64,000 bases of DNA from Pseudogymnoascus verrucosus (taxonomy: Eukaryota): the NCBI GenBank assembly GCA_001662655.1, contig KV460211.1. The stretch is one strand, 5' to 3'. The translations under genes and the position numbers were made by a program. How positions within the stretch are numbered: position 1 is the first letter of the stretch; every line of letters begins with the position of its first letter. Below the pieces are notes generated by a model, which saw only the letters and a list, made by a program, of their open reading frames with translations, did no database searches and was not told where the DNA came from. Below, piece after piece: positions 1 through 64,000 of this stretch.

Positions 1-686
1 AGTCATCCACTGACTCGAAACCCAATGGTTCTCTCTTGCTGTAAGACGGTCGAAAATTTCGTGAAATGGGTGTTCTAATGGTAATCCAGGAAGTTGCTTA
101 GCCATAAGACGTGCTGCACCGCTGGTCATTGAAGTTGGACAAGAATAGACCGCAGAAGAAGCTGAGTATGTATAGTTGCTAAGTAAACAATAGGTTAGAA
201 AACGCTGATTAAATGTAAGGTGTTTATCTTACAATGCGTGTTGCACGATTCTAGAATAATGCCCATAAGTTCCCTCGTACGCCAATGACATGACTCTATT
301 TAGTTAGATTAGAGATGTATGTAACAGTTCGGACTCTGATATTGCACGCACCCATTTCTTGCTCCCCATTTCCCAATCTCTTTCCAACCATGGCTCGTTA
401 TCAGTCGATCGTATGGATACCGCTTTCCCCAGACGTCGTGCGTCTTCACATACGGCTGCTCTTTTTCGGCGTTGGCCACCCACTGGTGGATCTGCTCAGA
501 TATGGCTTCTTCGCCAAACTGGCTGAGCTTAGGCCGCACTGTATTCAAAACAGACAGTGGAAGATACCACTCAAGAACACGCTGATAAGAATCATCGGAA
601 GTATATGGGTTCTCTAACTGTGGGACAGAGAGCATGAATCCAGTATCAATAGTAGATGGGGCAGCGAGCCTAGACGGCGGAGCCAT
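1..686 (-). CDS. Acyl-CoA dehydrogenase, AidB-like subfamily (5' part; gene continues beyond the window start)
   Basis: Exon 1 is MAPPSRLAAP...QLENPY...DVWGKRYPYDRLITSHGWKEI. A downstream exon reads YSASSAVYSCPTSMTSGAARLM...ENHWVSSQWMT, matching the CPxxMTxGAA and SxQWMTE motifs of AidB-like acyl-CoA dehydrogenases. Confidence 0.8.
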
Positions 687-859
687 AGTGATAAAAGTAA
701 AAAGTTGGTATGCTGTGTCCTATTTCGCCAATGTTCTTTTGGACTTTGATGTTCTTGGGAATGTGAGCCTCGCCATTTTGTATTTATTGCTTTCCATACC
801 ACTTCTCATCACCACAGGGCATTGTCGTTGTGTTGCAGATCGCCGAAAGTCGCCGACAA

Positions 860-910
860 ACTCCCCACAGTTTTACCCCGCCATCTACCCCGCGAATTTA
901 CCCCACAGGT
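860..910. promoter_or_regulatory. Cluster of four CreA/Mig1-consensus sites (SYGGRG, read as CCCCRC on +) in a divergent promoter
   Basis: ctccccacag ttttaccccg ccatctaccc cgcgaattta ccccacag contains four CCCCRC motifs within about 50 bp. Confidence 0.5.
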
Positions 911-1085
911 ATCCAATTATTACCGAAATACGCCGCCGGTAATCCGTATTGGTATGTGAACCTCTAACATACTTGATCATTATACCTCCCTGTTCCGTCC
1001 GATCCAGAGACGTGTATATATTTTAAACTGAGAGTGATATTCTGCCTGCATACACTTTCATACTTTCTTGTCGTTTCCCCTCAAC

Positions 1086-3260
1086 ATGGCTTCAATCGCA
1101 CCTTCTCAGAACGGAGCAGCCACACCAGCTGTACCAGTGCCAGTTTGGCGCCCTCAACAGCAACCGTCAAAAATTCCAATAAACAAATACCGAGCTCATA
1201 TCAATAACAAATTTAACACGCAGCTCCGCGATTCCCATGAGCTACAAAAATGGAGTGTTACGCAGCCGCATGATTTCTGGATTGACCTCTGGTCCTATGT
1301 CGGCCTAGTACCTGATCTCCCTCCCGGAACATCGCGAGCGTACAATCCAGAGATTTCTATGACAGATGTTCCACCGTTTTTCGAGAATGCAACTATTAAC
1401 TACGCTGAAAATGTTCTCACCCAGCCAGATGTCAAGCCGGAGTCCATTGCTCTTATTGGGCTTCGCGAAGGAAATAGCCTCGACGGAGAGAAATGGTCAT
1501 GGGCGACACTGAGAGAAAATGTGCGAAAGGTTAGGAGTGGCTTGCTACGAAGCGGGATCAAGGAGGGCGACAGAGTGGCGGCTTTGATATCCACGTCTAC
1601 TTGGTCGATTGTTGTGTTCCTAGCTGCTGCCAGCATAGGGGCCGTCTTCACGTCGATAGCCCCAGACTTAGGAGTCGAGGTAAATCTCACACTGGAATTT
1701 GGCCGCTTTTGAAAAGCTCGTATTAATCGTACATAGGGCTGCATATCCAGACTGCGACAAGTGACCCCATCCATCTTGTTTGCAGATAGCCACGTCACAT
1801 ATAAAGGCAAGCAAAAATCTAATGGTGCCAAAATCTCGAATATCGTGGACAAACTCGCAATTAAGACAGAAGTCGTTCTCATTCCTACCGCAAGGGTCGA
1901 GCAGACCAATTTTTCAACACTGGACCATTTTCTCTCTCGGTCAAAATTGTCCGACAAGCTTCAATTCGCCCGAGTCTCATTTTCGGCTCCTCTCTACATC
2001 TTGTACTCCAGTGGAACTTCAGGGCCGCCCAAGTGCTTAGTTCACCAGCATGGAGTTATTATGCAGCACAAAAAAATAGCAAAGCTGCATAACTCTCTCA
2101 AGCCAGGAGAAGTTGTGTTCCAATATTCTAGCACGTCATGGGTCCTTTGGAATATCATGGTTGGGCATTTATCTGCAGGAACTACTCTTGTATTATACGA
2201 CGGATCTCCTACCTGGCCAAATCCTCAACAAATGCTGAAAATCATCGAGCAACATAAGGTTTCTTACTGGGGGGCATCGCCAAAATATCTCCAGGCACTA
2301 GAATCAACCCGATGCGTACCAAAAGAGGAGTACGATCTCTCGTCACTAAGAATGGTCCAGTCAGGTGGAGCTCATTTAGCAGCGGAACAATATCACTGGT
2401 TTTATCGTGCATTCCCTGCAGACATCCACTTGACCAGCGTTACTGGCGGAACAGATATCGTAACATCATGGATATGCACTGATCCTGCTGGCCCATTATA
2501 TGCAGGAGAAATTCAGCTCATAGCTCTAGGCCTCGATATCGACATTGCGGATTCTGTGACTGGAGAGTCAATCAGAGGTACGGGCGAATCTGGGGAGATG
2601 ATATGTCGGCAACCTTTTCCGTCTATGCCAGTTTTTATGTGGGGAGATGAAGGCAATGTCAAGTACAAAGAAGCATATTTCGACAGATTCGACTTTCCCT
2701 GTTGGACGCAGCATGACTGGGCCAGCTTCAATCCATTAACTGGCGGCGCCACAGTGCATGGTCGGAGGTTAGTCTTCCAATCCAAATACTTTGCATATTG
2801 GACTCGTTGGGTGCTAACTCCAAATAGTGATGGGGTTCTAAATCCGCAAGGCATTCGATTTGGATCTTCAGAGATTTACTCAATCACAGAAGCACCCCCA
2901 TTCATATATACCATCGCAGCAACCTTGTGCATCGGAAGGAGACGGAAGGGCAAAGACTCCGACGAGTCTGTATTCCTCTTTGTGGTCATGCGATCTGGTG
3001 AGAACCTCACCGATAAGCTACTGGGACAACTCAAGACTGCCATTCGAACGAGTTTAAGTGCCAGGCATGTCCCTAGATACATCATACAGGTGGACGATAT
3101 CCCAATGACGATGAACGGAAAGAAGATTGAAACTCTTGTGAAGCAGATTATCTGTAGCGGCGAAATGCCAAAGCAAGTAAGTAGCACGGTGGCCAATCCC
3201 GAGTGTCTCGATAAATTCATAAAGTTTTACTCGGTGGAAGAGAGAATGTCGAAGCTGTAA
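1086..3260 (+). CDS. AACS: Acetoacetyl-CoA synthetase (AMP-binding family)
   Basis: Motifs INYAENVL, YILYSSGTSGPPKCLVH, SVTGGTD, HGRSDGVLNPQGIRFGSSEIY, ARHVP and NGKKIE. Introns lie at about 1680-1736 and 2768-2827. Confidence 0.9.
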
Positions 3261-3635
3261 CGCATGGTAGAATATAGAGATATAGAACCTATTAGAGAAT
3301 AGAATGTGTATTTACCTCCGCTTCTCAAACGCGTCTATGCTACTTACCAGCTTTGCCTCGGCCTTTAAACAACATCTCGTGCAACTCATGGTCCATATTC
3401 GACACAAACATTTTATTGTTAAACAGGCCGTTAAATACATGGACAATAAGTCTTAATTTTACTAATACTTAAACGATGTGTGCGTAATTTGGAGTGCGTG
3501 GGGCTATCTACACATAAGATCAGTCATCACAGCCAAAATGATGTCTGAATCGTTTTCTAATAAACGCAGTATTACTTTGTAGTATACTAAGAACTACCTA
3601 TATGACAGTGGTATAAATCCCTTGGCTAGTTTTAT

Positions 3636-4753
3636 TCAGCGGCCATTATCCGGAGTGCTTCTTCGGTACCGATAGATCTTTTTATGTTCTTCTAAGAATA
3701 GAAATGTCAGAATGGTATGGGGACCGAGGCGGATGAAACTAGGCACCCAGCCGCGGAAAATCCAAGTGAAGCCTTCTTTGCAATATATACTACGAAGGAG
3801 TCCCGGCAAGCTCTGCCGATGTGATTCGGCTGGAGATGCACTCATAACTCGAGTCTTGATGACATCCACGGGGCTGCAGACTGTTGTTGCGACGAACCCA
3901 GCCATAACCGAGGCCGTAATATGCGTATATATATTGTCAGTCATCCCGGCCTTTCCAATGCATAACCCCTTAAACGTGTCGTATGTTGCGAATTGCGACG
4001 CCGTCATGAGTACCGCACGTGTGCAATTCGGCCAGATCCCACGGAACAGACTGCCAGCCCCTTCAGTGCGAGTCATATGCACGAGTCCGTGAATAGCATG
4101 CTGATAATTACGTCGTTGCGCAGGAGGAAGAGCAGCATCTCCCTGCATTCGTACATTCAGCACATCGGCCGGGTTTCCTGCCACTCCACCAATGAAGCCC
4201 GAAATTGATGCCATTGTGACGAGAGTGAGTGGGCCTGGAGGCGACGATGAGGATGTGAAGTGAGGCTTCAACTCCTCATAAATCCCAAAACGGGTTGTTG
4301 AGTAAGTTATTTGGCGAAGGAGGGATGCAGATAACTAGATCGTATATAGCACAGCGTAAGCAATACCTTCAAGGTGTTTATATTTCCTTCTCTCGGTCTA
4401 ATTTGCCGTGGTGGATAGATGAGTGGCATATACATACACCATTGTACAGGCCTTGTAAGCCATTATTCCTCACAATGTGCACAAACGTGCTCATCATTGT
4501 TTTTGGCCCATCAGCTAAGCGTGTCTGCAGGCGAACCTTAACTACAGTTCATAGGTTAAATAGAGGTTCTCTGTCTACTGAGATCTAGCAAGAGTGAATA
4601 AATCTCACCAAGATCCAACGGATGTGTAACTCCAGCAGCAAAGCAAGATGCTGAACCACCTAGCCAGAAAGGATAATGTAGAGTAGTCTTTTTCACAGTC
4701 GAAGTCGCTTGAGATTGTTCTGTATCCCCATTTGCGCTGCCACAACTTGACAT
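3636..4753 (-). CDS. DIC1: Mitochondrial dicarboxylate carrier (SLC25 family)
   Basis: N-terminus YPFWLGGSASCFAAGVTHPLDL, carrier signature repeats GNPADVLNVRMQ and CSPVDVIKTRVM, and GWVPSFIRLGPHT. Intron-interrupted. Confidence 0.85.
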
Positions 4754-5268
4754 CTTGTGATACAATATAATCCGGACATTCCAGCTAAACCAGAGGGTCG
4801 AAATCGAAGACAGAGATGAGAATACTAATTTAATAGTATAATTTTATTTAAGCTCAATCACCTAGCTATTTTTATACTAGCTACTATTTTCTTTGTCATT
4901 TGTCTCTGCTGCTAGAAACCCAGGCGTTCAGGAGCACTGATTCGATATTTTAAATCTCGGCGTCCATGCTCTTTCGCCGAACACCCTTCAACTATTCCCC
5001 GAGACCACTTAAATGCGGGATACATTAGAAGGGGCATATGATCATTTCTTGTTTGAAGATGGTCCGGTCATGTTCGGGTAAGCACGAAATTGGCATTCCA
5101 TACTCTCCACAGCTCTTCCCGGGAGGAACCTCAAACGGCCGAAAATCGCCGAGATCTCAACATCAACATTGGTATAAACATTATGTTGGCGTCTATGTCT
5201 GTGGCTATAACAAATAGTATTGCGAAGCAGCTGAAGACTGTCGAAACTATAATCTCTGCCAAAAAAAA

Positions 5269-6761
5269 ATGAACCGGTCCATCTTCCGTGCGTGGCGCAG
5301 CGTCCAACCAGGATCCAGCCACCCAGTTGCTCCTGGGCGCCGCTATGCTTCATCAGCGTCATTCAACTGGGAGGATCCGCTTGCCGCCTCAGAATTGTAT
5401 ACGGAGGAAGAGTTAGCAATTCAAGATACCGCTCGGCAATATTGCCAGGAGCGATTGCTACCGCGTGTTCTAGGTATGCGCTCCCTATATTTCAATACTC
5501 ACAGAGCTATGTTGACGTGTTCCTGCCGGGTCCAGATGGTTACAGGAACGAACAGTATGACCGCAAGATCATAAAGGAAATGGGGGAGCTTGGCCTTCTC
5601 GGCGCGAGTATTGAAGGGTACGGCTGCGCAGGCGCTAGCACAGTCGCGTCTGGATTGATAGCCAAGGAGGTCGAGCGTGTAGATTCAGGATACCGTTCCG
5701 GCATGTCTGTGCAGAGCTCACTGATAATGACTGGGATTTACGAGTTTGGGACACAGGAGCAAAAGGATCGATTTCTGCCAGAGTTGGCGAATGGAAACCT
5801 GGTGGGATGTTTCGGTCTCACAGAACCAAATCACGGCTCTGACCCTGGTTCGATTGAGACCATCGCTAAGGAGCATCCGACGAAGAAGGGTCAGTATTTG
5901 CTCTCCGGGGCGAAGACTTGGATTACCAACTCCCCAATCTCAGATGTCATGTTAGTCTGGGCGAAGCTCGAGAGCACAGGGAAAATCCGCGGGTTCCTCG
6001 TCGAGCGAAGCAAATGCCCACCAGGCACATTAGAGACTCCCGCTATCAAGAACAAGAATGGCCTTCGAGCGTCAATTACGGGAATGATCCAGATGGACGA
6101 TTGTCCTGTCGCAGCTGAGAACATGTTCCCAGATGTCGAGGGGCTTAGGGGCCCATTCACTTGTCTCAACAGTGCGAGACTCGGAATCGCCTTCGGAGCA
6201 ATGGGTGCATTGGAAGACTCCCTGAGCCGGGCACGAACTTATGCGCTCGACCGAAAGCAATTCAAAGGGAATCCTCTGGCAAAGTACCAACTAATACAAA
6301 AGAAGTTGGCAGATGCTGCTACGGATGCCGCCTATGGAACTTTGGCAGCCACGCAGGTGGCTCGGCTGAAGGACTCAAATAAATTAACACCTGAAATGAT
6401 CTCAATGGTGAAGAGACAAAACTGCGACCGTGCTCTAACCAACGTTCGCGCGTAAGTTTTCCTTCCCGATCTTCCGCATAGATTTTGTCAACCCTCAATC
6501 TGTGTAGCTCGGCTACTTACTACTTTCCCAAATCACAGACTCCAAGAGATTTTTGGTGGCAACGCAGCAAGCGACGAGTATCACATTGGCCGGCACGTAT
6601 CTAATCTGTTCGTTGTACAAACATATGAGGGTCAGAGCGATATCCATGGTAAGTTCTTCTCGAGAAAAAGGCCATTGACGTTCAGATAGTAGAAATTATG
6701 CTGACCATCGACAGCCTTGATTCTAGGACGAGCTATCACAGGTGTTCAGGCATTTTGCTAA
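5269..6761 (+). CDS. gcdH: Glutaryl-CoA dehydrogenase, mitochondrial
   Basis: Arg/Ser-rich presequence, then FNWEDPL, EVERVDSGYRSGMSVQSSL, GCFGLTEPNHGSDP, GAKTWITNSP and the C-terminal TYEGQSDIH...ILGRAITGVQAFC*. Three introns. Confidence 0.93.
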
Positions 6762-7568
6762 GCAGCGAGGTCAACGATTGCCTATGGGCCGTTGATAACA
6801 GAAAATTTAGCTGTAATATCTGCCACAATGCCGAACTGGATATTTTATTAGTAGCTACGTAGCATTAGACACAGATTTAAGCTATTTGTGGGCGCATGTA
6901 GCCGGCATGAGTTTAGCAACGAATAATTGCAAGGGACTCCATTCATACCAATTTTCGCTGCATCAACATTCCCCCATAGTTCTTTATTATAATTTTCCTC
7001 TTAGCAATTGCCTTGTTAATGTGTGATAAACTACAGTCGGGAGCTATTATTCCTGTTAGTGCATGCGATTTTTAAAGGGGCCATGAGGATGCCTGCGATA
7101 GATGTGTCTAATTAGATTAAAAGGTTTATAAAACCGTTTCCGTCAATGTTCTCCACGATTCATATTCGTAGTCGTATCTTTTAGAGACATTGAATTAGGA
7201 TAATCTCGTCATTGCCCGTGAAGAAGTGCCGCTTCCACGGCGCAATCGGCTCTACCACTGTGCTCTCCATCCAATGATTCGACGTGCAACATCCAAAGCA
7301 GCACATCCAGAGCCAATATCATAAGCCTAACTCAGGAATCGACTCCCATAGGATCCATCCGGGCAATATAGGAGGCCGCTGGGCCGTCACCGGAAGTTCT
7401 ACTCGGTCTCTCCACACCACTGCCGAGGTCACTTCGTAAATGGCATAATATGATAGAATCAGTCAAATGTTAAACCCATCATTCCTTAAAACTGTTGCAG
7501 GCTCAACTCAGCTTCAATGTTACTAGATATCTTTATTTTATCGAATCTCTATCCCATTTACTAACAAA

Positions 7569-9676
7569 ATGACGACATACCACGTATCAGCGATGCGGTT
7601 CTCGCGGAATATGATAAATATATCGAAACAGAGGCAACGAGATGCTCGACGCCTAACAAGTGCGCGAGTACTTTCAAATACTTCTGGGACTTTCTCCGCA
7701 AAAAATAGTTTCACTGCTACCTTTCAGCATGCTGCTAAACTCGCCCCGAAAATTGAACGCGCGGGTTCTAAATTATTCAAGGACGCAGACGAAGCCGTAG
7801 CCGACCTAAAGAGTGGAACTACTCTTCTCAGCTCCGGATTTGGTCTTTGTGGTGTTGCAGGTAGAGAGTCATCGACCGCTAATAATTATATCTTGCAAAA
7901 AAGCTGACTTCTATCACTTCTAGAAACTCTTATACAGGCCATCCATCGGAAGGGGCCTGAAAACCTAAAATTCCAGATGGTGATATCGAATAATGCCGGC
8001 GTTGCTGGTAAGGGAGGGTTGGACATACTCACAGAGGCCGGGCAAATCAACCGAATGATAATCTCACATCTCGGCAGCAACAGGGTCCTCGAAAACAAAT
8101 ATCTCACTGGGGGGATTGCGCTCGAACTATGCCCACAAGGAACCCTGGCAGAGCGGATAAGAGCAGGAGGCGCTGGGATCCCGGCATTTTTTACCGCCAC
8201 AGGCGCCAGTAAGTGCTCAAACAAATAATATTTTAGCAAATAAAGCGCTGTTCAAAACTAACATGAGATAGATACTCTCATTCAGGATGGGAAAATCCCC
8301 GTTCGTGTGGGCGCATCTGGAAATGTGCTGGAGCATGGCAAACCGCGGGAGGCTCGCACATTTAATGGCAGAACATACCTCATGGAAACCGCTTTAACGG
8401 GCGACGTGGCTATTATCCGAGCGTGGAAAGCAGACGCGGTGGGGAATTGTGTGTTTCGGTGAGCCCCCAGGTCACTGTTTTGGCTTGGCTATAGTTGCTA
8501 AAAATGTTATCAGATACGCAACGAAGGCATTCGGGCCCATTATGGCAAAAGCTGCTACACTCACTATAGTGGAGGCAGACAATATTGTTCCAGTTGGCTC
8601 TATACATCCAGATAATGTTGACTTGCCTGGCATCTTCGTGGACAGGGTTGTCCCCTCCACAGTGGCGAAGGTTATTGAAATCGAAAAGACACGATCGTCT
8701 GAGGCCGACAATGTGGTAAAACCAGTCGAAAGTGCCGGCGATATTCAGAGAAATCGAATTGCAAAGCGGGCTGCAAAGGAACTTAAGCAATCTGACTACG
8801 TAAATCTTGGTGCTGGTGAGTGTTGAATGCGTATCCGTTTGATAGATGCTAACGGTGGCGGTGTCCATGCAGGAATTCCGATTCTCGTCCCATCATTTGT
8901 GAAAGAGGGAGTCAAGGTTTGGGTCCAGTCGGAAAATGGAATTCTAGGCATGGTAGGTCGAAATTGGCGATACACTCAATGCCCCATAGGTTACTGGATC
9001 CATTCTGTAGGGTCCATATCCCACTACTGAAGAAATCGACCCGTAAGCTGACGCTCCCCACCCTAACTCTGCCCATGTTCTAACCAGCGTCCAGAGACAT
9101 TGTAAATGCAGGAAAAGAAACCGCCAGTTTACTCCCAGGTGCATCTACCTTCGATAGCAGTGAGTCCTTTGGAATGATACGGGGTGGACACATGGACGTA
9201 TCAATTTTGGGCGTTCGTATCCCGTTGTTTCCAGTTTGAGCCAAAATTAATAAATGTCTAGGCTTTGCAAGTTAGCGCCAATGGCGATCTGGCAAACTAT
9301 ACGATTCCTGGGAAGGCCTTCAAAGGAATGGGAGGAGCTATGGACCTAGTGTCCAATCCTGACAAGACTAGAATTGTTGTGACTACAACGCACGTCGCCA
9401 AGGATGGTTCTCCTAAAATCGTCCAAGAGTGCAGTTTACCATTGACAGGAGCAAACTGTGTTAGCACAATTATCACAGACTTGGTAAGACGGGATTATCA
9501 TAGAGCAATTGGACAGTGAAGGTAACTGACAAATGATCTAGTGTGTCTTTCAGGTCGACCGCGCCAACGGCGGTCTCACTTTGACGGAACTGGCCCCGGG
9601 GGTGGATATAGAAGAGATTGAGAGAAAGACGGAGGCGAGATTTTCGATTGCAGAGTATTTGAGCCCCATGGAATAA
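7569..9676 (+). CDS. Succinyl-CoA:3-oxoacid CoA-transferase (SCOT-type, fused A/B subunits), mitochondrial
   Basis: [36 protein letters not shown], the catalytic QSENG motif and [13 protein letters not shown]. Many short introns. Confidence 0.88.
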
Positions 9677-10625
9677 ATAGGACCTTGGAAATTGACACAA
9701 CTGATTCTGTGTTCCTCTTGCTGTCAAAGTTGAAGACGTCGATTATATCGTAGACATGCTGTACTTTGTTCGGCACGATTTGAAGGGCCATGAGTCTCCG
9801 GTGCGGAGATAAATAGAGAGGCGCAAAAAGGAAGGGGCTAGGAGAAAGGGTCCAAGGGGAAGGAGCGATGAAGAATAGCGCGAATGGAAATTCTAAAAGG
9901 GGAAAGGGCGAAGAGGTATAGCGCAACTGGAAAGTGCCAATGGGAGCGCAACGAGGAAAGGGCAAAAGAGAGCATGAAGAAGGAAAGAGCGAAGGAGAAA
10001 TGGGTAAAGAAGGAAGGGGCGAAGGGGGAAGGTGCAAATAGGGAAGGAGCGAAGGAGGAAAGGTTGCAACTAGCGGCAGAAGATCGAGAAGCGCGGGCCT
10101 TTGCGGCAGCCATAAAGTTGGACATGCCGTGTTTCCTGGAGTGCTCCACGCGCCAGGACATCGCGGAAAATGAGGCTCTCATAACCGTCGCGATATTATG
10201 CGCGTTTGTCTGCGGGTGCGGTGAGTTCACATACATCTAGGCACTTGTCGACTACATTTCTGTGTGGTTTGGCGGGCGAGAAGTGGCAGCAAGATGTGGA
10301 TGGCGATAGCTTCTTACTGAGAAGTTCTCACCAATAGATTGTTGCTGACAGCTTCTCGCCAACGGATTCTCACCAACATATTCTTGCTGTCAAATCCAAT
10401 GTCAACACCCTATTACTTGGTAGAGTGATCCTCAGAGCTATCTCTAAGGTCCTCGTGAAGATATTCGTGCAGGGGTTGGGAGCTTCCAGTGCATAAGACT
10501 TCGTGTAAGATGATACAGTGTGTGTTGGGCAGGCCAAGTGGTCATCATGAATATATAGGTTTTCCTTTCCTTTCCCAAGCACTCGGTAACTACGTATATC
10601 ACCTCCCTCATACCCCCCCGATATC

Positions 10626-11933
10626 CTACAACCGCCTAAACACATAAACCTGTGCCTTCGCCGTCTCCAACCCCAACGCATACCTCACCCCATCACACGC
10701 CTTAACCACCCTCGCCTCATCCGCCAACAACATCTTCCACGCCGGCTTGACCCCCTCCTCCTGATCTTCCCCCGACGGCTTCTTCCCCAAGAACGCCATA
10801 TCCAGCAGATACCTCAGCGGATACCCCTTCTTCCCCTCCTCCTCCGCACGATCAAACACAACCACCAAACTCCCCTTCGGCGCCGCAATCGTCAGCTTCA
10901 GCAGCAGCGCCACCGTCTTCGCCACGCTCGTCGCAGCCAGATCAGCAACAGTGTAGAACAGCGTGATCAACGCTGCCTCCTCTCCCACCAACTCCCCCAC
11001 CTCCTCCTGGCTCGCCTCCAAGGGGCTAAACTTCTGCATCTCGAGCTCCAGTGCTGATTTCGCTAAGAACGGCGAGCTGTTGGCGATCGCGGATGCGGAG
11101 GCGTATTTGGAGAGTGTGGGGGGGGATAGGAGCGCTTCGTGGGAGGTGGAGACCTCGCGTGTCCAGTTCACGGTGTTGGTTAGGTTGAGATCGATGATTT
11201 GGCCTGCGTCGGAGGAGTCCTCGGATTCGAGGTCTGCTTTCGATTTGCCGTGGGCGTCGGGGCGGAAGTGTCGGACTACTGCTCCCAAGGCCAGGACCTC
11301 TGCTGGGCCGCCGCCGAAGCTGACGACTCGCAGCACTTCCTCCTCATCTTCGTCGTCGTTCTCCTCTTTCTTTTCTTCCTTATTTTTCTCCTCCTTGTCC
11401 TCCTCATCGTCATCGTCATCCTCATTCTCATCCTCGTCCTCCCTCCTACCTTGCAGCATTGCAAACAAAGGATCATCATCCAGCGTCTCCACCACCTTCA
11501 CCAACAAATTCGCAAACCAAACTGCCCTCTCCGCACCCCACTTAACAACCCACGCCTCCCTAGCCTCTGCACTCCCAAATGCCGCCTTCCAATCCCCACT
11601 CCGCACCTTCTCCTCCACATCCGCCAGTACTACCTTCAGCGCCTCATAATCCTCGCACCGCGGAAACGCCTTCCTGATCGCATCAAGCAGGAGCTGCTGA
11701 TCCGGCTGCCCGAGCGCCTGGTGTTCGTCTCCTGGGGGTATCACGACGGGCTTCGGCGCCGGAGGAGGACGGGGAATGTGTTTCCCGCCCTTCTTGGTGT
11801 ATCCGGGACCGGACCAGCCGGGGCGTTGGCGGGGGGCGACGGGGATGGGGGTGGGTGCGAAGGGGGAGTCGGCGGAGGAGGGGGTTTTGGGGTGTTTGGG
11901 GAGGGATTTTTGTTGGCGGACGTATTTGCTCAT
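10626..11933 (-). CDS. DUF3115 / Bmt6-like 25S rRNA uridine-N3 methyltransferase
   Basis: Single 435-aa ORF with a SAM-binding-like VVSFGGGPAEVLAL motif, PPTLSKYAS, GSLVVVFD and YPLRYLLD. It includes an acidic low-complexity insert. Confidence 0.65.
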   Translation of the reverse strand: MSKYVRQQKSLPKHPKTPSSADSPFAPTPIPVAPRQRPGWSGPGYTKKGGKHIPRPPPAPKPVVIPPGDEHQALGQPDQQLLLDAIRKAFPRCEDYEALKVVLADVEEKVRSGDWKAAFGSAEAREAWVVKWGAERAVWFANLLVKVVETLDDDPLFAMLQGRREDEDENEDDDDDEEDKEEKNKEEKKEENDDEDEEEVLRVVSFGGGPAEVLALGAVVRHFRPDAHGKSKADLESEDSSDAGQIIDLNLTNTVNWTREVSTSHEALLSPPTLSKYASASAIANSSPFLAKSALELEMQKFSPLEASQEEVGELVGEEAALITLFYTVADLAATSVAKTVALLLKLTIAAPKGSLVVVFDRAEEEGKKGYPLRYLLDMAFLGKKPSGEDQEEGVKPAWKMLLADEARVVKACDGVRYALGLETAKAQVYVFRRL

Positions 11934-13240
11934 CTTGACGGGTTGGTGGGATGAGTGAGTTTCTGTGGTATCTGTGGTGTTTTGGCCTCTGGGGTGAGCA
12001 GCGGCGGCGAGGATGGTGGAGGAGGAGGGCAGATATCTCTATCTAATCGGCGCTAGTGGTGGGGGTGGAGAAAATGTTGTGTTTATTTTCTGTATTTACA
12101 GGGGTATTTTCAGTGACGTCGGATTTAGCATAATTTACATAAATAGAAGTGTATAAATATAGAATCACGTGGAATCACGTGGTATTTGCATAAAATTCGG
12201 TTAGTGTCTTGGTGGAAAAGCTTGGCTGTTGCCTTGTGGAGCTCGGAGTGTACCCGAAGAAAAAAGGGTTTATCCGAGAGGTTTCTCCGATATTTTTATA
12301 CCAACACTAACCACATTTATCCAGTTTACCACATTAGAACAACAAAGATCCTAAATTGGTATACGAGGTTACATGGTATATTTTCCCAATAGCCACGAAT
12401 CCCTACACCTAAGATTGTGGCTGAGCAGTCAATAAGTGACGCACGGCGACTCTCCGCAATTCTAGATCCCTCATCCCCGTGAAGCAAATGTGAAACTCAA
12501 CGGGATACGTTGGAGTGTCTCATTTCACGCCCTGTTTCTTTTTTGTCATACTCTCCGCCCCGTGCACAATACCACCAGAGCGCGCCATGCCGCTGTGTGT
12601 TTGTGGTCTTGCCTGCTCACCCTACTGCGTACTGAAATCCTTGCAGTTACAATGAGATACTGTGTCTAGCAGGCTCTAACGGAAGAACAAGCTTTCTTGA
12701 CCACCGAGTTAGTGACTTGGTGGCGGGGACCAACGTCCCCGTCTCAGGGACAAATCCCAGACATCCCAACGCCGTCGGAAGTTACAGCTGTACGCGGAGT
12801 TACCTGCAATATGCAATATGCAATATGTACTCCGTACTGCAAATCCTGTGGGGTATCGTATCCACGACGAATGGGCGGCCACAAGCCGATCTCCCGACAT
12901 CCGGACATCCAGCCAAATCAATATCCTTCATACCATTTACTAACTGTAAACACGAATTGTGCTGACACCCTATGACTTGTACCTCCGCGGTTAGGTTCAC
13001 AATTCCCTCCCCCAACCCAATTGCAAGCTGATATCCCCCCTAAACGGTAAGGAAGCCGGTATCCCAGCCTGCGCTTGTTGTAATTTGCCTGTGCTTGCTC
13101 ACCCTAGCAAACGCGTACCCCCTCAAAAGCGTTCATCTCCCCCATCCATCTACATCCCTCCCATTTCTCTTTCCTCTGGTCAAAACACACTCTTTTTTAT
13201 CTTTCTTCGTTTACTGCCAAGCAGTTTCCATTTAGCAGCC

Positions 13241-14994
13241 ATGAAGGGCTCCGCCATTCGTTCCGTGTCCGCGCTCTTTGCTGCAGCGAGCCTCTTCGGC
13301 GCTGCCAGTGCTACCCTCGATCCGGTCATTATCAAGGTGAGATCGATCCGAGGTTCCGTTCTTCAGTCACCTCAACTAACCATTCCTCTCACCAATCCAG
13401 GGTTCAAAATTCTTCTACAAGACCAACGGCACCCAGTTCTTCATCAAGGGCGTCGCCTACCAGGAAGGTGTCGGCGCCGCTGGAACATCCAGCGGAAGCA
13501 GCAGTACTGGTACTATACATTCTCTCTCCATCGCACGTCGGAAAAGCGACAAAACGAGCCAATACTGATTTATATACAGCCACATACAGCGACCCCCTCG
13601 CAAACGAAGCAGCCTGCACGCGTGATGTCCCACTCCTCCAAGCCCTCGGCGCCAATGTCATCCGAACCTATGCCATCGACCCCACCGCCGATCACTCAGC
13701 ATGCATGAAGCTCCTCGACACCGCCGGCATCTACGTGATCAGCGATCTGGGCCAGCCCAACCTCTCCATCAACCGCGAGAACCCAGAATGGAACCTCGAT
13801 CTCTACGACCGCTACACCTCCGTGATTGACTCGCTCGCCAAGTACTCCAATGTCATTGGCTTCTTCGCCGGTAACGAGGTGACCAACAATGCCTCCTACA
13901 CCCCCGCCTCCGCCTTCGTCAAGGCCTCCATCCGCGACACAAAGGCCTACATCAAAGCCAAGGGCTACACCGCGGGCGTCGGCTATGCCGCTGATGACGA
14001 TGCCACCACCCGCGCCCACGTAGCCGCCTACTTCAACTGCGGTGATGTCGCCGACACCATCGACTTCTGGGGCTACAATATCTACTCCTGGTGCGACCCG
14101 TCCAACTACGTGACCTCAGGATACCAGAACCACACCGAGACCTTCGCGTCCTACAACGTCCCCGTCTTCTTCGCCGAGTACGGCTGCAACGAGGGCACTG
14201 CCAGCGGCTCCGGGTCGCGCGACTTCAGCGAGGTCGCTGCGCTTTACGGGACGGATATGTCCAAGGTCTTCTCGGGAGGAATCGTCTACGAGTATTTCCA
14301 GGAGGTGAACGACTACGGTCTCGTCACCCTCACCGGAAACACCGTCTCGAAACTAAAGGACTACGACAACTTCTCCACCAAGATCCACGCCGTCTCCCCC
14401 TCCTCGGTCAACTCAGCAAGCTACTCCCCCACCAACACCGCCGGAGAGGCCTGCCCAACCGTCAACGACCAGTGGAAAGTCGCCGCCACCGGCCTCCCGC
14501 CCACCCCCAACGCCGCGGTGTGCAACTGCATGACTTCCTCCCTGAAGTGCGTTGCCAAGCCCAACCTCCCCCTGGACGACCTCGCCAAGCTCTTCAACAC
14601 CGTGTGTGGTCTCTCCGCTAGCGCTTGCTCTGGTTTCGTGGCCGATACTGCCAGTGGCGCATACGGCGCGTATCTGGGCTGCAGCGATCACGACAAGCTT
14701 TCCAACGCTTTTAACGCCTACTACCTTGAGCAGAACAGCAAGGCCGATGCTTGCGATTTCGGCGGTAGCGCGTCGGTGGTGGCGAGCCCTACCCCAGCGT
14801 CGTCGTGTGAGAGCATTATTGCTTCCGCTACGAACGCCGCGCCGGCGGGAACTTCTACTGGAGGCTCTGGTAGTGGAACCGACACCAGCAGCGATAAGAG
14901 CGCGGCGAACTCGGTGCATATGTTCGGGGGATGGGGAATTGCTGCCTGGATGACTGCTGTGGTTGTTTCGGTTGCAGGGCTTGTAGTGTTGTAG
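13241..14994 (+). CDS. GH72 beta-1,3-glucanosyltransferase (Gel/Gas family) with X8/CBM43 domain and GPI anchor
   Basis: Signal peptide MKGSAIRSVSALFAAASLFGAASA, then FFIKGVAYQ, GFFAGNEV, GYNIYSWC and PVFFAEYGCN. A Cys-rich X8 domain precedes a Ser/Thr tail and hydrophobic C-terminus. Introns at about 13337-13400 and 13510-13579. Confidence 0.95.
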
Positions 14995-15506
14995 ATTCTG
15001 TTTAATATAGTTCTTTTGCGAGGAGGTTAGCGAATTTGATAGTTCCGATGTCGTTGTGGTGGTAATTGGCTAGTTTACTGTACTCTATGTTATATGTACG
15101 TATGGCCTTGTGGATGAGCGTGAGAAAATCAAGTTTTTATTCAGCTGTTTTTTACCCCTGAGTCCCTTGCCCAGACTCCAGCCCTGCTTCAACGTCCACC
15201 TTGATTGACGACAGCGATTCTGGGAATATCGACTACAAAACATTGATGCGTCTATTAGCCCCTATCCATTTTCCGCAGCATGATGACTTCTCCCACAGCA
15301 ACAAGGACAAATCCAGTCTCACTCGATATTCCCTTATCCACCCCCCGCTTTGCATCTACTGCCATATTTTACCATGCAGCCTCTAAGACAAATCTTGAGC
15401 TTCCCGAACAACCCCGAGTCTACATTTACCTCAACAGCGGGCGAGCTTGTTTAACCAGACCAGAGCAAAGAACTAAAAAGAGCTGGGGCCGGAGTGGGTG
15501 CTGGAC

Positions 15507-15912
15507 CTGGTCGTTGGGCAGGGGTAATCGTCGAGCATAACCCCCCCCCACCCGGTCTATACCCGCCACCGCCCTCACTCTCACGGCCACCTCCGCCTCT
15601 CCCCATCATACACCTTGCTGGAGCGGCAGAGCAAGAGCTCCAGAGAGCCAGAAGCCCGAGTCGAAGGTCAGCGACTCCTTTGCAGACGACGAGCCTGCAG
15701 AACCCACCGATGATGAGATCGAAGACGACGACGATGATATTGCTGTCCCTAGTAGTGACAACAGAGTGCTACAGTATCGGGGGGATGATGGGGCGGTGGT
15801 GGGGTGGGGTCGAAGTGGTGACGAGAGGAGGGCGGTGGTGGTGAGAGTGAGAGGTGGTGGTGAGAATAAGGGGGTTGAGACGTAAGCTCGACGATTACCC
15901 CGCCCGTACCAG
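15507..15912. repeat. About 400-bp segment bounded by long imperfect inverted repeats
   Basis: GGGGTAATCGTCGAGC (about 15521-15536) is the exact reverse complement of GCTCGACGATTACCCC (about 15886-15901). CCTCACTCTCAC pairs with GTGAGAGTGAG, and CCCCATCAT pairs with ATGATGGGG further inside. Confidence 0.65.
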
Positions 15913-16229
15913 AAAATCAGAATCAAATGTTGAGAGTACATAGGCCACATCATGTCGCCTGATGACTTTATTCTCTTTCACCTGAAATTGTCCTTGGCTG
16001 CCTGCAGTTCTGCTCTAAGGAACAGAACCTGCGCCTCGCTCTTTTTTATCATCACTTAGCCACGTACAGTACTACGAGACATATATCAATCGCGCAGAAG
16101 CACTCCCAAGAAGTAAAATCCATACATGGGATAATCAGTGGTAGCATCTATTCGTTACCATAACCCATCTACCCTACCAACACCCAACAACTAACCATCT
16201 AGGCATGTCTACCACACACATCCACCCAT

Positions 16230-19200
16230 CTAAACCTCCCTACTCCTCCCCCCCTCCCCCACAACCGTCTCCACCATCTCAATCCCACTCAAACTGGGAT
16301 ACCTCCGACTAAAATCCCTAATATACTCATCCTTCTCCCTCTGACTCATATCAACCTTCATCTCCCCCCTTCCCCCCGACGGTAGCGGCGCGCCCCTCTC
16401 CTCCGAGGGCGCCGCATACCCACCCCTCCCACTCCCCCCGGTATGCAAATGCACCGGTTTCGGCCTCGGCGCCGGCGCAGCGCTGCCTACAGGCCTGCGC
16501 GCAATCGGCTGTTGCTGCTGCTGCTGCGACGCACCAGGCCTCTCGCGCTCGCGCTCACGCTCACGCTCAAGCTGCGCAGATGATGAAGATGAAGACGCCT
16601 CGCCCTGCTGCGCCGCGTCATCATCAGTAAAATGCCCATACCCATGTGCCGTGCGGGCCGGTTCAGGGCGCGCATTCTCATCGAGCAGGGTCTTCACCTT
16701 ATTCTGGATCGTGGCGGCACGGGTCACGCCGCCGATGCTGCGGGGCGGGGGACCCGTGGCAGAGGGGTCGCGGTGGGCGACGCGCTGGCGGTACTCCGCA
16801 GCTGCTTGTTCGACGCGGCGTTCCTCGGCAGCGAGACGGAGACGCTCTGCTTCGCGGCGCTGTTCGCCCGACAGGGCGGCGTCGTCGGGACGGCCGTCGT
16901 CGCTACGGTCGTCTGTGGCTTCGGAGCCGGCGATGGGGGTGAGGAAGCGGGCGTCGAGGTCGTGGTCGGGGGATGGGGAGCGAGGGGGGGCGGAGGCGTT
17001 GCTCTCGAAGCGCTTGAATGCGTCGCCGAACTTGCCGGCGAAGAGGTTCTTGGTGCCGGCGAGGGTCATGGAGGGGAGGGAGGCGCGCTTGGGTTTGTTG
17101 CTGGAGATGCTGCTGCGGGATTTGTGGCCGCGCGAGGAGGAGTCTTGGTCTTCCATTTGGCGGAGGAATTCGACGTTGGACGCGATGTTGGGTTCGTCGG
17201 CCGGGGAGGCGGGCTCGGGGGGGGAGGTGCGTGGTGGGGGCGCGTCCAGGGTTTTGGAATTGGGAAGCGCTTTGCCGAGGAAGTTCGTCTTGGGTTGGGA
17301 TTGTTCACGGTCACGGAGGAATTCCATGTGAGATTCTAGGTATGCGCTGGATGGTCGAGGACGGGTATCTTTGGGGAGATTTCTCGGGACTGGCTCGAGG
17401 TCATCGTTGCTGGTGCGAACTGTTTCGAGGGAAGGCCTGGAAGAGACGGGGCGCTTGTCCTCGGCAGCCTTTAGTTGAGAAGACCGGCTTCTCGACGCTG
17501 CTGTTGGTTGGGGAGACTCTGATAGGAGTCCTCTATTGGGTGTCTCCAACTCCATAGAAGTACGGTTGCGTGGGAGGCTCACTGATCTATGTTGATCGGC
17601 TGGAGGGAAACGGTGTATAGGCGCAGGTTTATATTGCTGTTTCGGTTGGAAATCTGTTGCGGGCAGGTTGGGGGATGTCATGGTGCCTTCTGACACGTAT
17701 GACGACTTGGGTTTGTACGTGGTTGGCACCTTTTCCTCTGACGGCGGGGATATAGTTGCCTGTAATTCAGGCGTGTTGAATATGATCTGTTGCGCTTTGC
17801 TCATCGAGCTGGTCGATGGCCTGACTTGAGACGATGGCCCTGTCCCAGTGCGTGGCGCAGAAGCGGCAAACGCATTATCAGCTAGCTTCTCCGTCACTCT
17901 CTGGTTCAAGTCCTTCGGTTTTGAGGCCGTCGTTGGCGAAGTGCTATCAAATTCGAACTTGGAGCCCTTCTCATGCAAAAGAGAGAATTGGTCTATGCTG
18001 GGGAACTTCGAGGAAAGCTCGTCGGTCGGAGGAGCAGACTTTGAGTCCAAAGCAGCAAATGGGTCGCCGCTCGTCACGCGCATAGGAGACGGCGTTGGCT
18101 TTGGACCTGGGGCCTGGGGTGTCGTCGTTGGCCGGCCTCGTCGCATGGGTATTACATCTGGAATCGCAGCCTTTTGCTGGGTTGGTGGTGCGAAGGCAGC
18201 GCCTACGGCAGGAGACACATGTGTGCGGGGGTTGGGTAATGACTGGTTTCGTTTCGTATGTAAGTCGTTTCCCCCAGCGTATATCTGCATAGGTTAGTAG
18301 TGGTCTCGAGAATTGATAGTATATCTCACATTTTTAATTGGTACTTCGATACCTTGCAAATGGCATGCTTCGCGGAGTACCTGATATACATTCGGCCTCT
18401 CATCTGGGTTCTCACGGAGCATTGTCGCTATACTTTGTTAGCATCTCCAGATATAACTTATGCAATAAGACTTACCAATCATTAACTTTAGCCTGTCTGA
18501 AAATACAGGGAACGCAGGGAACTTGAAGCTAGCATTAAGAATTGAAAGTTGCCCTTTCTCTTCGAAAGGAGTAGTGTAGTAGCACAGCTTATATAATAAC
18601 ACGCCAAGAGCCCAAATATCGGACTTCTCGTCAATGGGTAGTTTTCGATATACATCAACCATCTCCGGACTTCTATACTGTAAAGTGGTATGCTTCTGTA
18701 CATCTTCTTCGATAAGTCGGCATTCGGCGGCCGTTGTCGCAGCCGCCCTCGGCGGCGCAGTAGAGCCGAAGTCGCAGAGCTTGTATCGTCTTTCCCCGCT
18801 CGAGGTTTTCGTTATGAGAACATTCTCAACCTTGAGATCGCGATGCAGTAGCGGCGGCTTGAGGTAATGCATGCAGGCCACGCCCTCCGTAACGTCCGAG
18901 AATATCTTCAATATCTCCGGCTCCGTAAGTCGATTCTGTAGTCGTGTATTCATGAAATCGATCAGCCCTCCGCCGCTGCAGAACTCCATCAGCAGGAAGA
19001 CTTCGTATCCGCCGCCCTTGAGCTGCGAGGCGTGTGAGTCGTAGTATTTGACAATGGGGCGGTGACCCTTGAGCTTCTTCATCGTCTCAACCTCCGTCCG
19101 CATGTTCCCCAGGGAGTCCTTGTCGGGCACGGCAACGCGTTTGAGGACCGCAATATCGGTGCCATCCTTTGGCTCCGGCATCTTGACTAGGTAGACATGG

Positions 19201-19373
19201 GCGAAGCCACCTTCGGAGAAGTATTTCTGGATGACGACCTTGTGGCCCCCCACAGTGATCTTGGTGCCCGGAGAGAAGGTCCCCTGGGGAATGGCCGGCG
19301 CGTGTGGTGGGTGAGCTCCATATGGGGCTGGTCTTGCCCCAGCGGCCATAGGTATCGAAGGGGTGTATGACAT
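16230..19373 (-). CDS. Ark1/Prk1 (NAK) family Ser/Thr protein kinase
   Basis: FSEGGFAHVY, VLKRV, MEFCSGGGLIDFMNTRL, HRDLKVENVL, CDFGS and TTLQYRSPEM. Two introns lie near 18285-18475, followed by a long Pro/Ser-rich C-terminal exon. A short upstream exon is possible. Confidence 0.9.
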
Positions 19374-21058
19374 GTTGTCGGGGTCGAGGTAAATCGGATC
19401 GTGGGTGCAGCGCTAGGTAAGGACAACTGTAGGCTCAGGTCACCGCATTGAGTGTCGCTGGGTTCGTGGGGAGGTGGTATGATCCAACAACCATGCGTGG
19501 CTACGCCTTATATACACAACGGGGGAAAGAAGAGAGTATTTATGAATGAATTGAATGCTCTGGGAGGGATTGGAGGCTGAGTTTCGAACAGAAGCTTGGT
19601 GTTGTTCTCACCCATGTTCGTTGACTGCCTTGGATGGCCGTGCGAGGGATGCTGCGGCCTATCACCAGTAAGGTTGGGCGGTGAAGGGTTCTGCCACCCC
19701 AGCTCCTTCCCATCGACCCCATCGTCAGAGGCGACCAATGAGAATAATCAGAATATCCAAATTTCGTTATTCTAGGTTTGTTTGCCGTGTTGGCCAAAAC
19801 TTTACCCGCAGGGGGTGGGTGGGTGTTCGTCTGTAAATAGAATATCATATATGTGTCTTTGGGGGCTTGCGAATACATTGCACATTGCAGACAAACAACA
19901 TTGCGACGCGTGTTTATGGGGAAATTTTGAGGATGGTCGCTCCTCCTGGCTTTGTGGCTCCTGGACTTTGTCCCTCCTGACTCAGAAGGTTAAACTACAG
20001 TGAGTGAGTACAGTGAGTGAGTACAATAAGTGAGTACAGTGAGTTGCTGCATGCACGGTTGTGTCTCTCATCGAGCAGTCGCGATGTGATAGATACTATC
20101 GTGAGTATTAAATACATACAAACATACATACGCAAACAGAGGCTGGCAGGTAGACAAGGCAGATAGATAGACGGCTAATTCGGAATAACATCCAACGCTA
20201 GGTCATCAAGAAGAGTAGTATTAAGGACCCATATTCCATTCATAATTGCTGTGCCGTATATCCTCAAAGCGATAATAAGCAGAGTGATGTTAACTTCCCC
20301 TAATCACTCAGTAGATGTTGCTCGTATGATCGCGGTTGATCGCGTATTTACGCCTATGAACACCTCCTCACGCCCTCAAACGCGTATAATCGCGTGTAAG
20401 AAAGTCACTGATCAGACTTGTCTCTCTACCAAAAAAAAACAGTTGAGGCGGCTGTGACGACAGGGGTGTGGCTGCACGCTAAATAAGCGAGCACGCAGGT
20501 GAAATTTGCGAAATCTGCGGGTGATCAGGTATATAATCATGGTAGGAGATCCCTTTAATCCCGCCGACCGCCCGCCAATTTTCAACGAAGCGAACGGCGA
20601 AAAAAGGGACACACAGACAAATCACGTGTATAAGTAACACGTGATACGATCTCATTCCTTCCTTCCTTCTTATCACACAACACACACCACTCACGCCACT
20701 AACACCTACCCATTAATTGGAGATACTTACGATATTATATTAATACTACCCTTCGCACTCAATAATAAAAAGGGTATTTGCAAGCTCTTCCGCCTATTCG
20801 ACACGTACACTATTCTACCTATTCTATCTAAGAAGGCTCGATCAAAGAACCCTGCTGATCACGTGCGCTCCCATCCAGTCTCACTTAAGGCTACTACTTT
20901 AAGCACAATCTTCATCAACTTCATCAACTTCATCAACTTCATCACCAAAAGAATATTAAATGGCGCAATTATTGTAAAGAGGCTTCTCTCTTCCAAAGAA
21001 ATACTGCAGGCCCTCTCTGACCGCAAGGCCGGAGTCGACCTGAGGCGTTGACCTAAAA

Positions 21059-24000
21059 ATGGCGTCAAGGTGAGTTTCATCGTCCCGCCACCCAAGTCTC
21101 ATATACTAATAATATCTATAGATTGGATCGATTGGTCACGTAAGTTCACTCAGTCGCTGATGAAGGCGATCCGCACTTTCCTCTGTGTATACTAATAATA
21201 TGTAGGCTACTGGAAACAGGAAGCACCCCATTAATCAGAAACACTGCAGCCCAGCAGCTCGCAGATGTTCAAAAGGCTCACCCCGATGACCTATTCAGCT
21301 TATTGTCAAGGGTCGTCCCATACCTGCACCACAGGACATGGGAGACCCGAGTCGCAGCTGCCAAAGCTCTAGGTGGCATCGTTGAAAATGCCGAGAAGTA
21401 TGACCCTAACGAGGATGAGGCCAAGGATGAATCTATGATCATCGAGGACGAGTCCTCATCCCTCGTAAAAACCGAGGATAAGAGCGAGAACAGTCTCGCG
21501 AATGTTGACGGATTCCGCTTGGCCCTCGAGAACCTTGACATTTCTCAAGTGCTGAAATATGGCAAGGAGCTCGCTCGAGGAACAGGCAGAGGGTACGAGT
21601 TTGCTCTGGCGCGTCTGGATCCCTCGGAACGCCTGGCCCACAAGAAAAAGACTCTGCCAACTCGGCTTGGTCTGAGAGGTAAATTCCATGAGGATGACCT
21701 CTGTATGGACATCGACATCATTCCCGTCCCAACTACCGTCTCTCCCCCACCCAGTGACCAGACCAACGGAAATTCAGGGTCACATGAAGATTCTAAGTGC
21801 TCCGAGACTACTTCTGCAGCCAATGGCGATAGTGGTCTCAGCGCACGCCAGCTTAATGTGCTGAAGCGAAAGCGCAAGCGTGAGGCCCTCCAGGCGGGGA
21901 GCAAGAACCGTCTCGTGGATCTGTCGGGAAAGAAGCCTAGCATTTCCACTGAAGATGCCGCCATGCCAGACGAATCCACCGGGGAGGAAGAGTCGAACGG
22001 CAAAGTCAAGGACTACTTCTCGCTCGACAGACCTGCCGAGGTGGAGGAAGACACCAAGGTCGTCTCAGAGTTCAAGGGCCCGATCGTCCCAGTCAAATCC
22101 GAGATCCAAGAGGACGAAGAGTCTGCAGGTGCAGAATGGCCTTTCGAGAGACTGTGCGAACTTCTCATGGTCAACCTATTCGACTCCTGTTGGGAGGTTC
22201 GACACGGAGCATCTCTTGGTCTCCGTGAAATCATCCGCGTCCACGGACACGGCGCTGGCCGCGCTCGTGGCAAGTCTCGGACTGAAAACGACCGTCTTAA
22301 CAGGCAATGGCTTGACGATTTGGCGTGCAGACTTTGCTGCGTGCTCACGCTCGACAGATTCGGAGATTACGTGTCGGACAATGTTGTGGCGCCCATTCGC
22401 GAGTCGATCGGCCAGACTCTCGGTGCGCTCCTCTCGCATCTCCCGTCGTTGAGTGTTTACGCTGTATTCCGCATCCTTCTACAGATGGTGATGCAGGATG
22501 AGCTCGGACTGGACCGCCCTGCCTGGGCTGTCTGCCACGGCGGTATGATTGGACTCCGTTACCTCGTCGCAGTCCGCAACGACCTTCTCCTCAAAGACGG
22601 AGGCCTCATCGACGGAGTCATCCGAGCTGTTATGAAAGGCCTCGGCGATGCCGACGATGATGTACGATCCGTTAGCGCGGCAACCCTCATCCCAATCGCG
22701 CAGGATTTCGTCAACCTCCGCCCCGAGAAACTGAAGGATTTAATCGAGATCGTTTGGATGTGTTTGATGGACTTGGGAGATGATCTGAGCGCTAGCACGG
22801 GCCAGATCATGGATCTTTTGGCCAAGCTTTGCAGTTACCCCGAGGTCTTGGAGGCGATGAAGGTCAATGCCTTGGAAGATCCGGATCAGTCGTTCGCCGA
22901 GCTTGTGCCTAGACTCTACCCGTTCCTGCGACACACCATTACATCGGTTCGCTCGGCTGTTCTCAGGGCCTTGCTCACCTTTGTCCATATCGAGGGCGAA
23001 GGCACACGCGGGTGGCTCAACGGCCGTACCCTTCGTCTTGTCTACCAAAATATCCTAGTCGAGCGCAACGAAGATACTCTCCGACTCTCTCTACAGGTAT
23101 GGACGGCACTAGTCACGTACATGTCGAAACAAGATGTGTCCGCCCTCGCCGCCGAGTTCGCTCCACATGTCGAGCCCCTATTGCAGCTATCGCTCCATCC
23201 CATCGGCGTCTCGAGGCATCCTCTCCCAATGAACCCGACGTTGTTTATGCGCCCTTCAGGATCGAGCTACAGCATGCCAGCTCACCTCGCACGCCAACTA
23301 TCGCCTACTTCAGCCACTCAAGAGCCCTCTGCTAAGCGCCGCAGAAAGTCCGCAAAGCAAGTTGAGGCAGCTCCTTCGTCATCTCACGACGTGGACGGCC
23401 ACATGATGCAAGGTGATGTCGATCTCGTCGGCATGGATATCTTGATCCGTTCGAGAATCTCGGCAGCCAAGGCAATGGGTCTCCTACTGTCTCTCCTCCC
23501 TGTCAGTGACTTAGGCGTCTATGACACCGCAATCCTGCAAGGTCTCTCGTCCTCGTTCGCATCAACGCAACTCGCATCCGCGGCAATCATAGACGAGTAC
23601 GCCAAGAACTCCGAATCCAAAGACACCGTGTCCCGCTTCAAGGAGCCCCTCCAGACAATCACCGAAAGCGACAGACCCGCCCACTACCGCGATCTCGTCA
23701 GCTTCATCCAGCTCGTCCGCGCGCAATGCGCCGCACTACTCAACACATTCCGCGACATTGGCAAAGCATCTCAAAGCAGACTCCCCACGCTCGCCGTGGT
23801 GTGCCAGGGCGAGGCCGAGGCGGGTCCAGATGCTTTCTCCATCATCAACGCGGATAAGTGCGTCAATGAAGATTTCGAGAGGCTGAAGAAGTCGCTTTCG
23901 GGAGCGCAGAAGTTGATCGCTAAGGATGCTCTTAATGAGGCGAGGGAGAACGCTGTGACGGCTATTGAGAACGCGAAGGCGATGAAGCTGCATCGCGATA

Positions 24001-26922
24001 TTCGCGTCAAGTCTGCGGCTGCTGGTGCGCTGGTGTCGATGGGCGCGGCGCCGAAGAAGCCGTCTAATACGATTAAGGCTCTCATGGATAGCATCAAGAA
24101 GGAGGATAACCTCGAGTTGCAGCGCCGCTCTGCACTGTCCGTTGCGCAGCTCGTCCAGCTATTCGCTCTGTCGGGCCGTCGCGGACCAGCTGACAAGATC
24201 GTCTCCAACCTCGCCAAGTACTGCTGTATTGACACAGCCGAGACGCCCGAGTTCACTCCCAACGCAGAGCTGCGCACTGCAATCTTGTCCCTGCGTAAAG
24301 AGGAGGATAGAAAGGACCACGTCGATGCAGCCAAGTTCGCGCGTGAGGCGAAGGAGGCGCGTATTATGCGTCGCGGTGCCAAGGAGGCCCTGGAGCAACT
24401 GTCTGATATCTTTGGCGCTGATCTACTGGAGCAAGTTCCAACGCTGAAGGGCGTTATGAATGATGCCCTGACGCAAGTCTTCGTGGGCGATTTGCCTGAG
24501 GAGGCGAAGGATCCCGAGAAGCCGCTGGGCCAAGACGTCATTGATGGGATGTCGGTTCTGCGCGCTCTGACGCCGACGTTGCACAAGGATCTTCATCCAT
24601 TCGTTATGGGTCTGCTTCCTTTGGTTGTTAAGGCGCTCCATTCCGAGCTGTCTGTTTTCAGATATATGGCTGCCAAGTGCCTTGCTACGGTTTGCAGTGT
24701 CATCACTGTTGATGCCATGACGATGTTGGTTGAGAAGGTATTGCCCTCGATCAGCAATCCTCTGGACCTGAACTTCAGACAGGGTGCTACGGAGTGCATT
24801 TACCATCTCATTCACGTCATGGGTGATAATATCCTACCATACGTTATTTTCCTCATCGTGCCTGTTCTGGGTCGCATGAGCGACTCTGACAATGACGTCC
24901 GTCTGATCGCAACCACCACGTTCGCCACGCTCGTCAAGCTCGTACCTCTCGAAGCCGGTATCCCCGATCCCCCAGGATTGTCAGAGGAACTCCTCAAGGG
25001 CCGCGATCGCGAGCGTACATTCATCGCACAGCTCCTCGATCCGCACAAGGTCGAGCCTTTCGTTATCCCGGTCGCTATCAAGGCCGAACTCCGCTCTTAC
25101 CAGCAGGAGGGTGTTAACTGGCTCAACTTCCTCAACAAGTACCATCTGCACGGCATTCTTTGCGACGACATGGGTCTCGGAAAGACGCTCCAGACGTTGT
25201 GTATGGTGGCTAGTGACCATCATCTACGTGCGGAGGAATTCAAGAAGACGGGTGCTTTGGAGCTTCGCAAGATGCCTACGCTTATTGTCTGCCCGCCAAC
25301 ACTCTCTGGTCATTGGCAGCAAGAGATTAGGACGTACGCACCATTCTTGACATGCACGGCATACGTTGGCCCACCCAATGAGCGCAGCAAGGTCCGCGAT
25401 CAGCTTGACAAGACGGATGTGGTTATCACCTCGTACGATATCTGCCGTAACGACGCCGAAGTGCTCGCGCCCATCAACTGGAACTACCTCGTCCTGGACG
25501 AGGGCCACTTGATCAAGAACCCGCGCGCCAAGGTCACCATCGCAGTCAAGCGCCTGCTGTCCAACCACCGACTTATTCTCTCCGGTACGCCCATCCAGAA
25601 CAACGTGTTGGAGCTATGGTCGCTCTTCGACTTCCTCATGCCCGGCTTCCTCGGCGCCGAAAAAGTCTTCCTCGACCGCTTTGCCAAACCCATCGCCGCA
25701 TCCCGCTTTGGCAAGCCCTCTTCCAAAGAGCAAGAAGCCGGCGCCCTCGCCATCGAAGCGCTACACAAACAAGTCCTGCCCTTCCTCCTGCGCCGCCTCA
25801 AGGAAGAAGTCCTCGACGACCTCCCCCCCAAGATCCTACAGAACTACTACTGCGACCTCTCTCCCCTGCAAAAGAAGCTCTTCGAAGACTTCACCAAGAA
25901 GAACGGGAAGACGCTCGCGGAGAAGGCGTCGGCGGGCGATAAGGACTCGAAACAGCATATTTTCCAGGCCTTGCAATATATGCGCAAGCTGTGCAATTCG
26001 CCGGCGCTTGTTATGAAGGAGGGACATAAGCAGTATGCAGAGACGCAGGCTTACCTCGCTAAGAATAATACTTCGCTCTCGGATCCTGTGCATGCGCCTA
26101 AGCTCACGGCCCTCCGCGATCTTCTTGTCGACTGCGGTATTGGACGCGAACCCGCTCCAGGGGAACTGGCTGGTACCGCGGCTGTGTCGCCGCATCGCGC
26201 GCTGATCTTCTGTCAGATGAAGGAGATGCTTGAGATGGTGCAAAGCGAGGTGCTGCGGAAGATGCTTCCGGGGGTGACATCACTCCGTCTTGACGGTGGG
26301 GTGGAGGCCAACAAGCGCCAGGATATCGTGAACAAGTTCAACAGCGATCCATCTATCGATGTGCTCCTCCTGACGACGTCGGTTGGTGGCTTGGGTCTGA
26401 ATTTGACCGGTGCTGATACAGTTATCTTCGTGGAGCATGATTGGAATCCGCAGAAGGATTTGCAGGCTATGGATCGCGCGCATAGAATTGGGCAGAAGAA
26501 GGTGGTTAATGTGTATCGATTGATTACGCGTGGGACGCTTGAGGAGAAGATTATGTCGTATGTACCCCTTAATAATACCCCCAGTGAAATCAGAAAACTA
26601 ACATCTCGTCTGCAGTCTCCAACGCTTCAAAATCGACGTCGCCTCTACGGTCGTCAATCAGCAGAACGCCGGCCTTGCTACTATGGAAACAGATCAGATC
26701 CTCGACCTCTTCCAGCTCTCAGATGAGGTGCCTGGGCTCGTGCCTCCAAACGCCGCGGGGGCCGCGGCAAAGGAAGGCGAAGAGGATGCGGTGGATGCGA
26801 CGGGTGAGGTTAGGGAGAAGGGGAAGAAGGGGTATCTGGATGAGATTGGGGAGTTGTGGGAGGAGGGGCTGTATGAGGAGGAGTTTAGTCTGGATGGGTT
26901 TTTGGGGAGGATGAAGGGGTAG
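21059..26922 (+). CDS. MOT1: TBP-associated SNF2-family ATPase Mot1/BTAF1
   Basis: The spliced N-terminus is MASRLDRLVTLLETGST...AAQQLADVQK, built from two micro-exons. HEAT repeats follow, then GILCDDMGLGKT, DEGH, LSGTPIQNN and QAMDRAHRIGQ. The last intron is at about 26558-26615. Confidence 0.97.
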
Positions 26923-27196
26923 TCTATGGGTGGAGGTGGGGGGTCAGTATGGGCGTTTGGGGTGTGATTTTGCGTGGCGTATGGGGGGGAGGGGGTAGTG
27001 ATGGGGGAAAAGGATGGATGTATTTATAGTTCGACCTGTATTTGTACTTTACTTACGAGACGGAAGCCCAGATAATTAAGAGGGAAAAGAAGATGGCCCG
27101 CGAAAGCGCCCGCATTTATGAAAGCCTCAGCTACTGCTCTACGGGGTATACAGTCCCTCTTCCAACATCCGCGTGACAAGCAGCATACCCACGCGT

Positions 27197-27979
27197 CTAC
27201 ATCCCCTTCTTCCCCTTCCCCTTCCCCTTCTTCTCAAGCTTCCTTCTATCCGCCTCCAACTTCACAAAAACCTGCATCACAATCCCCAACTCAAACTCGA
27301 TCCCCCCGCCCCTAAGAATATCAAACACCATATCCGCCCTAAACCCCGGCCCCGTCATCCCATACCTCGCCAACGTCACGCCATCCCCATCCCATCCAAA
27401 CAGCGACCCGAGCAGCGTGCACGTCAGCCCCGTCGTCAGCCGCGGAGTGCTCCACACCACGTCGCGATTCACGACCGGCAGCCCCGGCACGATTTCCACC
27501 GCCAGCACCCCGTGCGAGTCCGTCATCCGGTGCCAGACTGCGCCGGCGCCGGCGGGTTCCCGCGTGCATACCGAGGCGAAGGTGGTGACGAAGGGGGGCA
27601 TGCGAGCTGCGGCGAGGGGGAAGGGGTCATGGAAGTCGAAGAGCTGGATGGCGGGGTCGGAGGCGGGGGAGGGCGAGATTTCGATGCGGTAGAGGGGGGT
27701 GGGGTCGGAGGTGAGGGAGAGGGTGTAGGTCGTGGGCGACGTGCGGGTGGCGAGGAAGTAGTCGTGTTGCTTGTCGGAGAGGGAGACGGTTTGGATGGGG
27801 CCGGCGAGGTTGTGGCGGGTGGTGCGGAGGATGGGTTGGGGGAGGTAGGTGGGGGGGTCTGTTGAGGGGGGGACGGGGGCGGTGGAGGCGGAGGCGGAGG
27901 TGGAGGGTGCGAGGGAGCTGGTGGAGGAGGCGGCGGGGGGGGGCACGCCGTAGGGCGAGTAGCCTGGGAGTTCGGACAT
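27197..27979 (-). CDS. Hypothetical protein (260 aa)
   Basis: ATG-initiated uninterrupted ORF with plausible composition, convergent with MOT1. No domain recognised. Confidence 0.65.
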   Translation of the reverse strand: MSELPGYSPYGVPPPAASSTSSLAPSTSASASTAPVPPSTDPPTYLPQPILRTTRHNLAGPIQTVSLSDKQHDYFLATRTSPTTYTLSLTSDPTPLYRIEISPSPASDPAIQLFDFHDPFPLAAARMPPFVTTFASVCTREPAGAGAVWHRMTDSHGVLAVEIVPGLPVVNRDVVWSTPRLTTGLTCTLLGSLFGWDGDGVTLARYGMTGPGFRADMVFDILRGGGIEFELGIVMQVFVKLEADRRKLEKKGKGKGKKGM

Positions 27980-29904
27980 GGTTGGGGGCTTGGGTGATGG
28001 GGATGGGAGGAAGGGGGAAGTTTAAATATTTGAGGTCACGGAGGTTGCGCGTATTTATGTGGTCTTTTGGATCCAAGACTTATGTAGCCTCGTCTATGCC
28101 CTACCTGCGACATAGCCTTGTTGTTGGCCCCCCCATGCCCCTCATCGCGGGCAGCCTTGTGCAACACAGACAGTCTAGGGACGCGGGGAGGTGGGGTCGA
28201 TATCTATTTATATATTGCTTAGGTAAGTAGAAGATGAGGTTATACTTTTAACATCGCGCACGTTTCCTATCAGATAGACACGGCATATTTGAATCAAATC
28301 GCTCGTATCACAAACATACTGTATGCCAAGTGTCATATTTGAAGGGTTTCTCAATTGAATTATCAATACCAATACCACTACCTACATCCACCTGCACATC
28401 CTCCTCCTACGAACTACCCTGCGCATCCCCCAGTAGCCGCAGGCCATCCAACCACCCAGGCATCATTTCCACCCTCCTAAAACCACCCAGTGATCCTCCC
28501 CGCTGCACAGCAGCGAGCCATAAAATAACCTCAAAACATCCCCGCGCATCCACGGAAAACCCGCGGCGCAAGCGCCGCGTCCCAGGGGCTTCCCGGCGAC
28601 GACCAGCGTCCGATGCTCTTTCTGTTCCGTTTAATCCCGTTTCATTCCGTTCCGTTTCGCTCCATCTCGCACTCCCCAATCATCCCTCTGCACATCGCGC
28701 GGAAGAGCCCCGAGAGAACGATGCCATGCAAAGCAGACGTGAGATCTCCGCGCGAGGAAGGGGGGTAGATAGGTACAGTACCACAAAGCCAGGGGGGATA
28801 AGGTAGGTCCGATAGTCCAAGCAGCACCAGGCTACCAGCAACCACGCGTCCTTTTTTCCTCCCTCTCTCCCGCACCCATTGCGGCCCGTCTATCTGCACG
28901 CAGAATAGAGCGAGCGGCGCTGGATGCGGTGGGAGAGGGAGGAGGTCGCGTGGATACCATCGCAGGAATCGATTCGCGCCGCTACCCGCAACGCGCCACG
29001 GGGCTGTATATCCCTTCTGCTGGAGAACTGGGACAGGGACAGGGGCCGTGGGCTTGTGCATCGCGGGGCGGCGCGGTGGTCGATCTCTACCTTTTTGTTT
29101 TGTCGGTTATTGGGGATCCCTCCCTTTGCGTGTGTATGTTTGTGCGAAAGACAGGCCGGGTCGTATGAGTCTATGCTCATTCGCGGTCCGGGGAGTCTGG
29201 AGCGAGTCGTTATCGCGAACGAGAAGCCAGGTGGGAAGCCAGAAGAAGAAATGAAAGTCTGTTTCCCAGAAACGTGTACTGTTGTTCCGGCCATAGTTGT
29301 AGTAAAAAAAATGTTGTTCCTGCGCATTGCTGCGTTGTACCTCCTCTCTTATAATGCATCGCTTTGACATGATATCCAAAAAAAACAAACCCATAAAAAA
29401 ATAAGCAAATAACAATCGACGAGAATAACAATCCTCCCAGTGTCCTGCCGGTAGATGCATGTGATGAATGGTCCAAGGGAAGTATAGTGGTGAGGCCGAG
29501 CTCGCGGTTGTTGTGTTTGAAGGAACTCCTCAGACGGGGAAAGGACGCAGCTGTGGTCGCTGCTCTAACGCCGAAATCCGAGAAATATAAACCCGCTGCG
29601 CTAAATATGGCCGAGATTGTTAAAAGAAAAGTGAGAGAAGAAAACAAAGGTTATTAGGTATGTTTGTAAAAGATGGTCTGTCGTTTGCTGAGTGGTGTGC
29701 TGTAGTCCGCTTTCGCAACGTAGAAAGAAGTTTAAAAAATGCTGCCCGGTTGTTCGTATATCAATAACAAAAATGCCGCTAAAGCTCGTTCGACTGTCGT
29801 GAATCTCGTGGGTGCCCGGTTTGCAACTGTTCTGCTAACTAATAGTAGTAGTGACCCGGCGAAGGGGTAGCATGTGCGTTCGCGTACATCTCGGGCTTTG
29901 GTTG

Positions 29905-30948
29905 TCACATCGACATGGCGTACTCCTGGTATCGATCCCATCCGTTTCCGAAGCTATTGAAGCCAACGCTGACACCACAGGGTTGCGGCGCAAGCATGCT
30001 TGGTAACGGCAGATGCGGGATGGGCGAGCTGACGGGCGGTTGAGGAAAGTACATCCCTGACGTCGTCGTGTAGGGCTGGCTGAAGGAAGGCGCGGGCGAC
30101 GGCAGCTGGAAGTTATCTCCCATGCTCATGCTCGCCCACAGCGTATTGCTGTCGACGGATGAGGTTGTGCTTGGGCTTGATGGGAGCATCCTCCAGACAT
30201 CCGATGGCGCGGGCACCGGGTTTTGCAGCATCGGCTGCGACTGTGTCCACCAGCCACCTCCAGACACCGAACTTGGAAGGAGCGTCTGAGGCCTGATGAC
30301 GTCCACGACCCTTGGTGGGGGAGGAAGGAGCGGAAGGAACAAGTTCATGATGTTGTTCTTGACCTCTTCGCTCTTTCCGCACAACAGCTCGCCGGCACCT
30401 TCCTCTTCCAGACCTTCCAGCGCAATCACATTCGTCCTATATACGAACTTGTTGATGGCCTGGATGAATTCCTCGTGCAGCTTCTTGACCTGAAGTTCCT
30501 TTTCTAACCAGTTGTACGTGCTGGCGGCGATGTCGACGCAGTGGATTTCCTTGTGGTACTCGATCAGGGCCTCTATCGAGTCAGGTGTTAACTTGAATGC
30601 GACCTCATTCCGGAGCACCATGTCGACGTGCACGATGTAGGCCTCGATATGGACGAGCTGGAAGTTGAAGAGTGCTTCTATCAACGGGTTAGAGTCCTTG
30701 CGCAACTCCGAGTCCGGCGCCTTGGGCAACATGATTGAGGTCAGAGTCCATATCGCATTTGTCGACGACAGTGTTTCCGTTAAACATCTCTGGTGCTGAG
30801 GGACGCTGTTGAGCGGGCGCTTGATCCGGTTTATCCTCTTGAGGGTTTGTGTTAACCACGGCTCTACTTTCGATCCTAAAACTACATTGACTGATGAGGC
30901 TCGCGGCGCAAAGGCAGCCGCCGAAGCGGGTAGGAGCTGAGGAGGCAT
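29905..30948 (-). CDS. Conserved fungal protein of unknown function (347 aa)
   Basis: Single ORF with a globular N-terminal region (LLPASAAAFAPRAS...VEPWLTQTLKRINR...EAYIVHVDMV...LEGLEEEGAGELL) that resembles uncharacterised Pezizomycotina proteins, followed by a Pro/Ser-rich tail. Confidence 0.8.
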   Translation of the reverse strand: MPPQLLPASAAAFAPRASSVNVVLGSKVEPWLTQTLKRINRIKRPLNSVPQHQRCLTETLSSTNAIWTLTSIMLPKAPDSELRKDSNPLIEALFNFQLVHIEAYIVHVDMVLRNEVAFKLTPDSIEALIEYHKEIHCVDIAASTYNWLEKELQVKKLHEEFIQAINKFVYRTNVIALEGLEEEGAGELLCGKSEEVKNNIMNLFLPLLPPPPRVVDVIRPQTLLPSSVSGGGWWTQSQPMLQNPVPAPSDVWRMLPSSPSTTSSVDSNTLWASMSMGDNFQLPSPAPSFSQPYTTTSGMYFPQPPVSSPIPHLPLPSMLAPQPCGVSVGFNSFGNGWDRYQEYAMSM

Positions 30949-33900
30949 CTGAGACAGTGACGATGAGGCTTGGCGGGAATAACGTTTTGAGTTTCTGTTG
31001 AGGGGGGAACCAGGATCTTGTCGGTGGGGTGTGGGACGGTATTAAGACAGTGAGGCCAAGATATACGAAGAGGGAGGGCGAGGCAGTGTGGCGGACTCTC
31101 CGGATCGTTGGGAATTAGTTGGGCCAAACCGCACAGCGACGTTGGACGATGTTGGACGACGATGGGAGCTGAGGAAAGCGGGCGTTTATGACGAGCACAC
31201 CAATGAAGACAGGAAAAAGAGGGAGGGAGAAGGCGGAGTATTTCAAAGAGAGGCGAAGGAGGACGGGAAGGTGGCCGAGAGGGGAAGAGAGAGGTGACCA
31301 GAAGAAGAGTGAGGTAGAGAGGTAGGAGGGGGAAGAGGAGGAGGAAGAGGAGAGGATGAAGAGGGAGTGAGTGAAAGAAGAGAAGGGCGAAAGAGAGAAA
31401 GGGAGAAAGAGTTTGGCTGGCGACTACTGCACGACCGGAAGTAGTGTGCAGTAGGAGGAGGAGGGTCAGCGCTCACATCGGCTCGCACACAGTCATACTT
31501 TCACTCCGCTTCTCGGTATGGATTTCTATAGATGGCATACGTTGCATATGGCATACATGAAAAGACAAGGAAGACATGCAAGGTATACATGGCATATACA
31601 GGGACCGACTATAGAGCATCAGGTACATGCTATACCAGGAATACTTCAAATACATACAGAACGGATCTGTATCTAGCTGAGAAGGAAGGGAGGGGGGGGG
31701 AGAGGCGGCCAAAGGGAGTAAGAGGCGGTTGAATTGGGTTGTTGTGTGGTCAGAAAGAGTGGAAGTGGGAGGGCAGAGACTCGGAAGTGGGAACCTGCCT
31801 CCAGTTGACAGGGAAGGGGGGGAAAAGTGAAAAGGGTCCATGGGCCTTGGACCCATGTACAAAGTATGTTCGCAAGCATGTATCGGAAGTACCGAGAAAA
31901 CACTAAACAGTGGCGATTGTAGTACATTTAGGAACTTTCGGTACTTCCGAGAAATGTTCCAAGCCACACCCAACGCATATCCCACGAACAGAAACGAAGA
32001 CGACACCCAGCTACGCCTACCACCACACCCACCAAAACCCCAAGAAATACTGAAAAGACCGTCAGTGCATGTCAGTGCATGCCAGTGCATCGGTACAAGT
32101 CGATTAGCGGAATCTATAACTAGAAAGGTAGGGCTTCCAGGGCTTCCTGGGACTTCCAAGGCTTCCATGACGACGAGCATGACGGTCAGGGTTGGTACCT
32201 ACCAACACACCAACTTACCAGCGAGATGGTAAGTACATGTTGTGCGTTGGGTTGGTGGGCTAACATCATCGCCGTCGCCGTCGCCGAGAACGGGCAGTCT
32301 GCCTGCGTCTGAAAGCATCTATAGTTTATTACTACACCGCATCATATTATAACTGCCTAACCATCATTGCTGCACTCACTGCGCACTTCACGGCGCCCTC
32401 ACCGCACTCTTCCAAGGAAACAGCTTCAGACTAGCAAGACGGCGTCTCTTCAATCCACTGAACTACAACCCACAGATCACACCAGAGCCCGTACTCTCGC
32501 CCGCTTCCCTTCAACGGCCATCACCGCTCCACTAAACACTCTAAACAACCACCCGGAACCGGCGACTCCATCTCCATCTCTATTCCCATCCCCAACTCCA
32601 GGGCTGTGCATGCATGCAGCAACCACCCACACAAGCAGCCCTCCACTCTCACTGCCGCACCCAAAACCCGCACAAAGGCCGCACACGCACGCATGATGCA
32701 TATTACATGCCACCGACACATGCCACCGACCCAGAGGAAGGCCGCCATCGCAACCCCAAACCGACAAGGCGCGAGAAATGCAGACCATGGCCGCCTCGTC
32801 ATCGCCGCCACTCACCAGGACGAACGGCGACGCCCGACTCAACCCCGAACAGAGAGAGTTACGAAGAGATGCAGTTAATGCGCCCCACTGCCGTCTCTCG
32901 TTGAACTGATCGGCTATCCCAGGCTTAAGAAGGCACCCGTCATTTCCTCACTGCAGCTGAAATCTCCAGTGCAGACCACTCACTCTCTCCAGCTGCCTCC
33001 TACCTCCTGACTTCTGACATCCGCGCAAGACAGTCAGCCCCTCCATACCGTATCATCGTGAAAGTAGCCCCCGAGGTACAGTACTGTACTCTACGTACGA
33101 ACCCCCAGGGTCTGATAGGCGCGCTACAAGCAAATGGCAGATATCTCTCATCCCAACGCCCGCCGACCCTCACTCCTGTCTCTCCTTACCCGTTCCTTCC
33201 ATCCCGAGAACGACAAGAGTGGCCAGAACGAGCGAAACCCTCGGGATGCATCATCCTATATGAACTACACGAATATCACCTTTCCCATCCTCCACCCAGG
33301 TCCCTCTCTACCACAATCCCCCCACCACCCTCTCCACCTTCCATCCACCCCCTGGCGACGAATCACAGCCCTAAAGCCGCAAATCGCAGAATTCCATGGC
33401 CCCAACTGGCCCGAGCGCCCAACGAATCAGCGCGCGTAGACGCCTCCCGCTCAACCACACCACTCAGCTGACGCCGGACCTACTCCATCCACCTTTCCCT
33501 CCCCAACCCCTCTCGTCCTCTCGTTGCACGATCACCGCCGAACCACCAGCCGGGATACCGCTCTCCACCCCGAGCCGTCTCGAAGGGCTCGAGACGGTCC
33601 GCTGATGGGGGCAGGAAAGGCGCGACAGGCGCGGGAAATGGGACATTGGATGGGGATATGCAGGGGCTTCTAGATGTGGACAACGACGATGGCTGGGAGG
33701 AAGCTGAGCTGAGCTGAGCTGAGCTTGGAGGATGGGAGATAGGGAATGGAATGGAGGGGGACAGACGCGCACACGACGCGCGGATACGAGGACACCACCA
33801 CTACCACCATCAAGACGACAAGCAGCATCTGGATCGCACACCCACAGTGCGACCAAGCTCCCTGCGCGTCATGTCGGCGCTCCCATCTCTGGTCGGTCCT

Positions 33901-35528
33901 GCAGCGACCAGCCAGGAGGTTACCCACCCCTTTCAGGGCATTAGCATCACATCTGGAGATATCGTGCATGCAGAACCTGCAGAGGCACGACTCGATCCCC
34001 GCGCCTGCAGGCGAAACGCCAGATGTTATGCGAGTGCTGAGCGCGGAGGGGAGCCGTGGTGCCGGTGGTGCGGGGAGGGGGTTCTATAGCTTGATATGGC
34101 CCGTTTGAGGGGGTCGAGATCGAGGAGCGCGGGTATGTGAGGGTTGGTAGATGGGGGGTTGGGATGGGTTTGCCGCCGCGACTGGAGAGGGGAGGGGGTG
34201 TTGTAGGAGAGCTGTCGTTGATGGGAAACGGGGAGGGGGGTGAGGAGCTCAGGGGGGCTGGTAGATGGACTGATATTGTGGGATCGGATGGTGGTGGATG
34301 GGAAGGAGGGGTTTTCGAAGCGACGATGAGCTTGATGTCTTGGTTCTGATCCAGACGGTAGGTACCCCTGACTGCTGTATCTGTCCCCATTGCTCTGACC
34401 GATTCTCCCGATATCTACACCACAGTACATCCCCCCGTACTACCCCGTACCCTCCTATCCCACCCATCCCCCCTAGAACCTCAAAACCCTCACCTCACAT
34501 CCAATCCACACCTATCGAGCTCATTCCATTAAACTCATCCCATCCAATCCCTCCCAACCCGCCAAAACCAAGACAAGACCCAAACACCAACCCACCAAAC
34601 TACTCTACCCGTCACCAACGCCCCGTCCCGTACCTCGTTATTGCCACACGTTATAGAACAACTCGACACAACGCACTTAGCTCCAGCATAACTTGGACTT
34701 GGCATACAACGCACTCGCCACACACGCCTCACTTTTCTTGCAACAAACCCTGTGGCGCGTGCATATGTAAGTACACCACATAAACGTCGTCGTATACATC
34801 GAGGCGCAGCACTTGCACAGCCACTGCACGTGACTTTCCTCCTGCAACTATCACATTCCTGAACTTGCCTGCTACCAAAAGCCTAAACTCAGATCGTATA
34901 GTTGCACCGAAGCCCTGGAATTCCTGTTTCCTCGCCTCACCTCGGGCCTAACTGGCCCAACCCTGCAAGACTGCAAGACCCAACCCTGAAACCCAATGGG
35001 GCAGATCTGACGCATCACGCGCCCGGCACCACATGATCGCGCGTGCGTGTGAGTTGGACTCGGTCATGCGCTCGCTCCGCTGCTGCTGCTGCTGCCGCGG
35101 TTCAGCTGGGGAAGGGGGGTAGGCGCGGCGGTGAGCTGGGGGTTGGAATGTTTGAGGGTCGTATGACGTTGGTGAGGGTACTGTCGGGTGGGCGGTGAGG
35201 TAGGGGGTCGGGCCGGGGCGTTGGTGGGGGGGAAGGGGGTAAGGGTCGGTCGGTCGGTCCGAGGGGTTGGGTTGGGGGTGGTGAGGGTGTTGGGTTGAAG
35301 GTTGGAGGAAGGTGGGAGTCGTGGGGGTGTGGGTGGGAGGATGGTGTTGGTGGGGGTTGGAGTTGGAGGTAAGGGGGGGGGTTAGGGGTTGAGGGCTAGA
35401 CTTCAATGATTGAGGACGAGAAGGGATTGAGAAAAAGTAAGATGTTCATCACAGTAAACATTTCGTAGCAACCAGTGTTAAGTAGCTATGCATCTATCTA
35501 TCTCCTTTTCAAACCCCCTCCTCCTTTT

Positions 35529-37907
35529 TCACACCTTCACATTCTCCTTCCCCCCCAGCGGCGGCGCCGTCACCACCCCCAAACTCTCCGCCCTCCCACC
35601 CCTCAACTCACTCAACACCTTCTCTCCCCCCTCCATCCTCCCAATCCCCATAGCCAACACCGTATTCTCCCTCTGCAACTCCCCGACCTGGCGCCTCAAC
35701 AACTCCCTCTCCACTCTAAGCACCTGGACCTCCCTCTCCGCCTCCCCTTCCCCCTTCCCCTTCGCGACTTTCGCTTCCTCCCTCGTTCGCCGCCTCTCAA
35801 CCCTCTCAACCTCCCTCTCTAACCTGCTCTCTTCCCTCGCGAGATCACGCAAGTATCTCTCCTCCGCTTTCCGTAGTTTTTCGCCTTCCCCCTCTTTCCT
35901 CCTCACCTTCTCAACTTTCTCCACCAACCTCCTCTTCCTCTCCCTAAACTTCCCCTCCTCTTTCTCAATCGCAGCCGCTGCCCGCCGCCTCGCCCGCAAC
36001 AGCCCCGCATCCTCCACCACCAACGACGACGACGAGCTCGGTCGCGGCGGCACCGTCCGAATCGCCGGATCGGGTAACACAGCGGACTCTTCGCTGCTCG
36101 ATGGGCCCAATGGTGCGGGGACTCCATATACAGGCGGCACGGACGCTGCATCCACGAACGCTGCATCCGCGCTCTCGTCTGCGTCGTCGAAACTTCCCCG
36201 TTCTCGTGCACTCTCAAAAGACATATAAGACCCCCCTGACGGACTCCCCAAATCCGTCCCTCCCTCCCCCTCCCCCTCCCCCTCCCCCTCCTCCTCTGAC
36301 GAAGAGCTAGAAGAAGTGCTATACCTCCTCTCCCTTGCCTGCGCATGTGGCAGCACAGCCGCGTAGCCAGCAGAGGGGAGGAAATTCGAAATTGCTGATG
36401 CGGCATTGGTGACCATGCTCAGGACGCCCCTATTGTTCTGCTCGGGGGGGGAGAGCGAGGCGGTTGTGATGGGGGGGGTATAGTGTTCGTTTGGTGGGGG
36501 GTCGCGCACGCCGTCTAGACCGGCGAGGTGCCCGTTGGTTTGGAACTCGCGGAGGGATATCTCGGTTGATGCGCGATGAGGTGGATGTGGATGTGGATGT
36601 GCGCGCGGCGTCGGGGGAGGGCGCGGTCGCGGTTCCTCGCCTGGGACGGCAGGATGTTCGATTTCAGTTTCGCTCTCCTCGGGACTCTCATTAGTAGCAG
36701 TATCAACACGCGGGGGGACTTCGTCGCCAGCGACATCGAGGGCGGCAGAGCACGCCCAGTTCAAGAATTTCGCAGCATCAGCGACGATGCTCCCTGGTGT
36801 GCCTCGCTCAACCATGAAGCGTGGAACCGAGCCGCCGGGGTCGGAGCGCGTCAGCATTATCCACTCGACGGGGTTGCGTTCCGGGTCGTCGGCTGGGATG
36901 TCGTGGTACTCCCCCTTTGCGTCTACGCCGCGCGAGCCGGCGAAGGAGATGGTGTGACCGCGCTGGCGGCGGTCTTCGCTGGGTGTGCGGGTTGGGGTGT
37001 GGCCTGGTGCGGGGCAGGGGCCAGGGTGGGAGGAGTTTGCGTTGCGGAGGACGGCGGAGCGGTTGAGGCTTGAGGCTTGGGATTCTGCTCTCTTGCGTGA
37101 TTTGGCGGGTTGGCTGGCGGCGGTGAGGTCGTTCATTGAGGCGGATTTGGTGGGGGTGGGGAGCACGGGGACTTCCCGGATGAATTCGACGCTTTGGTAT
37201 TGTCCTCTTATAAAACCATCTCGCACCGGCGTCTGCGGGTGTATACACGGTTTACTCACGATCATGAATTGTCGAGGCCCGCCCTCCTCCCTCCTCTCGG
37301 TGGTCATTAACATCGTCACAAAGTCCCGCGGTGTCGTTGGCCCGGGGAATTGCGCGCTGAGATGATATACCTCCATCTTTCCCCCTCCCGCTTCTCGACA
37401 CTCGACGCAACGTTCCCCGCCAATGCCGCGGATGTTACCAACCCCGGGTCCGCCATGTATCTTCATCGTCTCCGGGAACTCCTGTTGCAATGCGCGTTTC
37501 CAGCGCTCGAAGCCCAGTCCACAATGTACGCTGCGGCGCGCGAACCAGGCGCCCTTTCCATCCGTGCCGGCGAGCTTATAGACGGACATCCCCAGGGGAT
37601 TATCCTTTGCCGCGAGGCGAAGTGGTTTTCCCCATGCTTTCTGGAGTTTTGAGACATCCGGGGGCGGGGAGTCAGGGCGCGCGGAGGAGAGTGTGATTTC
37701 GGAAGCGGAGCTGGCGATGGATGTTGTTGTTGAGGAGCGCGGGCGGGTGGGGAGGGAATCGGTAGCGGGGAGGGGAATGGAGTCGATGAGGAGCTGGGAG
37801 GTGTCGAAGGTGGTGTTTAGGAAGGTTTCGAGGTCGGTGGGGGATTGGGGGACGGTGATGGCGTCGATGGGGGAGAGGGTTTGGAGGGCGTCTTGTAGAG
37901 CTGCCAT
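35529..37907 (-). CDS. DUF3074 (START/SRPBCC-like) domain protein with C-terminal coiled coil
   Basis: WFARRSVH, YHLSAQFPGPTTPRDFVTML, FIRGQYQSVEFIRE and NPVEWIMLTRSDPGGSVPRFMVERGTP. The first ATG is at 37907. Confidence 0.8.
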   Translation of the reverse strand: MAALQDALQTLSPIDAITVPQSPTDLETFLNTTFDTSQLLIDSIPLPATDSLPTRPRSSTTTSIASSASEITLSSARPDSPPPDVSKLQKAWGKPLRLAAKDNPLGMSVYKLAGTDGKGAWFARRSVHCGLGFERWKRALQQEFPETMKIHGGPGVGNIRGIGGERCVECREAGGGKMEVYHLSAQFPGPTTPRDFVTMLMTTERREEGGPRQFMIVSKPCIHPQTPVRDGFIRGQYQSVEFIREVPVLPTPTKSASMNDLTAASQPAKSRKRAESQASSLNRSAVLRNANSSHPGPCPAPGHTPTRTPSEDRRQRGHTISFAGSRGVDAKGEYHDIPADDPERNPVEWIMLTRSDPGGSVPRFMVERGTPGSIVADAAKFLNWACSAALDVAGDEVPPRVDTATNESPEESETEIEHPAVPGEEPRPRPPPTPRAHPHPHPPHRASTEISLREFQTNGHLAGLDGVRDPPPNEHYTPPITTASLSPPEQNNRGVLSMVTNAASAISNFLPSAGYAAVLPHAQARERRYSTSSSSSSEEEGEGEGEGEGGTDLGSPSGGSYMSFESARERGSFDDADESADAAFVDAASVPPVYGVPAPLGPSSSEESAVLPDPAIRTVPPRPSSSSSLVVEDAGLLRARRRAAAAIEKEEGKFRERKRRLVEKVEKVRRKEGEGEKLRKAEERYLRDLAREESRLEREVERVERRRTREEAKVAKGKGEGEAEREVQVLRVERELLRRQVGELQRENTVLAMGIGRMEGGEKVLSELRGGRAESLGVVTAPPLGGKENVKV

Positions 37908-38699
37908 ACCGACGATTGGCACTCTCTGGTGAGTTCCTGGGTGCGCAGTTGGGGATTCAATTTAGATTCCTCCTATGTCTTATGTCGCGGAGACGAATTG
38001 TTGGCTGGCCGGCCGTTTGGAAACGCCGTAGCTTCCGTTCGTATATATGACGTCGATATATGCTCCGATTGCCCTTCTTGGTACAGCGCGCGCTCGCGGT
38101 TTACTCAGTTCATTCATTCAAACTGCACCAATTCCAGCGCGCGCAACTTTTGTAAACAATCTGGGATATTTAACATTCTAGCTGCCGAGGCGTAGGAGAG
38201 AACAGGTATTGTAGGATTCTATATCGTCATCTTGGGGATGTTGATGGAACAATCACAGGTTGAACCCCACGCGAGCAAGGGTACGTATCCAAGGCGGGGT
38301 GGTAGTCAATTTGCTGATCGGGGGACCAACCACAATCCGATAAGGAGCCGTAGGACCCTAACTTTCATACTTGTACGCGGAATATCATACTCTTATACGC
38401 GGAGTATTTATTTATCTCCTCTGTTTCCTTAATTGTCAGCACAATCGTCCGACGGCCTTAAAAAGTGGCATAATCAAACCGTACTCTACAAACTAATAGA
38501 GCTTGCCCTATGCCTAATACGAATTCGGAAATAGTTTGCCTAGTTTTAAGACTTAATATAAGAATATCCTAGTTACAGTACTGTCTCTACTTACACAAAC
38601 CCCGCTTCACCCCTAAAGGCAGTAAGGGGCTTAGATTACAAAATATGCCTATTAACACGATTGAGGCTATTGTCTAGGTATTAAAAAAATAAATCAAAA

Positions 38700-38762
38700 A
38701 CATGCAATAGTCGGTATTCGCTAGTAGTCACCCACCTAACTAATAATCCACCGATCTCAAGC
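38700..38762 (-). pseudogene. Truncated 5S rRNA pseudogene (3' half only) with RIP-like transitions
   Basis: Aligns with 53898-53960 and ends abruptly after GATCTCAAGC. Differences include aacag>aatag, ctggtgg>ctagtag and cccaac>cctaac. Confidence 0.85.
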
Positions 38763-38946
38763 AACCACTTGCTTTTTATTTCAGTCGGTGACATCTGGCC
38801 TAGCGGATGAGCGCCTTGCCGCCTTAAGGGGTGAAGCGAGGGTAAGTAGGGTGAGCAGGCTGCGCATCCACGGATCTACGCTAGGACCGCTCTGATAATA
38901 GTGTCCTGTGGCTACTACAGGGCTAAATTGTAAGCCTCAAGGTAGC

Positions 38947-38977
38947 TACATAGTGATTGCTTAGCAATCACTATGTA
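38947..38977. repeat. Perfect 15-bp-arm palindrome
   Basis: TACATAGTGATTGCT-T-AGCAATCACTATGTA. Confidence 0.9.
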
Positions 38978-39125
38978 AGTCACTAGTACAAAATGTTAAA
39001 AAGGTCACCACTTTTCTTGTTTGGGAGTTATTGCTTCCCTTCTTTATCGCTTCAACACATCGTTCCATCCCATGCCATTGAACTGGTCTACTTGGGTTTT
39101 ATTGTGACGCCATCCGTTTAGCCCG

Positions 39126-40853
39126 ATGGCACGTGTCGGTGGTAGGAGCAGAGGATGTGCCAATTGCCGCCAAAAAAGGATCAAAGTATGATAACTTCAC
39201 CCTGGCGAAATTTATAGGTGACATGCTTACATGAGGACTCTTTAGTGCAGTGAGGAGCTTCCATCCTGCTCGCAATGCGTGAAATGCGGCAAAATCTGTC
39301 CAGGTGCAGTGCAAGGCAACATCTTCATAATGTCTAGCTTTAAAGACAACGCACGTCGGAAGAAAAGCCGTGGTGTAAGTGAGACGGTCTCCAAGTCACA
39401 AGATAGCGGTACCGGTATTATTGTCCCACTCGCAATTGAGAGCTTGCACCCATCGTTTGGAAAGTTGCAAGCAACCCCATTAAACCAACTACTTTTACCT
39501 ACACGTAGAGCACCGCGTAGGACGTCACCAAGTCATGCTACACCCTCATCCTATGACAAATATATCCTGCAGCTGCTGTCATCACAACCATGCTATGTTC
39601 TGTTGGACAGACAACGCATGTCTGGCCGTTTCATTGAGTGCCTTACCAAAACCCCTGGCGCACCCATGCTGAAGGCGTGGTTGCCTCAGCTGCCCGGCAT
39701 CCTTAGCAAAAGGAGTGCCCCTACATTGACGTTTGCGCTACGGGCAGTGTCTCTAGCCTTGTTTGGCAGTCTGGCCAACGACAAAGGTGCTCAATTAGAG
39801 GGTATCAGATGGTATGAGAGAGGCTTGCAAAGTCAACAGAAAGATTTGATTTTGTTAACCAACGGAGCTCTGGCATCAGGTGTTACTGATGAAGCCATCT
39901 GTGGCCCTATCCTTCTGGCATTCTATGAGATGACGAATTGCAATACGAGCACGGATGCTTGGATGAGGCATTTGTGCGCTGCCTCGAAGCTGATGGAAAT
40001 GAGAGGGCCTGAGGCGTGCTCCTCTGGATTCGCGCATGCATTGTTTCGTGCTTTACGGTTAGCAATGGTACGCTCTATTTATTTTCATCCCCATCTTCAA
40101 TTTGAAGCCCCGAGCTAATTTGAAGTGATCATGTAGATTTACGTCACGACTGACCAGCGTAAACCGTCCTTCCTGGCAACTGATTTATGGCGCTCAGTGC
40201 CATTTTGCGAGACAGAAAAGTCTAGCTTTGACAAGCTCGTGGACATATTGACTGTGATTCCCTTAGCATTGTCAGTTTCCGATGCTGTAGCTGCGCTTGG
40301 AGATGACTCAACTCCGCAGGCGAGAGATGAGGCCGCAACTAAGCTCTTGGAAATACGACGAGGGTTGGAAAAGTGGTGGACTGAATACACATGTGAACTG
40401 ATGCAGGAAGACGGGTTGAACAGTCCATCATATATGCAGGCTGGGGATGCACATCTTACTACCAGCTTGCGCGTGACTGCACTATATGACGACCCTTTTG
40501 AGGCAGAATGTAGGGCACTCTACGACACTGGGATTATCCTCGTCTCGCACGCTCAGATATTGATCTCCCCACTACTAGACTCGACTACGCTTCGCGAGGA
40601 AATAGTTGCACATGGCTCATCAATTCTCCTTGCCGTTAACTACATTGAACGGCAAGAGGTATGGAAAGACGCAGGCGGTCCATTTCGACTGACATATCCT
40701 TTGAAAGTAGTTAGGGACACAAGCCCAAACCTACAGCAAAGCCAAGATGCAGATGCGTTTATGGCTCACTGGCGGAAGCACCGGGGGATAAACACAGATT
40801 TGACTGGTTCGAAATCAAGCTCAATTATAAATGTCACTACCACAATAGGTTGA
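39126..40853 (+). CDS. Zn(II)2Cys6 transcription factor
   Basis: The spliced N-terminus MARVGGRSRGCANCRQKRIK/CSEELPSCSQCVKCGKICPG forms the zinc cluster. The fungal TF middle region includes LAFYEM...WMRHLCAASKLMEMRGP. Introns at about 39186-39245 and 40068-40136. Confidence 0.88.
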
Positions 40854-41029
40854 AATAAATACATGTCACCCTCTGTTCCCTTGACAGGTTTCCTTTAGGT
40901 GCTCAAGCGAACCACATGGGGGAATATTTACTCCTGCTGCAAATATATGCTCCAACCCACAATCGCGAAGGCCTGATCTTAAGTTCTTAAACTCACGATA
41001 TACTATTCCAGAAAGCAAGGCCTTGATGC

Positions 41030-41300
41030 CATTGCTAGCGAACATTTATAATTTCTCCATGCTAGCTATATGAAGTCTTGGGCAATAGTTCAACAGAGAT
41101 ACTACGGAACTAAGTTTATACTCAAACGATGCAAGAACTGTGCTTCATATAGGCCAGCTACAAGAAAAGCTCAATTAGTCCTAATTATTACAGAACGAGA
41201 ATGGGAGAGAGTACAAATCGACCTCATTGGTATGAGACAGGAGCCTCTAGGCCAATTTAAGTAGATATTACACGTTAAAGATCACCCCTCAAAATATACT
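41030..41300 (+). mobile_element. Decayed retroviral-type (rve) integrase fragment
   Basis: H...YYG...CKNC zinc-binding region followed by WERVQIDLIGMR...GQFK*ILHVKDHPSKYT. The stop (TAG) sits where Trp (TGG) is expected. Confidence 0.7.
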
Positions 41301-41806
41301 CCGTCCTCTTCTTCCTTCTCCCCCTCCCCTTCATTGTCATCATCACCGTCATCGTCGTCGCCGCCCCACTGTCCATCCTCTTCTCCCTTATCATCTCTCG
41401 TCAAAGGACCGTGCGTGCCCCAGTCGAGATCGCCGTCGCCCTAGGCCTCGTGCTCTCAGATCGCCTGGAGCTGAGACAGCTCCCTCTTCCTGAAACGGAT
41501 TTTCACCAGCCGCCGCATGTCCAGCGACATCCGATACGCTGGGAAGGCGAAGGCGATGAAGCGATTACCATTGACTCCGGACATGCCTGACATGTCTTGA
41601 GAACCACGTCATGCTGGGAGGCGGATTGCTGTACAGGGTTCCCTATATGGCAAGCCCTACCACATTTTTGTGTGATTAATACCCTTGGTTCCGTGCGGCA
41701 ATTGAGAAACTCGTACTTCAAATTTACTGTATCTTTATAACCAAGCCAAGCAGACTAAAAAGATACAGCCGAACAACTAAAATCGCTAACATCCACTTAC
41801 CCATTT

Positions 41807-42641
41807 CTACTCTTTCCACGGGACGTCCTTATACTCAACATCTCTATTAGGCCATCCGCCCATTTTTGATATAAGAGCCCCGATTGTATCATCTCCTCCT
41901 CCCCAGTAATAGCTCGTAAAGTTATGCATCAGATCCGCTCCGTTAAGTAGGGCGCCGCTGGTCCAGAGTTTGCCGTCTCGTACCCATCTCTTCTCAACCC
42001 AGTTTGACTTAGGTCCGTTTCGGCGAAGCTCGTTAAGTAGGAATCGAGGGCCTGTTACAGTCTTGCCTTCTAATAAGCCAGCTTGTAGAGGGACCTCAAC
42101 ACCAGCACATATTGTGAGGAAGGCGGAGCTCGTCTCCCAGCTCTTGCGCACGAAGCGTAGTTCCGAATCGTTTGGCGTATAGCCAAAATTATGTGCACCA
42201 ATGAGCACAATGTCAAGTGGTGGGCAAGTCTCAAAAGTATCCTGAAATGTCAGCGTATATCATGCGAACGCTGTTCAGAAAAAAATGAGTGCAATGCGGC
42301 AGTTGCTCTGTGAGACATTTCCACTTACTGTAGGAACTATGCGTAAACCACTAGTGAGCTGACTGTATGTTGTCTCCCCAGTTTCAGAGACCCAATGAAT
42401 CTTGAAGTCGATTGCTCTTGCCTTGAGACTTGGCGGAACTAGCGCATCTGGGAATGTTGAGATAAAGTCTTTGCCTAGTGAATAAATCATATCGATAGGT
42501 GCCACATCAAGCACTTCAGTAATTCTGACAGCGTGCTTAGTATCATCTTCTTGTATGGTAGGACGCTACCCACCCTCCCATCAGAATCACACCCACATGA
42601 ATTGGGCGATTGGGGTTGGACAGGTCTAGTACCTGTGCCAT
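41807..42641 (-). CDS. DJ-1/PfpI (ThiJ) family protein
   Basis: Exons MAQVLDLSNPNRPIHVGVILMG, EVLDVAPID...LTSGLRIVPT and CPPLDIVLIGAH...LTICAG (nucleophile Cys)...GLLEGKTVTGP...WVRDGKLWTSG. Confidence 0.88.
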
Positions 42642-44208
42642 GATTGCCTGTCGGACAGCTTGGTCGAGGTTGCTGATGAAAGTTGTCGATAGTGGTGATA
42701 ACAATGATGCAAGCAGAGAAGTGTATACGAATTTAGCTCGGACTTTATACTTATTTGTAGGAATGAGACAAGAATCTGTTGGCCCTAATCTGCATTACCT
42801 TCACACTGAGTAATGCGTAAGTAATCATTGCGAGGCCATCCACACAAAACGAACGTCTTACCGTAATGAGCAAGTATTGCGAGGCTTGTTGTATGTAGAC
42901 AAGGCTATGGTTCTTCTGCCTTAGGGGCTGCTGCTAGTTCCATTAAGGCATCTATACAGCAGACTGCTAGTTGTATAGATTCATAGGTTGAAGTTGGGAA
43001 ACTTTTCGAAGAACTCAGTACTAGAGATGCTCACTAAACTTGTCCTACTAAAATACTCTGCATGGACGCTTGTAGGGATAATCGAGCCAAGTGCTAGCTC
43101 CGAATATTACTATGGCTCTAGATTGATGATAGCATTTTCTTAATTAGTATTATTAGCAACTGCAGCAACTATAAAACCAGTATGGAGTAATTTTAATTAT
43201 CTAATGCTGCTTATCCTACGCCTCTAAGGTAGGTGAGCCAAACAAATCACACATAAATGGTAGGAAAATCTACTGAATGCAGTGTGATAAGGCCTGTTGA
43301 CAGCAATATAAAGCTCCCGGTGGCAAGGCACCTCTCTTACCTACTACAGGAAAATAAATCAAGTACAATGCTTCTTGACAGCAATATAAGCACTAACTAG
43401 TAGACAGCCAACGTTGTCGCAAAAATATCCAGATCTAGTTAGTATAGTGTAGCCAAATAAAACTTATCGCGGAACAAAACACGTGAACATGTGCCTAGAC
43501 CGTACATTTTAAAGAGCATAATTGGCTTTAAAAAGTAGACTATGAGCTGGAGAAGGTAGATCCTTAGGCTTGGGTGTTTATGGACATGATTTTGTCACGT
43601 GAATTTTTCATTAGACTAGCGCTCAGTTTATTCTCCGAGCCTACACGTGACCCCGTTATGAACGCAGAGTATTGGAGGAAGTACCGGAATACAAGGACCG
43701 CACCGGTTGTATGGTGTTTCCAGTGGCTAGGGCTTCTAACTTTGGCGCAACGGGCAAGAAGCTTAACAGTATATACAGTATTTAGAATAAATAGATGGCA
43801 TAAGGTATAACTTCGAAAACCACCAGTCGCCGCCAAATAGTCCCGAGACGGAAGGCGGCTTAGTGAAGCGCTTAGGCTAATTTGTAAGATATCCTATTTA
43901 GGAGATTTTTGAGAGCCAATGAGAATTCCTTTCTAAATCTACCAGTACGAGATTACGGACTTAATGTCGCCCATACATCAATCTTATACTCTGGTGTTGA
44001 AAAACTGAGGTTAAAAATGCTGGTATATTTCTAAGCATTACTTACTATATTTTACAAATCAAAGATGCTATGGAGCAAGTTAATACAGGGCTGTCTTCAA
44101 CATGATATATAGTTTTAAGTGGCAGTTAAAGTGAAATAACCGCCCCGACTAAAATATAAGTTAACTCAAGATTTTTAGGAGCTAATATTTTAGTTGCAGT
44201 TACTTGCA

Positions 44209-46179
44209 ATGACTTCTCATGAGGCTCGAAATTCCGAGTCCGGCATTCTTGACCACGCTTCCAAACCAGTTGATTCCCAGAAAGGAATATGTAGCTGTCG
44301 TTTGCAAGAAACTTCTATTGTTCAATGGATAGATGAATCAATCCATCTAGGCTCAGTCGACAAACACCTGGCTCCCGCTGGTGTTGATGGATACGAAGTC
44401 CGGTTCAGCGGAAGCAGCGACAGGCAGGATCCAAGAAACTTTAGCAAGGCTACAAAATGGATCATTGTGATTGTCCTCTCTCTATCTTCAGCATCAGTGT
44501 AAGATCCCATTCGCATGGTTGAATTTCTGCATGCTTACAGCTCTGCGCGACAGGGCTTGCGATTCTGCCTTATACACGACTACCTACGATCAAATTATGG
44601 TCGAGTTTCACTGTTCAAAACTTGCGGCTACAGCTGGACTCTCGACATTTATTTTAGGAATGGGGATCTCGCCCTTGTTTCTCTCGCCACTCTCGGAGGT
44701 TTCTGCTCCATCTCCATTGCCGTACTTCCTTAACTGACTTGATTTAGTTCTATGGAAGGCGGCCAATATACATTATCTCATTAACATCCAGCTTAATTTG
44801 GTTGGTACTTTGTGCAGTCGCAAAGAACATCCAGACTATGGTAATAGCCCGCCTTTTGGGTGGTCTGTCTGGAGCAGCATTTCTTAGTGTTGCAGGAGCA
44901 AGTGTAGGGGATCTTTTTGATCATCACGAGCTCCAGTTTCCCATGACCATATACTCCGGAATCCAATTCATGGGCCCCGAGTTAGGTCCGATAGTAGGTG
45001 GATTTATCAACTACAATGCAACCTGGTAATAGAGCTCCTTACAGATCTCCCTGATTCTCATTTATTTGAGACTCGTTCAAGGCCTGTTGCTGACTGATAA
45101 TAGGCATTGGACATACTATTTCATGCTCATATGGACTGGCTTTGCACTCGTTTTGACCTTGGTCTTTGTGCCAGAGACTTATCATCCTGTATTACTTCTC
45201 AAGAGAGCCGAAAAGCTCCGAAAGAAGACAGGAGACGACCGATATCATGTTGGGAGTGGTCTGAGACAAACAAAATCAGTGCTAGAAACCATAACGTGGT
45301 CATTTCTTCGCCCACTTGAAATGCTACTGTTCGAGCCCATGTGCTTGAGTCTTTGTATGCACTCTTCCCTTCTTCTTGGAATTTTATACCTCTTTTTTGG
45401 CGCCTTTCCCTTGGTATTTGCCACCAACCATGGGTTCAACATATGGCAAGTTGGCTTGACATTCCTAGGTTTAGCCATTGGGATTCTATTTGGCATTTCC
45501 ACGACTCCGTACTGGCAAAAGAATTACCAACAGCTAGTGAAAAATCGACATACTGAGGATAGTGAGGATGGCAAGCCCGAGCCAGAGTACCGCTTGCCTC
45601 AAGTTATAGTAGGTGCTGTTTTGGTACCAGCTGGTTTATTCTGGTTTGGCTTTACAACATACACATCAGTCCATTGGATTGTTCCAGTAATTGGTAGCGG
45701 GCTCTTCGGGATGGGGTAAATAGCATTACGTCCCATGTTTCGCACAAGCAGCAGCTAATTTTTAGGTGCAGCGTATTTCTCTCGTTTTCAGGCACCTGGA
45801 CATTTTTAGTTGATGCATATCCTTTATACGCTGCAAGCGCACTTGCTGCCAACAGTTTTGCTAGAAGCACCTTTGCGGCTATCTTTCCTTTATTTGGCAT
45901 TCAAAGTGAGTAACTCTAGTTAGAGTAATGAACACATCCTTGGTAGAACGTTGTTAACCATACCCTTAGTGTACGAAAGGCTTGGTTTTGACTGGGCTAC
46001 GGCGGTGCTAGCCTTCATTACTCTAGCGATGATTCCTTTCCCGTAAGATTTACCTTACTGCACAGAAACTTCTCGAGATGTTAATCTGAATTGTTTTTTA
46101 CAGATTTATATTCTTTAAGTATGGGAAGAAGATCCGAGGCAAGAGTCGATTCGCCTCGACATTTGAAGGAGCAAAATGA
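44209..46179 (+). CDS. MFS transporter, DHA1 drug:H+ antiporter-like
   Basis: DPRNFSKATKW, LSPLSE/FYGRRPIY, GPELGPIVGGFI, PETYHPVLL and PEPEYRL. Multiple introns. Ends ...STFEGAK*. Confidence 0.9.
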
Positions 46180-46915
46180 CGACATCCATCCATTCCTTGC
46201 AGAACCCTTATAGTCTATGTACAACACAAACATGAGTATAAATATATCTATATAACGTAATGTATGGGGAAGTCGGACATATGGGGTAGTCGAAAATGTT
46301 TATTCTACTCTAGTTGACTTAGTCCTACGTGCCACATACTCCTCCAATTCCAATTCTGAGTCGCTTGAATCATTCTCTACCTCTCCCTCTTCAACTTTCT
46401 ATTCTACAATTGGTCGCTTGCGTGGCCTTCCACGTGGTCTTTTCTCAGTTGACTTCAACTCTGCCTCACGGACATTTTCAAGACTCCCTCGGTACTGACG
46501 GCAATGCTCTTGCACGGACTGATGATATTATTAATTCTAGAAGGGTGTTTTTGATTGCACAGGCTTACGGCTTGAAGTTATATGAGCTGGCACTATTTTG
46601 GCAGAGGGACGACCTAGAGTCCTCCATTGACCTGGAATCCCTTAGGGGCTACGTTAATGTGAGAGTCAAATTGGGTCTCTCTGTTGACCATTCGTTACGT
46701 TTTGTTGAGCTGTGTTTGTTTGTCCTTGGCCCGTCCGCTCGTTATATGAATACGTGGCCGGGTTGGCAATGTAGACATCGATACGCCCTCTTTAGGATCG
46801 ATTATATCATTCTACTACCTGTTTTTCAATCTATTACACACCTCAACGACCATTTCAATGACTTAATATACGATTCCACATCCTACTTTCATTATATGCT
46901 AGGCTAGATGGCCCA

Positions 46916-49034
46916 TCACAACAACGTGACCCCCGTCCTCGTAACGCCCGCCCCTACCGCCACCGTCCCAAAATAACTCCTCACTGTCACGCTTGCTGGC
47001 TGCGGTGTGCTCCTCGCAGCATACGTGTACACCCCCGGCCCCGCCCTCGTCATTAGCACCTCCGCTCCATTTCCAAAGCGACACTTCATGCTCGCGCTAG
47101 CGTCAACAAGCTCCGTACGCACCGTTACGGCAACGGTCCCGCTCTGCTTGCTTTGCCACGTGAATGTTTCGATCACGGGGTGGTCGATGGACGTCTTGTC
47201 CGCGGTGATGACAATGGTGTCATTTGCCACGCTGCCGGAGGGGACATGGGTGATGAGCAGGAGGAACTCGCGGACCTCGTTGGTGGTGCCGAGGTTGACG
47301 GGGAGGTTGAGAGTGGTGACCGTTGCGTCGGGAGAGGCGATCTCGATGTTAATGATCGAACCACCAATTTGAGACCATTTATATGCGAGGTCTGCAGTGG
47401 GGATATTTGGAGCGGTTTGTGCGCCGCTGAGAGTGACGCGTACACCGCCGCGGACTGTCTGGTCAGAACCTGCGTCGACGATGAGGGGGACGGGGGTTAT
47501 AGTCGGAACTACTGTGGTTGTGGCTGTTACCACTTCAGTCCCGGTCTCCGTTGGCTCTGGAATTTCTGTGGTGGCGCTGACGGATGTGACGGGATCGGTA
47601 CAAATAGAAATAGGGGTGGGAGGCGTCGCACCAGGCCAGGGAGTAAGTTGCCTGAATATTTTGCCGCTCGAATAGGGTCCGAATCCGTTGGCAAGCGGAC
47701 CAATGCCCGAGAAGTCGAGCGGTGGGTTGACGGCCCCGGGTGTGATGACTTCGGGGAAAATCCATTCTGTAACTGGCTGAACGTACTGCCCAGAGAGAAT
47801 TCCGTTTGTGGTGAGTTTCTGGCCTGACGCAAGCTTCACGCGGTAGTTTCGAGTGTAGTATCCAATATCCTGGCGGTCGGAGCGCCACTCCCACTTGGAT
47901 CTGCCCCCGGCGACGTTTTCGGGAATCGCACTCCCAATGAGTCGATCGGATTCCACGCCTGTACATGGGTTAATGTCGATGGCATAGATGGATACTAGCG
48001 TGTTCGGATCCGTTGTATAGCCTACAAACTGTTGAGAGTTTAGATTGTATCCAAAGACAGGGTGAGGGATGCTCCTACTCTGGCTCTGGCAAATTCAACG
48101 TCAGGATTGTTATTAATGACGCCGATAAGTGCATCTTCAACCAAGATGAACCCTGGTGCTGTGCCGGCAGTCGTGTAGATTCCAACGTTCGCAGTGAGCG
48201 CGTAGCAGAGCAATTCTCCACCAAACTCAATATATGAGAATTCGACATAATCGCCCACTTTTAGTGGTGCCATTAGCATCGGATTCGGTACAAAGCTATA
48301 CATATTAGCTTCCCGGTACCACAGTAGCTAACTGATAAACTTACTAGTTCTTTGGATTAGGCACAGCGGTTGGCCTGTTACTCTGCGGACAAAGAGGGTC
48401 ATCGCCGGATCGAGGCACGCACATGGGAAAGCCACCAAAGCTCGTAATAGAGGGATTCTCATCGTCAGCTGTGAAGAATGGGACGGCCGTTGTTCCAGAG
48501 CTATATCTCGCCCGAGGATCGTTGATACGAATCGTTGGTCCGTGAAGGAGTTTGATGGCTCCATCGAAACTTAAGCTCTCTATAATTCCATTCGAGGCCT
48601 GTAGGCTGAGTTGGGACACAGCCATCTGGCCCGCAATGATTGTTTCGCCAACAACGTTCCCGGTAATCTATAAGACTTAGTATTCTTGTTTACAGAATGA
48701 GATATAATAATTTGGCTTACGGAAACTTCATTTGGGCCTGCTCGATCACCTGCTGCAAACTCTGCGAAGGGTACCTGTGCTGCGGGAAAATCGACAAGCA
48801 AGTTGTCGGGAATTCGAATGTTATATCCGCTAACGCTCACAGAGCCACCAGAGTTAACCTCTGTGCCTATGACATTTACACTTTGAAACTATGTCAGTGG
48901 ACTTCTTGGGACGTAGCTAAAGTGGCTGCATACCTGCCCAGAATTCCTACCACCGTGAAGGGATACACTGCGGGCTGTCCTACCACCAATGTAGGGGCAA
49001 ATGCTGCAACCAAGAGACAGAATGAGAGCAACAT
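46916..49034 (-). CDS. Secreted uncharacterised protein with Thr-rich linker and C-terminal PKD/Ig-like beta domains
   Basis: Signal peptide MLLSFCLLVAAFAPTLVVG. Exons include IRIPDNLLVDFPA, IRINDPRARYS, DDENPSITSFGGFPMCVPRSGDDPLCPQSNRP, PLKVGDYVEFS and GQYVQPVTEWIFPE. VDAGSDQTV...VTLSG...YKWSQIGG is PKD-like. About four introns. Confidence 0.8.
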
Positions 49035-50051
49035 TCCGCGTCAAAGCAGAAAAGACTAAGACAGGACCTGCTAAAAGACAGTAGCAGTAGCTCTATAACT
49101 TTGTAGCCGCAGTCCTCGATTGGTATGGGCACGCGGAAGGAGGATCGTTGGGGAGAGAGTGTCAGATAGCTCCCGAGTGACTACCGATTGTGCCAACAGG
49201 CATGGCGCTTCCTAGGTTATATCATTGCAGCGTCGAATTTCAAACACCAAAGTCAAAAGCAAGGAGAGGCGCTCGCCACAGTCACGCCCATCTCTATCAT
49301 TGACCAATTTTCTCTAAAACTAACGCGGCAGATGTGGAATACTCCGACCGCCAAGCTCGCCCTGTAGTCTCGACTGAGTGTAAGTAATCCTCCCGTACTA
49401 TCGATTTCTCAATTCAGAAGAATATGTTCGTGTTTTGCAAAATACCAAGTAAGGCTACATTTCCATCTGTAGACCCAGGTAAACTCCCGCAGAAGATGGA
49501 TCCTCGTCTAAACGACCCTACATGAGACGACAACAAAGCTGAATATGAGAAATGACGGCTTCGTGTATGTCCCGTCCCGTAGACAGTGGCGTTCATTACT
49601 GTATGTACACGCGTGACTCAACAAGAAGCTGAACGAAAGTAGTCGAGGGTGGCCTAGATTATTGACAGTAACGGAGGGTCGCATCGATTGGGCCTCTTGG
49701 CCTCGCCTTGTCTCATGTCGCCAATATTTATCGCGTGCGCTGTGTCCCTCAAGGCGCCAAGATGTCTTATGGGGACGCCAATGTGCTACTATAGGTCGTA
49801 GGGGCCAACGTGGGGAAAGGCATCATGCTCGGGAAGATGCGCGACAGTACATGGCGTAGCCACGTATCCCTCGTCTGATAGATTCCTCTCTATTCCAAGT
49901 TCCAATGGTCGATTCTCCGGGGGCGAACGACGTAATGTGGGACGATCTCGTGTTAGGCCCTGTATCCCTTCTATTCAAATGCCACTCCACAAGGGGATTG
50001 GGATTGGACTAAATCAGCGGTCAACCCGAACGACAGCACGGCTGGCAGCAC

Positions 50052-50172
50052 GGCACGACACGGCTCCAAAACTCCACGTCTTGGCGCTTGTGGCACGACA
50101 GGGCTCCAAAACTCCACGTCTTGGCGCTTGTTGGCACGACACGGCTCCAAAACTCCACGTCTTGGCGCTTGT
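50052..50172. repeat. Tandem repeat, 40-bp unit x3
   Basis: GGCACGACA(C/G)GGCTCCAAAACTCCACGTCTTGGCGCTTGT at 50052, 50092 and 50133. Confidence 0.95.
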
Positions 50173-51647
50173 GGGCAAGCAGCCATTACGACCATTACGA
50201 AAAACGCCAAGCAGTTCGGGGTACAGTAACCTAGTCCTCTGATCGACGACGAGGCACTCTATTTTCGGCACTTGTACGCATCCTAGAAGAGTCGCTGCAA
50301 AGTTATATTGCACTGTTGCATGGCGGCGGCACTTTCCGCCTTCAGTTCGGTGTCAAATCGGCTCTTGACAGTCCATAGCCCAATCAAGAAGAGAAACGCT
50401 ACTAAGACCGTGCCCACAGTGCCCATCCACGGTTCGTCCCCGCGAGCCTCAACATGGCTGGTTTTGGTCGTCGCCAAGTTCCCAGGGCGAGTGGCTGGAC
50501 CAATTCTTCTCTCAGGGCGCCTTCGCATGCTGTGGTCTAGACCTGGCGCCTGCTCTTGCTTGGAGACGCCTTGTTACACAGCCGTGGCTTCTCTGATTTG
50601 ACCTGATATGCGCCAAGCACGTCGGAATTTTCGTTTTTGTAGAAGCGAGTTTGGCCAACCCAGCGCCTCCAAAGTGGAAGTTAGCTGATGTGGCGCTAAG
50701 CCCTACCACATCCAGTGCTAGAGTGGCAGCTGTGCTGCAAGCTAGGCTGTCAATAGTTCAGCCGACTTTCCATGCTGTCCGTCTTTCACCGCTCTATTAA
50801 CCTTACCATTGGGAGGAAGCCTCATGAGGTGCTCTTAGTAGAGTAGAGTGGAGTGTGTCATATAGCCTATCTGCATGAAGAGGATCAGCCATGCCGTGCT
50901 TCGCACGATTTCCGTGCGGGGGGGACGTGGGATAGCCCTAACTGGCCGCATGTGGCATATGCGCCTTAGATGCTGATGAGACTTGTTCTGTGCGCTTTGG
51001 CTTCGCGTCGCTCTCAGGACGGCTTCCAACAATAGGAATCACATCCAGGCCCAATGGACAGAGGGGGTCCCGATGATGACCTGAGAAATGACGCCCAAAT
51101 CAGCCTCTTAAAACATCCGCTATAGGCTGTAGTCTGGACGAAAACTGACCGTCTCTCGCTTCATATTTCCTCTTCCTCGTCTTGCACCAAAGCAGTTCAA
51201 TTCGCCCCATTCGGGGTCAGGCGGTCTAATCCCACCATGCCGACTGCGTCCAGATCTGACATGATACTCCATTCTGTTGGGACAGCGTGAGTTCGTTGCC
51301 TTTTGCCGAGCTGATGAGATAGAAGTCTGTTATTTCTTTCCACCTCCCTCGCAAGTTATGCCCCACTTTTGGCTATCTTTCCTGAAGCTTGATACTGTTA
51401 GACACTCCGATCGATATTTGCTCTACTATTCTGTTCGACCCACCACCCATAACAGATAATATGACGTGGATGCCACTACTCTACTCTGTCATGACCCTCT
51501 AATATCATGTTTGAAAGTATAAGTCTCGCCTCTCGTGTCATATTAAACAAAAACTTAATATACTGAGAACTCACCAATCGATTTCTTGGTGGTTAACATT
51601 CAACATTTTTGATCAAAATTACGGACTTTTGCGCCACTATATATAAC

Positions 51648-53490
51648 ATGGCGAGGCTCTCGTCGTGTATCATCTTGTGTCTTGCTCTATGCTCTCCTTC
51701 CCTGGCAGGAGATAGTGCTTGGCTGAGCCCCGTCTACAAAGAGATCTACGCGCGTCCTCTTCCCATTCCGCCGGACAAGGTCCCAAAACAGTAAGTTCAC
51801 ACCATCTGTGATCTGACTTTCGTTGTCAGTTGACGCGTTACAGTACGTGGACCAACTCCACCACCGGACAGATCATCAATTACTACGAGGTCGATATAAA
51901 GCCTTTTCAGCAACAAGTATACTCCAACCTTGGCAAAGCAAACTTGGTTGGCTACGATGGTATATCACCTGGGCCTACCTTCCGCATGGAGAGGGGGCAA
52001 GAGGCTGTGGTCAGGTTCATTAATCATGGAACTTTAAATAGTTCGGTCCATCTTCATGGATCATATAGTAAGTTGCTGAGACAGCATTGATATGTCATCA
52101 TGCTGAATAATTATTTTAGGTCGAGCACCATTTGATGGATGGGCTGAGGATACAACCGCCCCGGGTCAGTACAAAGATTACTACTACCCAAATAATCAAC
52201 GAGGTCGAACCCTCTGGTACCATGTAAGTAGACCATATCTGTCTCAATGTCACGCACTTATCCATACTCTAGGACCATGCTGTTCATCATACGGCTGAAA
52301 ATGCCTACTTCGGCCAGGCTGGATTCTACATCCTCCATGATCCAGCAGAAGACCGTTTTGGCCTCCCAGCTGGCAAGTATGACGTCCCTCTCACAATCAG
52401 CTCCAAGCAATATAAATCCAACGGCGACCTCTTCTCACCCGCTTCCGAGCTCACGAGTCTCTGGGGCGACGTCATCCACATGAACGGCCAACCATGGCCT
52501 TACTTCAAAGTCGAGCCTCGGAAATACCGCTTCCGCCTCCTCGATTCAGCCATTAGCCGTTCATTCCAGCTATACTTTGAGAAAGACACGAAGACGGGCA
52601 CAAAGCTCCCTTTTAAAGTCATTGCCTCTGACGCTGGCCTTCTCTCCGGCCCAGTTACCGCTACCTTGCTTGAGATCTCCATGGCCGAGCGCTACGAAAT
52701 CATCTTCGACTTCTCTGCTTACGCAAATACTAACGTGACCATGCGTAATAACCGCGACGTGCAAGCTGACGAAGACTACAACTCCACTGACAAAGTCATG
52801 AAATTCATTGTCGGCGGCACCATAACTGACACTACGAACAACGGCGAAGTGCCCGCCGTCTTCGACCCCCTTGTCCTCCCTCCCCCAAAGACAAACGTCG
52901 ACCGGACGTTCAAGTTCGGGCGCAATAACGGCGAGTGGAGAGTCAACGGCGTCTCTTTCTCCGATGTCAATAACCGGATCCTCGCGAAGCCGAAGCGTGG
53001 CTCCGTCGAGCTGTGGGAGCTGCAGAATGACTCGGGTGGTTGGTCGCATCCGGTGCACATCCACCTCGTCGACTTCCAGGTTGTGTCGCGCAAGGACGGT
53101 AAGAGGCCTGTGCTGCCCTACGAGGCCGCGGGGCTAAAGGACGTGGTGCTCCTCGGTACTAACGAGAAGGTGCGTGTGCTGGCGCGCTATGCGCCTTGGG
53201 ATGGGGTGTACATGTTCCACTGCCACAATTTGATTCATGAGGACCATGATATGATGGCTGCGTTTAATGTCAGCGTGTTGCCAGACTTTGGCTACCCAGA
53301 GACGACTAAGTTTATTGACCCCATGGAGGAACGGTGGCGGAGCAAGGGGTGGGATGACGCGAAATTCACCGAACAGTATATCAAGGGGACGTTGCTGCCG
53401 CAATTTTCGGGGTTAGATGCGTATGATAAGGCGGAAGAGACAGAAGAGGCCCTAGAGGAGTATTGGGATAACGATGGGAATGATGATTGA
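51648..53490 (+). CDS. Secreted multicopper oxidase, bilirubin oxidase/CotA type
   Basis: Signal peptide plus all four copper-binding motifs: VHLHG, TLWYHDH (split by an intron), HPVHIHL and HCHNLIHEDHDMM with an axial Met. FDGWAED is also present. Confidence 0.95.
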
Positions 53491-53897
53491 CTGTATTAAT
53501 TCGATATGATTTATTCAACATTAGTGTGTTACGAGCCTTGTTTATTAATAATCGAGAAAAGAGATAGAGGTGGCAACGGTTCTGCTGCTAGGTACAAATG
53601 TATATGTTCTACCCCACCTATAGCTCACAAATAGCGAATTATCCCAATAATAGGGGCAAAAGCGCCCTTAATATGGTAGGTAAGCTAAGACAGCTAAACA
53701 GTGTTGATATGAAAATGACACAAAATTGACGCTAAACTAACATAAGAATGTTGCTTTCCTTACTCACCCCGCTCACCCTTCTCAACCCTCGCCTCGCCTC
53801 GCCTTTCAGGCGGCAAGGGACTGCGATTCCGCGCTATGCCTATTGGCACGATTGAGGCTATCATCCAGCTATTAAAATAATATCAAAAAAATCAAAA

Positions 53898-54016
53898 ACA
53901 TACAACAGTGGGTATTCGCTGGTGGTCACCCACCCAACTACTAATCCACCGATCTCAAGCTTGTGTATGGCAGAGCGGACGGGATGCCCAATTCTCTTGA
54001 GTCTATGGTCGTATGT
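53898..54016 (-). rRNA. 5S ribosomal RNA (dispersed copy)
   Basis: 119 nt: ACATACGACCATAG...CATCCCGTCCGCTCTGCC...GATTAGTAGTTGGGTGGGTGACCACCAGCGAATACCCACTGTTGTATGT, followed by an oligo-T Pol III terminator. Confidence 0.95.
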
Positions 54017-54469
54017 GACAGATACTGGTGTGCAGGAGTATATATTTCGGTGTAGACGACTAATAAAGAAGGACACTGCTATGCATAGAATTACTGTGGT
54101 GGGAATACAGGCTGATAGCAAGTAGTAAATCAAAAGGAAGGGTTAGTAGCCATCAATAATAAAAGCCGCGCAATTCGTCTATACAAGTGGGTTCTGCGCA
54201 AAATGACTGAAGTTCCGAGACCGTCTCCAATAACCTAATTATCATTTGCAGGCTGCATCAACAGCCTGGCTTCGCAAACGCACCCTCAAACCCCACAGTC
54301 ACCCAGCCCCCTACCCCCCATTTCAGTCACTCTACCTTCCCCTCCCAGCCGTCATCCCCAAGACCCCCCACCCCCCAAAAAGAGCCCATTCGCAGCTCTA
54401 AACCACACAGTCCCAATGACACCTTCTCCCCAGCACACCTATCCATCCACCAGTCCCACAAACCCTACA

Positions 54470-54720
54470 CACCCCAGCACCGTGTCCACGGAGCCCAGCT
54501 TCCCATCATCGTGATTGCTCTATAGGCAGCCTCGCAAGACGGCCTGCTTAGTTTCTTCCCGCCGCATGCGAACTTAACGGCCTTCGTAACCGCAAACTCT
54601 TGGACGACCCATATACGGTTCCAACACGCATGATCAAAGATATCCGATATCTCATCCGCTGGGAAAAGTACTGAGCCATCATGGCGCTGACGGAATTTGT
54701 AGAAAAAGCTGTAGATAGAG
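54470..54720 (-). pseudogene. HET (heterokaryon incompatibility) domain gene fragment
   Basis: Manual translation gives DEISDIFDHACWNRIWVVQEFAVTKAVKFACGGKKL, the WxRxWxxQE...CG end-of-domain HET motif. No start codon or N-terminal part is visible. Confidence 0.65.
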
Positions 54721-54822
54721 CTAAGGCGCTAAAGACTTATCAGCTAGTATGCACCTCGACTAGTCGCATTACCACTAGTGGGGGCGAGCCATGTGTGAAC
54801 AGGCCCCTTAGCTGTCATGAGC

Positions 54823-56364
54823 TCAAGGTTTATCAGTGGTCATAATTGATATTATTTCGCCTGGATCGTAGCCCCAAGCTCGCTCGAGATCTTTAAGTCT
54901 CCACATAGCGCCCCATCCGGTAGTCTTGTCGATGATCTTAAAGAGTCTGGCCACAGCGAGATGCTCGCTTCGATGACTAAGAAGCTTGCCCGCGATGTAT
55001 AAAGGCTGAATTGCATTGATGAGGTTGGCACTATGTGGGTTAGTCAATGAAATTCCACAGACCCTTCTGGCGTGCCAAACAGCCGACCATTGTGGCATCG
55101 ACGACCGTGGTAGTCTGTCCGCAGGTCTGATCTCCAGCATTATGATACAGGCAGTGTGGTACAATTGATTGCTCGAGATTGCAGCCCAATGAGCAAACAA
55201 AATTTCTGGGAAGATCTGGCCACTGCCAGTTCCTGTTGTCTTGATCGGTAGTATTGCCGGGGGACGTTGTTCATTCCAATATTGTAGCTCGTCCCATAAC
55301 CGATTCCACTGCTCAATAGATGGCCGAGAGTCGTATTCATCCAATTCGCCTAACTCCAGGTACCTTGTTCGCCTGCACGCTAGATCACAAGTCTTAGCGC
55401 ACAAGTACACAGCCCAATTTGCGTGCATATCAGGAACCAGACGGCTTTTCTGGAAGAACGCGTCTTTGATTAACTCCTCTTCCCTCTCTTTTGAGCCTGG
55501 ACTCTCAGACATTATAGGGGTCCATTTATCAATATGAAGCACGGTACTCTCCGCCCCGTCGGAAACAATTGCTCCACACAACTCCATGCGAGCATAACAC
55601 CAGAAAACGGCCTGTAAAAGACCTCCGGAAAACCCGTTAATATTAAAATAATCAAATAGAGCAGCACAGCCCTCAATATGACGTCTCCAATCCCTCGGGC
55701 TCACAGACATCAACTCAAGGCAGGCGAGAATGCAGACTGTGACAAGCACATTCGGATCTTTGGCTTGCAGAGACGGGGCCAAGAGTCTGATGGACTCTTG
55801 GTAGAGTTCAAGACTATCATGGGACTTTTCAAGGCCAGTTTTTCTTTCAGTTTGTCGAGCTGAAAATGCTAGAATTGCGTAAAATAACGCTGGCGAGCCA
55901 TGCGCTACAATTGGGACCTGGACGCCGAAATGTCGTGCCTCGTCGAACTTGTCGAGGTACGGGGCGCATTCGGAAATCCAATTCTTTAGATAGTTGATTA
56001 ATCTGGCCTTTGGAATTGATACTCTTGTAAAATCCAAGCTTTGCGTTGACAGTTCTGGAGCAGGTACATTGACGGGCTCGGAGTGTGCGGGCGAATTGTA
56101 CCTGCTGGGAGCGAGACTGGCAACACCAGTGAAAACAACGGCTCGTAGTTCTTCTTGTAGATCGAGGAAGCGGGGGTTTGCAGCATACTCATCAACGCTC
56201 GACAGCTTACCTGGCGAAAAAAAGGCATCTTCCTCGATCAAGGGAGTTGCACCTTCATAGAGCGGCGCTATTGGGGCTCTTTCGTCATCGGCTGAGCGAA
56301 ACATTGGGGCGGCCGAATCATTCATCTCAAGCATACCTCTAGGGCGATGTTTGAACTTCGTCAC
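54823..56364 (-). CDS. Fungal-specific transcription factor domain protein (no zinc cluster visible)
   Basis: YLKNWISECAPYLDKFD, ALFYAILAFSARQ, WRRHIEG, AVFWCYARM and AISSNQLYHTACI. The first in-frame ATG is at about 56334, so the 5' end is uncertain. Confidence 0.8.
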   Translation of the reverse strand: MTKFKHRPRGMLEMNDSAAPMFRSADDERAPIAPLYEGATPLIEEDAFFSPGKLSSVDEYAANPRFLDLQEELRAVVFTGVASLAPSRYNSPAHSEPVNVPAPELSTQSLDFTRVSIPKARLINYLKNWISECAPYLDKFDEARHFGVQVPIVAHGSPALFYAILAFSARQTERKTGLEKSHDSLELYQESIRLLAPSLQAKDPNVLVTVCILACLELMSVSPRDWRRHIEGCAALFDYFNINGFSGGLLQAVFWCYARMELCGAIVSDGAESTVLHIDKWTPIMSESPGSKEREEELIKDAFFQKSRLVPDMHANWAVYLCAKTCDLACRRTRYLELGELDEYDSRPSIEQWNRLWDELQYWNEQRPPAILPIKTTGTGSGQIFPEILFAHWAAISSNQLYHTACIIMLEIRPADRLPRSSMPQWSAVWHARRVCGISLTNPHSANLINAIQPLYIAGKLLSHRSEHLAVARLFKIIDKTTGWGAMWRLKDLERAWGYDPGEIISIMTTDKP

Positions 56365-56965
56365 ATTTATAGCCCGACGTGCAAACTGTGGAGTCCGGTA
56401 ACATGTTCAAGGTCTGTGCATAGTGTGAACGGGTTGAGGAGAAAATATGGTCCAGACCGACATAACTAGCTTTGTGAAGGCATCAGCCACAAATCGAGGT
56501 TTTTCCGTTCCGTTGAGCTTTTCCGCTTTGGTGAGCTGGGGACAAGACTTCAAGTCGACATATCATATGGTTGTACGTTACCGTCAATGCCTCGAGAGTA
56601 GGAGATAAAAGTGGGAGCCAATTTCAACCACGACATATCACGGAAACAATTAAGGAAGAAATAGAACTAGTGTCTTTAGGGCTTAAAGCTAGACATAGCA
56701 AAATCTATAAAACAGGCGTATTTCTAGGCAATTTAATTTGATGGATAACTTGAAACGAAATACTATGGTAAGAGGATTCTGCAGAAAACTGTACAAGTAC
56801 TAGTAGTAGATCATTCTGTATAAAGCGACTAATTATAATACTCGGCAATATGCATACATTTCCTCCTTCAGACCATCACCCCTGCCTTACCTCCGCCTTG
56901 TATCTATTCCATGTACTAGAACAGTACAGGATCGGCTTTAGCTCGGTTCCTTAAAAGTTCGATTA

Positions 56966-58880
56966 TTATATCTTCTCAATGTAAGTCTCTTTTGCCATAC
57001 TTTTGGTCTCATTACCACCGATGTTTCGCTCCAAGAATGACGTCAAGCCAACATCTTTTTGCGCCTCCCGTAGTAGCTCGGCATCTCGTTCACCAGTGTG
57101 ACTCTTGAACACTCTGTCCATTTCCTCCAAAGTCGCATTCTTTGTCTCCGGAAGGAAGAAGTATACCCAGATGATACCGACGAAAAGGAAGGCAGCGAAA
57201 AATATGTAGGTCCCCCATGCCCATGCCTCGAGCATGGGAGGCACGAAAAAGGCAATCGCGAAATTGTTGATCCAGTTGCTGGAAGCTCCGATGGACGCTC
57301 CTTTTGCACGGATGGAGAGTGGGAAAATCTCAGACACGAGTGTCCACGAAACTGGACCCCATGTGGCACCGAAGCCAGCAATGTAAACCCATATGAACGC
57401 TACAGCCTTTCTTAGACAATTTCATGTAACAGATATGGGACGGAATCCTTACCAACGGCAATCCATCCAGCGGTAGCATGGGACGGCCAGTCATGGCGGA
57501 ATTTCGCGACGATAATACCAACTGACACCATGCTCACAAACATGACCACTGAGCCGACCAGAAGCATGGGCTTTCGACCAACCTTATCAATGATCAACTG
57601 CAAAGGTCAGTATATCTTCTCACTTTAGCGAGTATTCAACAACTTACCATAGCAGGTATAGTGCTGACTATGAAGACGACGCCAGTGACACCAGTTGCCA
57701 ATAGAGCGATTGTGCCACCAGTCAACCCAAGGCTGACAAACACATTTGAAGCGTAATAAATGACTAGATTCAGGTTAACACCCTGTGCTTTCCTAAATGG
57801 ACTGAACAGACTTACTGGCGTCGATACCACTCCACTGCTGGAAGAACATGACCAACCACGCTGTACAAACCCTCTTGAAGTTGTCCATAGTCCTGAAACA
57901 GTTGGCGTATTGTGCAACTTGATTCATAAAGATGCTTCTATGTTCTTTCTCGGCCAGCTTTGGGAATGCCTTGGCAAAAGCTCTCTCTTCGAACACTGCT
58001 TCGGCCTTAATCTCCAAATATTCCACCTGGACCAACTCGTGGTCAATCGGCAACTTCGCCAACCACGCCAGCGTCGATTTTGCCTCATCATCTCTTCCAA
58101 CTTTAACAAGCCATCTTGGTGAGAATGGCATCCACCAGATTCCGATCGCGAGAAATACGGCAGGGATTCCTTGAATGATGGAGGGCAGGCGCCATGCCAA
58201 ATCTGATTGCGTCTCGCCAGTACCGCCAATATAGTTGCTACCATAACCGACCCAAAAGGAGAGCATAATGCCGAGGATGGTCGCAAATTGGTAGAAGGAC
58301 ACGAGAAGGCCTCGCATTTCGGGCGCGGCGAGTTCAGCATTGTATAGGGGTCCTACACCACTGAAAAGGCCGACGCCAACACCCGTGAAAAATCGCCCGG
58401 CATAGAGAAGAGATGGATTGCCAACTTGGGCTCCAACGTAGAGGTAACTGCCCAATATGACCCAACAGCATGCGAAGAACATGGTGTACTTCCGAGAAAA
58501 TATTTCACCTAAGATTCCAGCGGAAAGAGATCCCAGAATACCGCCTAGCTGGAGCACAGAGGTGAGCCACCCCGTCGCAGAGGACGATTGAATAACTGAC
58601 GGGAAACTGTGGGTGAAACGGGTCATGACCAGGGATTGTCCCAGAACCCCCTGCTGGTAGCCATATTCCAGGCCGCCGAATCTTCACATTCACATATGTC
58701 AGCAGGGAAGCTTGGTGGTGTAGGAGAAGCTTACGAGGCAAAGAAGGCGATAACGAGAACCTTTGGGTTGTGCCTCAAAGACTGCCACATTGTCTTTTTT
58801 GCGAGCTGGACTCGTTGCCGAGGGTGCACTATCGGCCCCGGGGCGGTGGTTTCAACATCTGAGGACATGCGGTCGGCCAT
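56966..58880 (-). CDS. MFS sugar porter family transporter
   Basis: FGGLEYGYQQG, PLYNAELAAPEMRG, PFSPRWL, FFQQWSGIDA, IDKVGRKP, WGPVSWTLVSEIFPLSIRAKG and PETK. About four introns. Confidence 0.92.
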
Positions 58881-59995
58881 GTTTAAGGTTTGTTACTCCG
58901 AGGGTAACGCTGAAGTAAAGGCTATCAAGAATGGGTGAGACATATAATAGAGGAGGAGACATATATATATGCTCTCTCAAACACAGCCAAACATGCAGCA
59001 CCGAACCCGACATCCCCTACCCCACGTCTCAAAATGATGCGGAGAAATCAACATGCGGGGAACACTAGACTGAAATTAATCTTCTGTAGGCTCTGCCCCT
59101 TTATTTGGGCAGACAAAGATTTGTTAGCTAGTGAGCTAGCAACAACATCGGACGTATTTGGAAACCAGAGCCTATGAGCTTGTTGTCGAACCCTCGACCT
59201 TGGCAATATCCACTCATGTGCTGTGTACCTTGCAGAGACATAATTTATGGCATAAAGCTCTGATGCTTGAGGTGCATAGCCTACAAAACACGGCTGAGGA
59301 GCTTTTGAGAGCTAACTTACAATAGCGATGCGACAATGGCAAGGAGCGGCTATAAGTACCATATTAGGAAACAATAGGCACCAGCGGCCGTCCATCGGTC
59401 GGAACCGGGCGATGTTAGGCCTAGAGGAACTAATCTCAAAGGGGCTCAAATGCGGTTGTGTAAAACACGAACAACCAAAACGCCCAATTAACTATAAGCC
59501 TTTCCTAGTGTTCCCCGCACACGATGTCATCCCATTTCGGTTCGAAAAGGACCCACAACTAGTTGGAGAAGAAAAAAGAAAGTAAAATTCTGAGGCGATT
59601 CCCCAGATGTTTGGCGTCCTAGACTCAGCGGTACGAAAAGCGATATGTCGAGACACACTTACATACGCACCCCACACGACTCGAGTTACACAGAAAGAAA
59701 GTTGGTTAGTCAGTACCTAGTGAAGTAGTCAAATCGAAATCTGCTGTCCTCGTATCGTCTAGCCTACCGACGTATCAGGCGCATGCCCGCTAGACGACTG
59801 TGCTGTTCCCCACCCCCCCAACTTTGACGAGTCGAGAATGCCCTATCTGTGCATGTAGGCTCCCTCGATAGGCTCGGCAAACTCTTTTCGACAAAAATCT
59901 TTCGACTAACGCGCTCTCGCACGCTTTTGGGTCGCCAAAGCCACGCAAGACTTTACATCGTAGGCGTATCTTCTCTCGTTGCGCGGGAGATCGTA

Positions 59996-62079
59996 ATGTC
60001 TGCTAGACGAGTGACGCCAGCGGGAAAACAGCGCGTCCGGACTGGCTGCTTGACCTGTCGTAGACGCAGAAGAAAATGTAAGTCATCGTCACGGGCCACT
60101 CTGCAACATCTAGTAATGCTGGCTTGTTCGCTGAGGATAAGCTCTATTCAAATGGGAAAGACTCAGTTCGCTGACAGAGGGGCCCGCAAGGCGACGAGCA
60201 AAAACCTCGCTGCGAGAATTGTGAAGCTAAGGGCTTTTCCTGCAGATATAATGCCGACCTGTCGTTTGTATCGGTCTCTAACCCTAGACCACAACAGTCT
60301 AATGGGTCATTGAATGCCACTGTTCAAGCGTACAGCACTATCACGGTAAGCGTGTCTGATATGTTCATGTCTGATCATGCAGTAGTCTTTGTAAGCCTGC
60401 TTATTCTGTGCCTCGCAATAGTTTGTTGTTGATGATGATCCACCCCTGGCATCAACGCCTCCGGAGAGGGATGAGGGTATCCTGTGTCAGCATCCACCAG
60501 CACGAGAAGTTGAGAATGATACTGCCACGGCATTAGACGTGTGTATCGCTCAAGAGTCTATTGTTGGACCAGCTCCTCAGCAAGGCAACAACTCAGGAAC
60601 AACCAGCATTGCTCCAATCGATGTCACATCATACCCTGTTAGATGCCCCCTAGTTCACAGTGATTCTCTTGAACAATCGATGCCGCTCAATACAATAAAT
60701 CGCCTCATTAATGACAGCCGAAGAGCTCCAACGTGCCGCACTCTCAACAACTCTCACAATAGGACCTACTCAGACTCCACGTTTAGCCGCCGCCTAGTCG
60801 ACAGACAAGGACTGACTAATGGCGATCAAGAAACTGGATTGTTACGCCATTTTCGTTACAATTTAGCCCCTTGGATAGACGTTGGTGACCCAGAGTGTTT
60901 CTTTGGAATCAAGGTCATGCTTCTCGCAACGGCAAACAGGTCACTTCTCGCGGCCCTCCTTGCACTTGCCGCTCGTCACAGATCACTCATCTATCCCCAG
61001 CAGAATAGTGATGACCTCGAGAGTAGCCTGAAGTTTCGAGAGGAGGCCGAGCGTGGTCTTGTATTCGAAGATGATCATGTAAGCCGTATTATAAAAGTAC
61101 TTTTGATATTAGAAGTCTTGTTTTGTTCAAGCCCACTACAGTGGAGGACCCCGCAATTTCACCAGATGGGTATTCGGGAGGGCGTCACGTCTCTTGCAGC
61201 TCTAAGAGGAGAACTTAGTGAGCCGTTGTTTTGGCTCCAGTTCAAAATCGGTATTTATGCACCCCCCACTGGTCAATAGAGACTGACAATTGACCCGAAG
61301 ATCTCGCTGCATCTATTGTAAGTGCACAGCCACCGCTCATGCCTTTACATTCATATCTTCTGAATGACGGCTCGACGGGGAGGTCGTTCCGAACACTTTC
61401 GCAACGGCAATCCGCAAAAGAGATTTACCAACACTCTTTGTTTCTATTGGCCAATTGTCTATCCTTAATTTTTGGTGATCAAGAACCGTCCTCATCAAGG
61501 CTCTACCATGCACAATTGGCAAATCCTCACTCATTACGAAATTCCAATTTTCCATCTAGATGGGCCTCTTTGTGGAGTGATTGCCAGAAATGGTACAATA
61601 ACCGTCCTGCGGAAGTGCAGCAGATCTTGGAAATCCGAGGTGTTGAGGCAGATCAAATTGGCACTCACAATCCCCCTTCGTTCCCAATCCTCATATACAC
61701 CACACCTCTAGCTCTCGCATCGAACGCAGCCTATCACATTACGTCGCTATTAATGCTCGCTCATAAACCACGGCTCTTGAAGCGTTTGGCTGGTCCCGGG
61801 TGCTTCACGTCCCACATTTGGCATGCGCAGTCTATTGCCGGGATTGCTACAAGCAACGACTCTTTAGAACAATGGGACCCGATTCTGGTCGCCGGGCTTC
61901 TTTTGATGGCTAAAGAAATGACCCATGAATCGCAGCAGTTGGTTTTGTTAGACCAGCTTGGAAGAGTCACCTCGATGATTGGGATAAAGCTGGATCGTGA
62001 GATCGAGGCCCTCAAATCCGGATGGAACATCTCACGGTACGATCAAGACACACGGTATCGTCAAGAAACAGTCATTTGA
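59996..62079 (+). CDS. Zn(II)2Cys6 transcription factor
   Basis: Spliced RVRTGCLTCRRRRRKC/DEQKPRCENCEAKGFSC zinc cluster, followed by LLRHFRYNLAPWIDVGD and a C-terminal fungal TF region. Confidence 0.88.
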
Positions 62080-62140
62080 TACAAGGACTTTATTAGTTAT
62101 GTATTGCCGTTTAGCCCCTACAGTGGCACTGTCTCCAACA

Positions 62141-63166
62141 TCACTCGTACGCAAATGGAATACTCTGCATCGCGCCCCTTCTTTGCACACAGATAGCAGC
62201 TGCGGCATTCGCCTCCTGAACTGCTTTCTCGATCTCGACATCGAACTTATCAAGAGTAGCTCCTGTTGCGACGAACTTTGAAAACGTTGTAGCAAAGTAG
62301 CCCACAAACGTGTCTCCGGCCGCCGTTGTATCTACCACTTTGTCAATGGCGACACCGCGAACGAAGCCCTGCTTGCCATTGCTTGTAGAGAAAAAAACAC
62401 CCTTTGCGCCAAGTGTTATCAAGACTATTTTGATTTTGGCAATTGTATGGAAGTACGGGGCAATTTCTTCCGGCTTCAAGTCTGCCTCAGTTTGGACAGA
62501 AACCGGGAATTTCGGAATTGATCCAGTCATTTGTACAGCTTCGGTTTCGTTCATGATGAGGACGGATGTGTCCACAAGTGCCGTGAGCGGTACACCTTCT
62601 GGAAATACGGGCGCAGGGTTGAAGATAACGTGAGCATCGCTTGCAGGTCCATTGAAATGTTGCAGAAGAGCCAGCACCGTCAATCTCGGAATCTCGCCTT
62701 GCATTACCACGACCCCAACGGGTTGGCTTTGACTCTTGGTTATTGCGAGGATCTTGTCAACATCATTCATACCGGAATGATTCGCCCCCGGAACGACTAA
62801 AATCCTATTTTCTCCACCTGCCCCATTCTCAACGATGATTGTGGCTGAACCAGTCTGACTCTCCTTCGTCTCCTCGATGCCTCTCGTGCTAACACCTGAG
62901 TCCTCTAGCATCGGCCTCAGAAGAGTCAAATAATAGGGGTCGTTAGGGCCGACGGCTCCAATCATGCTCACAATTACATCCTGATGCGCTTTTGAGACGA
63001 ACGAAGCTCGACCGCAGGCAACAGCTTGATTTGCACCTTTCCCTCCTGCAGTAACCAAGAGAGAAGTGGCTGTCAGTGTCTCTCCTGGTTCAGGGCAACG
63101 TGGTGTAAAGGTGACGAAGTCGATGTTAAGGGACCCAACAACGCATATATGAGGAATAGTTGACAT
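62141..63166 (-). CDS. RBK1: Ribokinase (PfkB family)
   Basis: VVGSLNID, GGKGANQAVA, NPAP, NETEA, ITLGAKG and VDTTAAGDTFVG. Confidence 0.9.
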   Translation of the reverse strand: MSTIPHICVVGSLNIDFVTFTPRCPEPGETLTATSLLVTAGGKGANQAVACGRASFVSKAHQDVIVSMIGAVGPNDPYYLTLLRPMLEDSGVSTRGIEETKESQTGSATIIVENGAGGENRILVVPGANHSGMNDVDKILAITKSQSQPVGVVVMQGEIPRLTVLALLQHFNGPASDAHVIFNPAPVFPEGVPLTALVDTSVLIMNETEAVQMTGSIPKFPVSVQTEADLKPEEIAPYFHTIAKIKIVLITLGAKGVFFSTSNGKQGFVRGVAIDKVVDTTAAGDTFVGYFATTFSKFVATGATLDKFDVEIEKAVQEANAAAAICVQRRGAMQSIPFAYE

Positions 63167-63761
63167 GTTGGTTAAGTCAAGTCGACACGATTCGCTCTCA
63201 AATGCGAACCTGGCAATAAACAAAATTGATTAAGATATGTGATGAAAGAAGTGCTTGGATGATTGCTGAACAGCGTTGGCACAGCTTCAGTGCCTGATCC
63301 TGGAAGAACAATGTACAGCCGCGGAATAGGCTTTGCTATTAAAGATTCAATTTAGTTTCTTGAAATCCCAGCTGTAACTCGAATTTTCAAATTTAATGCA
63401 AATTTTTGCAACAATATTTCGGCTAGAACCTGGACTATGTACTCTCAATCTGATTCCATTTATATGATCTGAGTGGTTAGATTTCGTTCAGATAAGCTAC
63501 TAGTCTTGGCAAGTCCCATCGATTTTGGTCGATGCTTCAGCTGAAGACATTCGCTACGTGCTGTGGACCTTGCCTCTACGATGCCAGTTTGCGACCCCTG
63601 ATCTAGGACGGATATGAACTTGGGGACCATGGATCGGCACTTAAAGTGATCTAGCAGGGCTATAGGCTGGCTTTATCAAGGTTGATGCCAATTAGTGACT
63701 TAAGTGTGCTGCCGAATACGGCAACCGTAGCCTACGGGATTTAGCCAGACTTCTCAACTAA

Positions 63762-64000
63762 ATGTCGCCTCCAAACTCGGAAACTGCGCAGTCCCCCAGC
63801 CATATCAGTCCTATGCTTCAGCTTCCCCCTGAAATTATCAAGATAATCGTTAATCAGGTTCCTAATAGCACTATAAAAAATCTGCGCCTCACCTGCCGTT
63901 TTTACTTAGAAATAGTAGCTCTATAGCTTAATCGCGTTTTCATCTCTACGAACTTACGTAATGTAGAAGTATTTACTACTATTACTAACTATAAGGTCTT
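63762..64000 (+). pseudogene. F-box-like gene with premature stop, RIP-like (runs off the window)
   Basis: MSPP...MLQLPPEIIKIIVNQVPNSTIKNLRLTCRFY...AL*LNRVFISTNLRNVEVF. In-frame TAG at 63924 within TpA-rich sequence. Confidence 0.6.

Follow-up and report, generated by a model that had tools for sequence, protein, structure and literature searches.

Within the window, a 64,000-nt stretch of Pseudogymnoascus verrucosus contig KV460211.1, two genes lie head to head between positions 46,916 and 53,490. The gene on the minus strand (46916..49034), referred to below as the partner or companion gene, has five exons (48934-49034, 48721-48880, 48345-48667, 48079-48295 and 46916-48028); its ATG is at 49034-49032 and its stop codon at 46916-46918, so that 1,911 coding bases yield a protein of 637 aa. 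The gene on the plus strand (51648..53490), with four exons (51648-51790, 51844-52067, 52120-52223 and 52273-53490), an ATG at 51648 and a stop codon at 53488-53490, encodes a bilirubin-oxidase-type multicopper oxidase of 562 aa. All exons were read from the genomic sequence. The lengths of both products recur in close relatives: protein P0001, which matches the last-exon query of the partner with 97% identity over 95% of the query, also has 637 aa, and protein P0336, 98% identical to exon 4 of the oxidase, also has 562 aa.

For six of the seven introns of the gene pair, contigs from runs X1 and X2 show a GT..AG joint (48028/48079, 48295/48345 and 48880/48934 in the partner; 51790/51844, 52067/52120 and 52223/52273 in the oxidase). 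At the seventh, partner intron 48668-48720, a loose contig end at 48667 continues into exon 2. In these two runs, the same samples contain transcripts of both genes; the contigs indicate presence rather than level or co-variation. The two head-to-head genes of the earlier note were thus found, spliced and transcribed. The signal peptides claimed for both proteins can be recognized by eye as a hydrophobic signal-like N-terminal segment on each (MLLSFCLLVAAFAPTLVVGQ and MARLSSCIILCLALCSPSLAG).

The intergenic region between the two start codons (49035..51647) is 2,613 bp long, ATG to ATG. This length agrees with the shared 2.6-kb promoter described earlier; the description fits the region only in part, since positions 49146-49918 are covered by contigs of run X3 and are themselves transcribed. 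The region also carries a tandem repeat of three 41-bp units (50052-50177) and ten sites of the form GCCARG, which we take to be the consensus of PacC-type sites; a count of ten was attained in none of 300 Markov simulations. Other pair-bearing fungal loci have six (L021) and seven (L029) such sites, with similar counts in other stretches of the same two loci. The divergent promoter may co-regulate both fungal genes, possibly via PacC-type sites, i.e. in response to alkaline pH.

Pfam domains Cu-oxidase_3, Cu-oxidase and Cu-oxidase_2 were detected in the oxidase. Its exon 4 matches the structure of Myrothecium verrucaria bilirubin oxidase (PDB 2xll) with E 2.4e-138, and P0336, used as a full-length stand-in, matches the solved bilirubin oxidase over residues 25-525 with E 1e-197. 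The statement that all copper ligands are intact was confirmed: four complete motifs, HLH, HDH, HPVHIH and HCHNLIHEDHDM (pattern HxH, HxH, HxxHxH, HCHxxxHxxxxM), are invariant in 25 fungal relatives and align with those of the solved bilirubin oxidase 6iqz. The window oxidase resembles the Myrothecium enzyme (2xll, 6iqz) over residues 25-525, including all copper motifs and the W-x-H motif, and differs from it by an acidic C-terminal tail of 37 residues that extends past the solved structure; it matches CotA, another three-domain multicopper oxidase, with E 7e-48. Judged by its sequence, the enzyme is a three-domain multicopper oxidase of the bilirubin-oxidase/CotA type. We found no companion protein of the solved bilirubin oxidase and CotA enzymes described in the literature searched.

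The partner protein can be divided into four parts. The N-terminal domain (residues 21-413, 393 aa; 47591..48974, minus strand), crossed by four introns, is predicted to be all-beta; AlphaFold2 modeled it alone with pLDDT 92.4 and pTM 0.88. It carries four conserved Cys residues and the conserved motifs RINDP, DDENPSI, FPMCVPR and CPQSNRP; the motifs quoted in the earlier note (the last one as DPLCPQSNRP) are invariant or nearly invariant in 20 to 40 fungal and bacterial homologues. No Pfam or NCBIfam family matches this domain, and no solved fold matches the whole of it: the best PDB match has Z 5.9 over 72 residues, with OB-like pieces, and the best Foldseek match has E 7.7e-4 and TM 0.14.

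A Thr/Pro-rich linker (residues 414-443; 47501..47590, minus strand) follows, defined by composition and by pLDDT <50 in the model. The next part (residues 444-546; 47192..47500, minus strand) was assigned as a PKD domain by fold matches and by family profile. Its score against Pfam PF22352 (K319L-like) is 21.8 bits (E 2e-4), below the 27-bit gathering cut-off; this threshold is passed by several of the partner's homologues in fungi and by most of those in bacteria. The modeled fold aligns (VIA-align) with 2yhg (Z 11.0, 99 aligned residues, rmsd 2.9), with the PKD domain 2yrl (Z 10.5) and with the AAVR PKD domain 7wjx (Z 9.8), and the profile of the partner family matches 2yrl with E 2.3e-6. 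The C-terminal part (residues 547-637; 46919..47191, minus strand) is predicted to be an Ig-like beta-sandwich, its modeled fold matching Ig-like domains at Z ∼8; this block aligns with bacterial members and is conserved from fungi to bacteria. The Thr-rich linker and the beta-rich C-terminal domains noticed earlier both reappear in the structure model. Over 1,200 bacterial proteins belong to the family at E 1e-10. To the extent that sequence can tell, the partner is a secreted modular protein of an unnamed family, whose N-terminal domain has neither a Pfam family nor a whole solved fold.

The earlier note had made its case depend on the linkage of partner homologues to multicopper oxidases elsewhere. 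Such linkage was found: two further fungal lineages have it, as do many bacterial loci spread over several phyla. In partner loci L021, L029, L030 and L031, a tblastn search with the window oxidase revealed an oxidase 56-62% identical to it on the opposite strand; it lies ∼2.5 kb upstream of the partner match, with ∼2.0 kb between the two starts. The partner in the last three loci is 86-87% identical to the Aureobasidium subglaciale partner. With the window included, the head-to-head pair is present in three fungal lineages with a spacing of about 2 to 2.6 kb. The MFS, transcription-factor and sugar-transporter genes flanking the pair in the window have no match in these four loci; the pair alone, and no other window gene, is common to loci of different fungal classes, with its orientation kept and its spacing similar.

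Among fungal metagenome loci, an oxidase lies near the partner in 4 of 37 (3 of the 20 loci of at least 10 kb), representing two lineages, and no Helotiales-like or Pleosporales-like locus of this set has an oxidase beside the partner. By locus tag, the listed partner and the listed bilirubin oxidase are far apart in Coleophoma crateriformis (BP5796_10082 vs BP5796_05506) and in Diplodia seriata (SLS55_001829 vs SLS55_010522). The genes are apart in most fungal relatives; therefore, adjacency is not required. In the companion tree, the fungal proteins form one clade against the bacterial ones (SH-aLRT 100), and the pair-bearing lineages are found on either side of the first fungal split. The pair is likely to be ancient; given the single fungal clade, it probably entered an ancestor of filamentous ascomycetes as a unit.

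In bacteria, the usual gene order, as determined from Pfam domains of the operon genes, is companion, di-haem MauG-like enzyme, companion paralogue, oxidase and SCO1/SenC copper chaperone. The neighbourhood of the companion family and a distinct clade of BOD/CotA-like oxidases was observed in Acidobacteriota, Methylococcales, Betaproteobacteria and Actinomycetota, along with one partial match in a Methylomirabilis locus; it recurs in several gene orders and phyla. An oxidase is present in the available flanks of the partner in 32 of 77 bacterial genome loci (17 of the 28 with at least 18 kb) and near the partner in 19 of 39 bacterial metagenome loci (14 of the 18 with at least 10 kb). As a background, five of these genomes (3.3 to 10.2 Mb) contain 4 to 14 cupredoxin-domain matches each, corresponding to ∼1-5% for a random 22-kb stretch. 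The di-haem CCP/MauG gene was detected near the partner in 38 of 77 genome loci and 30 of 39 metagenome loci (17 of 18 long ones), and SCO1/SenC in 23 of 77 and 15 of 39, respectively. Actinomycetota loci have the oxidase in 5 of 12 cases and the di-haem gene in none of 12. No oxidase was found near the partner in the eight Myxococcota loci, nor in several long loci (L042, L084 and L106). Loci L036, L107 and L144 contain the oxidase and SCO1, and L049 contains a sigma-54 activator, an oxidase and an SCO1-cytochrome c fusion. In the oxidase tree, the bacterial enzymes linked to a partner group in a single clade (SH-aLRT 98), of which the fungal enzymes are a possible sister group; the alignment of these bacterial oxidases with the fungal enzyme spans the full length and takes in the W-x-H and the C-terminal FIDP motifs. 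Neither a SCO1/SenC nor a CCP_MauG domain was found in the 20 large reading frames of the fungal window that were scanned.

Several characterized systems can be compared with the pair. MnxG of Bacillus is a multicopper oxidase that needs the co-encoded accessory proteins MnxE and MnxF, both small. The shared idea, an oxidase with a co-encoded accessory protein, comes from the earlier note and may be taken as an analogy. At 637 residues in four structural parts, the partner is unlike the small single-domain proteins MnxE and MnxF, and its oxidase is of another class. In other systems, the proteins MopE/CorA (with CorB) and MbnP (with MbnH) are substrates matured by neighbouring MauG-like di-haem enzymes. 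Many bacterial partner genes directly adjoin a CCP_MauG gene; the fungal locus has no CCP_MauG among the 20 frames scanned. Neither MopE nor MbnP appears among the structural or sequence matches listed for the partner, which is not an exclusion.

A precedent for the pair comes from the iodide oxidase (IOX) of Iodidimonas sp. Q-1, in which the secreted multicopper oxidase IoxA co-purifies with IoxC, a 71-kDa protein of unknown function; the ioxABCDEF cluster of this strain and of Roseovarius sp. A-2 contains three SCO1/SenC genes (PMC9415286). The bacterial partner homologues resemble IoxC in size (∼70 kDa) and in setting beside an oxidase and SCO1/SenC. Unlike the bacterial partner operons, the iox cluster has no di-haem enzyme named in its description (PMC9415286), and the fungal locus has the oxidase with no SCO1/SenC domain in the 20 large window frames scanned. 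The mcoA operon of Pseudomonas putida GB-1 combines mcoA with SCO1/SenC under sigma-54 control by MnxR. By gene order, it has the same oxidase-SCO1/SenC pair (PMC11409713, Table 4) as the bacterial partner operons, of which L049 also adjoins a sigma-54 activator; in the same table, the Pseudomonas mcoA and mnxG operons have neither a gene annotated like the partner nor a di-haem gene.

The two families also adjoin each other in other fungi and in numerous bacterial operons; we therefore regard the partner as a probable functional companion of oxidases of this class. The interpretation given in the earlier note is partly supported. Its core, a functional tie between the two proteins, agrees with the linkage found elsewhere and with the transcription of both genes in the same runs; a scaffold, anchor or mineral-nucleating subunit of a metal-oxidation system would be one conceivable form of that tie. 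On balance, we favour the reading that the gene pair is one extracellular module, made of a secreted bilirubin-oxidase-type enzyme and a secreted, modular, non-catalytic companion kept with this oxidase class. The companion would serve the same extracellular process as the oxidase. In the most likely arrangement, the N-terminal domain would hold either the oxidase itself or the oxidase's substrate, be it a metal ion or a polymer, while the linker, PKD and Ig-like parts would reach to or from the cell surface. The substrate oxidized could be Mn(II), a phenolic compound or another one; as enzymes of the bilirubin-oxidase type are among the candidates for Mn(II) oxidation in ascomycetes (PMC7902709), the pair may have a manganese role. 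Weighing against the module are the fungal loci with the two genes apart, the bacterial loci with no oxidase nearby, the Pseudomonas operons and the gel-band lists considered below. We found no paper describing the pair.

Three other explanations were weighed against this one. The two genes could be relic neighbours, together long ago and encoding proteins that are now independent in the fungus, with the head-to-head order kept by inertia in a few lineages. The loss of adjacency in most fungal loci, with an oxidase in only 3 of the 20 of at least 10 kb, and the distant locus tags in two named species are in line with this. So are the published protein lists of Mn(II)-oxidizing native-gel bands with a bilirubin oxidase from Stagonospora and Paraconiothyrium (Supplementary Tables 1 and 3): judged by size, they have no entry fitting a partner of ∼620 aa, the BLAST raw scores of their unannotated entries ranging from 173 to 441. 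However, only these two window genes are shared by loci of different fungal classes, their orientation and spacing are maintained between fungal loci, and the bacterial link recurs across several gene orders and phyla. We consider relic neighbours unlikely.

The bacterial operons bear on two further possibilities. The partner could be a target: as a secreted protein, it would be oxidatively matured into a metal-binding or cross-linked surface protein, in bacteria by the di-haem MauG-like enzyme and in fungi perhaps by the copper oxidase. The di-haem gene is indeed its tightest bacterial neighbour in the counts given above, is flanked by two partner paralogues and shares the operon with a copper chaperone. 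Yet CCP_MauG is missing from the 20 large window frames scanned, Actinomycetota loci have the oxidase but not the di-haem gene, and the family shows no invariant Trp or His. MopE- or MbnP-like folds do not occur in the 50 best structural matches (a list rather than an exclusion). We consider a target role quite unlikely. We give little credence to an independent cell-wall or polysaccharide-binding (adhesion) protein that would share only regulation with the oxidase, e.g. through pH: such a role would suit the modular secreted build with Thr-rich linker, PKD and Ig-like domain, the automatic database names of some relatives, which cite chitinase or beta-1,3-glucanase N-terminal domains, and the enrichment of GCCARG sites in the shared promoter, but no carbohydrate-binding or glycoside-hydrolase family was detected at any threshold, and the recurrent bacterial operons with oxidase, copper chaperone and di-haem enzyme would be left unexplained.

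The reading of the pair as an extracellular module with a working companion bears on a group of enzymes of practical and environmental interest. Biofuel cells and diagnostics make use of bilirubin-oxidase-type enzymes, which in soil ascomycetes are candidates for manganese oxidation, and bacterial relatives of these oxidases drive manganese and iodide oxidation. A partner family conserved across kingdoms, with no name or solved fold, would be a new component to be considered in expressing, assaying and deleting these oxidases, and would mark a route to the physiological substrate of the oxidase. The two genes may also have been transferred together between bacteria and fungi. A bolder version, which we regard as rather doubtful, is that the unnamed family is an obligatory, so far unrecognized second subunit or specificity factor of a whole clade of bilirubin oxidase/CotA-like copper oxidases, that the module passed as a unit from bacteria to an ancestor of filamentous ascomycetes, and that the partner uses its N-terminal domain, a new fold, to capture the substrate, with Mn(II) as the most attractive candidate, or to template the product at the cell surface. 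Were this version true, work on the fungal ‘bilirubin oxidase’ Mn oxidase and on the bacterial McoA-like and IOX-like enzymes would have covered half of a two-protein machine.

The partner gene was rebuilt from sequence on the minus strand with five exons (46916-48028, 48079-48295, 48345-48667, 48721-48880 and 48934-49034) comprising 1,911 coding bases, i.e. 637 aa. The oxidase gene, on the plus strand, was rebuilt with four exons (51648-51790, 51844-52067, 52120-52223 and 52273-53490); its product has 562 aa. The last exon of the partner is 97% identical to P0001, a hypothetical protein (637 aa) of Pseudogymnoascus sp. 23342-1-I1, and oxidase exon 4 shares 98% identity with P0336, a protein (562 aa) of Pseudogymnoascus sp. 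VKM F-4518.

All but one of the seven introns of the two genes were found as exact GT..AG joints in contigs of two sequencing runs, X1 and X2; the remaining intron is represented in these contigs by a loose end at 48667, continuing into exon 2 of the partner. The exact joints imply that the partner and the oxidase are both transcribed and spliced as modelled. Runs X1 and X2 come from the same study, and the contigs of their source organism are mostly 95-99% alike. Both were taken as RNA solely from the intron-free contigs (no listed run is recorded as RNA), and the contig evidence concerns the presence of transcripts in X1 and X2 rather than their level. The two head-to-head genes described in the earlier note were confirmed by the rebuilt models, the spliced contigs and the spacing of 2,613 bp from start codon to start codon.

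The window oxidase contains the Pfam domains Cu-oxidase_3, Cu-oxidase and Cu-oxidase_2. Its exon 4 matched the Myrothecium bilirubin oxidase with E 2.4e-138 and CotA with E 7e-48, while residues 25-525 of P0336, which served as its full-length stand-in, aligned with 6iqz and 2xll at about E 1e-197. Via P0336 all of the copper motifs (HLH, HDH, W-S-HPVHIH and HCHNLIHEDHDM) could be aligned to the solved bilirubin oxidase structures, and they are invariant among 25 fungal relatives; the claim that the copper ligands are intact holds. Within the bilirubin oxidase group the enzyme is an ordinary, intact member.

The AlphaFold2 model of the whole partner chain, built on 20 homologues (pLDDT 80), shows from N- to C-terminus a signal-like segment, an all-beta region, a Thr/Pro linker that is disordered (residues 414-443), then a PKD and an Ig-like domain, so that the Thr-rich linker and the beta-rich C-terminal domains proposed before are seen in the model. 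The best fold matches of the PKD domain had Z of 11.0, 10.5 and 9.8. Fold searches with the whole partner returned matches to generic Ig repeats only, and for this reason the N-terminal domain was folded alone. The model of these 393 residues (40 sequences) is very confident, with pLDDT 92.4 and pTM 0.88. Compared with 48,161 PDB representatives, it gave a top match of Z 5.9 across 72 residues; the PDB matches resemble parts of OB folds and fall on residues 1-90 and 91-214 of the model. Foldseek reached TM 0.14 to 0.19 at best, the ESM Atlas returned automatic names only, and no match to this domain was found in Pfam (E up to 10), NCBIfam or the PDB sequence profile. Conservation within the family is highest at the N-terminal motifs quoted in the earlier note, all present in the partner, and at four Cys; there is no conserved His in the family columns.

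Fungal homologues of the partner are known from Leotiomycetes, Dothideomycetes and Sordariomycetes. Like the fungal ones, bacterial members contain the N-terminal domain, PKD domains and the final Ig-like block; at E 1e-10, 1,204 of the 7,999 scored candidate proteins belonged here. Their source names are only 'hypothetical', 'PKD domain-containing' or 'K319-like', and by the titles of genome records they belong to Acidobacteriota, Methylococcales, Cupriavidus, Herbaspirillum, Actinomycetota, Myxococcota and Chloroflexota, among other groups. A search of 1.84 billion representatives with a profile was dominated by multi-PKD proteins and was used solely for collecting proteins with the N-terminal domain. 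The fungal partner profile gave no matches to genome contigs; the bacterial profile yielded loci. In a quick maximum-likelihood tree of the partner (25 fungal and 22 bacterial rows) a single branch splits fungi from bacteria with SH-aLRT 100. At the end of one bacterial member, P0044, a Gly/Cys-rich stretch is followed by a hydrophobic one and an Arg-rich tail. This C-terminus matches the C-terminal parts of the models for myxosortase- and rhombosortase-dependent proteins, which points to putative surface anchoring.

Among 37 fungal metagenome loci with partner homologues, the window oxidase matched a gene with 56-62% identity in L021 and in L029/L030/L031, the last three being 86-87% identical to the partner of Aureobasidium subglaciale. 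In these loci the oxidase and the partner match are on opposite strands, the oxidase being ∼2.5 kb upstream (∼2.0 kb from start to start). The MFS transporter, transcription factor and sugar transporter of the window were unmatched there, so the pair alone is common to these loci. An oxidase was present in 3 of the 20 fungal loci of at least 10 kb, and the pair was missing from every Helotiales-like and Pleosporales-like locus. Locus tags place the listed partner far from the listed bilirubin oxidase in Coleophoma crateriformis and Diplodia seriata. As the fungal clade of the partner tree has lineages that keep the pair on either side of its first split, the distribution fits an ancestral fungal pair that was broken up repeatedly. 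A partner homologue (P0005, 55% identity) and a bilirubin oxidase (P0342, 79%) are both recorded on a 34,496-bp JGI contig, presumably the same one, and may add another fungal example of linkage. Other redox genes beside the pairs of the metagenome loci were a haem peroxidase (PF00141) adjoining the oxidase in L021 (2458-3720, minus strand) and a ferric reductase (PF01794, PF08022, PF08030) adjoining the partner in the Aureobasidium-like L030 (6545-8119, minus strand).

In bacteria, neighbours were counted within the flanks available around each partner homologue. A multicopper oxidase was found in 32/77 genome loci (17/28 of those of at least 18 kb) and in 19/39 bacterial metagenome loci (14/18 of those of at least 10 kb). 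With the same length limits, a di-haem CCP/MauG gene was found in 38/77 (17/28) and 30/39 (17/18) loci, and SCO1/SenC in 23/77 (10/28) and 15/39 (13/18). Of the four long metagenome loci that lack the oxidase, three (L038, L048 and L058) stop where it would be expected. As a background, five of the partner-holding genomes, of 3.3 to 10.2 Mb, had 4 to 14 cupredoxin-domain matches each; by arithmetic from these values the chance of an oxidase per 22 kb is roughly 1-5%. The bacterial loci are non-independent samples, though they span several gene orders and several phyla, and the linkage signal is strong. The check proposed in the earlier note, whether an oxidase stands beside partner homologues elsewhere, came out positive in these genome and metagenome loci as well as in L021 and L029-L031.

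Pfam annotation of six bacterial loci revealed an operon that recurs among them, in which the partner is followed by a di-haem CCP/MauG-like protein, a paralogue of the partner, an oxidase of some 740-780 aa and SCO1/SenC, the last often with a cytochrome c fusion. Two diverged partner paralogues flank the di-haem CCP/MauG-like gene in L049 (5567-15853), L035 (4112-14719) and L107 (5020-16183). Gene order is permuted in certain clades, and a sigma-54 activator adjoins the operon in one locus. By group, an oxidase was near the partner in Acidobacteriota (18/37), Methylococcales (6/10), Betaproteobacteria (2/2) and Myxococcota (0/8). Actinomycetota had the oxidase in 5/12 loci (L119, L120, L122, L136 and L139), and the di-haem gene and SCO1/SenC in 0/12 each; like fungi, this group stands as a case of the partner-oxidase link without the haem enzyme.

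The 13 partner-linked bacterial oxidases form one clade (SH-aLRT 98). Three more oxidases from partner-holding genomes join it, one of them on the same contig as L107, and seven other oxidases of those genomes fall apart from it. The oxidase tree gave the fungal clade no settled position relative to the partner-linked bacterial one. A full-length alignment of one partner-linked bacterial oxidase with the fungal enzyme (29% identity, E 4e-47) takes in W-x-H and the C-terminal FIDP motif.

The intergenic region of the window (49035-51647) contains 10 GCCARG sites, compared with 1.28 per kb window-wide; this count was matched by no other 2,613-bp stretch in the window and by 0/300 Markov simulations. 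The corresponding regions had six sites in L021 (7951-10000; reached by 8/300 simulations) and seven in L029 (2251-4288; 6/300), and other parts of both loci have similar counts. Two 9-mers (each with its reverse complement) are common to the three regions, and one of them contains GCCARG. A tandem repeat of 40/41 bp at 50052-50177 (three copies, 95% matches) carries CTTGGC (GCCAAG) in each unit and accounts for 3 of the 10 sites; contigs of run X6, DNA from a relative, break at this repeat. GCCARG is the PacC-type consensus; alkaline-pH control is a lead, not a finding. Copper-responsive (Mac1-type, Ace1-type), metal-response, CreA and GATA motifs, searched by their consensus sequences, were unenriched in the intergenic regions. 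Contigs of another run, X3, span 49146-49918, some 770 bp of the region upstream of the partner start codon; no convincing reading frame was seen there, and this sequence would belong either to a long 5' leader of the partner mRNA or to another transcript.

The 3' end of the partner is adjoined by an MFS transporter (44200-46000, plus strand), and that of the oxidase by a fungal-specific transcription factor (54823-56406, minus strand). Just downstream of the oxidase, 53779-54000 (core 53856-53956) has a word depth of about 11,330 in X6 and many different joints, which indicates a short, highly repeated element; a tRNA was ruled out, as there is none nearby. The window also encodes a GH72 glucanosyltransferase with an X8 domain (13108-14991, plus strand) and a large SNF2/HEAT (DUF3535) ATPase (21144-26723, plus strand); no secondary-metabolite core gene was seen in it.

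The earlier note had suggested a metal-oxidation system. One study (PMC7902709) names the bilirubin oxidases of Acremonium, Stagonospora and Paraconiothyrium as candidate Mn(II) oxidases, which keeps the manganese idea alive. The full protein lists of its Mn(II)-oxidising bands in gels (Supplementary Tables 1 and 3) contained nothing resembling the partner and count against the idea, the judgement resting on the scores of the unannotated entries. A precedent for an oxidase with a companion is the Iodidimonas iodide oxidase, which purifies as IoxA (the oxidase) and IoxC, a 71-kDa protein of unknown function; the gene cluster that encodes them is rich in SCO1/SenC (PMC9415286). Among the papers listed by literature searches there was no account of the partner-oxidase pairing.

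The analysis showed that the partner-oxidase neighbourhood is conserved across kingdoms and that both genes are transcribed, and the functional tie suspected earlier gains support from comparative genomics, with linked loci in fungi and several bacterial phyla. The pair may be classed with multicopper oxidases that have a dedicated accessory protein, a kind already known. In our judgement, held with fair confidence, the partner is most likely an extracellular protein that accompanies the oxidase and is itself non-catalytic, and both would be made from their shared promoter.
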